From Nitrospirota bacterium (lineage in GTDB: Bacteria; Nitrospirota; UBA9217), in contig CAVVOB010000018.1 of the NCBI GenBank assembly GCA_963749655.1, forward strand, positions 128,001-192,000: 64,000 bases of DNA, written 5' to 3'. The notes under the pieces are model-generated. The model was not told where the DNA came from and searched no databases. It saw only the letters and a list, made by a program, of their open reading frames with translations. This document shows positions 1-64,000 of the stretch, in pieces (positions within the stretch are counted from its first letter, which is position 1; each line of letters begins with the position of its first letter). Made by a program: the position numbers and the translations under genes.

Positions 1-380
1 CCGATGCCGGCCTCGTTGCCGCAGAAGTGGATTATGTAAATGCTCACGGAACATCAACACAGCCGAACGACAGGATCGAGACGCTGGCGCTGAAGAGGAC
101 CTTTGGAGATCATGCACGAAAGCTCGTTCTGTCCTCGACCAAATCCATGCTCGGTCACGCCCTCGGCGCCGCCGGCGCCATTGAAGCCGCGGTCACGGTC
201 CTGGCGATCCGCGACGGAATCGTCCCGCCCACGATCAATCTCGACCACCCCGATCCCGAATGCGACCTCGACTATGTTCCCAACAGTGCCCGGCCGCTGC
301 GGATCGGGACAGCCCTTTCAAACTCCCTCGGTTTCGGCGGGATGAACGCCGCCCTTGTACTGAAAAAATTTTCCGGCTGA
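1..380 (+). CDS. fabF: Beta-ketoacyl-ACP synthase II, C-terminal part (5' end outside window)
   Basis: Motifs [24 protein letters not shown] and SNSLGFGG; frame is open from the window start. Confidence 0.9.
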
Positions 381-695
381 CGACTTCGTCCCTCGGCTAT
401 TTTGCATGTGCCGACGCGGCGGGATATGAATCGTACTTCATCCGCGTCCGGAACAACAACCTCGCAATCCCGCGCCTTGGCATCCCCCGGCTCCTGCCGG
501 AGGGGGCTCCACTTGCCGCCCAGAAGCTCTCCTGGCGCCCCTTTCCCGGCACAGGCAAGCCCTCCGGAACAGCGAAAAAAACAACCCGATGCAAAAAATT
601 AATGATAGAGCGTCTCAATAAATCCGGCATCGACAAAAAGTAATTTAGTTTGGCAATAAATAACAGTCGCCGCAATGGCTGACATAAATCTGCTA

Positions 696-725
696 TTGAC
701 TACGCATACCAAAGTATGTAATAAT
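696..725 (+). promoter_or_regulatory. Putative sigma70 promoter of the dodecaheme gene
   Basis: TTGACT at 696 and TGTAATAAT at 717-725; palindrome CATAC-caaa-GTATG in the spacer; SD AAGGAGGAG before ATG 783. Confidence 0.5.
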
Positions 726-782
726 CGCGACCGCAAAAATCAATATTCATCATTTTAAATACCAGAATCGTAAGGAGGAGCA

Positions 783-1646
783 ATGAAACGGAACACCTGT
801 CGTAAAATGCTGCTGTGGTTGCTGTCTATCGTGATTTTGTCTCTCTCACTCGCTGCACTGGCGAACGCCGATGAGCCCAAAAAGCCCAACGGCTTGAGCT
901 CGAACGATTGTTCGAAGTGCCATGCCAGCCAACCGGCCGATATTGATGCAAACGGCGGGAAACACAAGTCGAAGATATCCTGCCAGGACTGCCATGCAGG
1001 CCATCGTCCGACATCAAAAAACAACATTCCTGTTTGCAGCCAGTGCCATCAGGGGAAGCCGCATTTCGACAGCCTCAAGGGGAAATGCCTGACATGCCAC
1101 ACCAATCCGCATACGCCCTTGAAGATAACCTTCACGCAACCCCAGACCGACGCCTGCCTCACCTGCCATACCGCGCAGATCAAGCAGCTGCGTGAAAACA
1201 AGAGCAAACACTCCACCCAGAACTGTACGAACTGCCACGGCGTTCACCGCGTGAAGCCGGCGTGCACGCAGTGCCACAAGCCGCACTCGTCCGACATCAC
1301 GGCGGCTGACTGCACGAAGTGCCATAAGGCCCACATGCCCAAGGTCGTGGCCTACGCTTCCGACACCGATTCGAAGTTCTGCGCTGCCTGCCACCGGAAC
1401 CAGTATAATATGCTGGTCGCTTCCAAGGTCAAGCACAGCACATTCAACTGCGCCTTCTGTCATCAGGACAAGCACAAGATGATCCCCAAGTGCCAGGACT
1501 GCCACGGCGCCAAGCATCCGGCTTCCATTATGGCCAAGTTCACAAGGTGCGGAGACTGCCATAAGATCGCCCACGACCTCAACAACTGGACGTCGGCGCC
1601 TGCTGCGGCAACCGGCGCTCCGAAAGCAAAAAAGAAGACACGTTAG
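783..1646 (+). CDS. Periplasmic dodecaheme c-type cytochrome
   Basis: Sec signal peptide; 12 CxxCH motifs counted (CSKCH to CGDCH); many additional His as distal ligands. Confidence 0.93.
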   Translation: MKRNTCRKMLLWLLSIVILSLSLAALANADEPKKPNGLSSNDCSKCHASQPADIDANGGKHKSKISCQDCHAGHRPTSKNNIPVCSQCHQGKPHFDSLKGKCLTCHTNPHTPLKITFTQPQTDACLTCHTAQIKQLRENKSKHSTQNCTNCHGVHRVKPACTQCHKPHSSDITAADCTKCHKAHMPKVVAYASDTDSKFCAACHRNQYNMLVASKVKHSTFNCAFCHQDKHKMIPKCQDCHGAKHPASIMAKFTRCGDCHKIAHDLNNWTSAPAAATGAPKAKKKTR

Positions 1647-1674
1647 TACTGAACAGCCATAGATTTTGACCTCG

Positions 1675-1712
1675 AAAGCAGAAGGGGCCTCAAGCCCCTT
1701 CTGCTTTTTTCT
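1675..1712 (+). terminator. Rho-independent terminator
   Basis: AAAGCAGAAGGGG / CCCCTTCTGCTTT stem followed by a T-tract. Confidence 0.9.
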
Positions 1713-1921
1713 TTTTTCAGGACCTACAGGAGAAAAACGATAAGCCGGGAGGGGTGGGCAGCTGAAGCCCCGGTGCAGAGGGTCGCTCCCGCATACGTCC
1801 CCTGTTGATATTAAAGCTCTATTTATCAATGAGTAACCTGTTCCGATTCGAAATATCCCTCTTCAGGTACGATCTTTTATAATTTAGCAACTTGTAAATA
1901 GCTCAAATTAAATAAAATTGC

Positions 1922-1950
1922 TTGACATATAAAATTATAGCTACTACACT
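1922..1950 (+). promoter_or_regulatory. sigma70 promoter
   Basis: TTGACA-17nt-TACACT with an AT-rich upstream region. Confidence 0.65.
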
Positions 1951-2009
1951 ACATGAACCTGCGATTAACGATCACCCGGGCATTGATAAAACCAAGAGGA
2001 GGCAAGACC

Positions 2010-2189
2010 GTGAAAACGACTACTCCGACTCCCGAATCCCTATCGTCAGCATCAGCCAGACAGCCTGTTTTATCAGCCCAACTTTCCAGCCAGAAAATAG
2101 TCGCCAAAGCGGCAGCCGCCCTTAATCATCTCACTCAGCAATTCCAGCTGAAAAAGGCCCGCAGCCCGAAAAAGACAGGTCATGCCTAA
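2010..2189 (+). CDS. Putative small basic protein (59 aa)
   Basis: GAGGAGG SD before GTG 2010, downstream of the near-consensus promoter; no recognisable domain. Confidence 0.4.
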   Translation: MKTTTPTPESLSSASARQPVLSAQLSSQKIVAKAAAALNHLTQQFQLKKARSPKKTGHA

Positions 2190-2803
2190 CAAATTATAGG
2201 CATTCCCTTGTGTGACCCAGACCCCGGTTGTCAGACCTGTGCCGGATCAATCGGGCCGCATCCATACTCCTTCGACCAGCCTGAAAAGCATCTCGTTTCT
2301 TCGTATCGCAGCAGATCAATGCGTTCGTCCTGACAATTATTCACACCATGATGTTTCCTGCATTTCCTTCATTTTAAACCTCCGTTTTCTCTGCTGAGTA
2401 AAAGGACGGAGTACTCTGAAATATCCTTGCGCTGTATTTCGGAATACCGCTGGTTCGGAGGATCGACTGAAGATTCCCTTGCATCTCTTGGTAGAATCGG
2501 TCGCTCCTTGAGGAAAACCGGGCGTTTGGATATGTCATCCGGCGTGTTCATTTATAAAAATCACGAGGTCAATTTAAAAAAACCGGAGACAGGTTCCTGA
2601 TGTAGCGGCGTACGTCTGGTTCGGTGATCGGCTGTGTGGGATTCTGCATAGTGCCCTCTTGGAACGGACAGGTTTTTCTTATCGGCACAAGGGGGGAAAC
2701 TTTAGGACGGATAAAGACCCGGCAACGATCCTTTTTGTAGTGGTTCAGGAATGCAAGCCCTTCAGAGGGGAAACAGAAGCGGATACCTCTTCCAGACGGC
2801 CTC

Positions 2804-5422
2804 TCATCGGCCCGTCACTTCTGCCGCGTCTGCAAGTTCGTACTTACCCTCGAGAAACGACCGGACGTAGCGCTCCACGGCCCTGTCGTCGTTCAGTACG
2901 GCGTCCAGCTGCCGGGTGTAGGAAAAGAGCCGGCCGAGCTGGTCGAGGACCTTTACGGCGTCCTCCTGCTGAATGTTCGCAAGCCGGGCAAGGATGAGGT
3001 CCCCTTTGGTTTTGATGTTGAATCCGTACTCCTCCAGGATCGCGGCGATGAGCTGCAGCCGCCGCGAGCGCTTGGTCATGTCGGTTGCGCCGCCGGCGAA
3101 GCGGAAATAGATGTGGTTGTTCCTTGCCTGTTCGCTGCAGAAGCAGTCCATGACTATGAAGTGATATCCGAACTTGAGACTGATATTGGCATATTCCCGG
3201 GAGATGACCGCCATGTTCTGCTCCACACGGCCTGCCGGGCCCGCTGTAATGTCCGGCACGCGGAGCATACTCGTCATGAAATCGTTCATCCCGAGGGGAA
3301 CTGCGTCGGAACGCCAGAGCCCCGGGAGCGTCATGCCGTTGATAACGGCACGGAGCGGAATGGAGGAGATCTGCCCGGCGGTTACCTGGTCGTGGTTTTC
3401 AGGATTGTCAACCCCTCCGCCGATGTCGATCAGCATGATGCCTGCGGGGACGGACAGGTCGAGTCTGACGGCTCCGGACCGGACGCCCCGGCGCGCCCCG
3501 TCGATCAGCGCCGCTACGGACTTTTCGTGGATGAAGCGAAGGACGTCGTGCAGAGTCCTGCAGGCCTTGGGTGTAAATTCATCCCGCAGGGGATCGACAA
3601 GGTTCAGCGGCGTGATGGAGCGAAGCAGATACCGCTTCCTGCGGAACTCGTAGACGTTTTCCATCCTGCGCGCGTTCCGGTCGGCCCGGGCGACCAGGTC
3701 GGGGACGATCCCGCCGTAGATCGCCGACCTGTTGTCGTCTCCGGCAACAACGGTGACGGGCTGCCCGTGCTTCAGGCTCTCGGTGGCCCCGGACAGACCC
3801 ACGATGGTCGGGATTCTCAGCTCCCGGCACAGCGCGGCCATGTGGCTTGTCTGCGACCCCCGCTCGGTGATGATGGCCGAAACGTAGGGCATGGTGGATG
3901 CAAAGAGGGATGAGTCGCTGGGCGCCACGAGGACGACGCCTTTGGGCAGGTTCAGGATGTCCGCCGGCTTTCTGACAATGAAGACCTTGCCTGCCCCGGT
4001 GCCGCGCTGCACCACGGTACCGCGGTCCTGCAGGAGGACGGGATGGGCGCCGGCTGGATCGAGGTTCGCGGTCCCATTGGCTGACGCAGGCGGGTCGCTT
4101 CTGTCTTGCACGGCCAGCGGCCGCGCCTGGAGTACGAAGAACTTCCCCCTGGAGTCAATGGCCCATTCGATGTCGCGCGCCGATCCAAAATACCGCTCGA
4201 TTGCCATGGCATGGCGGGCGACGGCCGCCGCCGTTTCCGGGGACAGACAGGTCCGGTCCCGGAGCTCCTCGGGAGTCCTGATCTCCTCCGTCTCCCCCTT
4301 CCCGGCCATGCGTATCATGGATTCCTTCCTGCCGGGGGTCACCCACTTGAGCACCGGTTCCTTCCTCTTGCTCACGACATAGAGGTCCGCTTCCGCCCGG
4401 CCCTCGACAACGGCCTCGCCCAGTCCCCAGACAGCATTGATGATCAGGGTGTTCGCATCGCCCTCCGGTGTCGTCGTATAGATGACGCCGCTCGATGCGG
4501 CATCGACCATGACCATGCAGGCCACTGCCATTCTCATGTCCCGGATGCCGTAGCCCAGGCGCGCCTGATAGGCCGCCGCCGGTTCCGAAAAAAGACTGGC
4601 GATCACTTTGCGGTAAGCCTTTTCGATCTCGCCGGGATCGAGGGGAACGTTCAGGACGGTCTCGAACTGTCCGGCAAAGGAGAAGTCTCCATCCTCTTCC
4701 CCGGCGCTGCTCCTGACGGCAAGGGAGCAGCCCTCGCCGCAGCGAGCACGAAGCTTCTTCACGGTCTTCTCGATGGCGCGGCTGACCGGGGCGGGCATCG
4801 TTCCGTGCAGCATCAGCTCGCGGATCTCGTGCAGTACGGACGGGAGGATCGGAGCGCCGGGCCCGGGAAGCGCGATCTTTTCGAAAATGCGGTTCTCCTG
4901 CAGAAAGGCATCGAAAGCGGCCGTGGTAACGGCAAAGGCATCGGGAACCGCGAGACCGATCGCATTGCGGACCTCTGCCAGGCTCGCGTTTTTCCCCCCG
5001 ACAACGCGCGTCATGTCGGCGGTTATCCTGTCGTAGGTCAAGATAAAGGGTTCTGAAGCCGAGGGGGTCTCGTCAATGACCGTCCGGATCCTTTCATCGA
5101 TCTCCCGAAACCGGCCCTCCAGGCCGCTGAAGCGGCGGCCGGTCAGGTCGGCGAAGAGCCGGAGCGAATTCTCCATCTCCGCCCGGAGACGGGAATAGGA
5201 GCCGTTGACATAGACAATGTCGAACAGGTAGTCACCGCCCAGTTTCTCGCCCATGTCCGTGATGGTTTCGAGCGCCCTGTTGTTGCTGTCGAGTACGCTC
5301 CGGAAGCGGTCGAAGAGGGCCCGGAACTCGGCCGGATCCGCCGACGCCTTCCCGCGGAAGAGCGTCCGGGACAGTGACGAGTAGAGTGTCTGTATGATCA
5401 TCGAATGTTTCATGGCACTCAT
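2804..5422 (-). CDS. PEP-synthase/dikinase-like protein: ATP-grasp (PPDK_N) + phospho-His swivel domain + unknown C-terminal domain
   Basis: VGGKNASLAE, LAVRSSAGEED, SFAGQFETVLNV, DIEWAID, LQARPL and GSQTSHMAALCRE; no PEP-binding TIM barrel. Confidence 0.88.
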   Translation of the reverse strand: MSAMKHSMIIQTLYSSLSRTLFRGKASADPAEFRALFDRFRSVLDSNNRALETITDMGEKLGGDYLFDIVYVNGSYSRLRAEMENSLRLFADLTGRRFSGLEGRFREIDERIRTVIDETPSASEPFILTYDRITADMTRVVGGKNASLAEVRNAIGLAVPDAFAVTTAAFDAFLQENRIFEKIALPGPGAPILPSVLHEIRELMLHGTMPAPVSRAIEKTVKKLRARCGEGCSLAVRSSAGEEDGDFSFAGQFETVLNVPLDPGEIEKAYRKVIASLFSEPAAAYQARLGYGIRDMRMAVACMVMVDAASSGVIYTTTPEGDANTLIINAVWGLGEAVVEGRAEADLYVVSKRKEPVLKWVTPGRKESMIRMAGKGETEEIRTPEELRDRTCLSPETAAAVARHAMAIERYFGSARDIEWAIDSRGKFFVLQARPLAVQDRSDPPASANGTANLDPAGAHPVLLQDRGTVVQRGTGAGKVFIVRKPADILNLPKGVVLVAPSDSSLFASTMPYVSAIITERGSQTSHMAALCRELRIPTIVGLSGATESLKHGQPVTVVAGDDNRSAIYGGIVPDLVARADRNARRMENVYEFRRKRYLLRSITPLNLVDPLRDEFTPKACRTLHDVLRFIHEKSVAALIDGARRGVRSGAVRLDLSVPAGIMLIDIGGGVDNPENHDQVTAGQISSIPLRAVINGMTLPGLWRSDAVPLGMNDFMTSMLRVPDITAGPAGRVEQNMAVISREYANISLKFGYHFIVMDCFCSEQARNNHIYFRFAGGATDMTKRSRRLQLIAAILEEYGFNIKTKGDLILARLANIQQEDAVKVLDQLGRLFSYTRQLDAVLNDDRAVERYVRSFLEGKYELADAAEVTGR

Positions 5423-5567
5423 AACTCAAAAGTTAGAATTCAGAAGTCAGAAACCAGAATGCACATCGCAAAACCGAGAACTCGAAGCTGATTATTTTCC
5501 TCAGCCCTCTGCCCGGGGCCCCATGCTTCTCAACTCAAAACTCGAAACTAAAAACTCAAAACTGCCG

Positions 5568-5936
5568 TTATTTCGCCAGCGCCCGCTTGATTGATTCTTT
5601 CAATTCCTTGATCCTGACGGGTTTTGGGAAAAAATCATGCACGTCGCCGCGCAGCGCCTCGATGGCCGCGTCGAGGTTCGCAAAGGCGGTGATCATGATC
5701 ACCGTCGTCCCCGGGTATTCCCGTTTGACGGTCCGGAGAACCTCCATGCCGTCGATGCCTTTCATCTTGTAGTCGGTGACCACGACCTGAAATTTTTTTT
5801 CCTTCAGCCTGGCCAGGGCCGGTTCGGCGTTCAGGAAGGTCTCGACATCGTACCCTTCCTGTTCGAGCGACAGCTTCGCCATGTCGCCCACGATCTTTTC
5901 GTCGTCAATGACCATGATGCTGTATTTATCCATCAT
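5568..5936 (-). CDS. Single-domain response regulator (CheY-like)
   Basis: IMVIDDE, VVVTDYKM, MITAFA and FFPKP; start MMDKYS overlaps the kinase stop. Confidence 0.9.
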   Translation of the reverse strand: MMDKYSIMVIDDEKIVGDMAKLSLEQEGYDVETFLNAEPALARLKEKKFQVVVTDYKMKGIDGMEVLRTVKREYPGTTVIMITAFANLDAAIEALRGDVHDFFPKPVRIKELKESIKRALAK

Positions 5937-7338
5937 TCCTCTCCTCGTGGTGATATTTCGGCAGCTCGACGGTAAAGGTCGTGCCGACGCCCACCTTGCT
6001 CTCCACCCTGATCTCTCCTTTATGATTCTTAATGATACCATAGCTGACCGACAGCCCCAGACCCGTTCCGCCCTCGCCCTTGGTGCTGAAGAAAGGATCG
6101 AAAATGTGGGGCAAATACTCCGGTGGGATGCCCTTGCCCGTATCCTTGACCGTGACCTCGACGGTTTCGCCGCTCTTCCCCGGCCGCGACGCAATATAAA
6201 GCCTTCCGCCTGCGTTCATGGCCTGGACGGCGTTGGTGATGAGATTGACGAAGACCTGCTGGATCTGGTGTTCGTCGAGGGAGAGATGGGGCAGACCCTC
6301 TTCGAGATTCACCGTCGTCTCGATGTTCTGCACGTCGATCATGTTCTGGACCAGCGTGAGGGTCTTCTGGATGACGGCGTTGATATCCGCCTCCCTCGGA
6401 TTCGCGTCCTTGGGTTTGGAAAAATCCAGGAGGTTCTTGACGATCTTGCGGATCCTTTCCGTTTCAGCGTCGACCTTCAGCATGAACCCGCGCCGGTCCG
6501 TTTCGTCCAGGTTCCCGTACAGCTCGTCGTAGGTCTGCGCGATCATGGAGATGTTGTTCAGGGGATTTGTGATCTCATGCGCAACGCCCGCCGTAAGAAT
6601 GCCGAGGGAGGCCAGCTTCTTGGACTGGATGATCTCCTCTTCGCGGTGGGCAAGCTCCTCGGACATGGAATTGACGGCCGTGATGACCGAACCGAGCTCG
6701 TCGTTCGACCGGAACCCTTCGATGTGGTGGAAATTTCCTTCCGAAATGGACCGCGTCATCCGCTCGATCTCCCGCAGGGACCGCACGATCTTCTGCGAGA
6801 TGAAATGGCTGATCAGGAGCGCGGAAGCCAGGATCGCCCAGAAGGAAAAAATAAGGATGCGCTTCGAACTCAGGATGATGTCGTTCACGCGCCGCCGTTC
6901 GAGCTGGGTGATCGAGTCAGAATATTCTTTCAGCTTCCTGCCGTCAAGGCGGATCCTTGCCTCGAGATCCAGGCCCGGAGCATTTCCCCTCCCCGTTGCC
7001 CTGACGGCGTCCGCATAGGACCGGAGCAGGGCTTCCAGCTTCCGGAGGTCCGTTTCTCCGATCGCCGGGATGATGTCCCCTTTCGCCGATTCAAGGGTAG
7101 CCTGGGCTGAGGCGATTTTCCCCTGGATCTCCGCGAGCGCCTTTCTGTCGTGGTAGAGAAAATAGTTCTTTTCCGACAGGCGCATCTCGAGGAACGACGC
7201 GTTCAGATCGTCGGCGATCTCCACGAACCGCAGCTTCGTCAGGACCAGGTTCATGTTCTGAAAGGCGAAAAAGCCGATCAGGATGATGAAGGCCCCGTTG
7301 ATGACATTCGAGAGGATAAGCTTGTTTTCGATCTTCAT
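5926..7338 (-). CDS. Membrane sensor histidine kinase (2 TM, HAMP, HisKA, HATPase)
   Basis: GVAHEITNPL, NLITNAVQA, DTGKGI, GTGLGLS; periplasmic RLSEKNYFLY; start MKIENKL. Confidence 0.93.
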   Translation of the reverse strand: MKIENKLILSNVINGAFIILIGFFAFQNMNLVLTKLRFVEIADDLNASFLEMRLSEKNYFLYHDRKALAEIQGKIASAQATLESAKGDIIPAIGETDLRKLEALLRSYADAVRATGRGNAPGLDLEARIRLDGRKLKEYSDSITQLERRRVNDIILSSKRILIFSFWAILASALLISHFISQKIVRSLREIERMTRSISEGNFHHIEGFRSNDELGSVITAVNSMSEELAHREEEIIQSKKLASLGILTAGVAHEITNPLNNISMIAQTYDELYGNLDETDRRGFMLKVDAETERIRKIVKNLLDFSKPKDANPREADINAVIQKTLTLVQNMIDVQNIETTVNLEEGLPHLSLDEHQIQQVFVNLITNAVQAMNAGGRLYIASRPGKSGETVEVTVKDTGKGIPPEYLPHIFDPFFSTKGEGGTGLGLSVSYGIIKNHKGEIRVESKVGVGTTFTVELPKYHHEERNDG

Positions 7339-7467
7339 GAACAATTTAGCATAGTGCACGGCGCATGGTAACTTCCGCAAAGAGCATAGGGCATGGCGCA
7401 TGAAGAGAGGTATCCCTCTGCCCTCTGCCCTAACTCAAAACTAAAAACTAAGAACCAGAAACTGCTT

Positions 7468-8703
7468 TTATTCCGGGTACGCGATCCCCCGCGGGATCTC
7501 GGCCTGCTCCTTGCGCACGGGCCAGTACCAGAACATGCCGTCCGCCAGCATCAGGACCCCGGCCGCCATGAGCCATAAGTTGAAGGACGTGAGCAGTCCA
7601 AACCCGAAATAGCTGATGATGCCGATGCCGATGCTCAGGAAAGAAATGCCGGTCCGGATGAATGCGAGTCCGGTCCGTGCCCGGGAGTAAATCGTGCGGT
7701 AACAGGCTGCGATCGTACGCTGGGCCGCCAGAACGTTTCGCTCCCGCGCGAACATGGTCCGCGTCTTGCTGGACGGCGTCGGATTCAAATACGTGCTGTA
7801 GTCCGCCAGCAGGTCTCCCATCCGGGCAAGCATGGTTCCCTGGATCCGCCGTTCAAGCGCCGTATCTTCCGGCGAATGGTAATTCTCGAGAAACTGGATC
7901 GTGGCCGCGGTCACCTCCGCAAGAGTCTGGTTGCCCGGCGGCGTCATCCGGGATTTTCGCACATTGAGATAACCGGGAAGACCGTACAGGGCGATGATGA
8001 TGCCGATCGCAAGAACTGAAAAATAGAGATAGGGATTCGTGCTCGTGTTCTTTGACTGCAGCAAAGCATTCGAAAGGGCGATCGTACCCAGGCCCCACCG
8101 AAGAAAAGCGAGCCCGGTCCTGGCCTTCGCCAGATCGGTCCGGTAGCAGGCCATTCTCGTGCGCCATTGGGCCATGGTGTTTCTCCAGAATGCAAGGCCC
8201 GTCCGCTCGGTCCCGATCAGAAGACCCGGCCGTGCATGGAGATAGTCCTGGATGTACCCTTGAATGTCCGAATCGAGGGCGACACGAAACTCATAGCGTT
8301 CCGCCTTGATGAACTTTCTTACGTCCTCCCGCATCGCCGGGCTCTCGGGATTGCGCGCCGCGATCGTAACCAGACCCGACCGGTCCCTCATGACGGGCAT
8401 CCACTGGTACGACGAAAGGGAGTCCTGGCTGACGGCGGAGAGCAGTTCCGGAGGGATCGGCAGCCGTTCGTCGTACTCGATGGAGGCGCAGTGATAGTAC
8501 TCGGCAAGCGCCTCGAGCAGGTCCTGCTTGAACACGCCGAACTCCCGAATCAGCACCTTCTCGAGTTCTACTCCACGGGCCTGTGCCATTCCCCCCGCGT
8601 CTTCCAGTTCCGCCCGGCTCAGAATACCCCGGTCAACCAGAAGCGAGAACTCCGACTGCGGTCGGACGGGAGTGTTGACCACGTTTTCGATATCATTCTT
8701 CAT
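7468..8703 (-). CDS. GspE-N/MshEN-like domain + 2 DUF202-like membrane repeats
   Basis: N-terminal LLVDRGILSRAEL...LAEYYHCASIEYDE; two (L/M/F)AxxRTx heptad runs, each followed by 2 hydrophobic helices. Confidence 0.75.
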   Translation of the reverse strand: MKNDIENVVNTPVRPQSEFSLLVDRGILSRAELEDAGGMAQARGVELEKVLIREFGVFKQDLLEALAEYYHCASIEYDERLPIPPELLSAVSQDSLSSYQWMPVMRDRSGLVTIAARNPESPAMREDVRKFIKAERYEFRVALDSDIQGYIQDYLHARPGLLIGTERTGLAFWRNTMAQWRTRMACYRTDLAKARTGLAFLRWGLGTIALSNALLQSKNTSTNPYLYFSVLAIGIIIALYGLPGYLNVRKSRMTPPGNQTLAEVTAATIQFLENYHSPEDTALERRIQGTMLARMGDLLADYSTYLNPTPSSKTRTMFARERNVLAAQRTIAACYRTIYSRARTGLAFIRTGISFLSIGIGIISYFGFGLLTSFNLWLMAAGVLMLADGMFWYWPVRKEQAEIPRGIAYPE

Positions 8704-10336
8704 TGTGATTAAAAATAATCGTCCCCCAGGACAGGGCAGGCCTGCCGTAGTCCGGGACGGTTATCTCCATGTCTCCGTAGCAATAGGGGTACTCTTTTCT
8801 CATACGCTCGACCGGCACCATCCAGCGGTATCCGTCGACGATGAGAACAAGCCCGCCGACGATCAGCAGACCGTTGAAAATGGTCCAGCCCACGGAGGCC
8901 ACGCCGAAATAAACCAGGAGGCCCGCTCCCACCGACGTAATGCTCATGCCCGTCCTGATGTAGGCCAGTCCCGTCCGAGCAACGGCCATGATCGTGCGAA
9001 GCCTGGCCATGACGCCCCGGCGGTCGGCCAGCACGGTCCGCTCCAGTGCAACACCCGTCGTGCCCCAGATGCCGGGCATCTGGCTTGCAGTGACCGGCGG
9101 TCCGGCCTTGTCTTTCTTTGAACCCAAGCGTTTGTGGCCGGGAGGGAATACAAGATCCCAGATGGTCTCCTTGTTGAGCACGTCAAGAACGGACCGGTAG
9201 CCTTCAAGGCCTGCCTTGCGGCCCCCAAAGTACCAGTGGAACCCCTCCGCGGACATGAGAATGCCGGCGATGATCAGGGAAACGTCGAAGAACGTCCACC
9301 CGCTCGCTGAAAACTGTCTCAGGAGCCCGATGCCGAGGCCGGTGAAGGCAATGCCGGTCCTGGTAAAGGCCAGTCCCGTCCTGGCCCGGGCGAGCTTTGT
9401 CCGGTGGCCGGCAAGGGACGTCCGTTCCTCCGCCATATCGGTCCGGTCGCTGGCCAGAAATCTCCTTCTCATGACCGGGGAAAGGTTCTCCCATCCCGCC
9501 CTGAGTTCCGTTGCGCCCTCCATCTCTCCCGTGCGGCTGAAGGACGGATGTCCATTGATCAGATCATCGCGGAGAACGCAGCTGCCCCAGGTGGGATTCG
9601 TCCGCGCGCCGTCGATCGGTTTGCCGGCTATTCTTCTCGCAGGCAGGTACCACTTGATCCCGTCATAGACCATGATGATCCCCGCTACGAGGAGCGGCGC
9701 TTCCAGGGCCGCGTACCATCCCGCGCCGAGCACGCGCAGGAACAGGAGGGCGATCACGATGAACGAGACGCCGGTCCGGATAAAGGCGAGCCCGGTCCTG
9801 CCCTTCGCGAACAGGGTGCGGTAATGGGCATAGGTCGAGCGGCGGTAGGCAAAGAGCGTCCGCACGCGCGCAAGCGGCGTCCGTCCGCCGGAAATGCAGA
9901 AGTTGGGGTTTACGTCGAAATTGTGCTCTATGATGCGGATGAGGTCCGAGGGAAGAGCTACGCGGAAATCGATCTGTTCAACGCCGAGTGTCCGCTTGAT
10001 GTCTTCAGCCACACGAGGGTCATCAGGACGACAGGCGACGACTTCGGCCCGCCTCTCCCTGACCGAAAGAGGGAACCACAGGGCTTTCTTTTGATGTTCC
10101 AGGTCGAGCCTCAGAACGATAAAATAGGACGCGACGACGCCTTCGTCGAATTCAACGAAGGGAAGGCCGTAGTAGGCCGCCAGGCTTAAGAGGATCTCGT
10201 GCTTTGGTATGCCCTTGTTCACGAGGAGCTCTTCGATCGCTGCGCCGGACCCCTTCGCATCCTGCTCCAGCTTTGTCAGGTCCTCAAGCGGGAGCAATCC
10301 CCGCTTAACCAGCCTATGATATCTCATCACTTTCAT
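8693..10336 (-). CDS. GspE-N/MshEN-like domain + 3 DUF202-like membrane repeats (start uncertain, 10327-10450)
   Basis: N-terminal LVKRGLLPLEDL...LAAYYGLPFVEFD; three heptad runs ending RTGLA(F/Y)xRTG, each followed by 2 TM helices; overlaps the next gene by 11 nt. Confidence 0.75.
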   Translation of the reverse strand: MKVMRYHRLVKRGLLPLEDLTKLEQDAKGSGAAIEELLVNKGIPKHEILLSLAAYYGLPFVEFDEGVVASYFIVLRLDLEHQKKALWFPLSVRERRAEVVACRPDDPRVAEDIKRTLGVEQIDFRVALPSDLIRIIEHNFDVNPNFCISGGRTPLARVRTLFAYRRSTYAHYRTLFAKGRTGLAFIRTGVSFIVIALLFLRVLGAGWYAALEAPLLVAGIIMVYDGIKWYLPARRIAGKPIDGARTNPTWGSCVLRDDLINGHPSFSRTGEMEGATELRAGWENLSPVMRRRFLASDRTDMAEERTSLAGHRTKLARARTGLAFTRTGIAFTGLGIGLLRQFSASGWTFFDVSLIIAGILMSAEGFHWYFGGRKAGLEGYRSVLDVLNKETIWDLVFPPGHKRLGSKKDKAGPPVTASQMPGIWGTTGVALERTVLADRRGVMARLRTIMAVARTGLAYIRTGMSITSVGAGLLVYFGVASVGWTIFNGLLIVGGLVLIVDGYRWMVPVERMRKEYPYCYGDMEITVPDYGRPALSWGTIIFNHNEE

Positions 10337-10575
10337 CTTTTTCAGGATCGAATGATCACGCAACTGAGTGGGGGCAGGGCCTCGCTTCGGCCGGTCGGCA
10401 ACGGTCGGAAAGAATGGGAAGAGGCGCAAAGGCCTCTTCCCCATGCACATAACGGGGGATGTCTGCTGCCCGTACTCGGCAGCCGTGCAAAGAACAAAAC
10501 CTCGTATTATTCCAGTCGAGAAACCGGAACAGTCCGGGTCACACCTTCTTCGTTGTCGCGGTCCGAGCGAGCACC

Positions 10576-10767
10576 TCAGGCCTGTTTGCCGTCCTTGCGC
10601 TCGCTTGCCGACGGTCCGTCCTGGCCGTCCTTCATGGCCTTTTTGAATTCCCTGATGCCCCTGCCAAGGCCCTCTCCGAGCTCGGGGAGCTTTCCCGGAC
10701 CGAATATGATCAGTACGATAAAAAGGATCAGCAGCAGATGCATCGGTTGAAACATTCCTTCAAACAT
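10576..10767 (-). CDS. tatA: Twin-arginine translocase subunit TatA/E
   Basis: [26 protein letters not shown] signature. Confidence 0.92.
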
Positions 10768-10853
10768 GATTCATACCCGCTTTTCTTCGCTGCAGAACGG
10801 CGCGCGGCCGGACTGCGGCGATCGATGGTGAACGGAAACCCTGTTCCCGCCCG

Positions 10854-11276
10854 CTACACTCCCACAACAAACACGGGGCACGTTGCCCGGTCGATGACCT
10901 TCTCCACCACATGGTCCCCGAAGAGGCGGCTCAGAATGCCCTTTTTCTTCTTGGAGCCCATGATGATGAGGTCGCACCGCTCTTCCCGGGCGACTTCCAC
11001 GATCCGGTCCGGGACATCGCCGGTCTCCAGGCGTGTTTTTACCATGGCGTTCTCGGCGGCAGCAATCTCGCTGATGTCCGCAACGGCCTTGGCTGCACCG
11101 TCGTCCAGGACGTCGTGCAGGTTCTTGATGCCCGTAAGATTGAGCTCGCCGTCAAAGGGCCGGAGCACCTTGACGACGGTGATCCATGTTCTTTCGTCTT
11201 TTGCGAGCTTGATGCCCTGCTTCAGGACCTCCCGGGAGCCGTTCAAAGCGATCAATACTTTTCTATAGCCTTTCAT
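10854..11276 (-). CDS. Universal stress protein (single domain)
   Basis: YRKVLIALNGS ... DLIIMGS ... FGDHVVEKVIDRATCPVFVV. Confidence 0.9.
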   Translation of the reverse strand: MKGYRKVLIALNGSREVLKQGIKLAKDERTWITVVKVLRPFDGELNLTGIKNLHDVLDDGAAKAVADISEIAAAENAMVKTRLETGDVPDRIVEVAREERCDLIIMGSKKKKGILSRLFGDHVVEKVIDRATCPVFVVGV

Positions 11277-11474
11277 GTTCTAACTCCTCTGGAGCATAGT
11301 GCATGAGAACACTAGCCTGCATAGAGCATGGTGCATGGAGCATTAAAATACAGTTTTTAGTCGTGAGTCGTGAGTTTTTAGTTATTCCCGCTGTTATCTT
11401 CCGACTCGAAACTAAAAACTACAAACTCAAAACTAAGCACTCATAACTGCCCTTGGTCTCTCTGCTCTCTGCCC

Positions 11475-12338
11475 TCACTTCACGATCAATATCGGACAGG
11501 AGGCATGAGCAATGACCCGCTCCGCCGTACTGCCCATGAGCGCCTTGTTGACCCCGCGCCAGCCGTGCGTTCCGACGACGATCAGGTCGTGATCCTTTGT
11601 CTCGGCCGCTTCGACGATCTTGTCTCCCGAGTGGCCTTCCATGACCGAGGTCGTTACCTCGACGCCCAGCCCCGAGGCGATGCCCCGGGCGACGGCGACG
11701 ATCTTATCCGCTTCCTGCATCAGGCTTTTCCTGACAGCGTCGGTCTTGAAAAAGTCCATCATCTCTTCGTAGCGAGGGATCACATAGAGGACCGATACTT
11801 TTGCTCCGTCCACCTTTGACAGGGCACAGGCCCGGGTCAGCGCTTTCCTGCTCGATTCCGAGCCGTCGAAGGGCACGAGCAGGGAGCGGTAGTTGCCGCT
11901 GCATTTCGAGCAGGGCCGCTTCACTACGAGCACGTCGCAGGGCGCGCTGAGGATGACCTGCGAGGTCACGCTGCCCATGAGCAGCCGCTTCAGGCCCTTC
12001 CTGCCGTAGGTGCCGAGGGCGATCAGGTCCGCATGATTCGTCTCCGCTGTTTCCACGAGCACCTGGGGAGGCTCTCCCTGGCAGACGAACGAATCGACAT
12101 TGCCGTTCAAACCGAATTCATCATGGATCCCGGTTTTTGCCCGCCGGCAGATCTGCGTGCCGATCTCGAAGCGTTGTTCCATCTGAGAGGGCAGGATTGC
12201 GAACTCCTCCTGGTCGAAATAGACCGCATGGACCAGGAAAAGCTTCCCTCCGTGTTGTTTTATCCAGAGCGACGATTCTTTGACCGCCGCTTTGCTCGAT
12301 TCCGACTCGTCGAATCCGACCACGATGGTGTTATACAT
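11475..12338 (-). CDS. Tandem universal stress protein
   Basis: Two USP domains, GTYGRKGLKRLLMGSV and GTHGWRGVNKALMGST. Confidence 0.92.
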   Translation of the reverse strand: MYNTIVVGFDESESSKAAVKESSLWIKQHGGKLFLVHAVYFDQEEFAILPSQMEQRFEIGTQICRRAKTGIHDEFGLNGNVDSFVCQGEPPQVLVETAETNHADLIALGTYGRKGLKRLLMGSVTSQVILSAPCDVLVVKRPCSKCSGNYRSLLVPFDGSESSRKALTRACALSKVDGAKVSVLYVIPRYEEMMDFFKTDAVRKSLMQEADKIVAVARGIASGLGVEVTTSVMEGHSGDKIVEAAETKDHDLIVVGTHGWRGVNKALMGSTAERVIAHASCPILIVK

Positions 12339-13137
12339 CAGTGAGAACCTCCGCCTTTCCTGAACACCAGCCCCACGCCGAAACCTGCTACCAGGGCGAT
12401 GCCGATGGAGAGGACACCGTAGAGAGCCGCGCTGTTCTTGGCCATGTTCGCCAGGGCCTTGACCATGCCGACCTGCTCCACATTCACCTTGGACTCGGCC
12501 TGCTCGATGACCTTGCCGTTCTTGACCGCGTAGACCGTGACAAGGTAATCGCCGGGCGCGGCCTGGTAGGGCCAGTCGGTCACGATGGAATACTCCTGCC
12601 TGCCTTTGTCGTTCCGGTCGTCGTGATCTTGCCGTAGGACGTGACGTAGACCTTCGAGTCCTCCTTGAACTTCACGAACTCGTTGAACCACGTCGCTTTG
12701 TCCGCTTCGTTCGAAAGCGGATTGATCTCGACATGCTTCTGGAGAGAAGGATACCCGATCACGAATCTGTCCCTCTCTTCAGGGCTGAGGATATCCTCCA
12801 CCTTCTTAGTGCTGAAGACTTCGTAAAAATTCGGCGTGTTCTCGAACTTCAGCTGCCCCACGTTCATCCAGAGCGCACCCGCCACCTTGCCCTTCTGTTT
12901 CAGAACCTGGTGCCCCTCGGGCGATGCGATCTTGATGACCAGGTCCATGTTGGGGTCCGATTCTCCCCTGACGGACACGGTGCTGCCGTGATAGAAGAAG
13001 TCGACGGTGATGTGGTCATGGTTCGCCTTGGCCGTCAGCATGGCCGAAGCAGTGTTCGCCATTCCAAAAGTAATGATAAGCGCCAATACGGCGATCATCA
13101 TAATTCCGCATTCCGCATTCCGAATTCCGAATTTCAT
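12338..13137 (-). CDS. TIGR02186-like membrane protein, partner of TauE; frameshift near 12600-12630
   Basis: ITVDFFYHGSTVSVRG and KGKVAGALWMN in one frame; PGDYLVTVYAVKNG and a C-terminal TM ending FRKGGGSH in another; directly downstream of TauE. Confidence 0.8.
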
Positions 13138-14066
13138 CAGTGTCCTCCTACCTGTGAGAGAAGTAATGACGGTGTCAGCGTCAGTTCGAACACGATCTTT
13201 ACGGTCACCACGAGAACGATGACGGCGAGGAGGATCTTGAGCTGCTCGCCCTTCAGCTTCCTGCCCAGCACGGTGCCGACCTGCGCGCCGAACGTCGAGC
13301 CCACGAGAAGCAGCACGGCAAGCGTGAAGTCCACGCTGTGGTTCGTGTAGGCCTGGAGGAAGGTCACTTCAATGCAGGTGAAAAGGATCTGGAACAGGCT
13401 GGTCCCCACCACCACGTGCATGGGCATCCGGAGCATGTAGACCATGACCGGGACCATCAGGAAGCCGCCTCCCACGCCCATGATCGCCGCCAGAATGCCG
13501 ACGAAGGTGCCCAGGACGATCGGTACCAGGGCCGAATGGGTCACGCCGGATTTCTCGAAGCGGGTCTGGAGCGGAAGGGACTTGAGGAAACGGCCCACGC
13601 CGGACTCCTTTTCCGCTTTGTCCGTGTTGTCCTGCACCGCGGTCTTGCTCTTCCGCATGCTCTGCAGGCTCTCAATGAACATGTAGATGCCCACGATCCC
13701 GAGCATCAGCACGTAGGTCATCTTGATGACGAAATCGGCGTTGCCCATGGCGTGCAGGACCTTGATGGCCTGGACGCCGACGATGCCGCCGAGAAATCCG
13801 CCCACGAGGAGATAGAGACCCATCTTGAAGTCCACGTTGCCCACCTTCCAGTGAGCATAGGTGCCCGAGGTGGACGCAGCCACGATCTGGTTGGAATCTG
13901 TTGCCGCGGCAACGGTCGACGGAATGCCGAACATGATGAGAAGAGGCGTCAGCAGGAAGCCGCCGCCCACGCCGAACAGGCCGGACAGCAGCCCCACTAC
14001 CAGCCCGAGCCCCACGGGGATCAGGATGTTGATGCTTGTCAATGCTACGGGTAGGTACAGGTACAT
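13137..14066 (-). CDS. TauE/SafE (TSUP) family sulfur-anion exporter
   Basis: LSGLFGVGGGFLLTP, MGVGGGFLMVP, VVGTSLFQI; start MYLYLPV after SD AAGGAG. Confidence 0.92.
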   Translation of the reverse strand: MYLYLPVALTSINILIPVGLGLVVGLLSGLFGVGGGFLLTPLLIMFGIPSTVAAATDSNQIVAASTSGTYAHWKVGNVDFKMGLYLLVGGFLGGIVGVQAIKVLHAMGNADFVIKMTYVLMLGIVGIYMFIESLQSMRKSKTAVQDNTDKAEKESGVGRFLKSLPLQTRFEKSGVTHSALVPIVLGTFVGILAAIMGVGGGFLMVPVMVYMLRMPMHVVVGTSLFQILFTCIEVTFLQAYTNHSVDFTLAVLLLVGSTFGAQVGTVLGRKLKGEQLKILLAVIVLVVTVKIVFELTLTPSLLLSQVGGH

Positions 14067-14146
14067 TCTCCACTCCTTATAGATGAGATTAAATGCTGTA
14101 ATGCTTGCTGCGCTTGGTTTGCACTGTTTCGGTTCATGCGCCCGCT

Positions 14147-14623
14147 TTACGCCACGGCGTCGGCATGTTTGACCATGGTGACGATCGGCCGCGATGCGGT
14201 CTTGACCAGCCGCTTGAGCTCTTTCGACGAGATGTCGCCGTTCTCGGTGATGCTCGGGCTCAGGAGCACCATGTCGATGGAGTTGTTCTGCTTCAAAAAC
14301 TCCTTCAGGGACGATACGGCGTCGTGGACTGCCGTATACACAGCTGTGGCCATTCCCGACTGTCGGCACTTCTCCTCCAGCATGCGGGGCAGGTCGTCCT
14401 CCGCTTCCGATGCCTCCATGATCTGCCGCGCCGTGTCCTGTTCTCCGGCTTCGGCAAAGGTCACAGCGGTCATAATGTTCTCGAACTTGTCGGCAAGCCG
14501 TTTCTTGTTGACCAGCAAGATGGCCATGCCTTTGTCGGTCATTTTCGCCAGGTCAAGAGCATAGGACAGGTCCTGGCCAAAATCACCATCACGATAGGTC
14601 ACAAATAAGAGATTCCGTTTCAT
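14147..14623 (-). CDS. USP-like hypothetical protein with an AVTFAEAGE motif
   Basis: First gene after the sigma54 promoter; paralog of 20410-21015 (LLFVTYRD ... LVKTASRPIVTM). Confidence 0.8.
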   Translation of the reverse strand: MKRNLLFVTYRDGDFGQDLSYALDLAKMTDKGMAILLVNKKRLADKFENIMTAVTFAEAGEQDTARQIMEASEAEDDLPRMLEEKCRQSGMATAVYTAVHDAVSSLKEFLKQNNSIDMVLLSPSITENGDISSKELKRLVKTASRPIVTMVKHADAVA

Positions 14624-14659
14624 CGCACCCTCCTGCAAAGTTATTTGATATAGTAGAGA

Positions 14660-14692
14660 GCACGAATGATGCCTGAATGTAATTATTTGATT
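14660..14692 (-). promoter_or_regulatory. sigma54 promoter with adjacent IHF site
   Basis: Minus strand AGGCATCATTCGTGC (GG-N10-GC) at 14660-14674; AATCAAATAATTA (WATCAANNNNTTR) at 14680-14692. Confidence 0.75.
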
Positions 14693-14877
14693 TATAAGGA
14701 TTTATCAGACAGAGGGAGCAGGCGTGTTTAGAATATGAACATATCCTTTTGTAGGATATAGTTGGAGGAGTCTGCTGATGCTGTTATTAAGTTATTGTTA
14801 TAAGAAGAGAAATGCTTTATGCGGAATGACTGTGCGGAAAAAAAACATGACGTTTATAATATGAACACGGTGAACAA

Positions 14878-16209
14878 TTAATCCTCCTTAAGCAGTTTCC
14901 AGAGGCTGGTTCTGGAAATTCCGAGCATCTCGGCAGCCTTTGATCTGTTTCCATTGACCATCTTCACGACCTTTTCCGCGTAGTCCTTGATGAGCTCGTC
15001 CACGGTCTGAATGCGTCCGGGATCAAAGGTCTCGATCTGAAGCACCCGGATTCCCTGCGGCAGACTCTCGGGCGTGATGAGAGGACTTTTTTCGATGATG
15101 ATGGCGCGTTCGATGATATTTTCCAGCTCCCGCACATTGCCCGGGAAACTGTAGTGCTGCAGGATGTCCATTGCATCGTCGGAAAAACCGGTAATCTTCT
15201 TGCGGGACTTGGGCAGATGCTTCTGGAGAAAGTAGTCGCTCAGGGGCTTGATGTCGTCCTGCCGGTCGCGCAGCGGCGAAATGAACATTTCGATGATGTT
15301 CATGCGGTAGTAGAGGTCCTCGCGGAACCTGTTCTCCGCAATGAGGCTCTTCACGTTCTGGTTCGTGGCCGCAATGAACCGCACGTCTACGGACTGCTGC
15401 TTTGTACCCCCCACGCGGTAGAACTCCCCTTCTTCGACGACCTTGAGCAGCTTAGCCTGGAGGTTCGGCGACAGCTCCGCTATCTCGTCAAGGAACAGCG
15501 TTCCGGTGTCGGCAATCTCGACCAGCCCCTGCTTGGTGGAAACGGCGCCGGTGAATGCGCCCTTCTCATGGCCGAACAGTTCGCTGGCAAGCAGGTCCTC
15601 TGTCAGCGTCGCGCAGTTGATCGAAAGAAAAGGCATGTTCTTCCGCCTGCTCGTAAAATGGATGATCTTGGCCACGAGGCTCTTGCCGACGCCCGTCTCT
15701 CCGGTCAGGAAGAGGTTGACGTCCGAGTCCTTGATCCCTTCGATCGTGTCCAGGATGTGTTTCATCTTCGCGCTCTTGGCAATTATGCGGACCTCCTTGT
15801 CCATGCCGTAGTAGGTCCGGAGCGCGATGTTCTCTCGACGAAGGATCTTCTGGTCGTGGATCTTCTTCACCCGGAGCGCCAGCTCATCGAGGTCAAAGGG
15901 TTTGGTGATATAATCGATCGCGCCCTTCCGCATGGCGTCAACGGCGGAGCCGATGCTGCCGAAACCCGTAATGATGATCACGTCCGTGGAAGGGCTTTTT
16001 TCCTTCATCGTGTCAAGCAGCTCGATGCCGCCGAGGCCCGGCATCTTGATGTCCGTGATCAGGACCTCGAACTGCTCCTTTTCAAGCCGCTGGACCGCCT
16101 CGATGCCGTTCCGCACTCCGGCAACGGCATACCCCTCGTCCCTGAGGGTTTCCACGAGATTGTTCAGGGTGATCTCTTCGTCTTCCGCTATGAGGACTTT
16201 AAAGGCCAT
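14878..16209 (-). CDS. sigma54-dependent NtrC-family response regulator
   Basis: REC domain, [31 protein letters not shown], Fis-type HTH. Confidence 0.95.
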   Translation of the reverse strand: MAFKVLIAEDEEITLNNLVETLRDEGYAVAGVRNGIEAVQRLEKEQFEVLITDIKMPGLGGIELLDTMKEKSPSTDVIIITGFGSIGSAVDAMRKGAIDYITKPFDLDELALRVKKIHDQKILRRENIALRTYYGMDKEVRIIAKSAKMKHILDTIEGIKDSDVNLFLTGETGVGKSLVAKIIHFTSRRKNMPFLSINCATLTEDLLASELFGHEKGAFTGAVSTKQGLVEIADTGTLFLDEIAELSPNLQAKLLKVVEEGEFYRVGGTKQQSVDVRFIAATNQNVKSLIAENRFREDLYYRMNIIEMFISPLRDRQDDIKPLSDYFLQKHLPKSRKKITGFSDDAMDILQHYSFPGNVRELENIIERAIIIEKSPLITPESLPQGIRVLQIETFDPGRIQTVDELIKDYAEKVVKMVNGNRSKAAEMLGISRTSLWKLLKED

Positions 16210-16241
16210 ACAGTGTTTCCCCAAAAAATCGAGTATCAGAT

Positions 16242-16356
16242 AACCGCAGAGGCGCTGAGGCGCGGAGAACGACTTACATCATATCGTGATCCCTCGCGAG
16301 AACGGACTCTCACGCCTGCAGATTTTTTTCTCTGCGTCTCGGCGCCTCCGCGGTAA
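16242..16356. repeat. Palindromic element with 9-nt periodic arms (ACCGCAGAG family)
   Basis: ACCGCAGAGGCGCTGAGGCGCGGAGA ... TCTCTGCGTCTCGGCGCCTCCGCGGT; a related copy at 23023-23110. Confidence 0.8.
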
Positions 16357-16378
16357 GACTTCGGATGTCATGCATTCA

Positions 16379-17944
16379 TCAGATTTTATCCTGATCCGAT
16401 TTCGGCAGCGTGATCGTAAACTTCGTCCCCCTGCCTTCTTCGCTTTCGACCTCGATCTTGCCGTGGTGCTTCTGGACGATGTTGAACACGATGGCGAGGC
16501 CGAGCCCCGTGCCCCTGTTCTTGGTCGTATAGAACGGCTCGAACACCTTGTCCAGGGTCTCGCGAGACATGCCCGCGCCGGTATCGGCCACGGTGATCCG
16601 CACCTGGTGGTCCTCTTCCAGGGCGATGACGCTCAGGTCGCCCTTCCCGGGGATGGCATCCACGGCGTTCGTAAAAAGGTTGATGAACACCTGCTCCAGC
16701 TGTTCCTGGTCTGCGGAGAAGACGATCTCTTCAGGACGAAGCTCTACGAGGAACCGGACGCGGCCGGTGTCCACTTGGTCGCCGAGGTGCTTGTACACGC
16801 CGGCCACGAGGCTGCGCAGTTCCACCGGCCTCAGGTGCGGCTCCCGTCCCCGGGCAAACTCGAGAAGGTCGCCGACGATCCGTTTGACCCGGATGGCCTG
16901 GCCCAGGATGTCGTCCAGCCCTTTTATGATGAAAGGCGGAGCGTCGCCGCCGGTCTTCTTCGTCATCCGCTGGGCGGTGGTGTAGATATTGTTCAGCGGG
17001 TTGTTGAGCTCGTGCGCGACGCCCGCGGCGAGCGTCCCGATCGCCGCAAGCTTTTTGCTCTGGAGCAGCTCCTTCTCCCGCTGGACCAAGTGTTCTTCCA
17101 TGATGTTGAACTTCCGGATCAGCGTTTCCACTTCGTCGTGGCCGGCCCAGGCCCCCGGAAAGACCGGGATGGTGGAGAACGTGCCCTCCCCGGTCCGCTC
17201 CACGACGTCGGTCAGGCGCTGCAGGCGCCGCACGACGTTGCCGATGATGAAAAGAAACGTTCCGAAGCCGACGATCAGAAAGAGCGGGAAGAAGATGAGA
17301 ATGGCGTTCCGGGACCGGTGATTGAAGCTGTCGACCTTTTCCCGCGCCGTCCTGTCGAGCTCCTTGGACACAACCAGAATGTTCTCGCCCGTTTTCCTGA
17401 GCGAGGTTATTTCCGATTCGAGCCGCGTCAGCGACACGATGAACGGATGGTTCGCTCCAAGCGCAAAATTGTCCTGGAGATACTTCACATCCTCAAGAGG
17501 TTTGTCGAGAAAATTCGCCTCGACCAGCCGGCTGACCTTTTGATAGGCCGGCGACCGCTTCGTGAGTTTTTCCGATTCCTGTGATACGGCGTGGACGAGT
17601 TCCTCGATGGCATTGAACTGCACGCGATACTCCCGGATAAGCTGCTGCATCGCCGTGGTCCGGTTCGATGTCCTGAGCTGCGCGTCCGCCAGGGTGTTGT
17701 CCAGATCGTCGAGGTAGACGAAGATCGACTTCGTTTCCCCGCCCCCTTCCTGGGGGGCGTAGAGAAAGTAGTTCTTTTCGTGCCGCCTGAGCTGGAGGGA
17801 TTTGCTCCTGATCGTATCGGTCAGTTCGAGGAAGACGGTCTCGTTCCGTATCTCGACGAAATTGAGATACAGGAAGACCGAGAGCAGCCCGATGATGCTC
17901 GCGCTCAGAACGAAGCTGAGGATGATTTTTTTCTGTAACGACAT
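16379..17944 (-). CDS. Membrane sensor histidine kinase
   Basis: LQLRRHEKNYFLY, HAMP, GVAHELNNPL, GTGLGL. Confidence 0.93.
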   Translation of the reverse strand: MSLQKKIILSFVLSASIIGLLSVFLYLNFVEIRNETVFLELTDTIRSKSLQLRRHEKNYFLYAPQEGGGETKSIFVYLDDLDNTLADAQLRTSNRTTAMQQLIREYRVQFNAIEELVHAVSQESEKLTKRSPAYQKVSRLVEANFLDKPLEDVKYLQDNFALGANHPFIVSLTRLESEITSLRKTGENILVVSKELDRTAREKVDSFNHRSRNAILIFFPLFLIVGFGTFLFIIGNVVRRLQRLTDVVERTGEGTFSTIPVFPGAWAGHDEVETLIRKFNIMEEHLVQREKELLQSKKLAAIGTLAAGVAHELNNPLNNIYTTAQRMTKKTGGDAPPFIIKGLDDILGQAIRVKRIVGDLLEFARGREPHLRPVELRSLVAGVYKHLGDQVDTGRVRFLVELRPEEIVFSADQEQLEQVFINLFTNAVDAIPGKGDLSVIALEEDHQVRITVADTGAGMSRETLDKVFEPFYTTKNRGTGLGLAIVFNIVQKHHGKIEVESEEGRGTKFTITLPKSDQDKI

Positions 17945-18000
17945 GGCCGGACCCGCTCACTCACTGTATCACAGTCCAACCTTGCCGCGCAACCGAAAAT

Positions 18001-18040
18001 AAAAACGGCTGAAAGCGCAGCAGCGGCGCCTTCAGCCGTT
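18001..18040 (-). terminator. Rho-independent terminator
   Basis: AACGGCTGAA / TTCAGCCGTT stem with an A-tract on the plus strand. Confidence 0.65.
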
Positions 18041-18057
18041 CGTCGGACAATGAATAC

Positions 18058-18913
18058 TCAGGTTTTCACCACCAGAACAGGGCAGGGTGCGTAGCCGATG
18101 ACCCTCTCCGCAACACTGCCCATGAGCAGTCTGCGAAGCCCTGTCCGGCCGTGCGAGCCGATCACGATCAGGTCCGCATTCTGGTCTTTCGCAAGGGTGA
18201 TGACGGCCTCGTGGGCTTCGGCCTCTCCGACAAAGGTCTCAGCCTCAACACCGGCCGACGCGGCCTTCGTCTTCACTTCGGCCACATATTCCCTGGCTTT
18301 GCGCACAAGATCTTCCACCGCCTGAGGGGCCTCGGCATAGAACTCGGGCGGCACATCCGCCGCGGAAAGGACTTTCAGCGCGCCGCCATAGGATTGTGCA
18401 AAGGCAATGGCGCGATCCGCAGCCGCAGCGCTGTACCGCGAGCCGTCCGTCGCGACCACGATCGTTTTCCACCCCAGCGAGGTGCCTTCGGGAACGACCA
18501 GCACATCGCGCTGGGAATGGCCGATGACGCGGGCAGCCACACTGCCCACCAGCGATCGCTCGATGAACCGCTGGCCGCGCCTTCCCATGACCGTCACGTC
18601 GCAGTTCTCCGCATCGGCCAGGTCGACGATGCGCATATAGATCTCGCCTTCGATGCAGACCGTCTTGACGAGCATCCGTTCGGCGTCAGCGGCCTTTTGC
18701 GCGGCGGCGAGGGCGTCCTCGCAGGGCTTCCTGAGCGCCGCGCGGATGTCCTTGATCCCCACGGTCTCGATCTCGCCGTCATAGGCCGGCACAACCGACG
18801 TGACTGTTATCCAGCATTTTTCCTGGTTCGCCAGCCTGAACGCCTGGTGAAGGGCGTTCAGGCTGGATTCCGAACCGTCAACAGCAACAAGGGATCTTTT
18901 TATACTTTCCCAT
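18058..18913 (-). CDS. Tandem universal stress protein; one extra base near 18891-18893
   Basis: Removing one G restores MGKYKKILVAVDGS from ATG 18913; two USP domains (GRRG...VGSV, GSHGRTGLRRLLMGSV). Confidence 0.88.
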
Positions 18914-19982
18914 GCTCCAGGGCTCCGGAGGCCTGCTGCAGTCTCTCGGCCTGGCGTCCCTGCCACATGGCACGAAGAACGATGAAAGCACCGAGCAGCA
19001 ATGCGAAGATCATTATAGCAAAGCTGCCGTTTTTCAGCAACGTGACCGTCGTGTCGCCCATTTTGTCGATGAGGCCGAGCTGGGCAAGATACACGGGGAC
19101 CATGAGGCCGCGGCTGAAGAGCACGATCACCATGATCACGCCCATTACGACCTTGATCATGAAGGGCTTTACATAGGTCGTCCCGATGGCGCCGAGCTGG
19201 ATGCCGAACAGCGATCCTCCGAGGATGATCATGGCCAGCCGGATGTCGACCATTCCGTGCATCGCGTACTTGAACGATCCGCCGAGGCCCATCACGAAGG
19301 CAATCACCAGCTCCGTGGCGGAAGCCATGAGGCTCGGCGCGCCGAGCACGTAGATCATGGCGGGAACGCCGACGAAACCGCCCACTGCAATCGTGGCCGC
19401 CATCATGCCCGTTGCAAAACCAAGGGGGATGGTGAAGAGGATGGAAACGCGGGCATTGATGCTTTTGAAATAGACCATGGTTCCGGGGATATTGATGGAC
19501 TGGACCCATTTCGCCAGCTTGCCGGTCTTTTCCTCTGCCTGGGAATTTCCGGACCGGTAGGTTTTCCAGGCATCATAGAGGACGAAGCCGCCGACTGTGG
19601 CGAGAATCACCACGAAGGCCACGCTGACGTAGAGGTTCGAACCCGCATCGCCGAAAGCAGCTTTGATCCGCTCCTGGATCGTAGCGCCGTAGAGGACGCC
19701 CGCTTCGGCCGAGACGCCGAGGATCACGCCCAGCTTGACGTCGACCTGACCGTACTTGAAACGCTTCATCGCGCCTACGAGCGCCTTGGGGAACTTGTGG
19801 CACATATTGCTTGCCACGGCCATGAGACCGGGGACGCCCAGGCTCATCATGCCCGGCGTAAGAACGAATGCGCCGCCTGAGCCGATGAATCCGCTGACGA
19901 GACCGCCGACAAAACCAACTCCAAAAAGGTACAGCACCGTGATGGCATCGAGATTGATGAAACCCGTCGCAATATCGTGCAT
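18900..19982 (-). CDS. TauE/SafE (TSUP) family exporter, second subfamily
   Basis: VSGFIGSGGAFVLTP, TIAVGGFVGVPAMIY; multiple TM helices. Confidence 0.9.
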   Translation of the reverse strand: MHDIATGFINLDAITVLYLFGVGFVGGLVSGFIGSGGAFVLTPGMMSLGVPGLMAVASNMCHKFPKALVGAMKRFKYGQVDVKLGVILGVSAEAGVLYGATIQERIKAAFGDAGSNLYVSVAFVVILATVGGFVLYDAWKTYRSGNSQAEEKTGKLAKWVQSINIPGTMVYFKSINARVSILFTIPLGFATGMMAATIAVGGFVGVPAMIYVLGAPSLMASATELVIAFVMGLGGSFKYAMHGMVDIRLAMIILGGSLFGIQLGAIGTTYVKPFMIKVVMGVIMVIVLFSRGLMVPVYLAQLGLIDKMGDTTVTLLKNGSFAIMIFALLLGAFIVLRAMWQGRQAERLQQASGALEHGKV

Positions 19983-19983
19983 G

Positions 19984-20235
19984 TTATTTTACCTCCGTTT
20001 TCTTTTTCGAAGCCTCGACGCCGAGCACGGTCCAGAAATGACCGGTGAATGATCCATGAAAAAATGAAAAAACAAATGCCGTTATGATCGGCAGGAATGC
20101 AAACCATCCTCCCTTTGCAAAACTGCCGTTCACCATGTCCTGGTTGGACATGAGGTACACGTACAGGCCGACTGAGATGATTCCCATTGCCACCATTTTC
20201 CCTACGGGCTTCTTCTTGGTGATGCTTTGTGCCAT
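19984..20235 (-). CDS. Small 2-TM membrane protein, TauE-associated
   Basis: SD AAGGAGG; two hydrophobic segments; FSFFHGSFTGHFWTVLG motif; 1 nt upstream of TauE. Confidence 0.8.
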   Translation of the reverse strand: MAQSITKKKPVGKMVAMGIISVGLYVYLMSNQDMVNGSFAKGGWFAFLPIITAFVFSFFHGSFTGHFWTVLGVEASKKKTEVK

Positions 20236-20409
20236 TTGATTCCTCCTTGAAAATGAAATATGGTTCTCCTGTTCACGATCAACCGGTTGGGAACCGGTGA
20301 CGCTTATGAGTGCTGCAGTCCGTCATCGATCCCGCATTGTGCCTGCGCGGCTCGAAGGCAGAAGGAACCGGCGTGCATGCTGAAGGTAACGCCGGATGCT
20401 GCCTGCTGC

Positions 20410-21015
20410 TTACGCTGCACAGCAGGCCTGCCGGGTCATGGTAACGATCGGCCGGGAAGCGGTGCGGACGAGCGAATTCAGCTCCTTGGCGGAAACATAG
20501 CCGTCGCTCGTCACCGCCGGGCTGAGCACGACCTTGTCGATGCCCGTATGGGTCTTGAGGAACGTCTTGATCCCCGCAACGGCGTCGAGCTTCGAGTCCT
20601 CGACCTTTACGTCGATCCCTTCTTTTCTGCACAGGGTCGTAAGATCTGCCAGCTTTTCTTCGAAGCTCTTGCGGAGATCAGTGGAACTCTGCCCCACAAT
20701 ACCGCGCGCGGTGTCGAACTCCCCTTCCTCGGCATAGGCCGCGGCGGTCAGGATGTTCTCGACCGCGTTGACCTCGAAGTTCTCGCGCACTGCGCCCTGC
20801 ATCATGATCTCCCGCGCCGTGTCCTGCTCTCCCTCTTCGGCAAAAGACGCTGCGGCCATCATATTGCCGAGCCTGTTGATGACACTGCCCTTCTTCTGGA
20901 CCAGCAAAAGCGTGATGTCTTCGTACATGGCTTTTGCCAGCTCGATGGCATAGGCGCCGCCCTCTTCGATGTTCTCGTCCCGGTAGGTGACGAATAGAAG
21001 TTGTCTTTTTCCCAT
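20410..21015 (-). CDS. USP-like hypothetical protein with a duplicated (F/Y)AEEGE motif
   Basis: Paralog of 14147-14623; AASFAEEGEQDTAREI and AAAYAEEGEFDTARGI; SD AAGGAGG. Confidence 0.82.
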   Translation of the reverse strand: MGKRQLLFVTYRDENIEEGGAYAIELAKAMYEDITLLLVQKKGSVINRLGNMMAAASFAEEGEQDTAREIMMQGAVRENFEVNAVENILTAAAYAEEGEFDTARGIVGQSSTDLRKSFEEKLADLTTLCRKEGIDVKVEDSKLDAVAGIKTFLKTHTGIDKVVLSPAVTSDGYVSAKELNSLVRTASRPIVTMTRQACCAA

Positions 21016-21075
21016 GGTAGTATCCTCCTTACGGTTAATTTGTCTGCGCTCTACAGCGTTTTCACTTATGTATAT

Positions 21076-21091
21076 TGCACCACACGTGCCA
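21076..21091 (-). promoter_or_regulatory. sigma54 promoter
   Basis: Minus strand TGGCACGTGTGGTGCA, near-consensus -24/-12. Confidence 0.85.
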
Positions 21092-21629
21092 AAACCTAAT
21101 TGATTGTTTTTGCGCGATAAAATAGAAATACGGATAAAGTCTATCGTTTCATATTTAAACGGTGCTGAACGGTGGTGACAGCGGAGTCAAGGGATGGATA
21201 TGTATTCTTTCCTTATAATAGGGGCTAAAAACGATGTTTTGCAGGTGAGCAGGACAGACCGGATGGAGCTCTGAGGGGAAATTATTGTTTCGATTTGGAA
21301 CACCTGGCTTGAGGGGTCCTTCAGTTCAAGAGGAAAGGTAGCCGAGGACTTCTCTCTCGCGCTAAGCCGCCAAGACGCTAAAAAACGATGGAGCCACAGA
21401 TCAACACAGATTGCCACAGATGATTCGCATGAGTCTGCTTCAACTCAGCTTGAGGAAAGAAGAGGGCGCGATGCAGGATGCACAGTATGATGAGGAGTTT
21501 TAGAAGGATGTATAAAAGAATCGTATATCAAATAACGTATTGATTTCACGATGAGCAGTTCAGAAAGACTTACTTTACTTTGCGCCTTTGCGTCTTTGCG
21601 CGAAACAGTCTTTTTTTATAAAAATTAAT

Positions 21630-22979
21630 CTAGCTCTCCCCTGCATCGCCGTCCTCTTTCAATATTCTCCAGAGGCTGGTGCGGGATATGCCGAGCACTT
21701 CGGAAGCGCGGGTCCGGTTCCCGCCGTACATTTCGAGGACCTTTTCCGCGTACTCCCTGTTCAATTCGTCGATGGTCTTGATCTTGTCGGGCTCGATGGT
21801 CTCGATCTGGAACATCTTGATCGTCTGGGGCAGGCTGTCGGCCGAGATGACCGGCCCCTTTTCAAGAATGATGGCCCGCTCGATGATGTTCTCCAGCTCA
21901 CGGACGTTGCCGGGGAAGCTGTAGTGTTTGAACACGGCCATCGCTTCCTTCGTGAATCCGGTTATCTTCTTGCGCGACTTCGGCAGGTGCTTTTCGAGAA
22001 AATAGGCGGAAAGCGGCTGGATGTCCTCGCGCCGGTCGCGCAGGGGGGCGATGAAGATCTCCATGATGTTCAGGCGGTAGTAGAGGTCTTCGCGGAACCT
22101 GCCCTCGGCAATGACCGCGCGCACGTTTTGGTTGGTCGCAGCGATGAACCGCACGTCGACCTTGATGGGCCGGGTGCCGCCGACGCGGTAGAACTCGCCT
22201 TCCTCAATCACCTTGAGCAGTTTGGCCTGGAGGTTCGGCGTCATTTCCGCGATCTCGTCGAGGAACAGCGTGCCCGTGTCGGCGATCTCCACGAGGCCCT
22301 GCTTGGTCTTGACCGCGCCGGTGAAGGCCCCCTTTTCATGCCCGAAGAGCTCGCTGGCGAGGAGCTCCTCGGTGAGGGTGGCGCAGTTGATGGACAGGAA
22401 CGGCATGGTCTGGCGCCTGCCGGTGTAATGGATGATCTTGGCCAGGAGGCTCTTGCCCACACCGGTCTCGCCCGTGAGGAGCACGTTGCAGTCGGAGTCC
22501 TTCATCCCCTCGATGATGCCGAGGATGTTGAGCATGCTTTCGCTCTTCGCGATGATGGAGACCTTCTTGTCCGAGCTTGCAAAGGCCCTGAGCGCGACGT
22601 TCTCGCGTTTGAGGCTGGCCTGTTCGCTGATTTTTTTCACCTTGTGCAGGAGTTCGTCGAGGTCGAAGGGCTTGGTCACGTAGTCGTTGGCGCCCTTTTT
22701 CATGGCGTCGACGACGGAGCTGATGCTGCCGAACCCGGTGACGATGATCACCTCGGTCTCGATCTGCTTCTCACGGACCATCTCGAGGAGCTCGATCCCC
22801 GTATGGCCCGGCATCTTGATGTCTGCTATCAGCAGGTCGAAATGATCCGACTCGAGCTTGTGCATCGCATCCAGCCCGTTCGGCACGCCGGTGACGAGAT
22901 AGGATTCCTTGCTCAGAGCGTTGACCAGGTGCTTCAAGGTGATCTCTTCGTCTTCTGCTACCAGTATTTTAAATGCCAT
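21630..22979 (-). CDS. sigma54-dependent NtrC-family response regulator
   Basis: Close paralog of 14878-16209; GETGVGKS, GAFTGA, HTH. Confidence 0.95.
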   Translation of the reverse strand: MAFKILVAEDEEITLKHLVNALSKESYLVTGVPNGLDAMHKLESDHFDLLIADIKMPGHTGIELLEMVREKQIETEVIIVTGFGSISSVVDAMKKGANDYVTKPFDLDELLHKVKKISEQASLKRENVALRAFASSDKKVSIIAKSESMLNILGIIEGMKDSDCNVLLTGETGVGKSLLAKIIHYTGRRQTMPFLSINCATLTEELLASELFGHEKGAFTGAVKTKQGLVEIADTGTLFLDEIAEMTPNLQAKLLKVIEEGEFYRVGGTRPIKVDVRFIAATNQNVRAVIAEGRFREDLYYRLNIMEIFIAPLRDRREDIQPLSAYFLEKHLPKSRKKITGFTKEAMAVFKHYSFPGNVRELENIIERAIILEKGPVISADSLPQTIKMFQIETIEPDKIKTIDELNREYAEKVLEMYGGNRTRASEVLGISRTSLWRILKEDGDAGES

Positions 22980-23129
22980 GAAATTCCCTGTCCGTCAATG
23001 TGGATAAATTCGTAAAAAGGCTTTTCACCGAAGAGAACGCCGGGGTCGCAGAGAAATTTAGTCGGAATCTATAAGGATTTCCTCTGCGTTCTCTGCGCGC
23101 TCTCGGTAAAATTTGCTTTTACGATTTCA

Positions 23130-24704
23130 TCAATGTTGCTTCAGGGGAAGGGCGATCGTGAAAGTCGTACCCCGCCCCTCCTCGCTCTCGGCGACGATTT
23201 CGCCGTTGTGTTTCTTGACGATATTATACACGATCGCGAGTCCCAGGCCGGTTCCCTTGTCCCTGGTCGTAAAAAAAGGTTCGAAGACCTTGTCCAGGTT
23301 GTCCCGCGGGATGCCCTTTCCCGTATCGGCGACGACGACAACGGCCGATTCCTCGGTCTTCCTGATCGTGACTGCAATGCTGCCGGTTCCTTCGACTGCG
23401 TCCGCAGCGTTTGCGAACAGATTGGTGAATACCTGCTCGAGCTGCCCCCGGTCCGCGGGCACAGAGATCTGCGGGGGTATGGAATCGAGGGTGAAGCTGA
23501 TAGTGACCATGTCGCGGGCGCCGGCCAGATGGCGGTAAGAACCCGTGATCAGGTCCGCCAGCTCCACGTCCTGGTACCGGGGCTCCCTGCCGCGGGCGAA
23601 CTCAAGAAGGTCTCCCACAATCCGCTTGACGCGGGCCGTCTGGCCCACGATGTCGGTGACCGCCTCCTTGATCGCCGGCGGGCACTGGTCCCCCGCCTCC
23701 CGCGACAGCACCTGGGCGCTCAGGTAAATGTTGTTCAGGGGGTTGTTCAGCTCATGCGCCACGCCCGAGGCCAGGGTGCCGATGGCGGCGAGCTTCTTTG
23801 CCTGCATCAGCTCCTTGTTCTTGCGCTCGAGCTCGGACTCGTGCGCCGCAAGCTGGTCCTCCATCTCGTTGAACTTTCCGATCAGCACCCCCACCTCGTC
23901 GAGGGCCCCGCTCCGGGGGGGCGGCACTGAAAGCTGCGGATAGGAACCGCTGCCCGTTTTTTCGACGACCCTGATCAGCAGAATGAGCCGTTTAACCACG
24001 CTGGTGCTGATGAAAAAAAGCGTCCCGATGCCCACGGCGAAGAAGAGGGGAAAGAAGATCAGGATGGCGACCTGGGAGACGCGGATCACGGTCTCCACCT
24101 TCTCCCGAGCGACCTTGTCCAGGTCCTTGGAAACGACGACGATGGATTCGCCCGTTTTCCTGAGCGCCGTGATCTCGGAGGACAGTTCCTTGAGCCTTTT
24201 GATCAGGGGGTGCTGCGGAGGCAGGTGAAAGGCCTCCCTGAGTGACGCAGCAGACCGCAGGGGCTGTTCCAGGAACGTCGCCTCCACGAGGGGCAGGTAC
24301 CGGGCGGAACCGCCGAGCGACCTTCTGGTCATTTCGAATTCGTGGATCAGCCGCCTCGACGATGACTCAATTGAGAGAAACAGGCGCTCGTATTCCGAAA
24401 TGCTGTCCCGGAAACTCTGGGTGTCCTGCCGCTCCATGTCCGGGCTGTCGAGGAGCTCCCGGAGCTGATCGATATACTGATGGACTGCGGACGACTCTTC
24501 CTCCGCCTGTTGAGGGCTGTACAGGAAATAGTTCTTCTCGTGCCTGCGGAGCTGGAGTGACTTGCGGCTGATCGTGTCCGTGACCTCGAGATACCGTATC
24601 TGCTGCTTGATCTCGATGAAGTTGATGTACTCGAAGGCCGCGAGAATCGCGATAATAAAGGCGCTGATGAAGAAGCTGAGGGCTATTTTTTTCTTGAGTG
24701 ACAT
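23130..24704 (-). CDS. Membrane sensor histidine kinase
   Basis: Paralog of 16379-17944; LQLRRHEKNYFLY, GVAHELNNPL. Confidence 0.93.
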   Translation of the reverse strand: MSLKKKIALSFFISAFIIAILAAFEYINFIEIKQQIRYLEVTDTISRKSLQLRRHEKNYFLYSPQQAEEESSAVHQYIDQLRELLDSPDMERQDTQSFRDSISEYERLFLSIESSSRRLIHEFEMTRRSLGGSARYLPLVEATFLEQPLRSAASLREAFHLPPQHPLIKRLKELSSEITALRKTGESIVVVSKDLDKVAREKVETVIRVSQVAILIFFPLFFAVGIGTLFFISTSVVKRLILLIRVVEKTGSGSYPQLSVPPPRSGALDEVGVLIGKFNEMEDQLAAHESELERKNKELMQAKKLAAIGTLASGVAHELNNPLNNIYLSAQVLSREAGDQCPPAIKEAVTDIVGQTARVKRIVGDLLEFARGREPRYQDVELADLITGSYRHLAGARDMVTISFTLDSIPPQISVPADRGQLEQVFTNLFANAADAVEGTGSIAVTIRKTEESAVVVVADTGKGIPRDNLDKVFEPFFTTRDKGTGLGLAIVYNIVKKHNGEIVAESEEGRGTTFTIALPLKQH

Positions 24705-24915
24705 GGTCTCCTGGCAAGGACTGTATCATATTCCCCGTGCCCCTGGCAATCTGAAAAAACGGCCGGGCCGGCGCACGCCCGCAGTCAATCTAATTGTTGA
24801 ACAAAACAACCGGGTGTTGTACAATGCAACACGAACAGAAAAGGACGGACCAGAGGGCTCCGCCCGCGAGGTCGTTTCCTCAATTCCGAGAGGATCCCCG
24901 GAACAAACCGCACCG

Positions 24916-26591
<1,676 letters not shown>

Positions 26592-26686
26592 GAAATGCTT
26601 TTCTTCGTTTATTTTGACTGATATCCCGTTCGTGCAGAGCCGCAGCATGAACGGATACAAAGTATGATTTCATAAGGAGCAGGGAA

Positions 26687-28048
26687 ATGCAGGCCACAGC
26701 TAAAATACTCATTGTCGACGACGAGCGGGTCGCGCTCAGAAACCTCGAATACGTCACGAAAAAAGCGGGCTACGACGTGACCGGAACGCAGAGCGGATCG
26801 AACGCGCTGAGACTGCTGCAGGAAAACAGCTACGACGTCGTTCTCACGGATCTGCGCATGGAAAAAGTCGACGGCATGCAGATCCTGAAGAAGACCCGCG
26901 AGCTCCACCCGGACGCCGAGGTCATCATGATTACCGGATACGCGACGCTCGACTCCGCCGTCGAAACCATGAAGCACGGGGCGTTCTACTACATCGCCAA
27001 GCCCTATAAGCTGGAGGAAGTGCGCAAGGTGGTCAAGGAAGCTGCCGACAAGGTCCGTCTCAAGGTCGAGAACCGGCAGCTGCGCGACCAGCTGGAAAGC
27101 TACCAGGGAAAGATCAATATCCTGACCGAGGACATCGGCATGCAGAAGCTCCTCGAGACCGCGCGCCAGATAGCGCTCACGGACTGCAATGTGCTCATCT
27201 CGGCCGAGCGCGGCACCGGCAAGGAGCTCCTTGCGCGGTACATTCACCTGAACAGCACCCGCGCCGAGGGCGCGTTCTCCACGCTCAGCTGCGGTGCTTT
27301 GACGGAGGAGCTGCTTTCCTACGAGCTCTTTGGACACGAAAAGGGAGCGTTCAAGGGCGCGGCTTCCGTGAAAAAAGGGGTCGTAGAGGCGACGTCGGGA
27401 GGCACGCTGTTCCTTGACGAGATCACCGAGCTGCCGCCGTCGATCCAGGTGAAGCTCCTTCATGTGATCCAGGAAAAGGAAAGCATTCGTTACGGGGGCA
27501 CGGAACCGATCCCCGTCGACGTGCGGTTTGTGGCCGCTACGGACCGGGACATCAACGCCTCGATCCAGAACGGCTCGTTCCGCCAGGACCTCTACTTCCG
27601 GCTGAACGTTGTCTCGCTCCGCATCCCGCCGCTCGTGGACCGCAAGGACGACATCCCCCTGCTGTCGTTCCATTTCCTGAAGAAATATGCCGCCCTTATG
27701 AAAAAAGGAGTGACCGAGATTTCTCCGGACGTGCTCAGCCTGCTCCTCAACTATGACTTCCCGGGAAACGTGCGGGAGCTCGAAAACGTCATCGAACGCG
27801 GCGTTGCACTTGCGAACGACAGGATGATCGAGGCGGCCCACCTGCCGGAGCATCTTCGGGAGCTCAGCATCAAGACGTTCAGGAAAAAGGAGGGCAAAAT
27901 CCCCTCTCTGGACGACCAGGAAATGGTCTACATCAAGTGGGTGCTGAACGAAGTCGGAGGCAACAAAACCCTTGCCTCGCAGATCCTCGGCATCGACCGC
28001 GTCTCGCTCTGGAGAAAACTGAAAAAGTACGGCCTGGAGAGCGACTGA
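26687..28048 (+). CDS. NtrC-family response regulator with a variant GAFKGA loop
   Basis: REC domain, [35 protein letters not shown]. Confidence 0.92.
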   Translation: MQATAKILIVDDERVALRNLEYVTKKAGYDVTGTQSGSNALRLLQENSYDVVLTDLRMEKVDGMQILKKTRELHPDAEVIMITGYATLDSAVETMKHGAFYYIAKPYKLEEVRKVVKEAADKVRLKVENRQLRDQLESYQGKINILTEDIGMQKLLETARQIALTDCNVLISAERGTGKELLARYIHLNSTRAEGAFSTLSCGALTEELLSYELFGHEKGAFKGAASVKKGVVEATSGGTLFLDEITELPPSIQVKLLHVIQEKESIRYGGTEPIPVDVRFVAATDRDINASIQNGSFRQDLYFRLNVVSLRIPPLVDRKDDIPLLSFHFLKKYAALMKKGVTEISPDVLSLLLNYDFPGNVRELENVIERGVALANDRMIEAAHLPEHLRELSIKTFRKKEGKIPSLDDQEMVYIKWVLNEVGGNKTLASQILGIDRVSLWRKLKKYGLESD

Positions 28049-28071
28049 CTGATGCGGGCCGGTCTCATGCC

Positions 28072-28254
28072 ATGAATATTTCCAAAACAGCATTGATCAT
28101 AGGCCTCGTCATCGTCGCCCTGCTGTCGCTCAAGGTGCTCAAGCAGTTCATCAAGCTGGCCTTTACACTCCTGTCTCTGAAAATCGTATGGCTGGGGCTG
28201 ATCGTCCTTTTTCTCCTTGTGTGGGCAAAAAAATTCACGCAGCCGCCTTCATAG
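28072..28254 (+). CDS. Small hydrophobic membrane protein
   Basis: MNISKTALIIGLVIVALLSLK...; 60 aa with two hydrophobic segments. Confidence 0.55.
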   Translation: MNISKTALIIGLVIVALLSLKVLKQFIKLAFTLLSLKIVWLGLIVLFLLVWAKKFTQPPS

Positions 28255-28417
28255 ACAGACAATCACTGCAAAAGACTGTTCTCGCGCAAAGCCGCAAAGA
28301 GCGCAAAGGAAAGCAGGACGGGGGCTGGAGCATGCCATTCCGGCTATTCTTTCCCCGCGCCTCCGCATCTCTGCGCAAAGCAGAATTTAATCATGAAAAG
28401 GACGTGATCTTTTTTTC

Positions 28418-29061
28418 ATGAACGACAAGATGCAGTCGCAACGCGAACAGACGAAAAGGCTTTTAAAAAACTATGCTCTATTCCTCGGCATTATCGGAGA
28501 ACTATTCAGGTCAGCGACGAAAAAGAACAGAGCCGGCTGCATGCGGGGTGTTATGGGTGTTGCTCGGGATTTTTCAGCATATCGATGCTCGATGCGCTGC
28601 ATCTCAGGGCGAGTATCAAAAAGACTCCTGCCGCGATCAGAAAGCGAGTCATCGGGCAGGCGATGGAACGGCTTGAACTTCTCGAAGAACAGGGCATCTT
28701 CTCGCTCATCGACCCGATTCTCAAATCTGCTTCCGCAATCGACACCCTCGCCCGGAAATCATCAGGCATGCGCTGTCCTGCCCTTGATGACAAGAACCGT
28801 TGCATGATCTACGAGCACCGGCCCCTGCTCTGCCGGATCTTCGGACCCACGATCCGGGGCAACCGAAGGTCGATCGTGATCAAAGGCTGCGGTCACTTTT
28901 CCAGGGACATTCCCGAAACGGACTTTCCCATACTGAGCATCTACAAGGACGAAGATGTGCTTCTCAAGGCCCTCTTCAAGCAGCTCGGCATCGACCCGCG
29001 CCGGAAAATCGAGACCATCATTCCCGCGGCCATGGTCCTGGACCTGGAAAAGTTCCTGTAA
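28418..29061 (+). CDS. YkgJ/FliB-like cysteine-cluster protein; one base missing in the G-run near 28544
   Basis: Adding one G gives CMRGCYGCC, in frame with CPALD...C.IYEHRPLLCRIFG; paralog of 40329-40943. Confidence 0.8.
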
Positions 29062-29220
29062 CAACTGCGCGTACATCTAATTTTCAACAGCCAGTCGTAT
29101 ATACCCCAAAAATACCCTTTCGAGTCTCTTGCAATCTCCAATAAAAAATAGTATCGTACTTTCGTTTGACCCTCCCAGCTCGCACACCATTCTGCAACTT
29201 TCCGTCATAAGGAGCCCGTC

Positions 29221-32200
29221 ATGTATCTTCGTCGAAGGGTAGCAGTACTTCTTGTTCTCTGCACTGCCATGCTAGTCTCCTGCGGTACCAATCCCAGCAC
29301 GAATAAATCCGGAGCCCCGCTCACCAGCATCGAGGTAATGCCCACAACACCTTCCATAGCCAAGGGCACGACCCAGACATTCACAGCAACCGGCCGGTAC
29401 TCAGACAATACCAGCGCGGACATAACCGGCAAGGTCCAATGGAATTCGTCCGATACTACCGTCGCCGCCGTCGACAGCAACGGCACTGCGCTGGGATCGA
29501 ATCCCGGCGCTGCAAGCATCCAGGCGCAGGTCGGGGAGATCACCGGAACCACGGTCCTGACCGTGACGGATGCGGCGCTCCGGTCCATTGAGGTAACGCC
29601 GACCAACCCGAGCATTGTAGCAGGAACCACCCGGCAATTTACTGCATCCGGAGTGTTCTCGGATAATTCCACCCAGGATGTGACAGCATCAGTGACCTGG
29701 AGTTCTTCGTCACGGTCAATCGCGACAATCAGCAATACGGCTGGATCGAATGGCATGGCAACATCGCTTGATTCAGGGACAACGATGGTAACGGCCAACT
29801 CAGGAAATATTTCAGGCTCTACCACGTTGACAGTAACATCAGCAGCACTCGTTTCAGTGGCAGTCGCGCCGACAAATCCCAGCATTGTCGCGGGGACCGA
29901 TCAGCAGTTCAGCGCTACCGGCACCTTTTCCAACAATGCGACCCAGGACCTGACCTCAGCAGCATCCTGGGAATCGTCGGCCACGTCGATAGCCACCATC
30001 GGCAATAGTGCAGGATCAAAGGGCAAGGCATCCGCTCTTGCTGCAGGCACAGCATCGATAACGGCCGTCTTCAGCGCGATATCGGGTTCTACTACCTTGA
30101 CCGTCACTCCCGCGACACTCGAATCTATAGAAATAACGCCGAAGGGTCCCGATATCGCCATAGGTACGACCCAGCAATTCACGGCAAAAGGGCGTTATTC
30201 CGACAACACGACCCAGGACCTTACCGCACCAGTGGTCTGGGATTCATCAGACTCCCTTGTCGCTACGATCAGCAATGCCGATGGAACGAAAGGCAAGGCC
30301 TATTCCGTCACTACGGGGACGACAATGATTACGGCAATATCGGGTACGGTTTCCGACTCAACAACCCTGACCATCTCTCCAGTAAGGCTTTCTTCGATCG
30401 ACATTGCGCCTGCTGATCCTAGCATTGCCCTGGGAACGACTCAGCAGTTCACTGCAACCGGCACCTACACCAATGCCTCGACGCAAGACCTAACTACGTC
30501 CGTCACCTGGAGTTCTTCGTCCATGACTGTTGCAGCCATCAGCAATGCCGCCGGTTCACGAGGTCTGGCAACCCCTATTGGTACCGGCACAACGACCATA
30601 ACGGCAATATCCGACATCGTATCCCGCTCCACGACATTAACGGTAACGCCTGCAACGCTGATATCAATCGACATCTCTCCGGCCGACACGACCATTGCCC
30701 CGGGAAAGACCCGGCAGTTTATTGCTACCGGAACATATTCAAATGCAACAGCTCAGGATATTTCATCACTGGTAACCTGGAGTTCTTCCGCTTCTGCGAT
30801 CGCTACTATCAGCAATGCAGATGGCTCGCGAGGCCTTGCAACACCTGTTTCCGCCGGGACAACGACGATTTCGGCTATATCAGGAGGCATATCAAAATCG
30901 ACCACGCTGACCGTTCTTCACTTAATAGGAGGGTCACTGCAAGGCAACGATCTGAGCCTTACCGGGGAGGTCACTACAGTTGCGGGAATAAGACAATGGG
31001 CGGACGGCCTTGGCTCTGCCGCGATTTTCAATCATCCTGTTGGGATCACCTCCGACGGCACATATCTCTATGTTGCCGATACCAACAACAGCGCAATCCG
31101 GAAGGTCTACATTACCACAGGAAATGTTACGACGCTCGCGGGCAATGCTGGGATCAGCGGTTCTACTGACGGCACCGGAACTGCCGCGACATTCAGATAT
31201 CCCCGCGGAATCACAACAGACGGGACCTATCTGTACGTTGCCGACACAGAAGCGTTGACCATACGCAAAATAGCAATTACAACAGGCGCTGTCACAAAAA
31301 TTGCTGGAATGCCGGGCACAATAGCTCCATTTTTCCGGCCCGGCAGTGTCACTCTAACCGGCGGATATCTCTATGTTGCCGACACGAATAACAACGTCAT
31401 CCGGAAGCTGGACACGTCCGGCGGTTATTATCCTACCTTGGACGGCCTATTTGCCGGAGCAACACTCATGGCTGGATTGTCTGATGGGACTGCGGCTGAT
31501 GCACGGTTCAACGGACCGTCAGGCATTACTACTGATGGCACGTATCTCTTCGCCTCAGATACGGGCAACAATACAATCCGCAAAATCAGGATTGACACAG
31601 GAGATGTCACCACCATCGCCGGTACTGCAGGCAGCTCCGGATCAATCGATGCAACAGGTTCTGCAGCGCGATTCAACGGACCGACAGGTATTGCTACCGA
31701 CGGCACTAATCTCTATGTCACGGATACGGGCAACAACATCATCCGAAAAATCGTAATAGCTACCGGGGCTGTTACAACGATCGCCGGTACCACAGGCTCA
31801 TCAGGTTCAACAGATGCCTCCGGAGTTGATGCCAGGTTCACCGCGCAGGCAGTCCGGGACTCTCCGGTTCGCTTGACGGTACAGGATCCGCAGCCCGATT
31901 CAACGGTCCACGGGGCATTACAACGGACGGTGTGAACATCTATGTATCCGATATGGGCAACTATACTGTCCGTAAAATCGTCATTTCCACAGGAGAGGTA
32001 ACGACACTGGCAGGAACAGCAGGCACCCAGGGTTCGGTTGACGGCACTGGTTCCGAAGCACAGTTCAAATCACCAACTGCCATAACGACAAATGGCACGT
32101 CGCTTTTCCTGACCGATTCGGACAATCATACCATCAGGAAGATCGTTATCTCCACCGCCGCTGTGACAACTTTTGCCGGAACCGCGGGAGTAATGGGAAC

Positions 32201-32648
32201 AGCTGACGGCATAGGAACGGCAGCTTCTTTTTACTGTCCCCAGGGGATCACGACAGATGGCACGAACCTTTACGTTGTGGATTCCTACAACAATTCAATT
32301 CGCAAGATCGTCATTTCCACCGGCGACGTAACGACGCTCGCAGGAACATCTTGCTTTTATTGCTACGGATCAGCTGACGGCTTCGGCTCTGCAGCAGGCT
32401 TCAGCTGGCCCTATGGCGTCACCACGGATGGATCAAACCTTTACGTCACCGATTCCACCTATGCCATTCGCAAAATCGTTTTATCTACCAGAGAAGTCAC
32501 GACACTCGCGAGCCTGGCCGGTACCGTCGGACAGATTGACGGCGTTGGTTCAAACGCAAGGTTCCAGCGGCCCTATGGCATCACCACCGATGGAGTAAGC
32601 GTTTACGTAGCGGATACGTATAACAACACTATTCGGAGAATTCAGTAA
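29221..32648 (+). CDS. Lipoprotein with 6 Ig-like (Big_2) domains + NHL beta-propellers; out-of-frame deletion near 31840
   Basis: Lipobox MLVSC; six SIE(V/I)TP...GTTQQFTATG-like units; 10 intact NHL blades (PxGITTDGTNLYVAD) split across two frames. Confidence 0.85.
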
Positions 32649-32671
32649 TTCGATATTCTAAGGAGCCTATC

Positions 32672-35062
32672 ATGCATATTTGCCGAAGCTTGACAGTTTT
32701 GTTCATTCTTTTTGCGGTCACTCTCGTTTCCTGCGGCAACGGCGCGGGTACGAAACCGGAAGGCGGACCCGGCTCGAACGCCAGTATCATGATAACGCCG
32801 ACCACCCCTTCACTGGAAAAAGGGACAACTCAGCAGTTCACAGCAACAGCCATCTACTCGGACAACACGACCCAGGACGTAACGACCCTCGTGACATGGA
32901 GCTCTTCATCCACCGCTGTTGCCACGATCAGTAATGACGCGGATACGAAGGGAAGGGTATCCGCCGTTGCTGTGGGAACGACGACGATATCGGCAACCTC
33001 GGACTCCATTTCAGGTTCGGCTGTCATTTCAAATGCGACTGTTCTTACTGTTGCGCCGAATCAAATGGGAGGATCGCTGCAAGGAAAGAATCTAGAGCTG
33101 ACCACTGCTGTGACAACATTAGCCGGCGTTGCCCCGGGCTCTACTGACGGGACAGGAACAGCGGCGCGCTTCTTCTATCCCTCAGGCGTCACGAGTGACG
33201 GGACCAATCTGTATTCAATAGATGCAAATGGTTCCATTAGAAAGATCGTCATTGCAACAGGCGAGGTCACGACATTGGGCGGAACACCGGTGACCCCGGG
33301 ATTGAACCAGGGAGGAAATCTTAGCTGGTATTATATCCCTCCTCATGGGATCACTACCATCGGCACGAACCTGTATGTTGCAAGCTTTTTCAATATCATT
33401 CAAAAAGTCGATTTGACAACAGGAATGACCACAACTCTGGCAGGCTCGATGGGTATGCAGGGAACTGCTGACGGCACCGGCCCGGACGCCCGATTCTGGT
33501 ATCCTACAGGGATCACAAACGATGGTACGAATCTGTATGTTACCGATAAAGGCAATAACAGACTGCGGAAGATCGTCATCGCCACAGGAGAGGTGACAAC
33601 ACTTGCAAATGATGGCACGTGGGGCTCTTCCGGCACCCTAACTGCTGCCACGTTAGGTTCACCGACGGGCATAACTATTAATACGGATAAAACGAATCTT
33701 TTTGTCGTCGAATACGATAAAAACATAATTAGCAGGGTTGTTATTTCTACAGGAGCTGTATCGACAGTAGCCGGGACATCCTGGATGTCGGGAGCCACTG
33801 ATGGCACAGGCTCGGACGCGAGATTCATGTGGCCGACCGGCATAACCGCAGACAACGCCAACCTCTACGTTGCCGACAGCGGCAACAGAACCATCCGCAA
33901 GATCGTCATTTCGACAGGAGAGGTTACGACGCTGGCAGGGACGGTCGGGACAATCGGATCGCTTGACGGAATAGGGACACAAGCCCAATTTGCCAATCCC
34001 TTCGGCATGTACAGCGACGGCACGAATTTGTATGTATCCGACAAAGGAAACTGTACTATCAGAAAGATTGTGATCTCTACCGGTGAGGTATCGACCGTAG
34101 CCGGCACATCCACTCAGGGGTCCTCCGATGGCGTCGGCGCGGCAGCAAGGTTCTTCGAACCGGAGGGTATCACGACCGACGGGTCCAGTCTTTACGTCGC
34201 AGATTATAAGAACCACATCATCAGGGAAATTATAACTGCAACTGGGCAGGTCATAACCCTGGCAGGTTCTGCAGGACAATCCGGCTCATCTGACGCCATC
34301 GGAGCATCTGCACGCTTCAACAATCCCGTTGGGATCACCACGGATGGTGCCAACCTTTACGTTGCCGACACGGGGAACAATACCATCCGCAAGATCGTCA
34401 TAGCTTCTGGCGACGTCACGACCCTTGCAGGGACTGCGCTATCTTCCGGATCAACGGACAGCACGGGGACGAATGCCCGTTTCAATTCACCGGCAGGCAT
34501 TACCACTGATGGAATCAATCTTTATATCTCGGATATGGGGAACCACACGATCCGCAAAGTCGTAATTGCGACAGCAGAGGTCACGACTTTAGCCGGATCC
34601 GCAAGTTTTTCCGGTACCATTGACGCAACGGGAGCAGACGCCAGATTCAACTACCCTTACGGCATCACTACCGACGGTACAAATTTGTACATCGCAGACT
34701 GGGGGAACCACTCCATCCGGAAAATCGTCATTGCATCGGGTGATGTAAGTACTCTGGCGGGGGTGACGGGTACACTCGGCTATGCAGAAGGTGTGGGAAG
34801 TTCTGCACGGTTCAGCAGCCCTTCGGGGATAACGACGGACGGGTCAAGCCTCTACATTGCCGACAGCGGGAATGCGCTTGTCAGAAAACTCACTCTTTCA
34901 ACAAATGAAGTCACGACCCTGGCCGGCACGCTATATTACGAAGGCGCACAGGACGGGACCGGCGCCTCAGCCATGTTCAATGTCCCCAGAGGCATAACTA
35001 CTGACGGGATCAGCCTCTATATCGCAGACTCTTACAACAACACAATCCGCAAAATCCAGTAG
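32672..35062 (+). CDS. Lipoprotein with 1 Big_2 domain + 12 NHL blades (double six-bladed propeller)
   Basis: Lipobox TLVSC; 12 repeats of RFxxPxGITTDGxNLY(V/I)xDxxNxTIRK counted. Confidence 0.9.
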   Translation: MHICRSLTVLFILFAVTLVSCGNGAGTKPEGGPGSNASIMITPTTPSLEKGTTQQFTATAIYSDNTTQDVTTLVTWSSSSTAVATISNDADTKGRVSAVAVGTTTISATSDSISGSAVISNATVLTVAPNQMGGSLQGKNLELTTAVTTLAGVAPGSTDGTGTAARFFYPSGVTSDGTNLYSIDANGSIRKIVIATGEVTTLGGTPVTPGLNQGGNLSWYYIPPHGITTIGTNLYVASFFNIIQKVDLTTGMTTTLAGSMGMQGTADGTGPDARFWYPTGITNDGTNLYVTDKGNNRLRKIVIATGEVTTLANDGTWGSSGTLTAATLGSPTGITINTDKTNLFVVEYDKNIISRVVISTGAVSTVAGTSWMSGATDGTGSDARFMWPTGITADNANLYVADSGNRTIRKIVISTGEVTTLAGTVGTIGSLDGIGTQAQFANPFGMYSDGTNLYVSDKGNCTIRKIVISTGEVSTVAGTSTQGSSDGVGAAARFFEPEGITTDGSSLYVADYKNHIIREIITATGQVITLAGSAGQSGSSDAIGASARFNNPVGITTDGANLYVADTGNNTIRKIVIASGDVTTLAGTALSSGSTDSTGTNARFNSPAGITTDGINLYISDMGNHTIRKVVIATAEVTTLAGSASFSGTIDATGADARFNYPYGITTDGTNLYIADWGNHSIRKIVIASGDVSTLAGVTGTLGYAEGVGSSARFSSPSGITTDGSSLYIADSGNALVRKLTLSTNEVTTLAGTLYYEGAQDGTGASAMFNVPRGITTDGISLYIADSYNNTIRKIQ

Positions 35063-35072
35063 GCTCTGAAAA

Positions 35073-35103
35073 AGAGCAGGCGAATCAGCCTGCTCTCCTT
35101 TTT
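35073..35103 (+). terminator. Rho-independent terminator
   Basis: AGAGCAGGC / GCCTGCTCT stem with a downstream T-run. Confidence 0.7.
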
Positions 35104-35153
35104 CCCCTTCACTTCCCTGTCGTTTCTGTTATAATGCCCCCGAGGTAAAACCT

Positions 35154-35435
35154 ATGCGCCTATCCAGGGAAATGATCAAACATCTCGCCGACACCATCGC
35201 CTCGAACCTTGAGACCAAGGGGCTGGTCGAGTACGACGTGCCGAAGACCGCCATCAGCGACAAGATCGTCGAGGTGATCACCGCGGACATGGCGGCCGAG
35301 GAAAAGTTGAACAAGGACGTGGAGAAGATCCTTTCGGCCCACGAGGCCGAGATCGCCAAGGAAAACATGGATTACCGCAAGGTGTTCGAGCTGACGAAAC
35401 AGAAGCTGGCGAAGGAGCGGGGGATCGTTCTCTGA
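35154..35435 (+). CDS. DUF507 family protein
   Basis: MRLSREMIKHLA ... DYRKVFELTKQKLAKERGIVL. Confidence 0.8.
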   Translation: MRLSREMIKHLADTIASNLETKGLVEYDVPKTAISDKIVEVITADMAAEEKLNKDVEKILSAHEAEIAKENMDYRKVFELTKQKLAKERGIVL

Positions 35436-35553
35436 AATGCGGAATCGAAAAGCAAGGGTCCAGTAGCCGGTAGTAAGGGGCCAGGAGTGCAATTGCGGAA
35501 GACTGACCTAGCTGATAGCTGACCGCTGATTTTTTTAAAGGAAATTAACCACC

Positions 35554-35832
35554 ATGCGCTTAAGCGAAGACCGGATATCCCATATTTCCCACCTGATCCT
35601 GGACAAGATCGTCCAGGACCGGCATGTCGACGTCATCCAGGCGGAAGAGCGGCTGCTGCGCGAGATCAAAAAGACCATCACCGACGAATTCAAGTTCGAA
35701 GACGAGGCGGACGAGGCGGCGCGCCGCACCATCCAGTCCCTGTCTCGCAGGGTGCCCGAAGGCAGCCGGGAGTGGGATGTTCTGTATCGCAAGTATTTCG
35801 AGGAAGAGATGAACAGGAGAAGAAAGGTTTGA
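35554..35832 (+). CDS. DUF507 family protein (second of the pair)
   Basis: MRLSEDRISHISH ... VPEGSREWDVLYRKYFEEE. Confidence 0.8.
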   Translation: MRLSEDRISHISHLILDKIVQDRHVDVIQAEERLLREIKKTITDEFKFEDEADEAARRTIQSLSRRVPEGSREWDVLYRKYFEEEMNRRRKV

Positions 35833-38030
35833 AAAGAATCATCGTCTCCGGCCTTCTCGTTCTGTACTGCGTGATCGCCGGCTTGGGATGGTTTCTCAGG
35901 CCGAACCCGACCAACCTTCTTCTGTTCTCCTGGCTGACGGGATACCTCATCCTCGCCTTCAGCACAGGCTACTCCGCTTACCTTTCGAAAACCCCTTTCG
36001 ACTCCTTTCCCTTCATCGTCCTCGGCATTATTCTGATGAATTTTTTTGTGCAGACCACGGGCGGCGTCCATTCCTTCCTGTGGCCGGCCTACTTCCCCGT
36101 CGCCGCGGTCATCGCCATCCTTTCGCCGCTCTGGAGGACGCTGTCGGCGACGGCCCTCATCCTGGCCATTGAGGCGGCAAACCTGTTTCTGTCCGGCCAG
36201 GCGGATCCGGACAAGACGCTCCTCTATGCCGGCTCCGCCCTTTCCCTGGTGATTGTCCCGGCGGTCATCTCCCGCAGCATCCGCCGCACGAGGGGAGAGA
36301 AGGAGCAGGTTAAGCAGGAGCTGGAGAAGCTCATCGAACATGCCGATGCCATCGACCCCCTGGCGCAGGGCGACACGATCGACGCGTTGAACGAAAAGAA
36401 CCAGCTCGCCTCGAATGTGAAAGCAGCCCGGAACCGCGAAGAGGCCTTTGACGGGCTCCTGGAAATGATCTACGGGTTCGTGCCCGCCCATACCTACGCG
36501 CTGTTCCTCAAGGAGCGCATCGGAGCGAAGAAGCCTTCGTCCTCAGGGCGCGCCGGAGCGACGCCGACGCCCGGTTTCTGGCGCCCGTCGGCGAAATCCT
36601 CCGGCCGGACAAGGACAACGGGATCATTAGCGGGCTGCACAAAGTACACTCAGCCCCAGTGCCTGTCCAACATGGACCACGCCGGCGGCACTCTCGGGCT
36701 ACTACACGAAGACCATGCCTGTCAAATCCATTCTTGCCATTCCCATCGTGCAGAACAGTGAAAATATCGGCGTGCTCGTGGTCGACAGCCTCGAAGGCGG
36801 CGCCTTTTCCCTCGATACCCAGGACATGCTCGTGCGGTTTTCGCCCTTCTTCATCCAGATCATCGAAAAGATCCGGGTGTCCCAGGAGCTCAATTTCCGG
36901 GCAATGACCTTTGCCGCAATGCACGAAATGAGCGCTGTTCTGAACAGCAGCCTGGAACTCAACGACATTCTGGAGCGTCTGGCGAGGGAGATCAACGTCA
37001 TTGTGCCCCACGATTTCTGCGTCTTCGCGCTTTACGAGGAAAAGACCGGTCCGTGGCGGTCGTCCACCAGAGCGGCGCCGTGACCTTCGCGATGCCGACC
37101 CGTCCCTGTTCAAAGGATCACGTCGCCTTCCTCGCAGGCCGGCGAAGAAAAGAACGGGGACGGAGACAAGACACTTCCCCCTCGAAGCAGGGCACGCTCA
37201 TCAACCAGATGCTGCATCAGTGGGAGCAGCGGCAATCCGCGCCTTATCACTTCTTCGATCTCGGCGAACGCAAGGTGATCGGACTGCTGGACACGACCAC
37301 CGGACTCACCCGGCAGCTCCGGTCGCTCTCCTGCTGGCCCCTTGCCACGGGCGAGAAATTCATCGGCGCTTTTTTCCTGGGATCCCTGCAGGCCAACGCC
37401 TTCTCGGAATTCCACCGCAATTTTCTCGACACCCTGATGAACCAGGTCGCCCTGGTCATGGACAATGCCATCCTGCACAAGCAGATCAGCAACCTGGCCC
37501 GGACCGACGGCCTGACCGGCCTTCTGAACCACCGGACCTTCATGGAAAAGCTTGACGAGGAATACAAGCGGCTCGACCGCGAACCCCGGCCTTTCTCCAT
37601 CCTGCTCATGGACATCGACAACTTCAAGAGGGTGAACGACAAGTACGGCCATCCCGTGGGGGACGTGGCGATCAAGACCATCGCAAAGGTGCTCCACGAA
37701 ACAGGCGCGCAGCATCGACTTTGTGGCGCGCTACGGAGGCGAAGAGTTCGCCGTGGGCATGGTGGACACCGACAGCGGAAGGCGCCCGGGTGATGGCGGA
37801 GCGCATCCGATCAAGTCGTGGAGAAAACCATCGTTACCGCGTATCGGACGGCAGCTCCGGATCACCGTCAGCATCGGCATCAGCTCGTCTTCCGGGGGTG
37901 GAGACAGAAGGACACCGCCGATCTCGTCACCCTGGCGGACAAGGCGCTCTACCAGGCAAAGCACGACGGAAGGAACCGCGTCTGCCGGTACAGGGACATC
38001 AAGGACCGGGAAGCGGCCCCGGCTTCGTAA
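35829..38030 (+). CDS. Membrane-bound GAF-GAF-GGDEF diguanylate cyclase, split by several frameshifts
   Basis: N-terminal TM helices; GAF-like VKSILAIPIV; TDGLTGLLNHR, DIDNFKRVNDKYGHPVGD, RYGGEEF, ADKALYQAKHDGRNRV in successive frames. Confidence 0.8.
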
Positions 38031-38224
38031 AACAGCCGGACCCCGCGTCCCCGGCGGAAAATACTTTTTTCGAACACTCAGACGTCAAACCTTGCAGAAA
38101 AGGGAAATCCGGAAAAACGGAGAAACGACATTGTTCGTCAGAAGTATCGAATTCTCTATTTCGCGAAGTTCCCCCATTTCTCCGCAGTGATTCGTTTCGA
38201 CCCTGTGTAGATACCTCTTTTCAA

Positions 38225-38252
38225 TTCAACCTTTTACCCCGGCAGGTGTCTT
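38225..38252 (+). promoter_or_regulatory. Putative ECF-sigma autoregulatory promoter
   Basis: TCAAC-17nt-GTCT spacing typical of ECF promoters, just upstream of the ECF gene. Confidence 0.4.
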
Positions 38253-38275
38253 ATTAACCAGCACACGGCGCCTGT

Positions 38276-38848
38276 ATGGATGAAGACCTCGACCTGATCA
38301 ACAGAACCACGGCAGGCGAGCGGGAAGCATTCGACGAACTGGTGATAAAGTACCAGAAACCGCTCTATTCCTTGCTCTACCGCATGGTGAGCAACCATGA
38401 CGACGCCGCGGATATCCTCCAGAAGACCTTTATCAGGGCCTTCACCGGGCTCGGTTCGTTCGAGCGGCGGTCGTCCTTCAAGACCTGGCTGTACCAGATC
38501 GCGATCAACCTTGCCAAGAACGTATACCGCGACCGGTCCCGGGTCGAGCAGGTGCCGATAGACGATGTCGTCATCAGGAGAGAGCCCCGCACCCTCGAAA
38601 CGATGATCCACAAGGAGAACAGGATGCTCCTGAGGGCCGCCCTGGACTGCCTTCCGGAAAAACAGCGGATCACGCTTCTGCTGCGGGTGCAGGAGGAAAA
38701 AAAGTTCGAAGAGATCGCAGGCATCATGCAATGCTCCGTGGGCACGGCAAAGGCGAATTATCACCACGCCGTCCAGAAGTTGAAGGCAAAGATCCAGGAC
38801 ACGGGCGCGAATACGGCGAAAGAGAAAGAACACTGCGGATCGTCATGA
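38276..38848 (+). CDS. ECF RNA polymerase sigma factor
   Basis: AFDELVIKYQK, DAADILQKTF, FKTWLYQIAIN, EEIAGIMQCSVGTAK. Confidence 0.93.
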   Translation: MDEDLDLINRTTAGEREAFDELVIKYQKPLYSLLYRMVSNHDDAADILQKTFIRAFTGLGSFERRSSFKTWLYQIAINLAKNVYRDRSRVEQVPIDDVVIRREPRTLETMIHKENRMLLRAALDCLPEKQRITLLLRVQEEKKFEEIAGIMQCSVGTAKANYHHAVQKLKAKIQDTGANTAKEKEHCGSS

Positions 38849-38909
38849 TCCTGTTCGCGCTGCCTGCGGAGTACCGGCGGAAGTAAGCCGGTCATACGGA
38901 GAGAAACAG

Positions 38910-39539
38910 ATGAAATCGTGCACAGACAAGGACATGAAAGCACTCCTCCCCGATTATCGGGAAAAGGGAAACGACCATCCTGAACGGGAACGGATCGAAA
39001 AACATCTGGAAGCGTGCGAAGACTGCCGCACAGAGCTTGTCCTGCTCCGTGCCATGGCTGAGGAGCCGGTGCCTGATCCCGGAGATGCTTTCTGGGCTGC
39101 GATGCCGGACCGGATACACCGGCAGGTCCTGCAGCAGAAAGAGACGGGACAGCACCGCGCAATTACATCGGTTCTTCACGGTTTTCTGGTTGCCCGCTGG
39201 GCATGGGCTTCGGCTGCAGCGGTAATGCTCGCAGTCGTAAGCGTGCTCGTTCTGCGGCCTGCGCCGCTGGAGAAAACCCCGCGCATGGCGACGTCGGGAG
39301 ATGCCTCTATCGAGGACACCTTTCCCGAAGGACCGATTGACGTTGACGATTTCGGAAGACGGGAGCTGAGCGCTGCCGACGCCTGGACCGCGGCGCAACT
39401 GTCCGCCCTGGACGCTGAAATGAATGACTCCGTTTTCGTCCGGAACAACGATACTCTTGACGATGAGCTCGACAGACTCGATGCCGCACAGCTGGACCGT
39501 CTGTCGAAAATGCTGAATAAACAGAAACGGGAGGTATGA
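38910..39539 (+). CDS. Zinc-binding (ZAS, zf-HC2) transmembrane anti-sigma factor
   Basis: HLEACEDC motif, single TM, follows the ECF gene. Confidence 0.88.
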   Translation: MKSCTDKDMKALLPDYREKGNDHPERERIEKHLEACEDCRTELVLLRAMAEEPVPDPGDAFWAAMPDRIHRQVLQQKETGQHRAITSVLHGFLVARWAWASAAAVMLAVVSVLVLRPAPLEKTPRMATSGDASIEDTFPEGPIDVDDFGRRELSAADAWTAAQLSALDAEMNDSVFVRNNDTLDDELDRLDAAQLDRLSKMLNKQKREV

Positions 39540-39543
39540 ACTA

Positions 39544-40167
39544 ATGAAAAACACCGGAATCTTGGCTTGCTTCGCCCTGATTGCGCTGATCGCGGGAACG
39601 GCTGCGGCACAAGAGTATCCTCTTTTCGCCGCCGGGGAGAAACCTGACCAGGCGGGCGATATCGGCGATCCGGGCCGTAACGACGGTCGACCTTCGGAAG
39701 AGCAGCGCGAGGAGATCAGAAGGAAAATGCAGGCTGTCCGGATCATGCGCCTGACCGAGGAGCTGAACCTCGATGAAAAAACCGCGGCAAAGTTCATCCC
39801 CGCCATCACGTCCCTGGAACAAAAGCAGAGAAACCTGATGCGCGACAACGAACAGCTGATGCGCGACCTGAGACAGACGCTTGCCGCAAAAACGCCTGAT
39901 CAGGGAAAGATCAGGGCAGCCCTGGACAAGATGTTCCGGAACCACCAGGAAAGAAACAAGCTCCGGGACAAGGAGTTTGAAGCCGCGCGGGAGAGCCTGA
40001 GCGTGGAGCAGCAGGCGCGATACGTCATTTTTCAGCATGACTTCATGCAGGAAATGCGCGGCATGCTGGCGGGCGCCCGCGGCCGGGGCGCAGGACGGGG
40101 CGGGATGGGTCCCGGCGGCCGGGGGATGACGGGCGGACCGCTGCCCGGAGAACCGGGCCAGGATTAA
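39544..40167 (+). CDS. Periplasmic Spy/CpxP-like helical protein
   Basis: Signal peptide, LTEELNLDE, LSVEQQARY, Gly/Met/Arg-rich tail. Confidence 0.75.
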   Translation: MKNTGILACFALIALIAGTAAAQEYPLFAAGEKPDQAGDIGDPGRNDGRPSEEQREEIRRKMQAVRIMRLTEELNLDEKTAAKFIPAITSLEQKQRNLMRDNEQLMRDLRQTLAAKTPDQGKIRAALDKMFRNHQERNKLRDKEFEAARESLSVEQQARYVIFQHDFMQEMRGMLAGARGRGAGRGGMGPGGRGMTGGPLPGEPGQD

Positions 40168-40197
40168 CGGAGAACAAGAATCCCGAACCTGCACCGT

Positions 40198-40233
40198 GAG
40201 CCTGAAGGCGCCTATCCTTCAGGCTTTTTGTTT
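40198..40233 (+). terminator. Rho-independent terminator
   Basis: AGCCTGAAGG / CCTTCAGGCT stem followed by a T-tract. Confidence 0.85.
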
Positions 40234-40266
40234 TCCTCCGATGAAGCCCCTACCCTGCTCTTCATG

Positions 40267-40296
40267 TTGACAAACAGCCTGCCCAGCCCGTATAAT
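40267..40296 (+). promoter_or_regulatory. sigma70 promoter
   Basis: TTGACA-18nt-TATAAT. Confidence 0.7.
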
Positions 40297-40328
40297 CCGT
40301 GACACTGTTACGAGAAAGGTATCCCTTC

Positions 40329-40943
40329 ATGAACCGCATTATAAAGAAATACGCTCAATTCCTCGAACGCTCCAACACCGTCTTTGCAAAAGCAGCATCG
40401 AAGTATGGAGTGGGTTGTAAACGGGGTTGTCATGAGTGCTGTTCCGTCGGCTTTTTCGACATCACCCTGCTGGACGCCATCTACCTGCGCAATGCCCTGA
40501 AGCAGGTCCCTGCTCCGGTCAGGGAAAAGGTAATTGCGCGAGCCAATGAACAGCTCGATATCCTCGAAAAGAAGAAAGCCTTTTCCCGCAAGGACCCCCT
40601 TCTCAAATCGCTGCCCGCTATCGATTCCATTTCGCGCCGCTCGGCCAAGATGCGCTGCCCCGCGCTGGACGACAACGGAGCGTGCCTGATCTACAACCAG
40701 CGACCGCATATCTGCCGCATCTTCGGGCCGACGATCCGCGGTCCGCGGCGCGCTGTAAGGCTCGAAGGCTGCGGCTATTTTTCGAAGGACATCCCGGAGT
40801 CCGATTTCCCGATCTTCGATCATTACGACGAGGAGAGGGAGCTGCAGAAAGCCATGTTCAAAAAGGCGGGAAGGAAGCGCACCCGTGCAGTCGATACGAT
40901 CATCCCGGCTGCTTTGACCCTTGACCTGAAAAAATGGCTGTAA
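40329..40943 (+). CDS. YkgJ/FliB-like cysteine-cluster protein
   Basis: CKRGCHECC ... CPALDDNGACLIYNQRPHICRIFG. Confidence 0.88.
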   Translation: MNRIIKKYAQFLERSNTVFAKAASKYGVGCKRGCHECCSVGFFDITLLDAIYLRNALKQVPAPVREKVIARANEQLDILEKKKAFSRKDPLLKSLPAIDSISRRSAKMRCPALDDNGACLIYNQRPHICRIFGPTIRGPRRAVRLEGCGYFSKDIPESDFPIFDHYDEERELQKAMFKKAGRKRTRAVDTIIPAALTLDLKKWL

Positions 40944-41133
40944 GAAACTACAGCAGAGACCGCGGATAAACCCGGAAATAATGTTAACCACGGATGAACA
41001 CTGATAAACACGGATACGTCTGATATGTAAATATGGTTATTAATCCGCCAGCGTGAATTGATTTGGATTAATGGGCATTTTCGATTCTGATCTTCTCCGG
41101 GTTGATCCGTAGTTCTTACTGCCGTGTACCCTT

Positions 41134-41682
41134 ATGGAAATCATCAGTAAAAAGACCGTCTGGAAGGGCAATTTCATGAGCGCCGTGGAGATCACCTACC
41201 GCGATGCCAAGGGGGTCGTCCGCACCTGGGAAGCGCTCGAGCGCGTCGGGATCAAGGGCATCGTCATCATGGTCGCCGTCACGCCGTCGGGGAACGTTAT
41301 TCTTGAGAAACAGTTTCGTCCTCCCATGGGAAGAGACGTGCTGGAGCTGCCGGCCGGACTCGTCGAGGCGGATGAGTCCATGGATACGGCCGCCACACGC
41401 GAATTGATCGAGGAAACGGGCTGGTCCGCCGGAAAGGTAGAATTTCTTGCCGAAGGCCCCATTTCCACGGGGGCCTCGACAGAGGCGCTCAAGGCATATC
41501 TGTGTACGGACCTGACCTTTGTGGGAAAGAACGGCGGCGACGACAACGAGATCATCGAGGTGATTGAAGTGCCCCTGTCGCAGGCGCAGGAGTATCTCAG
41601 GAATGCGCAGCTGAAGGGAATGCTCGTGGACCTCAAGGTCTTCGGACTGGTGGAAATGGCGAGAAAAGCGCTGGAAAAATAA
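41134..41682 (+). CDS. NUDIX hydrolase (ADP-ribose pyrophosphatase-like)
   Basis: Nudix box GLVEADESMDTAATRELIEETGW; QFRPP. Confidence 0.92.
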   Translation: MEIISKKTVWKGNFMSAVEITYRDAKGVVRTWEALERVGIKGIVIMVAVTPSGNVILEKQFRPPMGRDVLELPAGLVEADESMDTAATRELIEETGWSAGKVEFLAEGPISTGASTEALKAYLCTDLTFVGKNGGDDNEIIEVIEVPLSQAQEYLRNAQLKGMLVDLKVFGLVEMARKALEK

Positions 41683-41688
41683 TTCAGC

Positions 41689-41835
41689 AGTTTTGAGTTT
41701 TGAGTTTCTAGTTTTTAGTTGGGAAGAACTAAGACCATCCTAAACAGTGTAATCTCCGGTTAACAATGTCCTAACGTGCGCTTTCCCCGGCCCATCGCAA
41801 CCAACTCAAAATTCAAAACTCACAACTCAAAACTG
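41689..41835. repeat. Inverted pair of 7-nt tandem repeats (AGTTTTG / CAAAACT family)
   Basis: (AGTTTTG)n arm at 41689-41722 and (CAAAACT)n arm at 41801-41834; related copies at 5531, 7432, 11353-11433, 51513. Confidence 0.85.
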
Positions 41836-41838
41836 CAT

Positions 41839-42417
41839 TTATGAAACCAGCTTCTTCCCCGCCTCATAGGCGTCCTGCAGCGCCGTGGGATGCGATTTGA
41901 TCGCTCCCTTTTCGTCAACGGAATCATAGGCCAGCAGCGCATGCTCCCGGACATTCACGGTCCTGAAAAAAGCCCGGACGGTCGCTTCAGCGCAATCGAA
42001 TCCTACGTTCTTTTCATTCCGCCTCATGCCGCCGATGAGCAGCAGCAGGCCCTTGCGGCCGAAGGGGCCCGCGGGAACCGGATTGCTGTGCACGTATTTT
42101 TCGGCCCAGAAGGACTGGCACCGGTCGATCATGATCTTGGTCTGGGCGCTGACGCTGAAAAAGAAAATAGGGGACGCCACGACGATCCTGTCCGCCTGAC
42201 GGATGTCGTCATGGATGCGCTGCATATCGTCCTTGATCACGCAGCGGGCCGTGTCGTCGCATTTTCCGCAGTTCAGACACGGCCGGAGGTCCATTGACGC
42301 GAGAGGATGCAGCGTTACGGATCCCCCGTTCGCCTCGATGCCCCGCAGTGTTTCCGCCAGCAGGATCTCGGTGTTTCCGTTTTTCCGGGGGCTTCCGTTA
42401 AAAGCGATCACCTTCAT
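41839..42417 (-). CDS. Iron-sulfur flavoprotein / NADPH-dependent FMN reductase family
   Basis: GSPRKNGNT, CLNCGKCDDTARC, ASPIFF, KIMIDR. Confidence 0.9.
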   Translation of the reverse strand: MKVIAFNGSPRKNGNTEILLAETLRGIEANGGSVTLHPLASMDLRPCLNCGKCDDTARCVIKDDMQRIHDDIRQADRIVVASPIFFFSVSAQTKIMIDRCQSFWAEKYVHSNPVPAGPFGRKGLLLLIGGMRRNEKNVGFDCAEATVRAFFRTVNVREHALLAYDSVDEKGAIKSHPTALQDAYEAGKKLVS

Positions 42418-42480
42418 TGCAGTTCTGCCTTCCCTTCAACAACAGCGTGGACACGCCGAGTTCCGCTTCCCGAAATTTCG

Positions 42481-43134
42481 TCACGGGAGCAGTGTCGCCA
42501 AGCGGCATTTAAAATCACCGATTCCCGTAAAATGGATCGTTTGCAGTCCGCGGCTCCGCGCCCGCTCAATGTGTTTGCCATTATCGTCGACGAAGAGCGC
42601 GTGCCGGGGCTCTACGCCGAGTTCCCTGCAAACGTCCGTGAAAACCGAGGCATCGCGCTTGCTCTTGCCGGTTCTGAAGGAATTAAAAACGCGGTCAAAG
42701 TGCCGGTACAATCCTGCAGTCCGGTCCAACTCCTCGAGCCAGTCCGTCTGGTCGCTCAGCATCGCCACCGTGATCCCCCGGCACCTCAGGCGGTCCACGA
42801 TCGACAGCATCTCCGGCCTGGGCGTAAACCGGTCGAGAATTTCGCGCCTGAGAGCTTCGTCGTCGTCGCTGATTCCGGTCCGTGACCTGACGGCATTCCA
42901 GAATGCTGCTTCATCCGCCGTGCCAAGAAGATATCCTGTTTCGAATATGAGCCCATCGACGGTTTTGAAAAAAACTTCGGGATCGAGGCCGCTCCTGCTT
43001 CCGATGGCCCTCAGCCCGTCCCGGAAGCCTTCTTCGGCGATAACGCCCCCAAAATCGATGAGTATCGTTGTGATTGCAGAGAAAGCGTCCGGAGCAGACT
43101 TCGGGTCGCCTTTGATTCTCCAGGAAGAAAACAA
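42481..43134 (-). CDS. HAD-family phosphatase (start uncertain)
   Basis: IDFGGVI, MLSDQ, GKSKRD, LFVDD motifs. Confidence 0.82.
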   Translation of the reverse strand: MFSSWRIKGDPKSAPDAFSAITTILIDFGGVIAEEGFRDGLRAIGSRSGLDPEVFFKTVDGLIFETGYLLGTADEAAFWNAVRSRTGISDDDEALRREILDRFTPRPEMLSIVDRLRCRGITVAMLSDQTDWLEELDRTAGLYRHFDRVFNSFRTGKSKRDASVFTDVCRELGVEPRHALFVDDNGKHIERARSRGLQTIHFTGIGDFKCRLATLLP

Positions 43135-43201
43135 AGCATCCTCCTCGTATTTTGAATCGTAACGTCCTCGTCGGTAAATAGCTTTTTTTCATCGCGACCG
43201 C

Positions 43202-43822
43202 AAAAACGGTTTCACCGCAGAGCACGCTAAGAACGCAAAGAATATCCCGGCAAATCATTACTGGATCTTTTATGCTCTGCACAGCTTAGACTTACATCTC
43301 ATGCTGAAATTGTTCACCGCAGAAGACGCAGAACACACAGATAAAGTCCGGCAAAAGATTCAAAGAAAGGCATTCTCCATTTCTGCGTTCTTCTGCGCTT
43401 TCTGCGGTAAAAACGGTTTCACCGAAGAGCACGCTGAGAGCGCAGAGAATAGCCCGGCAAATCATTACTGGATCTTTTATGCTCTGTGCAGCTTAGACTT
43501 AAATCTCATGCTGAAATTGTTCACCGCAGAAGACGCAGAACACGCAGACAAAGTCCGGCAAAAGATTCAAAAAAAGGCATTCTCCATTTCTGCGTTCTTC
43601 TGCGCTTTCTGCGGTAAAAAAGGTTTCACCGAAGAGCAGGCTGAGAGCGCAGAGAATAGCCCGGCAAATCATTACTGGATCTTTTATGCTCTGTGCAGCT
43701 TAGACTTAAATCTCATGCTGAAATTGTTCACCGCAGAAGACGCAGAACACGCAGACAAAGTCCGGTAAAAGATTCAAAGAAAGGCATTCTCCATTTCTGC
43801 GTTCTTCTGCGCTTTCTGTGGT
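43202..43822. repeat. Three tandem 207-bp repeats built from CACCGCAGA...TCTGCGGT palindromic elements
   Basis: Unit starts at 43202, 43409 and 43616; units nearly identical. Confidence 0.92.
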
Positions 43823-44033
43823 AAAAAAGGTTCTTATGTGTTTGGGTATTAATAATGTTTCCGTTCTACGCTCGTTGATTAACGCGGCCGACTGTGTTTA
43901 TTTCGGTCACGAAGGATTTTTCACGTCGCAAACCGCAGGCGCAGCAGCCGGAAACGCAAGCACGAGGCACGGAATTCCGGAGTGCATTCATGCACATACC
44001 ATAACACATCAGGAGCATGACTGCAAAAAAAAC

Positions 44034-44061
44034 TTGACTATCTCCCTCTACTCTGTATAAT
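44034..44061 (+). promoter_or_regulatory. sigma70 promoter for dprA
   Basis: TTGACT-16nt-TATAAT. Confidence 0.55.
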
Positions 44062-44104
44062 TTCTAACCTTGAGTGCAAAAAAAACCGCGGTACGGTCGG
44101 CCTG

Positions 44105-45208
44105 ATGCAGAATGCCACGGATCCTCTTCTCTCCTGGATAGGGCTCAGCAGCGTTCCCGGAGTGGGAAGAACAACATTCAGAAAGCTCGTTGCACGATTC
44201 GGCTCTCCGGAACGGGCGCTGTTCGCTTCACAGCGCGAGCTTGCTTCCGTCGACGGCGTCCCGCAAAAGACCATCGACGCACTGAGCTCTTTTGCATGGC
44301 GGACGTTTGCCGGGGAAGAACTGGCCAGGGCTGCGGCATCAGGGGTCCGCATCATAACTACGGACGACCCGGCCTATCCCGTCAATCTGAAAAATATCGC
44401 CGACTCGCCCCTCTATCTCTATGTCAGGGGCAATCTCGTTGCCGGTGATGAAAATGCCGTAGCAATCGTGGGTACCCGCAGGCCGTCCCACTTCGGCAGG
44501 ATGGTGACAAACCGTCTGTCCTCCGGTCTCGCCTCCGCGGGACTGACCATCGTAAGCGGCCTGGCGCGCGGCATCGACACGGAAGCCCACCGTGGAGCGC
44601 TCGCGGCGCAGGGCAGGACCATAGCCGTGCTGGGATGCGGCATCGACGTCGCGTACCCGCCGGAGAACAAAGCGCTCATAGAACAGATCTGCAGGTCAGG
44701 GGCCGTGATCGCGGAAAACGCCTTCGGCACGATGCCGGAAGCCGGCTACTTCCCGGCCCGGAACAGAATCATAAGCGGCCTGTCCCGGGGGACCGTGATC
44801 ATTGAAGCAACCAGCGACAGCGGCTCCCTCATAACAGCGAAGTATGCAACGGAGCAAGGCAGAAAGCTCTTCGCCGTCCCGGGAAACGCCGGCGCCCCGA
44901 CCAGCAAGGGAACAAACAGCCTGATCAAAAACGGAACGCTGCTGGTTGAATGCGCCGAGGACCTTCTGAAAGAACTCGGCGGCGGCCGCGCCGGTTCGGG
45001 GAAGACGCAAGCACGCGATCTTCCGATCCTGTCACCGGTCGAATCTGCGGTACTGCAGTTCGTGACCGGAGAACCCAAGCATATTGATGTGCTGATGCGT
45101 GAAAGCCGGCTCACGGCCGGACCGCTGAGCGGCGCCTTGATAAACCTGGAATTAAAGGGACTGGTCAGGCAACTCACGGGAAAATATTTTGTCAGGCACG
45201 AAGAGTGA
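44105..45208 (+). CDS. dprA: DNA processing protein DprA
   Basis: VAIVGTR, IVSGLARGID, FPARNRIISGLS, SGSLITA; C-terminal winged helix. Confidence 0.96.
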   Translation: MQNATDPLLSWIGLSSVPGVGRTTFRKLVARFGSPERALFASQRELASVDGVPQKTIDALSSFAWRTFAGEELARAAASGVRIITTDDPAYPVNLKNIADSPLYLYVRGNLVAGDENAVAIVGTRRPSHFGRMVTNRLSSGLASAGLTIVSGLARGIDTEAHRGALAAQGRTIAVLGCGIDVAYPPENKALIEQICRSGAVIAENAFGTMPEAGYFPARNRIISGLSRGTVIIEATSDSGSLITAKYATEQGRKLFAVPGNAGAPTSKGTNSLIKNGTLLVECAEDLLKELGGGRAGSGKTQARDLPILSPVESAVLQFVTGEPKHIDVLMRESRLTAGPLSGALINLELKGLVRQLTGKYFVRHEE

Positions 45209-45311
45209 CGCCTCTCCGCCGGCTGCCGGTTTGCCGGAGGAAAACCGTGATTTTTTAATTGGCTATCGTTTCCGGACGGCTTCGTGGTATAATCAGTGGT
45301 TGGAGGATCTA

Positions 45312-45785
45312 TTGGACGAACGAATGATGACCCTGTTCTCGCTCATCGCGGACCAGGTTCAAAAAAAACAGGAGCTGTTCGAAGAGGAAGGCAAGATCAT
45401 GCAGACGCTGCTGAACAGCGGCTATCGGCTGAACGAGGCCGACGCGGCGCTGACGCTCATGCAGACGCTGGTAAACAAACAATCGGAGGAGCTGTTCACG
45501 AACATGCCCTCCGCCGCTTCAGGGATGCGCGCGATGAACCGGGAGGAGCGTGAGCGGTTCAGTGTCGACGCATTCGGCTTCGTAACGAAGCTTGCAAACC
45601 TGGGGATCATCTCCGATGACCAGCGCGAAGAACTGCTGGAGCGGGCTATGTCGGTTTATACCGAACGCATCGAGGTGGACCATATCAAAAGCCTGGTGGC
45701 TTTTACCCTGTTCGTTCACCCCCATGAACAGGAGGGGCATGCGCCCACGGTCAACCGGCGCACGAAGAAGACCTCCTGGAACTAG
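45312..45785 (+). CDS. Smg/DUF494-like protein
   Basis: Lies between dprA and topA; SD GGAGG before TTG 45312; MRAMNREERERF, QREELLERA. Confidence 0.75.
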   Translation: MDERMMTLFSLIADQVQKKQELFEEEGKIMQTLLNSGYRLNEADAALTLMQTLVNKQSEELFTNMPSAASGMRAMNREERERFSVDAFGFVTKLANLGIISDDQREELLERAMSVYTERIEVDHIKSLVAFTLFVHPHEQEGHAPTVNRRTKKTSWN

Positions 45786-45901
45786 CTGATCGAAAGTGTC
45801 ATGACTGCGGGAGCGGATGCTCGGCGCGTCGACCATGTGCCCGAAGCTCGACGATGCCCGGCCCGGCGCGCTCCCCGGCCTTGATGAAGGTTTGAACAAT
45901 T

Positions 45902-48208
45902 ATGAAATCACTGGTCATAGTCGAATCTCCTGCAAAAGCGAAGACCATTGCCAAGTACCTGGGCAAAGACTACACGGTCAAGGCGTCGGTGGGTCACATC
46001 ATGGACCTCCCGAAGAGCAAACTCGGCGTTGATGTCGAAAACGACTTCGAGCCCAAGTACATCCAGATCAAGGGCAAGGCTCCGGTGGTCAGGGAGCTGA
46101 AATCAGCCGCAAAAAAAGCCGACCGCATCCTGATCGCAACCGACCCCGACCGCGAGGGCGAAGCCATCGCCCACCATGTCGCGGAGACCATCGCGGGCAG
46201 CGCGAAGACGCAGGAGATCTACCGCGTCCTGTTCAACGAGATCACGAAGAAAGCCATCCTCCTGGCCATCGAGCATCCCGGCAAGATCGACGCGAACAAG
46301 GTCGACGCGCAGCAGGCTCGGCGCGTGCTCGACCGTCTCGTAGGCTACCAGATCAGCCCCATCCTGTGGCAGAAAGTCCGCCGCGGTCTTTCCGCCGGCC
46401 GCGTCCAGTCCGTTGCGCTCCGTCTGATCTGCGAGCGCGAAGAGGAGATCAAGGCCTTCGTTCCCGAGGAATTCTGGTCGCTCACGGCCCTCCTTGAAGG
46501 GAAGCTGCCGCCCCAGTTCGAAGCCAAGCTCCTCAAGAAGGACGAGGAAAAGCTCAAGGTCAAGAACAACGACGAGGTCCAGAAAATCCTCGCGGACCTT
46601 CAAAATGCGACCTACACGGTCTCCCGGGTGGAAAAGAAGGAACGACGACGCAACCCCGTTCCCCCGTTCACCACGAGCAAGCTGCAGCAGGAAGGCGTCC
46701 GGAAGCTCGGATTTACCGCAAAACGAACCATGGGCATCGCCCAGTCTTTGTATGAAGGCGTCGACATCGGCGAGGAAGGTACGGTCGGCCTCATCACCTA
46801 TATGAGGACCGACTCGACCCGCGTCGGCAAGGAAGCGCAGGACGAAGCCCGCGAGTTCATCGCGTCCAAATACGGCAAGGACTATCTGCCTGAAAAGGCC
46901 CCGGTGTATGCCAGCGCCAAATCAGCGCAGGAAGCCCACGAGGCCATTCGCCCCACGTCGGTCCTGAGGGAGCCGGACGCCATCAAGAAGCACCTTGCGC
47001 CGGAGCAGTACAAGCTGTACAAGCTCATCTGGAACCGCTTCGTTGCGAGCCAGATGAATCCGGCGATCATAGACCAGACTTCCATCGACGTCACGGCAGC
47101 CGGCTACGTGTTCCGGGCTACGGGATCGATCGTGAAGTTTCCCGGATTCATGGCCGTCTACCTGGAGGAAAAATCCGAAGACCAGGCGCCGTCTGAAGAG
47201 GATAACAGCGAAGCGGTTCTGCCGCCCCTTGCCGAGGGAGATAGCCTGACGCTCATCAAGCTCGACCCCAAACAGCACTTCACCCAGCCCCCGCCCCGTT
47301 TTTCCGAGGCCTTGCTTGTGAAAACGCTGGAGGAAAAAGGCATCGGCAGGCCGAGCACCTATGCCGCCATCATCTCGACCATTCAGGACCGCGATTATGT
47401 GAACAAGGTCGAGAACAAATTCCGCCCCACGGAGCTGGGCGTGCTCGTGAATACGCTTCTGGTGAGCCATTTCCCGGTGGTCATGGACGTGGCGTTCACC
47501 GCAAAGATGGAAGACGAACTCGACAAGATCGAAGAAGGCCAGATGCCCTGGGTTGACGCTGTCCGGGATTTTTATCGGCCCTTCAGCGAAAGCCTGGAAA
47601 AGGCCCAGGCCGAGATGAAGGATTTCAAGGCCGAGCAGACGCCCACCGACATCAACTGCGAAAAATGCGGCAAGCCCATGATCATCAAGTGGGGCAGGAA
47701 CGGCCAGTTCCTCGCCTGCAGCGGCTACCCGGACTGCAAAAACACGAAGCCCTTCGTCCGCACCGAGAACGGCGGCGTCGAGGCGGCGCCCGAAGAGACG
47801 ACCGACGAGAAATGTCCCAAATGCGGCTCCGACATGGTCGTCAAACGCGGCCGGTTCGGAAAGTTTCTGGCCTGCTCGCGCTATCCCGAATGCAACCATA
47901 CCCAGGGGATGTCCACCGGCGTCATCTGTCCCGAGGACGGCGGCAAGATCGTCGAACGCCGCTCGCGCTTCGGCAAGGTCTTCTATTCCTGCGCCAATTA
48001 TCCGGACTGCAAGTACGCCATCTGGTACAAGCCTGTAACACGCGCCTGCCCGCAGTGCGCCGCGCCTTTCCTTGTAGAAAAGTATTCGAAAAAAACGGGC
48101 GCCTATATTGCCTGCCAGAACAAGGAATGCGGATACAAGGAAGAACCGAAAACGGAAACGGCAGCGCAGGACAGCGAACAGAAACAGGACGTTCCCGTCG
48201 GCTCGTAG
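45902..48208 (+). CDS. topA: DNA topoisomerase I
   Basis: IVESPAKAKTI, DPDREGEAI, SAGRVQS, LITYMRTDS; C-terminal Zn ribbons. Confidence 0.98.
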   Translation: MKSLVIVESPAKAKTIAKYLGKDYTVKASVGHIMDLPKSKLGVDVENDFEPKYIQIKGKAPVVRELKSAAKKADRILIATDPDREGEAIAHHVAETIAGSAKTQEIYRVLFNEITKKAILLAIEHPGKIDANKVDAQQARRVLDRLVGYQISPILWQKVRRGLSAGRVQSVALRLICEREEEIKAFVPEEFWSLTALLEGKLPPQFEAKLLKKDEEKLKVKNNDEVQKILADLQNATYTVSRVEKKERRRNPVPPFTTSKLQQEGVRKLGFTAKRTMGIAQSLYEGVDIGEEGTVGLITYMRTDSTRVGKEAQDEAREFIASKYGKDYLPEKAPVYASAKSAQEAHEAIRPTSVLREPDAIKKHLAPEQYKLYKLIWNRFVASQMNPAIIDQTSIDVTAAGYVFRATGSIVKFPGFMAVYLEEKSEDQAPSEEDNSEAVLPPLAEGDSLTLIKLDPKQHFTQPPPRFSEALLVKTLEEKGIGRPSTYAAIISTIQDRDYVNKVENKFRPTELGVLVNTLLVSHFPVVMDVAFTAKMEDELDKIEEGQMPWVDAVRDFYRPFSESLEKAQAEMKDFKAEQTPTDINCEKCGKPMIIKWGRNGQFLACSGYPDCKNTKPFVRTENGGVEAAPEETTDEKCPKCGSDMVVKRGRFGKFLACSRYPECNHTQGMSTGVICPEDGGKIVERRSRFGKVFYSCANYPDCKYAIWYKPVTRACPQCAAPFLVEKYSKKTGAYIACQNKECGYKEEPKTETAAQDSEQKQDVPVGS

Positions 48209-48281
48209 TCCCCGCTTCCTCCCGTCCTCCGGAGACCGGATGATCCTTGCAAAACCCGACCTGATACGCTAAAGTATCTGT

Positions 48282-49163
48282 ATGCGGAAGCACATCTTCG
48301 ACTTCATCGCCTATCTGAAAAATCGCAAAAACGTCTCACCCCATACCGAACGCAGCTATCTCTCGGACCTCGATCAGTTTGCCGATTTCCTCGGCAAAAC
48401 GGAGCTTGCCGCAGTCGACCATCTGAAACTCCGGGACTTCATCGCCCATCTCATGAAGAACGGGGTCAAGAAGTCGTCGATCAGCCGCAAGCTCTCCGCC
48501 ATCCGTTCGTTCTTCAAGTACCTGAACCGGGAAGGCATTCTGGAACACAATCCTACCCGGCTCGTTGCTTCGCCGCGCAGGGAAAAACGTCTGCCTGCTG
48601 TTTTGACCGTCGATGATGCCCTGCGTCTCATGCAGGCGCCGGGGAATACGAACGATGCCGCGCCGCGTGACCGAGCTGTGCTCGAAACGCTGTATTCCAG
48701 CGGCATACGCGCAAGCGAGCTCATCGGCATGAATCGCGAGGACGTCGATCGCAGGGAACGGCTCATCCGCATCCGCGGCAAGGGGAAAAAGGAACGGATC
48801 GTACCGATCGGGAGCACGGCGCTGCAGGCCATCGAGACGTACCTCAACGGGAAAAAATCGGGAGCGGACAACCCCGCAGTCTTCACGGGCCCTTCCGGAA
48901 AACGCTTGACAGCCCGGACGGTTCAGCGTATTTTAGAAAACTGCAGAAAAGAGCTGGGGTTGGCGCAAAAAGCAAGCCCACACACGCTCCGCCACAGTTT
49001 TGCAACGCACCTGCTCGAATCGGGCGCGGACCTTCGTGCGATCCAGGAGCTGCTCGGTCATGCAAGCCTTTCGACGACCCAGCGCTACACGCATCTTAAT
49101 CTCGATTCGCTCATGGATGTCTACGACAAAGCCCATCCCAGGGCGAGACGCCGCAAAGCATAG
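48282..49163 (+). CDS. xerC: Tyrosine recombinase XerC
   Basis: [43 protein letters not shown]; upstream of hslVU. Confidence 0.92.
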
Positions 49164-49198
49164 TGACTGAATCAAGCAATCCTGAAGCAGGAGGTATC

Positions 49199-49741
49199 AT
49201 GGGAGAAATAACCCCGCTGTACGGAACGACTATCCTGGCCGTCCGGCGGAACGGCAAGACCGCCATCGGGGGAGATGGTCAGGTCACGGTGGGAACTACC
49301 GTGATGAAACACAACGCCAAAAAAGTGCGGAAGCTCTACAACGAGAAGATCCTTGCCGGGTTTGCCGGGGCAACAGCCGATGCATTCACGCTGTTCGAAA
49401 AATTCGAGGCCAAACTCGAACAGTACCGCGGCAACCTGACACGAGCCGCCGTTGAGCTTGCGAAGGACTGGCGCACCGACAGGGTGCTGCGCAGGCTCGA
49501 GGCGCTGATGATCGTTGCGGACCAGGAGCGGTCGTTCATTCTCTCGGGAAACGGCGACGTCATCGAGCCGGAGAATGGAATCGCGGCAATCGGTTCCGGC
49601 GGACCCTACGCCCTGTCGGCCGCCCGAGCGCTTGCGGACCATACACAGCTTGATGCCCGCACGATCGTTGCGGAGTCGATGAAGATCGCGGGAGAAATCT
49701 GCATCTATACGAACAAGGAAATCACGATCGAGGAGCTTTAA
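49199..49741 (+). CDS. hslV: ATP-dependent protease subunit HslV
   Basis: [29 protein letters not shown]; SD GGAGG. Confidence 0.97.
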
Positions 49742-49814
49742 CAATTGCGGATTGCGTAACACAGAGCACAAAAATCGGGTCTTTCGCTTTGGCTTGTATC
49801 CTGAACATGGCATT

Positions 49815-50115
49815 GAAACCACGGATGGAACCGGATAAAAGCTTAACAAGGCAAGCCTCAAACCAATGAAATTTGTAACCACAGATGAACATGGATAAAC
49901 ACGGATAGAAGCAAGTTTCTTAAATTTGTGTAAAGCTTTTCACCTGTGTTCATCTGTGTGTCCGGCGAAGCCGGACTTGTGGTTGCAAAACTTGACTCAA
50001 AATTCAAGATGTTGGTTCGTAAAGTACTTTAAAACAATAACAATTTTAACGAGGGCTTCTCCCGTAGAGCTTTACGGTTTTTATCCGTGTTTATCTGTGT
50101 TAATCCGTGGTTAAA
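49815..50115. repeat. Nested palindromic elements (ACCACAGAT/ACACGGAT family) between hslV and hslU
   Basis: CCACAGATGAACATGGATAAACACGGAT and the reverse arm ATCCGTGTTTATCTGTGTTAATCCGTGG; related copies at 21394 and 40988. Confidence 0.8.
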
Positions 50116-50165
50116 TGTTTTTTAGTTTCATCAAGTTCGAAATTTTGTAATGGTAGGGAGGCTTT

Positions 50166-51509
50166 TTGAAGAACGACCTGACACCGCGACAGACTGTTGA
50201 GGAGTTGGACCGCTATATCATCGGCCAGCACCGGGCCAAGCGCGCCGTTGCCATAGCGCTCCGGAACCGCTGGAGACGCCAACACCTCCCGGAAGCGCTC
50301 CGCGACGAAGTCATGCCGAAAAACATCATCATGATCGGACCGACGGGCGTTGGCAAGACCGAAATTGCGCGAAGACTCGCCAAGCTGGTCCAGGCTCCCT
50401 TTCTCAAAATCGAAGCATCGAAATTTACCGAAGTAGGGTACGTCGGTCGGGACGTGGATTCGATCATACGCGATCTCACCGAGATCGGCATCAACATGGT
50501 CAAAAGCGATATGGAGGAGCAGGTCAGGGAAAAGGCCGCCGCCATGGCCGAGGAACGGCTTGTCGATGTCTTGCTTCCGCCCCTCAGGAACTCTCCCGGC
50601 TTCGAGGCCCCTACCAGCGAGCAGCAGGAGCAGCACACATCGACGCGGGAGAAACTCAGGCAGCAGCTTCGCGAGGGCAAACTTGACAGCCGGACCGTCG
50701 AGATAGAGACCCGGGAAAAGGTCATGCCTTTCGGCATTGTCTCGAACGTGGGCCTGGAAGAGATCGAGATGAACCTCAAGGACATGCTCGGCGGGCTCCT
50801 GCCGGATAAAACCAAAAAACGCAAGCTCAAGGTGCCCGACGCGCTCAGGCTCCTGGTTCAGGAAGAAGCGTCCAAGCTCATCGATATGGAAAAAGTCACC
50901 CGCGACGCCCTCCAGCGCGTCGAACAGTCGGGAATCGTGTTCCTGGACGAGATCGACAAGATCGCCGGCCGCGAGTCCCATGGCCCCGATGTTTCCCGCG
51001 AGGGGGTGCAGCGGGACCTTCTGCCGATCGTGGAAGGATCGACGGTCGCGACGAAACACGGACCGGTCAAGACCGACCATATCCTCTTCATCGCCGCAGG
51101 CGCTTTTCATGTGTCGAAGCCGTCCGACCTCATTCCCGAGCTGCAGGGACGATTTCCAATCCGCGTAGAGCTGGAATCCCTCGGCAAAGAAGATTTCGTG
51201 CGCATTTTAACGGAGCCGCAGAATGCGCTGATCAAGCAGCAGGTCGCTCTGCTCGCAACAGAGGACATCACTCTGGACTTTACGAAGGAAGCAATCGAGG
51301 AAATAGCCGCCATCGCGGCGCAGGTCAATGAACGAACGGAGAATATCGGCGCCCGCAGGCTGCATACTATCGTGGAGCGGCTGCTCGATGAAATATCTTT
51401 TGACGCACCCGAGAAAAAAGGCGCCAGTTTCAACATCACCGCAGACTACGTACGCGAACGCATGACCGATGTTCTGAAGAGCGAGGACCTGAGCAGGTAC
51501 ATCTTGTAA
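50166..51509 (+). CDS. hslU: ATP-dependent protease ATPase subunit HslU
   Basis: [32 protein letters not shown]. Confidence 0.97.
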
Positions 51510-51581
51510 AACAAGTTTCGGGTTTCGAGTCTAGCTCGAAACAGAAAACTCGGGACGCGAGACATTATTCCTGGGGTTGTT

Positions 51582-52464
51582 ATGCAAAAACTTATCGAAA
51601 AAGCGAAAACCCTCATCGAGGCCATGCCTTACATCCAGACCTTCCGGGGGAAGACCTTCGTGATCAAATACGGCGGCAACGCCATGATCGATGAAGGGCT
51701 GAAGCAGGGATTTGCCCAGGACGTGGTCCTTCTGCGCTACATCGGCATAAATCCCGTGATCATCCACGGGGGCGGACCGCAGATCGGCAAGACCATGGAG
51801 CGGATGGGAAAGAAGCCTGCCTTCGTATCGGGCCAGCGGGTTACGGACGAAGAGACCATGGATATCGTCGAGATGGTGCTCGGCGGAAAAGTGAACAAGG
51901 AAATCGTCAACTTGATCAGCCAGGCGGGCGGCAAAGCCGTGGGTCTCACCGGCAAGGATGGCGGTCTCATCCAGGCGACAAAGCTGAAATTGACCAAACA
52001 GTCCGAAATCACGGGCGAGACCGAGATCATCGACATCGGGCTCGTCGGCCAGGTGACCGAGGTCCGGCCGGGCGCCCTTGTCGCGCTTGATCAGGGCGGC
52101 TTCATTCCCGTCATCGCGCCGGTCGGCGCGGGACCGCAGGGCGAAACCTACAACATCAACGCCGATCTCGTGGCCGGCGCCGTGGCTGGCGCCTTAAAGG
52201 CCGAAAAGCTCATACTTCTCACCGACCAGGCCGGTATTCTGGACAAGGACAAGAAGCTGATCCCGACACTGAATAAGAAAAAGATCGAGGACCTGATCCA
52301 GTCCGGGACCGTCGGCGGAGGCATGCTGCCGAAGACGCGGTCGTGCTTCGATGCGCTTGAAGCGGGCTGCGTCAAGGTCCATATCATCGACGGCCGGGTC
52401 CCCCACGCTCTCCTGCTTGAGAATCTTTACGAAGGAAGGAATCGGAACGGAGATTACGCTTTAA
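51582..52464 (+). CDS. argB: Acetylglutamate kinase; one extra A near 52422
   Basis: [35 protein letters not shown]; removing one A restores [12 protein letters not shown]. Confidence 0.95.
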
Positions 52465-52520
52465 GGGGATCGTGACCTGCCGCCTAATCGAAAAGAAAAT
52501 CATCACGCGCAGCGTAAAAT

Positions 52521-52557
52521 AAAGAAAGCCCGGAGGCCAGCGCCTCCGGGCTTTTTC
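52521..52557. terminator. Bidirectional terminator
   Basis: AAAGCCCGGAGGC / GCCTCCGGGCTTT stem between convergent units. Confidence 0.85.
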
Positions 52558-52589
52558 ATTCTTCTTGCCGTTGTTATAATACTGCTCCT

Positions 52590-53964
52590 CATTGCTGTCC
52601 AAGATAATCTGATTTCCTGAAGCTCACCCCTACCAATCAAGGCTTTTAGACAGGTAATTCCATCATCTCGGATTCAGGTTCTTTGTTCTGCTGTCCAATT
52701 ACCGATAGCTCATTACCAGTTGTTCTGCCGACGGTACAATCGGCGGTGTTTCAAACGGATTATCCAGCCATGTCCATAAATCTCGATACGTGAACAGGTT
52801 ATACCGGAGCATGGCAACCAAATTCGACAACGACCAGCCGAGTGTGGAACGGAACTTCAAGTACTTCAACACCAGGATTGCGATTAATGCTGTCCAAATC
52901 TGGGTCAGCAAAGCATTCCGGCTCGTTCCCACAAACGTCTTGATCTTCAGATTCTGCTTGATCGTCTTGAAAAATATCTCAATCTGCCAACGGTCTTTAT
53001 ATATGCTCGCGATGGTCGTAGCGCCAAAAGTGAGATGATTTGTCCACAGAACAATCACCCGCTCATTGTCTGCGTCCCATACTTCTACCCGCCGCAGGAT
53101 ATATGGGCATTTCCTGATTGAGTAATGGCCTGTCAGCTCAATGAGCTGGTCTTTAATGATGTTTCTGTTGTCGGGTACCGCTCTCTTTTCGATCACCTTG
53201 AAAGCGGCGTTATCCTTCTCTCTCGTTACAAAAAAAATTCCGGCCTCGGTCCATCGGGCAAACTGCTCATAGTCCACATAACCCCGATCAATTGCCAGGA
53301 TGGAGCCTTTGGGGAACGTGAGCGTATGCGCGATGTTCACTTCATGCACATTCCCCTCGGTCATACTGCAGAAGACCGGAAGATAGCCGTCGTGGTCCAA
53401 CAGCAGGTGAAGCTTGATAGCTCCTTTTTTCTGCCGATACTTTGCCCAGTCAAACAAAGTGATGCAAAGTTCTATCAGCGTGGCATCGAGGCTGAACAGC
53501 TTGTTCTTGAACCGAAACGGCTTCTTGCCGTGTGCCAGAACCCGGCACTTGGCCAGGAGCTGATAAAAGACCTTCTGGTACAGCTGCCACGGCCGATGCT
53601 CGTTGGCATAGGCCAGTGTGGAACGTTTGGGCGCTACATCTATCCCGAGGTGCTTAAGCTTGCCTAGGCATGTCGCCAATCCGCCGCAAATCTCCCGCAG
53701 CGAGTGTGCTTGTCCCAACTGACAGAACACCATTGCAACGAACTGACCCCAGCAACTGAACCCTTTTACGCCTCTTTCTGCCCGTGTTTCCCGCACCGCT
53801 CTCACAAAATCCTGCTGCGAAAATATATCTAGAATCTGTCCGAAAATGCTGTTAAACTTGTTCACGGGGATGTCCTCCTTCGGATATTTTGGTCTTCGAC
53901 AAACCTACTTTATCCGATTGAGGCTTCCCCTGCAATTACTCAAATCCTATCTTGGACGGGTCTG
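52590..53964 (-). mobile_element. Complete IS4-family insertion sequence (1375 bp)
   Basis: Imperfect 17-bp TIRs CATTGCTGTCCAAGATA / CAGACCCGTCCAAGATA; 9-bp direct repeat ACTGCTCCT at 52581-52589 and 53965-53973. Confidence 0.92.
52699..53865 (-). CDS. IS4-family DDE transposase
   Basis: LDATLI, IDRGY, YKDRWQIEIFFKTIKQ (YREK motif). Confidence 0.95.
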   Translation of the reverse strand: MNKFNSIFGQILDIFSQQDFVRAVRETRAERGVKGFSCWGQFVAMVFCQLGQAHSLREICGGLATCLGKLKHLGIDVAPKRSTLAYANEHRPWQLYQKVFYQLLAKCRVLAHGKKPFRFKNKLFSLDATLIELCITLFDWAKYRQKKGAIKLHLLLDHDGYLPVFCSMTEGNVHEVNIAHTLTFPKGSILAIDRGYVDYEQFARWTEAGIFFVTREKDNAAFKVIEKRAVPDNRNIIKDQLIELTGHYSIRKCPYILRRVEVWDADNERVIVLWTNHLTFGATTIASIYKDRWQIEIFFKTIKQNLKIKTFVGTSRNALLTQIWTALIAILVLKYLKFRSTLGWSLSNLVAMLRYNLFTYRDLWTWLDNPFETPPIVPSAEQLVMSYR

Positions 53965-53971
53965 ACTGCTC

Positions 53972-55321
53972 CTAAAACCACGATCTGGTCCCGGGGTGGC
54001 AGTTTGCGTTGCAAGTCGCACCATTGTAATTCACGTCCGTGAGTATCGTTGCAGACGCGGGCCCTTCCATCGTTGTCGTATTCAAGGTCGAAAAATGATT
54101 GCCTGCGAGCTTGAACGGATCGTGACACTTGAGGCAGCTGAAGTGCTCGGTATTCACGTGGAAATCATGCTGACCGGACACGTAGCTGTTGTACTCAGTA
54201 GTGCCAAAGGCGTGACAGGATGCGCACTGGTCGGTGAACAGGTCGATCGTTGCACCCGAGAGCCAGGCAGGAGTAGTCTGTCCGCCGTGACAGCTTACCG
54301 ATGAACAGGTTCCGTCGGCGTTCGCAACCGCTGTTCCGCTCTTCGCGCTGTAGACGCTCAAGAACTGCAGTTCGACCGTATTGTCAAAGTGCTTGATGGT
54401 GGTCGATCCCGCGCCATTGTGGCAGGTATTGCATACCGATTTGACATTCGGCAAGGCATTGTGCGCTGCATGAGCCCCGCTCCTGTCAGGAGCGGCGGTG
54501 CCGGAAGGAGGATTACCATGGCAGGACGTGCACCCCGTGAATGTGAGGGGGGAGCCTTTGAGATGACAGCTGGTGCATGCAGGACCGCTCCCTGACACTC
54601 CGGCGAGCGTTGTCCCGTGGCATGCCGCATTCGCACAGGACGTTGCCCCGTTGGCATTGACATACGCCGCGTGGTTTATCTGCGGATACTGGCCCCAGTC
54701 CAGAGGATGCACGGAGCTGGCTCCGTCCAGATGACAGCTTGAGCATGCCGGACCGCTGCCGCTGACGCCGCCGAGCGCCGCTCCATGGCATGCTGCAGTA
54801 GCGCAGCCCGCTGTGCCGTTTGTGTTGACGTAGGCGCCGTGCAAAAGATCGATGTTCTGGCCCCACTCGACCGGGTGGAACGAGTTCACGCCTCCCAGGT
54901 GGCAGCTCGTGCACGACGGTCCGCTGTTCGTGACCCCGTCGAGCGCCGTTCCATGACAAGCGGCGTTTGCGCAGGATGTAGTGCCGAGAGCATCGGCATA
55001 GTTTCCGTGCTTGGACAATATGTCCTGACCCCAGTCGGTCGGATGGATCACCGTGGGTCCGCCGAGATGGCAACCCGTGCACGATATGCCGGAAACTCCG
55101 CCGAGGTAATCGATTCCGTGGCATTCCTTGCAGACCGAAGTGCCTTCCTGCGCCGCGGTCATGTGGCCCGCCGGGAGCCAGTTCGCCTGATGGCCGGTGT
55201 CCGCATCGAACGGCGCTTTCGAATTCTTACTCGAGCTACCGCACGCGGTAATGAACATCAACCCCGCGATGAGGAACATACTGATGATCGTCGGTTTGGT
55301 TACCTGTGGCATGCCTTGCAC
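53972..55321 (-). CDS. Multiheme lipoprotein cytochrome c, 14 putative hemes (CxxxxCH/CxxCH type)
   Basis: Lipobox FITAC; 9 CxxCH + 4 CxxxxCH + 1 CxxxCH. Confidence 0.9.
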   Translation of the reverse strand: MQGMPQVTKPTIISMFLIAGLMFITACGSSSKNSKAPFDADTGHQANWLPAGHMTAAQEGTSVCKECHGIDYLGGVSGISCTGCHLGGPTVIHPTDWGQDILSKHGNYADALGTTSCANAACHGTALDGVTNSGPSCTSCHLGGVNSFHPVEWGQNIDLLHGAYVNTNGTAGCATAACHGAALGGVSGSGPACSSCHLDGASSVHPLDWGQYPQINHAAYVNANGATSCANAACHGTTLAGVSGSGPACTSCHLKGSPLTFTGCTSCHGNPPSGTAAPDRSGAHAAHNALPNVKSVCNTCHNGAGSTTIKHFDNTVELQFLSVYSAKSGTAVANADGTCSSVSCHGGQTTPAWLSGATIDLFTDQCASCHAFGTTEYNSYVSGQHDFHVNTEHFSCLKCHDPFKLAGNHFSTLNTTTMEGPASATILTDVNYNGATCNANCHPGTRSWF

Positions 55322-55746
55322 CTCTCATTGTTCTGACGGCCATGGCACGGGAAGCACGAAGCCGGGTTGATCCTGCCGTCGATCTTGTGCTGGTTCAGGT
55401 AGTCTCCCCGATGGGGCATCGCAATAGCGGGGGAATCCTTGTATTTATCGCTCGGTTTCAATTCTTCCTTGTGAGCATGGCAATCCGAACAGAATGCATC
55501 GCTATGGCATACGCCGCAGGTCTGCCTGTTCTGCGATGCGTAGTACTTGTGCCGCGAGCTGTAAAAATCGGGGGTGTGGTTCAGTACGCCCCGATCATCG
55601 GTATGACAGTCGCTGCAGATGGGCGGCGTCGGCACCTCGGTCGGATGCTTTGCGACCATGCTGGTCGTCTGCGCGCAGGCAAACAGCACGGCAGCGGCCG
55701 CCGGCAGGAGCAGCAAAAAAGCCATTTTTATCATTCTCTTGTTCAT
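55300..55746 (-). CDS. Pentaheme lipoprotein cytochrome c
   Basis: Lipobox LFAC; CSDCH, CGVCH, CSDCH, CFPCH, CKACH. Confidence 0.9.
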   Translation of the reverse strand: MNKRMIKMAFLLLLPAAAAVLFACAQTTSMVAKHPTEVPTPPICSDCHTDDRGVLNHTPDFYSSRHKYYASQNRQTCGVCHSDAFCSDCHAHKEELKPSDKYKDSPAIAMPHRGDYLNQHKIDGRINPASCFPCHGRQNNERCKACHR

Positions 55747-55747
55747 G

Positions 55748-57091
55748 CTATACGCCCTCCTTCCGTTTGCCGGTGATTTCAAAACTGTAGATCAGTTTCA
55801 GGAATGTCCGGATGTCCTGGTCGAAATCGGGATTCTTCGAATACTCCACGTCGGCGCCCAGTTTCAGGTTCTCAGCAAGCTCATAGTCGGCGGCAAGGGT
55901 CACGGAATAAGCATCCTTGACATCATTGATCGCGGTGTCATAGGCGACATCCAGCACGTCCAGAGTCACGCCGGCATGTCCGAATTTCCGCGTGCAATAG
56001 ACGCGATATTCAGAGTATTTCAACCGGTCTTCCTTGCCGTCCATACGATGTATCGACACTCCGGATCCGCCGGCCTCCGAATAGGAAAAACGAACGTTGC
56101 CGCCGTAGTAGTTCGCGTCGCCCGCAACGCTGTATCGGAAGGCCTTGTAATTCACGGAAACGTTGAGCTTGTCGGTGATATCATAGGACACTTCTTCGCC
56201 CAGGATGTTGACCTTTTCCTTCTCATCGATGACGGTGGGATCAAATTTGAAGACCGAGGTCAACGAACCCGTGAAGTAATCCTTGTAATTGATCATCGAC
56301 GCTTCCGTATTCAATCGTACCTTCGCAAAAGGTCCGAGGACGAGAAAATAGGTATGGTTCGCCCAATCGTTCGTGATGGAATTGTACTTGGAGTTGCCCA
56401 TGAGTTCCACCTTATTGATCGGCCGGACCCAGAGATCCACGCCTTCTTCCTTGCGGAAGTCCGCGCTGTCCTTCTCTTCCTTGAGGGCCGAGATGCCGAT
56501 GCGGTACAGCCCCGGCATCTGATGGGACAACCTGCCGCCGTAGATGGTATCGCTCACGTCCCCCGAAAAGTTTGCGACATCGGAATCAACGGAGCGGCCG
56601 GCAAAAGCGGACACGCCGAAATTGCCCGCAAGGTCGGTCCTGCCATAGATGCCGTCAACCCTCTCCGCGGCAACGCCTTCAGACACCAGAACGCGCCCCA
56701 GGTTGACAACGGCATTGCCCTTTGAGCTGCGGTAACTCAGGTAGCCGTAGGACAGATCATTGTCCTCCCGAGTTCCCAGCCTGCTGTGGGGCGCATCGGG
56801 TTCCATTGATCCCAGATTGTACCGGAGCCAGCCGCCCATGTGAAACGTAAAGCTTTCCTTTTCCGGATTCAGAACGGAAAAATTGAGATATTCATAGGCG
56901 CCGAGAATATTTCTCTTTTCTGTGTCCTCACGGGACTGCAAATAGGTCGTAGAACTGCCGACAACACTCACCTCCGCCGATGCAGCCGGCGAGAATATCG
57001 GCGCCGCGGACAGAAACAGGACCGCTGCTCCAAACATTCGCATGACCCGTGGACAGCTTAACATCCTTGACAACATCTTCTTCATCCTCAA
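55748..57091 (-). CDS. Outer-membrane beta-barrel of a porin-cytochrome conduit
   Basis: Signal peptide, amphipathic Tyr/Gly-rich strands, near-terminal LKLIYSF; cotranscribed with cytochromes. Confidence 0.8.
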   Translation of the reverse strand: MRMKKMLSRMLSCPRVMRMFGAAVLFLSAAPIFSPAASAEVSVVGSSTTYLQSREDTEKRNILGAYEYLNFSVLNPEKESFTFHMGGWLRYNLGSMEPDAPHSRLGTREDNDLSYGYLSYRSSKGNAVVNLGRVLVSEGVAAERVDGIYGRTDLAGNFGVSAFAGRSVDSDVANFSGDVSDTIYGGRLSHQMPGLYRIGISALKEEKDSADFRKEEGVDLWVRPINKVELMGNSKYNSITNDWANHTYFLVLGPFAKVRLNTEASMINYKDYFTGSLTSVFKFDPTVIDEKEKVNILGEEVSYDITDKLNVSVNYKAFRYSVAGDANYYGGNVRFSYSEAGGSGVSIHRMDGKEDRLKYSEYRVYCTRKFGHAGVTLDVLDVAYDTAINDVKDAYSVTLAADYELAENLKLGADVEYSKNPDFDQDIRTFLKLIYSFEITGKRKEGV

Positions 57092-57365
57092 GATGCTTCC
57101 TCCTTTCCGAAATATGAATCAGTTATCGAGAAAAACCTTATTGAGCGCTGATAAACAGGTGCCGGTATAACCGCCTGCGAATGCACGGGAGAGGTTTCTC
57201 CGGAAATAAGCAGTAATGCAAAAAACCTCATGGTAATTGCAGGCAGACTGACCCACGGAACCATTGTGCACTTTTTGCTATAAAAATCGATCATACTATA
57301 CGTGAAAAAACGCGGGAAATCAAGATGAAAGGGATTTCATGGAAGAAAATATCCCGGACGTTGTG

Positions 57366-57395
57366 TTGACAGTCCAAAGAGAAAAAGTGTATAAT
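57366..57395 (+). promoter_or_regulatory. sigma70 promoter
   Basis: TTGACA-18nt-TATAAT, with the -10 ending 5 nt before GTG 57401. Confidence 0.65.
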
Positions 57396-57400
57396 TTTTC

Positions 57401-57904
57401 GTGCGCCGAAATTCGAATTCTCCATATGCCTGTTCCGTGGTGGTCCTGCTTCTTGGTGCCGTCACGGCATTGTTTGCCCTTCTGCAGGTCCATGACGCTT
57501 TTGCCCAGCCGGGACCGGTTGCTGATTCAGGAAGCCTTTCAGCCTACCGCCTCATCGGCACTATCGGCGGCAACGCGCTTGCCGGGGCCGTACTGAGCGA
57601 CGGGAAAGGCGAGCAGACCTTCATCCGGCTCAACGACAGACTGCCCGACGGATCGCAGCTCGTAGGCGTTCATTTAGACAGGATTTCAATAAAAGGGACT
57701 GACGGCACGCGCTACGACATGTACATCTCCCACGAGACAAAACCCTCTTCCCCTACTCCTATCAAGCCTGTTGCCGAGGCCAGGCCTGCGCCGCCTGTTG
57801 ATCCTTACACGGGAAACGTTGCACCCACTGCACCGGCCGGGCATCCCGTCACAATGCCGGGCAAACGGGGCCGCGTGGGCCGCACAGGATCAAACGCCGA
57901 ATAA
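57401..57904 (+). CDS. GspC/PilP-like HR-domain protein
   Basis: N-terminal hydrophobic anchor; YRLIGTIGG..AVLSDGKGEQ..DRLPDGSQLVGVHLDRISI resembles the T2SS GspC HR domain; Pro-rich tail. Confidence 0.55.
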   Translation: MRRNSNSPYACSVVVLLLGAVTALFALLQVHDAFAQPGPVADSGSLSAYRLIGTIGGNALAGAVLSDGKGEQTFIRLNDRLPDGSQLVGVHLDRISIKGTDGTRYDMYISHETKPSSPTPIKPVAEARPAPPVDPYTGNVAPTAPAGHPVTMPGKRGRVGRTGSNAE

Positions 57905-58217
57905 CTGCAACCTACTGTTTTCTCTCGAAAAATTTCATGCAAACCGGGCACTTATAACCTATACCAGCGGCAAATACAATCCACCAGCTGTCCCATTTTA
58001 CTCTTTTTCTAGGAACGGCACAGAGACCACGCTCAAAACCTGTATGCCGCTAGTTGCGAGGTGCATGGTACATTATGCGTAGTAAAATTATGAAGAGGAC
58101 ATGCCTCAGATTAAGACATGTCCTCTTAGAGCACAAAACTCATAAGCCAGGGTAATGATTGCTGAAGGCACTATAGCAAAATGTCAGTTTACCAATAAAT
58201 ATAAAAACCCGAATAGG

Positions 58218-58571
58218 TCAATTCCCTAAAATCGCTTTCCAGCCTTCGCGTCCTGTTTTATCTTTTACTTTGTAAATTTTAAATGGAGTGATATTTTCCT
58301 TCGGCTCGGATATTTTGCCATCCGGCATCAGCATGGTAAGCGTCATTTTCACTCTGACTGGCCAGGACCCGTCTGCATTCCGTTTGCCCCGCTCCACGAT
58401 GACGAGGGGAGATGTGACCGTGAACCCCTTGCCCTTCAGTGCCCCGGAACCGTCTATCGCCTTAATCACTTCCTCGTCCTTCGGCTTTGAGAATCCTGAA
58501 CAGCCTACTGCATTCAATACAAAAACGCCCGCAAGTATTAATACAATAAATAGAATAGATCTGTTTCTCAT
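58218..58571 (-). CDS. Hypothetical lipoprotein
   Basis: SD GAGGAG; hydrophobic stretch and lipobox AVGC. Confidence 0.7.
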   Translation of the reverse strand: MRNRSILFIVLILAGVFVLNAVGCSGFSKPKDEEVIKAIDGSGALKGKGFTVTSPLVIVERGKRNADGSWPVRVKMTLTMLMPDGKISEPKENITPFKIYKVKDKTGREGWKAILGN

Positions 58572-58681
58572 TTGAGTGAATCTCCTCACGCATGAAATGA
58601 TTGAAGTGCTACAGTACACGATCTGTCCCTCTTTGTCAAATCAACGCGTCTATTCGTAACTCGCGAACCACAATCGGACTC

Positions 58682-58711
58682 AAAAAAAGGCGGACCCCGC
58701 AGGGTCCGCCT
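58682..58711 (-). terminator. Rho-independent terminator of the decaheme gene
   Basis: AGGCGGACCC / GGGTCCGCCT stem with an A7 tract on the plus strand. Confidence 0.88.
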
Positions 58712-58771
58712 CAATGGTGTTCGTATGCGCTTTTGAATCCGCGCCTTGCTGGACTACGTTACCTGCTGATA

Positions 58772-61657
58772 CTACTTGGTAACGACGCTGCGTTTCTCGT
58801 AGAGCGAGCCGCCGTTCGCCTTCATGTGCGCCGTTGCTGCGGAGCTGTCATGGCAGGAGAAGCATGCGGCAGCGATCGGCGAGGACACGAGGTTGTCGCC
58901 GGAACCGCCACTGCCGTAGTTCACGTCCATCGTGATATACGGCGAGAAGTCGAATTTCGACGCGTCGGTCGACGACAGCGTACCCGTTGCGGTGGTGCTG
59001 AGAAGCATGTTGTTCATCACCGTATCGGTATATACCGTCGTATTGGTGTTGCCTACCCGTGTTACGCAGGAGAAATCAAATGCGCTGCCCGTGTAGCAGT
59101 CCTTGCCGTTGTTGAGGCCCGTGTTGGCGCCGACATGGCAGGCGTCGCACTTGTTCAGCTCGTTCGGATAGGTAATAAGGAAGAACCCTGCATCTGCCTC
59201 ATCGCCCGCGACCGAGGTAGCATCCCAGGTGAAATTCACCGTCCGCTTCGAGGCCCCATGGATGGCGTGAACAAAGGTGCTGGCGTTCACGGCCCAACCC
59301 TGGCTGGCTCTACCCGGATTGTGGCAGAACGAACAGGTCGGCGCGTCATTGCGCTGACCGACATGGAACGTGGGAGCTGCACCGAGCGCGACGTGGCAAG
59401 CATTACACTTGTCCGTATCCACTGCAGCGCGGCGGCCGGTGTATCCGGTTGCGACCTTCCACGCGTTCGGCGAAGGAACGGCGAGACCGCCCGTTCCGCT
59501 TGCAGCAGTATACAGATAGCCGGACACGTTCGTCTGAACAAGCGGCGGGGTGCCCGATCCGTAGCTGTAGCCGATGCCGCCGGTAAGCATTACCGCGGTG
59601 GAGGGCAGCGTCGTACCGGTCCGGACGATTGTGTAGTAACCGCTTCCGTCAGGTCCGATCATCGTGGCCGTGGTGCCGCTGATGACGCCGTTCCAGACGT
59701 TCCTGATGTAGACGCTGGCGCTCTTGTTGAAGTCAGACGGCGTGGTTCTGCCGTCCTGCGGCTCGGCCCATACGAAGTATGCGCTCGGCGAGCCCGCGAC
59801 GTTGGCAAACAGTTCTGAAGTCGTATCCGTCGGTGCCGTGAATACAACATCCGCGGCGGCCGTGTCATCATGGAACTTGAACGTGATGGCCGGATGGTTG
59901 TTCGACACGGTCACGCTGCTGATCAGCCATGAGAAACGATGTGCGCCGGTCGGCAATGCGTTTGCTGCGGCAATGTACTCAGCATTGGTATGGGTGTTGG
60001 TGCCGCCCAGGCCCATCCGAGGATCGGTCGTATCGGGCGGCACGATCGGAATGTGCTTGTCGGTAATGCCCGCCAGACCGCCGGATGCAGGATGGCAGCC
60101 CGAGCAGGTGGTATCATCGTCATTCGATCCGCCTGAGTGAGCGGTAAGGTTCCCTATTGACGTTGCGAAGCTTATATTGTCGTGGCAGGAACCGCAGGCC
60201 TTGCGGCTGGGTTTGGTCTTCCAGTTATTGCTGTCGGTCCCCTGGTGACACATGGTGCAGTTGCGGATGTCCTGGGGATAGGTGACGTCGTTCGCCAGCA
60301 CGCCAACCGGTCTTTCATTGGCCAGTTTCAGGTTTTCGCCCATGTGGATCTTATGGACCATGGTGTTCATTTCACCCTGCGAGAATCCGGTCGATGATGC
60401 TGTAGGATCGGTGGCAAGATTGATCTGGTCGCCAACGATATAGGTGGTGCTTGCGGGAAGTGCACCCGTCGCATCCACGGTCTGTACAGAACGACCGATC
60501 GCCCGCTGATAGGTATGGCATACCACGCAGTACTTCGTGTCAACACGGCCACCGTGCGGGGTGGTGGTGCCGATCTTGTAATGGCAATTATTGCAGGCTG
60601 CGGCCGTTACGATGTCATGCGATGCCGTACCGGTGAAGGCCGGCAGGTTTGCAGGCACGAAGTCCTGGATAACGTTGATTGCCCTGTCGTTCAGCGAGCC
60701 GCCAGCTACGGTACCGGAGACCTGGATCGTCAGACGGTGCGTGTTGTTGGCGTTATACGTAACCCCGGATACGGCCGTGATGTCCTTGGCAAACGTGTAG
60801 CTGTAGGTGCCGTCGCCGTTGTCCGTCATGTTGGCTGCCGTACCTTCGCTGGTGGGACGGGAGGTGGCGGTAACCATGTAGCTCTGCCAATAGGTGCCCG
60901 ATGCTGATGACTGCAACTGGGCCATCGCAAACTTGACCTGTGTTGCCGTCAGGCCGATAATCCCGTTGCCTGCTGAATCCTGCACCGTGAAATCAACAAC
61001 CGGCGTACCTGCAGAAACATCGATGACCTGGACCGAGCCCGTCATATTGAGCCCGGCAAGCTGCCTGGCACTCTGCTGGTTGATATCAACAAGGCCGCCT
61101 TGCACCGTGATGGGATCCGCGGTTGCGGAAAGCGGCGAGACGGTGTGCATGTCCTGGATAGCTGCCAGTCCGCCTGAAGCATGGCAGACGAGGCACTGCT
61201 CGACCGTGCTGGCCGTCGTGTCCGTGCCGTTGCAGACATAATCAGTGGACGTCACCGAATCAGGTGCGCCGTCGCCGTTCGTGTCCGGACCCACTTCGAT
61301 CTTGAAGCCGCCGTTCGCGCAGTTGGCGCCGGCAGGCTCAGTCGTGATCGATATGCCTACGGACGCGCCGCTTGATCCGGACGAACCGTTGCACACATAC
61401 TGCGTGCTCGTGATCTCGGTCGTATCGAGAACGCCATTGCTGTTCAGGTCGATGCCGGCATTTACAGTGATGCCGTAGCTGCCGTCAATCAAAGCCGAGC
61501 CGGTGCACTGGCCGGCCGGGACGGAATTCTCTTTCGACACAACTACTGAGTTCGTCCCCTGTGCCGTCGTACCGCCGCCGCCGCTGGAGCTGCAGCCCGC
61601 GGCGATCAGCACTGCGAACAGACCCACTGCAAGTACTACGTGCAATGCTTTTTTCAT
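58772..61657 (-). CDS. OmcA/MtrC-family decaheme lipoprotein cytochrome with an N-terminal repeat extension
   Basis: Lipobox AAGC; 10 CxxCH; DNGDGTYSYTF, MVHKIHMG, YPQDIRNC, WKTKPSRKACGSCH motifs. Confidence 0.92.
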   Translation of the reverse strand: MKKALHVVLAVGLFAVLIAAGCSSSGGGGTTAQGTNSVVVSKENSVPAGQCTGSALIDGSYGITVNAGIDLNSNGVLDTTEITSTQYVCNGSSGSSGASVGISITTEPAGANCANGGFKIEVGPDTNGDGAPDSVTSTDYVCNGTDTTASTVEQCLVCHASGGLAAIQDMHTVSPLSATADPITVQGGLVDINQQSARQLAGLNMTGSVQVIDVSAGTPVVDFTVQDSAGNGIIGLTATQVKFAMAQLQSSASGTYWQSYMVTATSRPTSEGTAANMTDNGDGTYSYTFAKDITAVSGVTYNANNTHRLTIQVSGTVAGGSLNDRAINVIQDFVPANLPAFTGTASHDIVTAAACNNCHYKIGTTTPHGGRVDTKYCVVCHTYQRAIGRSVQTVDATGALPASTTYIVGDQINLATDPTASSTGFSQGEMNTMVHKIHMGENLKLANERPVGVLANDVTYPQDIRNCTMCHQGTDSNNWKTKPSRKACGSCHDNISFATSIGNLTAHSGGSNDDDTTCSGCHPASGGLAGITDKHIPIVPPDTTDPRMGLGGTNTHTNAEYIAAANALPTGAHRFSWLISSVTVSNNHPAITFKFHDDTAAADVVFTAPTDTTSELFANVAGSPSAYFVWAEPQDGRTTPSDFNKSASVYIRNVWNGVISGTTATMIGPDGSGYYTIVRTGTTLPSTAVMLTGGIGYSYGSGTPPLVQTNVSGYLYTAASGTGGLAVPSPNAWKVATGYTGRRAAVDTDKCNACHVALGAAPTFHVGQRNDAPTCSFCHNPGRASQGWAVNASTFVHAIHGASKRTVNFTWDATSVAGDEADAGFFLITYPNELNKCDACHVGANTGLNNGKDCYTGSAFDFSCVTRVGNTNTTVYTDTVMNNMLLSTTATGTLSSTDASKFDFSPYITMDVNYGSGGSGDNLVSSPIAAACFSCHDSSAATAHMKANGGSLYEKRSVVTK

Positions 61658-62259
61658 TTTTTTTCTCCCTTTCTTCGGTTTTATACAACAAAAAAACTCT
61701 TTTTTTCTTCCCTTGATGCAAATGATGCAAAAACACCTCGCAAAAACAAAATACTAAAAATCTAGAAGGATTACCGGTGGATACCTGCTAGGACCACCTC
61801 CTTTCGGATCAGACTGAACATCGTATGATAATCAATACTATTTCCCCAATTTGACAGGCGGGTCCTGATTACGGGCAGTACGCAATCAAACGCACGCAGT
61901 TCACACTATATGTTTTCGCTGATGTATTATCAATGAATGAAGAAAAACGTATATGACAATTCGATTTTGAGAAATCGAATTTGTGCATTGAATAATGCCC
62001 GGGAAATGATGAATGAGCACTTGCAGGACAACGAAGGGGCGAAAAATTACATGGTGCCGGCGACTTATGCCTCAATTCTTCCCCCCTCCGGGAAAGCCGA
62101 TTTGCCTGGATTTGCGCGGCAGGCAAACATGGGGAAAATATAGCAACGGGTTTACAGTATGTCAAGCTGGATGCCATATATCTTTTAATGCTTTAGTTTT
62201 AAATTATATATTGACTGTTATTAGCAAAAAATACCATTTCATATCATCTTCCTTTTAAC

Positions 62260-62275
62260 TGCAACTCATATGCCA
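62260..62275 (-). promoter_or_regulatory. sigma54 promoter upstream of the decaheme gene
   Basis: Minus strand TGGCATATGAGTTGCA; a second candidate TGGCATCCAGCTTGA lies at 62162-62176. Confidence 0.7.
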
Positions 62276-62608
62276 CAACAATTCACTATTATATTTGGTA
62301 GTTGCAAAATAACGCAACCTAAAATCAACAGCTAAATGGTGAAATGACCACTTCTCACATGGGAATTTAACCGTCAAACTTTTTTCCCTTTCCGGTCCCG
62401 GGCTTCGCAAACGACATTATTATCGTGATGACGGTCAGCCGCGACTAAGCAGGCAAGGGAGGATGCACTGTTCCGAAAGCCTCTAAAATTACTGTTCAGA
62501 ATTTTGTTTGCGGAGATGGCATGAAGAGCGGGAAGAAATGATGAGTGGCAGAACGACAGCCTATGGGTCTTGAAAATGCCGTCTTGCCGTGATGCCGCGG
62601 ATCAGGGG

Positions 62609-64000
62609 TTATTCCAATCCGAACTTTTTCACCTGATAGCGCATAGTATCGTAGCTTATCTGGAGCAGTTTGGCTGCCTGGGTCTTGTTATGATTGGAAC
62701 GTTCGAGGGCCTGCTGGATAAGGTCCTTCTCCAGCTTCTCAAGTGAGACCCCCTCATCAGGAAGAATGAACGTCCGGGTGTGCCGGTGGTACGCGACGCC
62801 TGCCCGTCCGATCAGCCACTCAGGAAGATGCTCGGGACCTATTTCCAGGTCGCTTTCAAGCACGACAATGCGTTCGACGAGGTTCCGGAGTTCCCTGATA
62901 TTGCCGGGCCAGTCGTAGGAAGCCAGAATGTCTTCGGCCTCGTTGGACAGATATTTTACGTTCTTCTTGCTGTGGTCCGGAACTGAAGAGAACAAAAAAT
63001 TTTCTCGCCAGGAGAGGGATGTCCTCTTTTCGCTCCCTGAGCGGCGGCACGTGCAGATGGAAGGTGTTCAGCCTGAAAAACAGGTCTCTCCGGAATTCTC
63101 CCGTCTCGACCGCCTCTGCCAGATTTTTATTCGTCGTTGCGATCACCGTTATGTCGATCGGTATCTCTTCCGTGCCTCCCACATGCCGGATGGTCCTTTC
63201 CTCAAGCACCCGCAGCAATTTTGCCTGCAGGTTCAGCTGCATGTCCCCGATCTCATCAAGGAGCAGCGCTCCTCCCTGCGCCAGCTCGAACAGCCCCTTC
63301 TTGGCCGACGTCGCATCGGTAAAGGCCCCTTTTTCATGGCCGAACAGCTCGCTCTCCAGCAAGGCGTCCGGGCAGCGAAGCGCAGTTGATCTGGATGAAG
63401 GGGGAGAATCCCGAACCGGACGCAGGGCACATCAGCCGGTGCGCATAACGGGCGAACAGCTCCTTGCCGGTCCCGCTCTCCCCCGTGAGAAGAAGGCTGG
63501 AAACAGAGGCGTGGGCGATCTTCTCGATCTGGACCATGAGGTCGCGGACAAGCTTCGAGGAGCCGATAATCTCCGGCTCCTCCAGCAGCCCGGAGCTGAC
63601 TTTTCGAAGATAGGTGACCTCCTGCTTCAACTGTTCCTTTTCCAGGATATTGCGGAGGACGATCTTTACTTCCTCGATATTGAATGGTTTGGTGAGATAA
63701 TCGGCGGCCCCGAGCTTCATCGCCTTCACCGCTGTTTCGGCGGAGTCGTCGGCGGTCAGCATAACGACCTGCGTGGAAGTCCCCTGCGCCATCAGGTCCT
63801 GTAAAATGTCGATACCGCTTTTCTCAGGGAGCCTGTTGTCCAGCAGCACGACATGGGGGGACCATGAGCTGATCTTGTTCAGGATGCCTGTTGAACTCGT
63901 CGCCGAGCGCACCTCGTACCCGCTGTTCTTCAGCACCCGCGAGAGCATGGATACGATAAGCTCATCGTCGTCGACGAGAAATATTCGACCGCCGCTCTTC
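62609..64000 (-). CDS. sigma54-dependent NtrC-family regulator (5' end outside window; frameshifts near 63360 and 62990)
   Basis: REC domain, [36 protein letters not shown] in three successive frames. Confidence 0.88.

Follow-up and report, generated by a model that had tools for sequence, protein, structure and literature searches.

Within the window, by which we mean the whole 64,000-nucleotide stretch of Nitrospirota DNA that was analysed, two overlapping genes, A and B, encode proteins in which an MshEN-like N-terminal domain is followed by membrane modules, three in A and two in B. This layout had been put forward in an earlier note made from the sequence alone, and it was confirmed by the open reading frames and by Pfam. 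The open reading frame of gene A spans 8693..10450 on the minus strand, and its start is likely at 10336 because homologues are approximately 547 amino acids long. Gene B lies on the same strand, its start overlapping the end of gene A by 11 nt. The features of the pair and its surroundings are as follows.

2804..5422, minus strand: PEP-synthase-like dikinase, comprising ATP-grasp, phospho-His swivel and a C-terminal domain of ~300 amino acids
5568..5960, minus strand: receiver-only response regulator (Pfam Response_reg, 9.2e-27), likely start near 5942
5926..7401, minus strand: sensor histidine kinase (HAMP-HisKA-HATPase_c; Pfam), a conserved downstream partner
7468..8703, minus strand: gene B, 411 aa; MshEN-fold domain and two stalk-hairpin modules
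7498..7782, minus strand: B module 2, residues 308-402; heptad arginines 315-350
7936..8226, minus strand: B module 1, residues 160-256; heptad arginines 167-202
8230..8703, minus strand: B residues 1-158, MshEN-fold domain (Pfam MshEN, 1.6e-12)
8693..10336, minus strand: gene A, 547 aa; three stalk-hairpin modules between an MshEN-fold domain and a conserved C-terminal tail
8696..8788, minus strand: A C-terminal tail, residues 517-547, with conserved PYCYGDMEIxxPDYG
8789..9064, minus strand: A module 3, residues 425-516; arginines 433-461, helices 428-477 and 482-515
9203..9469, minus strand: A module 2, residues 290-378; arginines 291-326, helices 287-341 and 348-387
9629..9901, minus strand: A module 1, residues 146-236; arginines 152-187, helix 152-203, return helix 209-237
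9914..10336, minus strand: A residues 1-141, MshEN/GSPII-fold N-terminal domain (Pfam MshEN, 3.3e-10)
10854..14066, minus strand: TauE permease, Alph_Pro_TM (split here), double USP and single USP genes (Pfam); upstream, often conserved

Each module consists of five to six heptads of the form LAxxRTx that lead into a two-helix membrane hairpin. Our Pfam scan placed DUF202 (PF02656) in three stretches of A (4.6e-15; 56.3 bits against a cut-off of 23.4) and in two stretches of B (3.5e-6; 27.8 bits against 23.4), and four of the five modules also exceeded the DUF202 cut-off in a six-frame search of the genome. Together with MshEN matches above cut-off in both proteins and the fold matches described below, this upholds the homology to both families that had been proposed. 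Aligned to one another, the five modules are 36-41% identical with invariant alanine and arginine heptad columns, and a module profile returned exactly five matches in the source genome (E 1e-36 to 1e-43). The arginines of both proteins stand in a strict seven-residue register, in agreement with the earlier claim of at least five heptads per module. Hydropathy and an AlphaFold2 model of A (pLDDT 81.4) likewise bear out two transmembrane helices per module, predicted as one long helix of 50-55 residues that comprises stalk and TM1 and one return helix. The membrane core of the inner helices is built from the small residues Gly, Ala and Ser, and the periplasmic loops span no more than a few residues. 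Across the five modules 29 near-invariant arginines are in register; at every layer 77-78 of the 78 A-family sequences and 71-72 of the 72 from the B family keep the register arginine, and the alanine paired with it occurs in 60-78 sequences. The five 40-residue stalks carry a net charge of +34. The PYCYGDMEIxxPDYG tail of A is also conserved, its columns being near-invariant in the 78-sequence A-family alignment.

The N-terminal domain of A resembles MshE with c-di-GMP (5htl_B; Z 14.4, rmsd 3.1 Å over 138 aligned residues), XpsE-N (Z 13.2) and PilF GSPII-B (Foldseek 4.6e-5), and that of B gave weak NCBIfam matches to the PilB N-terminus and to a c-di-GMP motif model (~18.1 bits against a cut-off of 38). 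A and B thus have the whole-domain fold in common with the MshEN/GSPII c-di-GMP receptors (MshE, PilF and the XpsE N-domain), but in those receptors the domain sits on a secretion ATPase whereas here it is fused to membrane modules. The 24-residue c-di-GMP binding motif, a tandem of RLGxx...Q as set out in the relevant part of Wang et al. 2016 (PMC5013675), was found by strict and relaxed scans in none of the 78 A-family and none of the 72 B-family sequences, the best single motif meeting 8 of 11 constrained positions. On this motif scan we reject c-di-GMP binding by the canonical motif, although another binding mode is possible; the suggestion of two regulatory domains therefore stands as to the MshEN fold and falls short as to the motif. 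As a side observation and a lead only, the ESM Atlas contains a 322-aa MshEN/DUF202 cluster in Thermodesulfobacteriota (score 0.78).

The 1:1 A-B pair was modelled as a complex alongside three controls, the output being a contact list from one predictor. The pair reached ipSAE values of 0.75, 0.79 and 0.79 versus 0.00 for the best control; of 80 solved complexes 58 attain the ipSAE mark, and of 110 mismatched pairs 2 do so, counts that are only rough here because own alignments were used. The runs gave 312-335 contacts with a partner pLDDT of 68-70 and shared at least 76% of those contacts. In the model, A module 1 contacts B module 2 and A module 3 contacts B module 1, with parallel, in-register contacts in both cases (A163-B325, A170-B332 and A177-B339 for the former; A436-B171, A443-B182 and A457-B192 for the latter). 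The C-terminal tail region of A (residues 513-533) also lies at the B interface, and residues 291-395 of A, the region of module 2, have no contacts with B, as expected of a closed five-membered ring. These predicted contacts fit such a ring in the order A1-A2-A3-B1-B2, so that in the complex model the 1:1 heterodimer would close a five-helix ring. Heptad alanines and arginines lie at the interface on both chains, and we therefore infer that they face the core.

A different possibility is that the number five is incidental and that A and B form homo-oligomers, 2:2 rings of ten or filaments. The complex model covers the 1:1 pair only, and tandem helical hairpins can build rings of many sizes, the closest matches by structure being toroids and barrels designed with differing numbers of repeats. 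Against this, the 1:1 model joins both ends of A to both B modules and leaves no free edge, and together with the distribution of module counts given below this leads us to consider an incidental five improbable.

Yeast VTC offers the closest comparison. Its transmembrane domain is a pentamer of Vtc4, Vtc3 and Vtc1 in a 1:1:3 ratio, Vtc1 having three TM helices, and its pore-lining TM1 helices carry two rings of basic residues seven apart (K24/R31-type); the description of this pore as a DUF202-type pentamer with basic rings stands in the literature. VTC and the predicted A-B ring would share five DUF202-type units per pseudo-symmetric ring and a first helix that lines the axis with basic residues seven apart, the axis-facing orientation in A and B being suggested by the modelled contacts. 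VTC, however, is assembled from five separate three-TM chains, whereas A and B are two chains of 3+2 tandem two-TM units; VTC has two basic rings, whereas the pair would have five to six arginine rings on a cytoplasmic coiled-coil stalk of ~6 heptads; and VTC bears a TTM polymerase and SPX domains on top, in place of which A and B carry MshEN-fold domains. Neither TTM nor SPX was found by Pfam in A, B or 16 neighbouring proteins, in keeping with the earlier statement that no VTC catalytic gene is adjacent. The ring prediction comes from a single predictor that may in part be recalling VTC. A search of solved-structure sequences with the module profile returned neither a VTC chain nor any other relevant one, the best match being a TetR protein at E 0.11, and fold searches with the membrane part of model A turned up nothing beyond ABC exporters or designed helical repeats, at Z 10-12, which is under the noise mark for helical proteins. 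VTC and CorA were both absent from the fold matches listed for model A, which excludes nothing.

YidH-type DUF202 proteins (PF02656) share with A and B the Pfam family and an RT..LA..RT motif leading into the first TM. They are single-unit proteins of ~115 aa that have three TM helices and few heptads, and we know of no function for them. In a screen for D-alanine export yidH came up as a candidate, but the transport assay showed no effect. As had been anticipated, we found no published description of the 3+2 architecture, with the proviso that Supplementary Table 5 of Wang et al. 2016 might list MshEN-DUF202 fusions.

Anatomy, conservation and gene linkage of the pair were observed directly, the latter two by surveying genomes of two phyla. 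Exactly five modules were present in 46 of 301 genomes of the source phylum. Five further genomes had strong matches, three of which were resolved: in two the module counts were cut by contig ends (G257 and G076) and the third (G287) has two full 3+2 loci, the pair having been duplicated as a unit. Six matches in G281 correspond to one 3+2 locus and a sixth, unplaced match, and G085 has one module match by profile search only. Modules occurred in 19 of 401 genomes of a second phylum, with counts that fit 3+2 sets, single-module genes or both, and G305, from a separate five-genome search, carries a 3+2 set and a single-module fusion; from the second-phylum set and G305, eight loci of seven genomes were resolved into genes. 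The module totals of five proposed for the pair were borne out by this survey: all 19 gene-resolved multi-module loci are either 3+2 or cut by a contig end, and in both phyla the three-module gene precedes the two-module gene. None of the 19 has a two- or three-module gene without its partner, contig-end-cut loci excepted, and besides the 3+2 pair the single-module gene was the sole form in gene-resolved loci of the two phyla sampled. A search of 1.84 billion representatives gave 1753 hits, and the best 150 of these include no protein that exceeds three full modules. Across both phyla the modules group by position into five separate clades (support 97-100). The 3+2 loci of the two phyla may stem from one transferred operon and are in that case not independent; vertical inheritance or such a transfer would keep 3+2 without constraint, which speaks for an incidental five. 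Separate ancient clades for the five positions, the upper limit of three modules among the best hits, the partnering of genes at resolved loci and the duplication of the pair as a unit all argue against it. Taken with the complex model, these comparative data make the pseudo-pentameric 3+2 architecture a well-supported prediction. Speaking against it, two singletons from the database (P0253 and P0284) resemble A-type proteins but have fewer modules. Several proteins of the form MshEN plus one module among the representatives were discounted, as they mostly have frameshift-like tails or lie at contig ends.

Relatives with one module per gene and no MshEN domain match the module profile with 80-98 bits and have stalks of 10 to ~36 heptads. 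The idea that ordinary DUF202 proteins have few heptads thus holds for ordinary proteins and fails for these relatives. The earlier note had held that homologues occurring singly would refute its pentamer; such genes do exist, and we read them as fitting a homopentamer; proteins with one module per gene would have to homo-oligomerise. Desulfobacterales-type single-module proteins, with or without a C-terminal receiver, share hairpin, heptad and linkage to receiver and dikinase with A and B. A receiver domain of the same type as the receiver-only regulator near the pair is fused to the single module in P0274 and at 12 Desulfobacterales-type loci, and a dikinase gene directly follows the module gene at all 11 single-module loci with flanking sequence. 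Linkage of the modules to receiver and dikinase therefore crosses phyla, through neighbouring genes in the 3+2 form and through fusion of the receiver in the single-module form.

At the 3+2 loci, the order A, B, histidine kinase, response regulator, dikinase was found in 9 of 15 loci examined, and in 10 of 15 the pair is followed by genes for a kinase and a receiver. The receiver-only regulator is 78-89% identical across the phylum. In 6 of 15 loci TauE-Alph_Pro_TM and one or more USP genes stand immediately upstream of A, and a seventh locus has a variant of this set. TauE, USP and dikinase genes are thus present as first described, but the truly conserved partners are the histidine kinase, the receiver protein and the dikinase. 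A scan for the sigma-54 promoter consensus gave 21 matches versus 27.9 expected, none of them upstream of A.

This linkage raises the possibility that the ring is a non-conducting signalling or scaffolding device whose five-helix stalk positions or controls the receiver and the dikinase, its Arg/Ala core serving for packing or binding lipid head groups or a cytoplasmic polyanion. The coiled-coil transmitters of sensor proteins provide a parallel, the modules are joined to signalling parts (the MshEN-fold domains and the fused receivers), a kinase and a receiver gene stand behind most of the pairs, and the periplasmic loops are short. The small residues of the membrane core also suit such a device, and this core could equally well be tightly packed without a pore. 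Single-module stalks of 20-36 heptads have balanced charges, and it is difficult to picture a stalk of ~36 heptads as an ion conduit. On the other hand, the only solved DUF202 assembly is a channel with its pore at the same seven-spaced basic positions, and 29 near-invariant core arginines with a net charge of +34 go beyond the needs of a purely structural coiled coil. We regard a signalling or scaffolding role as a serious but unlikely alternative.

The dikinase also invites a reading of the locus as a bacterial counterpart of VTC, in which the enzyme makes or primes polyphosphate or another phosphorylated polymer that is fed into the Arg-lined tube for export. It has in common with the PEP synthase/PPDK family the ATP-grasp and phospho-His swivel domains (Pfam PPDK_N 1.1e-74, PEP-utilizers 1.3e-18), and its residues 126-574 match the PEP synthase 2ols_A at 1e-58. 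Members of that family have a PEP/pyruvate-binding TIM barrel at the C-terminus; here, matches to solved PEP synthases and NCBIfam models end near residue 580. For the C-terminal domain, a profile search of solved structures yielded nothing informative, the model of residues 570-872 had no Foldseek hits at E<=0.001, and a wide structural search gave ferredoxin-like folds at a best Z of 7.9. Canonical PPK1 was detected in 1 of 63 genomes of the source family and not in the source genome itself, and PPK2 in none of 64, the source genome included. With PPK nearly missing, a non-canonical source would be needed if the cells make polyphosphate at all, and this favours the VTC-like reading, as do the dikinase gene beside every flanked single-module gene and in most 3+2 clusters and the fit of an arginine ladder to a linear polyanion. 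The same lack of PPK1 and PPK2 in the lineage weakens a polyphosphate cargo, as it may simply mean no polyphosphate, and it holds with or without the pair. We accordingly rejected an anticorrelation of PPK1 with the pair as evidence: PPK1 is nearly missing family-wide whether or not the pair is present, so its pattern follows lineage. Nothing ties the dikinase to a polymerase, the scanned neighbours include no TTM or SPX, and we give the VTC-like reading little credence. Its specific form, in which a linear polymer rich in phosphate is made or primed by the adjacent dikinase and travels through the Arg/Ala five-helix tube, is equally speculative. If true, prokaryotes would possess a non-homologous counterpart of the coupled VTC synthase-translocase, in a lineage without detected PPK1 or PPK2, and the single-module relatives, with stalks on the 30-nm scale, would be long sheaths for the same polymer.

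We tentatively favour, at somewhat below even chances, a 1:1 five-module ring of A and B whose arginine ladder passes an anionic substrate and which is regulated at the end of its stalk; conduction, cargo and regulation are what we infer from the anatomy and linkage of the pair. A and B would be made from translationally coupled genes and assemble 1:1, and their five modules would make up a closed ring with pseudo-five-fold symmetry. The five long inner helices would form a parallel coiled coil reaching ~6 heptads into the cytoplasm, ~60 Å by helix geometry, in whose core alanine rings alternate with arginine rings, five of them complete and a sixth with four arginines. Five like charges per layer may call for counter-ions, or the arginine side chains may be turned outward. 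The inner helices would run on through the membrane as a Ser/Gly/Ala-lined bundle with the second hairpin helices outside. If the VTC DUF202 pentamer is a guide, the arginine ladder may bind and pass the substrate, with the MshEN-fold domains, the kinase/receiver pair and the associated dikinase possibly acting on the cytoplasmic stalk end.

Bacterial DUF202 proteins are common, and to our knowledge none has a known function. The A/B pair, with its fixed stoichiometry, should lend itself to expression and structure determination, and as each ring position is written in its own sequence, oligomeric state and pore are directly testable. Five to six arginine rings stacked in the core of a coiled coil would be structurally unusual. 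The close association with a receiver domain and a dikinase points to an uncharacterised module of membrane physiology, and if a substrate is carried, the ring would represent a new class of regulated pathway by which sulfate-reducing Nitrospirota and Desulfobacterota move anions or polyanions.

The earlier note described two overlapping genes, each joining an MshEN domain to three or two DUF202-type modules, and this arrangement is confirmed by the reading frames, Pfam, alignment of the modules, AlphaFold2 and hydropathy. The two frames overlap by 11 nt:

8693..10450, minus strand: open reading frame of gene A; the chosen start, ATG at 10336, gives 547 aa
7468..8703, minus strand: gene B, 411 aa

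We retained the start of A proposed in that note because homologues are ~547 aa long in nearly all cases. Pfam places MshEN and DUF202 in both proteins, all above curated cut-offs, with three DUF202 stretches in A and two in B. The anatomy and conservation of these five stalk-hairpin modules (A1, A2, A3, B1 and B2) are directly evident: aligned to each other they share 36-41% identity, their invariant columns being the Ala and Arg of the heptad L-A-x-x-R-T-x, with Arg in strict seven-residue register at 152-187, 291-326 and 433-461 of A and at 167-202 and 315-350 of B. In an AlphaFold2 model of A built from a 78-sequence alignment (mean pLDDT 81.4, pTM 0.71), each module consists of a 50-55-residue helix, comprising the stalk and first membrane helix, followed by one return helix, and hydropathy gives the same layout.

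Structural matches to the first 140 residues of the A model are whole MshEN/GSPII domains, including MshE with c-di-GMP (Z 14.4, 138 residues), the XpsE N-domain (Z 13.2), PilF GSPII-B (Foldseek E 4.6e-5) and the PilB N-domain with PilZ. The c-di-GMP ligand motif defined by Wang et al. 2016 (PMC5013675) occurs, even in relaxed form, in none of the 78 A-family and none of the 72 B-family sequences, and the NCBIfam c-di-GMP motif model scores 18 bits, below its cut-off of 38. Because the ligand motif is absent from both families, we refer to these regions as MshEN-fold domains, with no claim that they bind c-di-GMP; protein docking is another role among members of this fold. The suggestion that the architecture is undescribed held in a literature search covering articles without supplements, which returned no publication combining DUF202 and MshEN (the supplementary MshEN list of Wang et al. 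may mention fusions). Judged by title and abstract opening, none of the listed matches on DUF202 or YidH presents the A/B architecture, and none listed for DUF202 and polyphosphate is bacterial in this sense. In the literature covered, E. coli yidH appears only as an unconfirmed candidate from an export screen, and database names of A and B homologues are 'DUF202 domain-containing', 'YidH family' and 'type II secretion protein'.

We predicted the complex of full-length A and B, each with its family alignment. The pair reached ipSAE values of 0.75, 0.79 and 0.79 (best of three controls, 0.00), with 312-335 contacts, partner pLDDT of 68-70 and agreement between runs for at least 76% of contacts; among solved complexes 58 of 80 reach the mark used for binding, as do 2 of 110 mismatched pairs (rough counts, own alignments used). 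The model supports, and does not demonstrate, binding of A to B. In it, the stalk and first membrane helix of A1 (152-202) lie against B2 (310-364) in parallel and in register (A163-B325, A170-B332, A177-B339), and A3 (418-476) lies against B1 (162-217; A436-B171, A443-B182, A457-B192). No contacts to B arise from A residues 291-395, which span all of module A2, and the return helices of B are absent from the interface. This pattern fits five inner helices forming a closed ring, arranged A1-A2-A3-B1-B2 and surrounded by the return helices.

The heptad Ala and Arg positions are contact residues on both chains, from which we infer that they face the core; the core of the modelled ring would comprise alternating Ala and Arg layers, with five complete Arg layers and a sixth holding four. 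These 29 register Arg are kept at every layer in 77-78 of 78 A-family and 71-72 of 72 B-family members, and the Ala paired with them is present in 60-78 family members. The five 40-residue stalks have a net charge of +34, and in the membrane part the same register is occupied by Ser, Ala and Gly and, close to the outer face, by Arg or polar residues. As to the earlier proposal that a 1:1 heterodimer forms a five-helix, Arg-rich polyanion pore, the interface scores and contact pattern favour the ring, whereas conduction goes a step beyond them. With modelling and comparative genomics combined, a pseudo-pentameric ring is probable; a ring that would also conduct anions is a tentative proposal to which we give somewhat under even weight.

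A survey had further been proposed to see whether module totals always sum to five. A five-module profile searched over 301 genomes of the window's phylum, its own genome included, matched 68, of which 17 have one weak match each, taken to be ordinary DUF202, and 46 have exactly five strong matches. Among the other five strong-match genomes, G257, G076 and G287 were resolved into genes: the first two have counts cut by contig ends, and G287 carries two complete 3+2 loci (L041 and L042), one with kinase, receiver and dikinase and the other with kinase only. The six matches of G281 are a 3+2 locus and one further, unplaced match, and G085 has one match (E 5.5e-20). Throughout the 15 loci extracted from 13 genomes of the phylum, with the window analysed beside them, a 3-module gene is followed by a directly overlapping 2-module gene.

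A second phylum, reached via a fused relative (record titles name Desulfobacterales and Deltaproteobacteria MAGs), has modules in 19 of 401 genomes. Four contain five matches, G304 has a 3+2 set and one single-module gene, the six matches of G422, spread over two contigs, resemble 3+2 sets in fragments, two separate single-module genes occur in one genome and a lone such gene in each of twelve; G305, from a separate five-genome search, combines 3+2 with a single-module fusion. Each of eight loci from seven of these genomes holds a 2-module gene, upstream of which lies a whole 3-module gene or the last modules of a gene that extends past the end of the short locus. Against 1.84 billion representatives the profile gave 1753 hits, and the best 150 include no protein with more than three full-length modules; entries with extra stretches comprise single-module proteins bearing long heptad arrays, unrelated coiled-coil proteins and one protein with three ordinary DUF202 units. 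Two database singletons on short contigs, P0253 and P0284, resemble A-type proteins from which recombination between repeats has removed modules. Across the loci of both phyla resolved into genes, multi-module loci are 3+2 unless a contig end cuts them, and single-module genes are the other form.

In a quick maximum-likelihood tree of 108 modules, each position forms its own clade across both phyla (support: A1 98, A2 99, A3 99, B1 100, B2 97), and two rows from truncated genes fall inside the A1 and A3 clades. Together with the conservation and duplication of the pair, these clades indicate that the five positions are of old origin and cannot be exchanged for one another, and that the pair moves and is duplicated as a whole. 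The comparative data fit a five-position assembly and are not independent proof of one, since a single operon may be the ancestor of all 3+2 loci.

Some single-module relatives (P0263, P0268 and the ORFs of loci L145-L149) place a module-type hairpin behind 15 to ~36 LAxxRT heptads, so that the stated limit of two or three heptads applies to ordinary DUF202 members but not to this branch. Those of L145-L149 (e.g. L149:1438-2586, minus strand) have 20 to ~36 consecutive heptads, and by helix geometry their stalks could be tens of nanometres long. Homologues occurring singly had been named as grounds for rejecting the pentamer; they do not refute it, because five copies would be needed. A non-conducting assembly, acting as sheath or scaffold, nonetheless keeps substantial weight, because a charge-balanced stalk of such length is more readily pictured in that role than as an ion path.

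On the minus strand of the window the order is TauE, Alph_Pro_TM, double USP, USP, small TatA gene, A, B, HAMP histidine kinase, receiver-only regulator and PEP-synthase-like dikinase. The run A-B-kinase-receiver-dikinase recurs in 9 of the 15 loci, and in one further locus the contig stops after kinase and receiver; the others are A-B-receiver (two), A-B-kinase, A-B only and a locus cut at A (one each). Receiver sequences share 78-89% identity across the phylum. The second phylum has fusions of one stalk-hairpin module with a like receiver domain (P0274; 12 loci), and a dikinase of ~855 aa, 30-33% identical to that of the window over 94-97% of its length, lies directly 3' of the fusion gene in all 11 loci with downstream flank (L051-L061). 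Module, receiver and dikinase are therefore linked in both phyla and in two architectures, as neighbours in one architecture and as a receiver fusion with adjacent dikinase in the other. The window dikinase has ATP-grasp and phospho-His swivel domains as in PEP synthase; sequence and structure searches returned no informative match for its last 300 residues.

Several further observations concern these neighbourhoods. The dikinase C-terminal domain (2807-3715, minus strand) has invariant H56, D57, R60, H63 and E64 (fragment numbering) and an ACT/ferredoxin-like subdomain. L051 and L055 hold a separate cluster of Alph_Pro_TM, dikinase and receiver genes, preceded by TauE in L055 and cut there by the locus end in L051. 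P0352 and its cluster (623 aa; three assemblies) combine hairpin, partial receiver domain and dikinase in one ORF, which is a genuine fusion or else results from a shared deletion or gene-call artefact. A 63-aa TatA/E gene (10576-10767, minus strand; Pfam 1.7e-19) separates the USP gene from A in the window; in L035, L039 and L048 the USP gene adjoins A with no space for it. The Alph_Pro_TM gene (12338-13137, minus strand) is split into two overlapping ORFs covering profile positions 2-147 and 149-227, probably by a frameshift, real or from sequencing error; its L035 orthologue is a single 262-aa ORF (positions 2-227). Similar regulated permease units cluster in the region 14878-24704 (minus strand), which has two more sigma-54 response regulator and histidine kinase cassettes and another TauE accompanied by a USP gene.

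The closest solved system is the yeast polyphosphate translocase VTC, to which the resemblance is strong in principle and not one of membership. According to PMC9911596 and bioRxiv 2023.01.27.525886, VTC is a 3:1:1 pentamer with three TM helices per unit, whose TM1 helices line the polyphosphate channel with two basic-residue rings 7 apart; VTC-type proteins carry the pfam02656 annotation (PMC12388464). By contrast, the A/B modules have two helices per unit, a Pfam scan of A, B and 16 neighbouring proteins shows no TTM or SPX domain, and the module profile has no sequence match to solved chains. Searches across the phylum found PPK1 in 51 of 301 genomes; in the window's family it turned up in 1 of 63, and not in the window's own genome (86.6% complete). 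PPK2 was found in 0 of 64 family genomes, the window's own included. These absences are the same with or without the A-B pair, and as far as the searched genomes show, canonical polyphosphate kinases of both kinds seem to be missing from the family. This makes polyphosphate a slightly less likely cargo, unless the dikinase is a source of it that has gone unrecognised. For the anion conduction that we infer through the ring, sulfur oxyanions would be a reasonable alternative cargo, given the TauE neighbour and the sulfate-reducing context.
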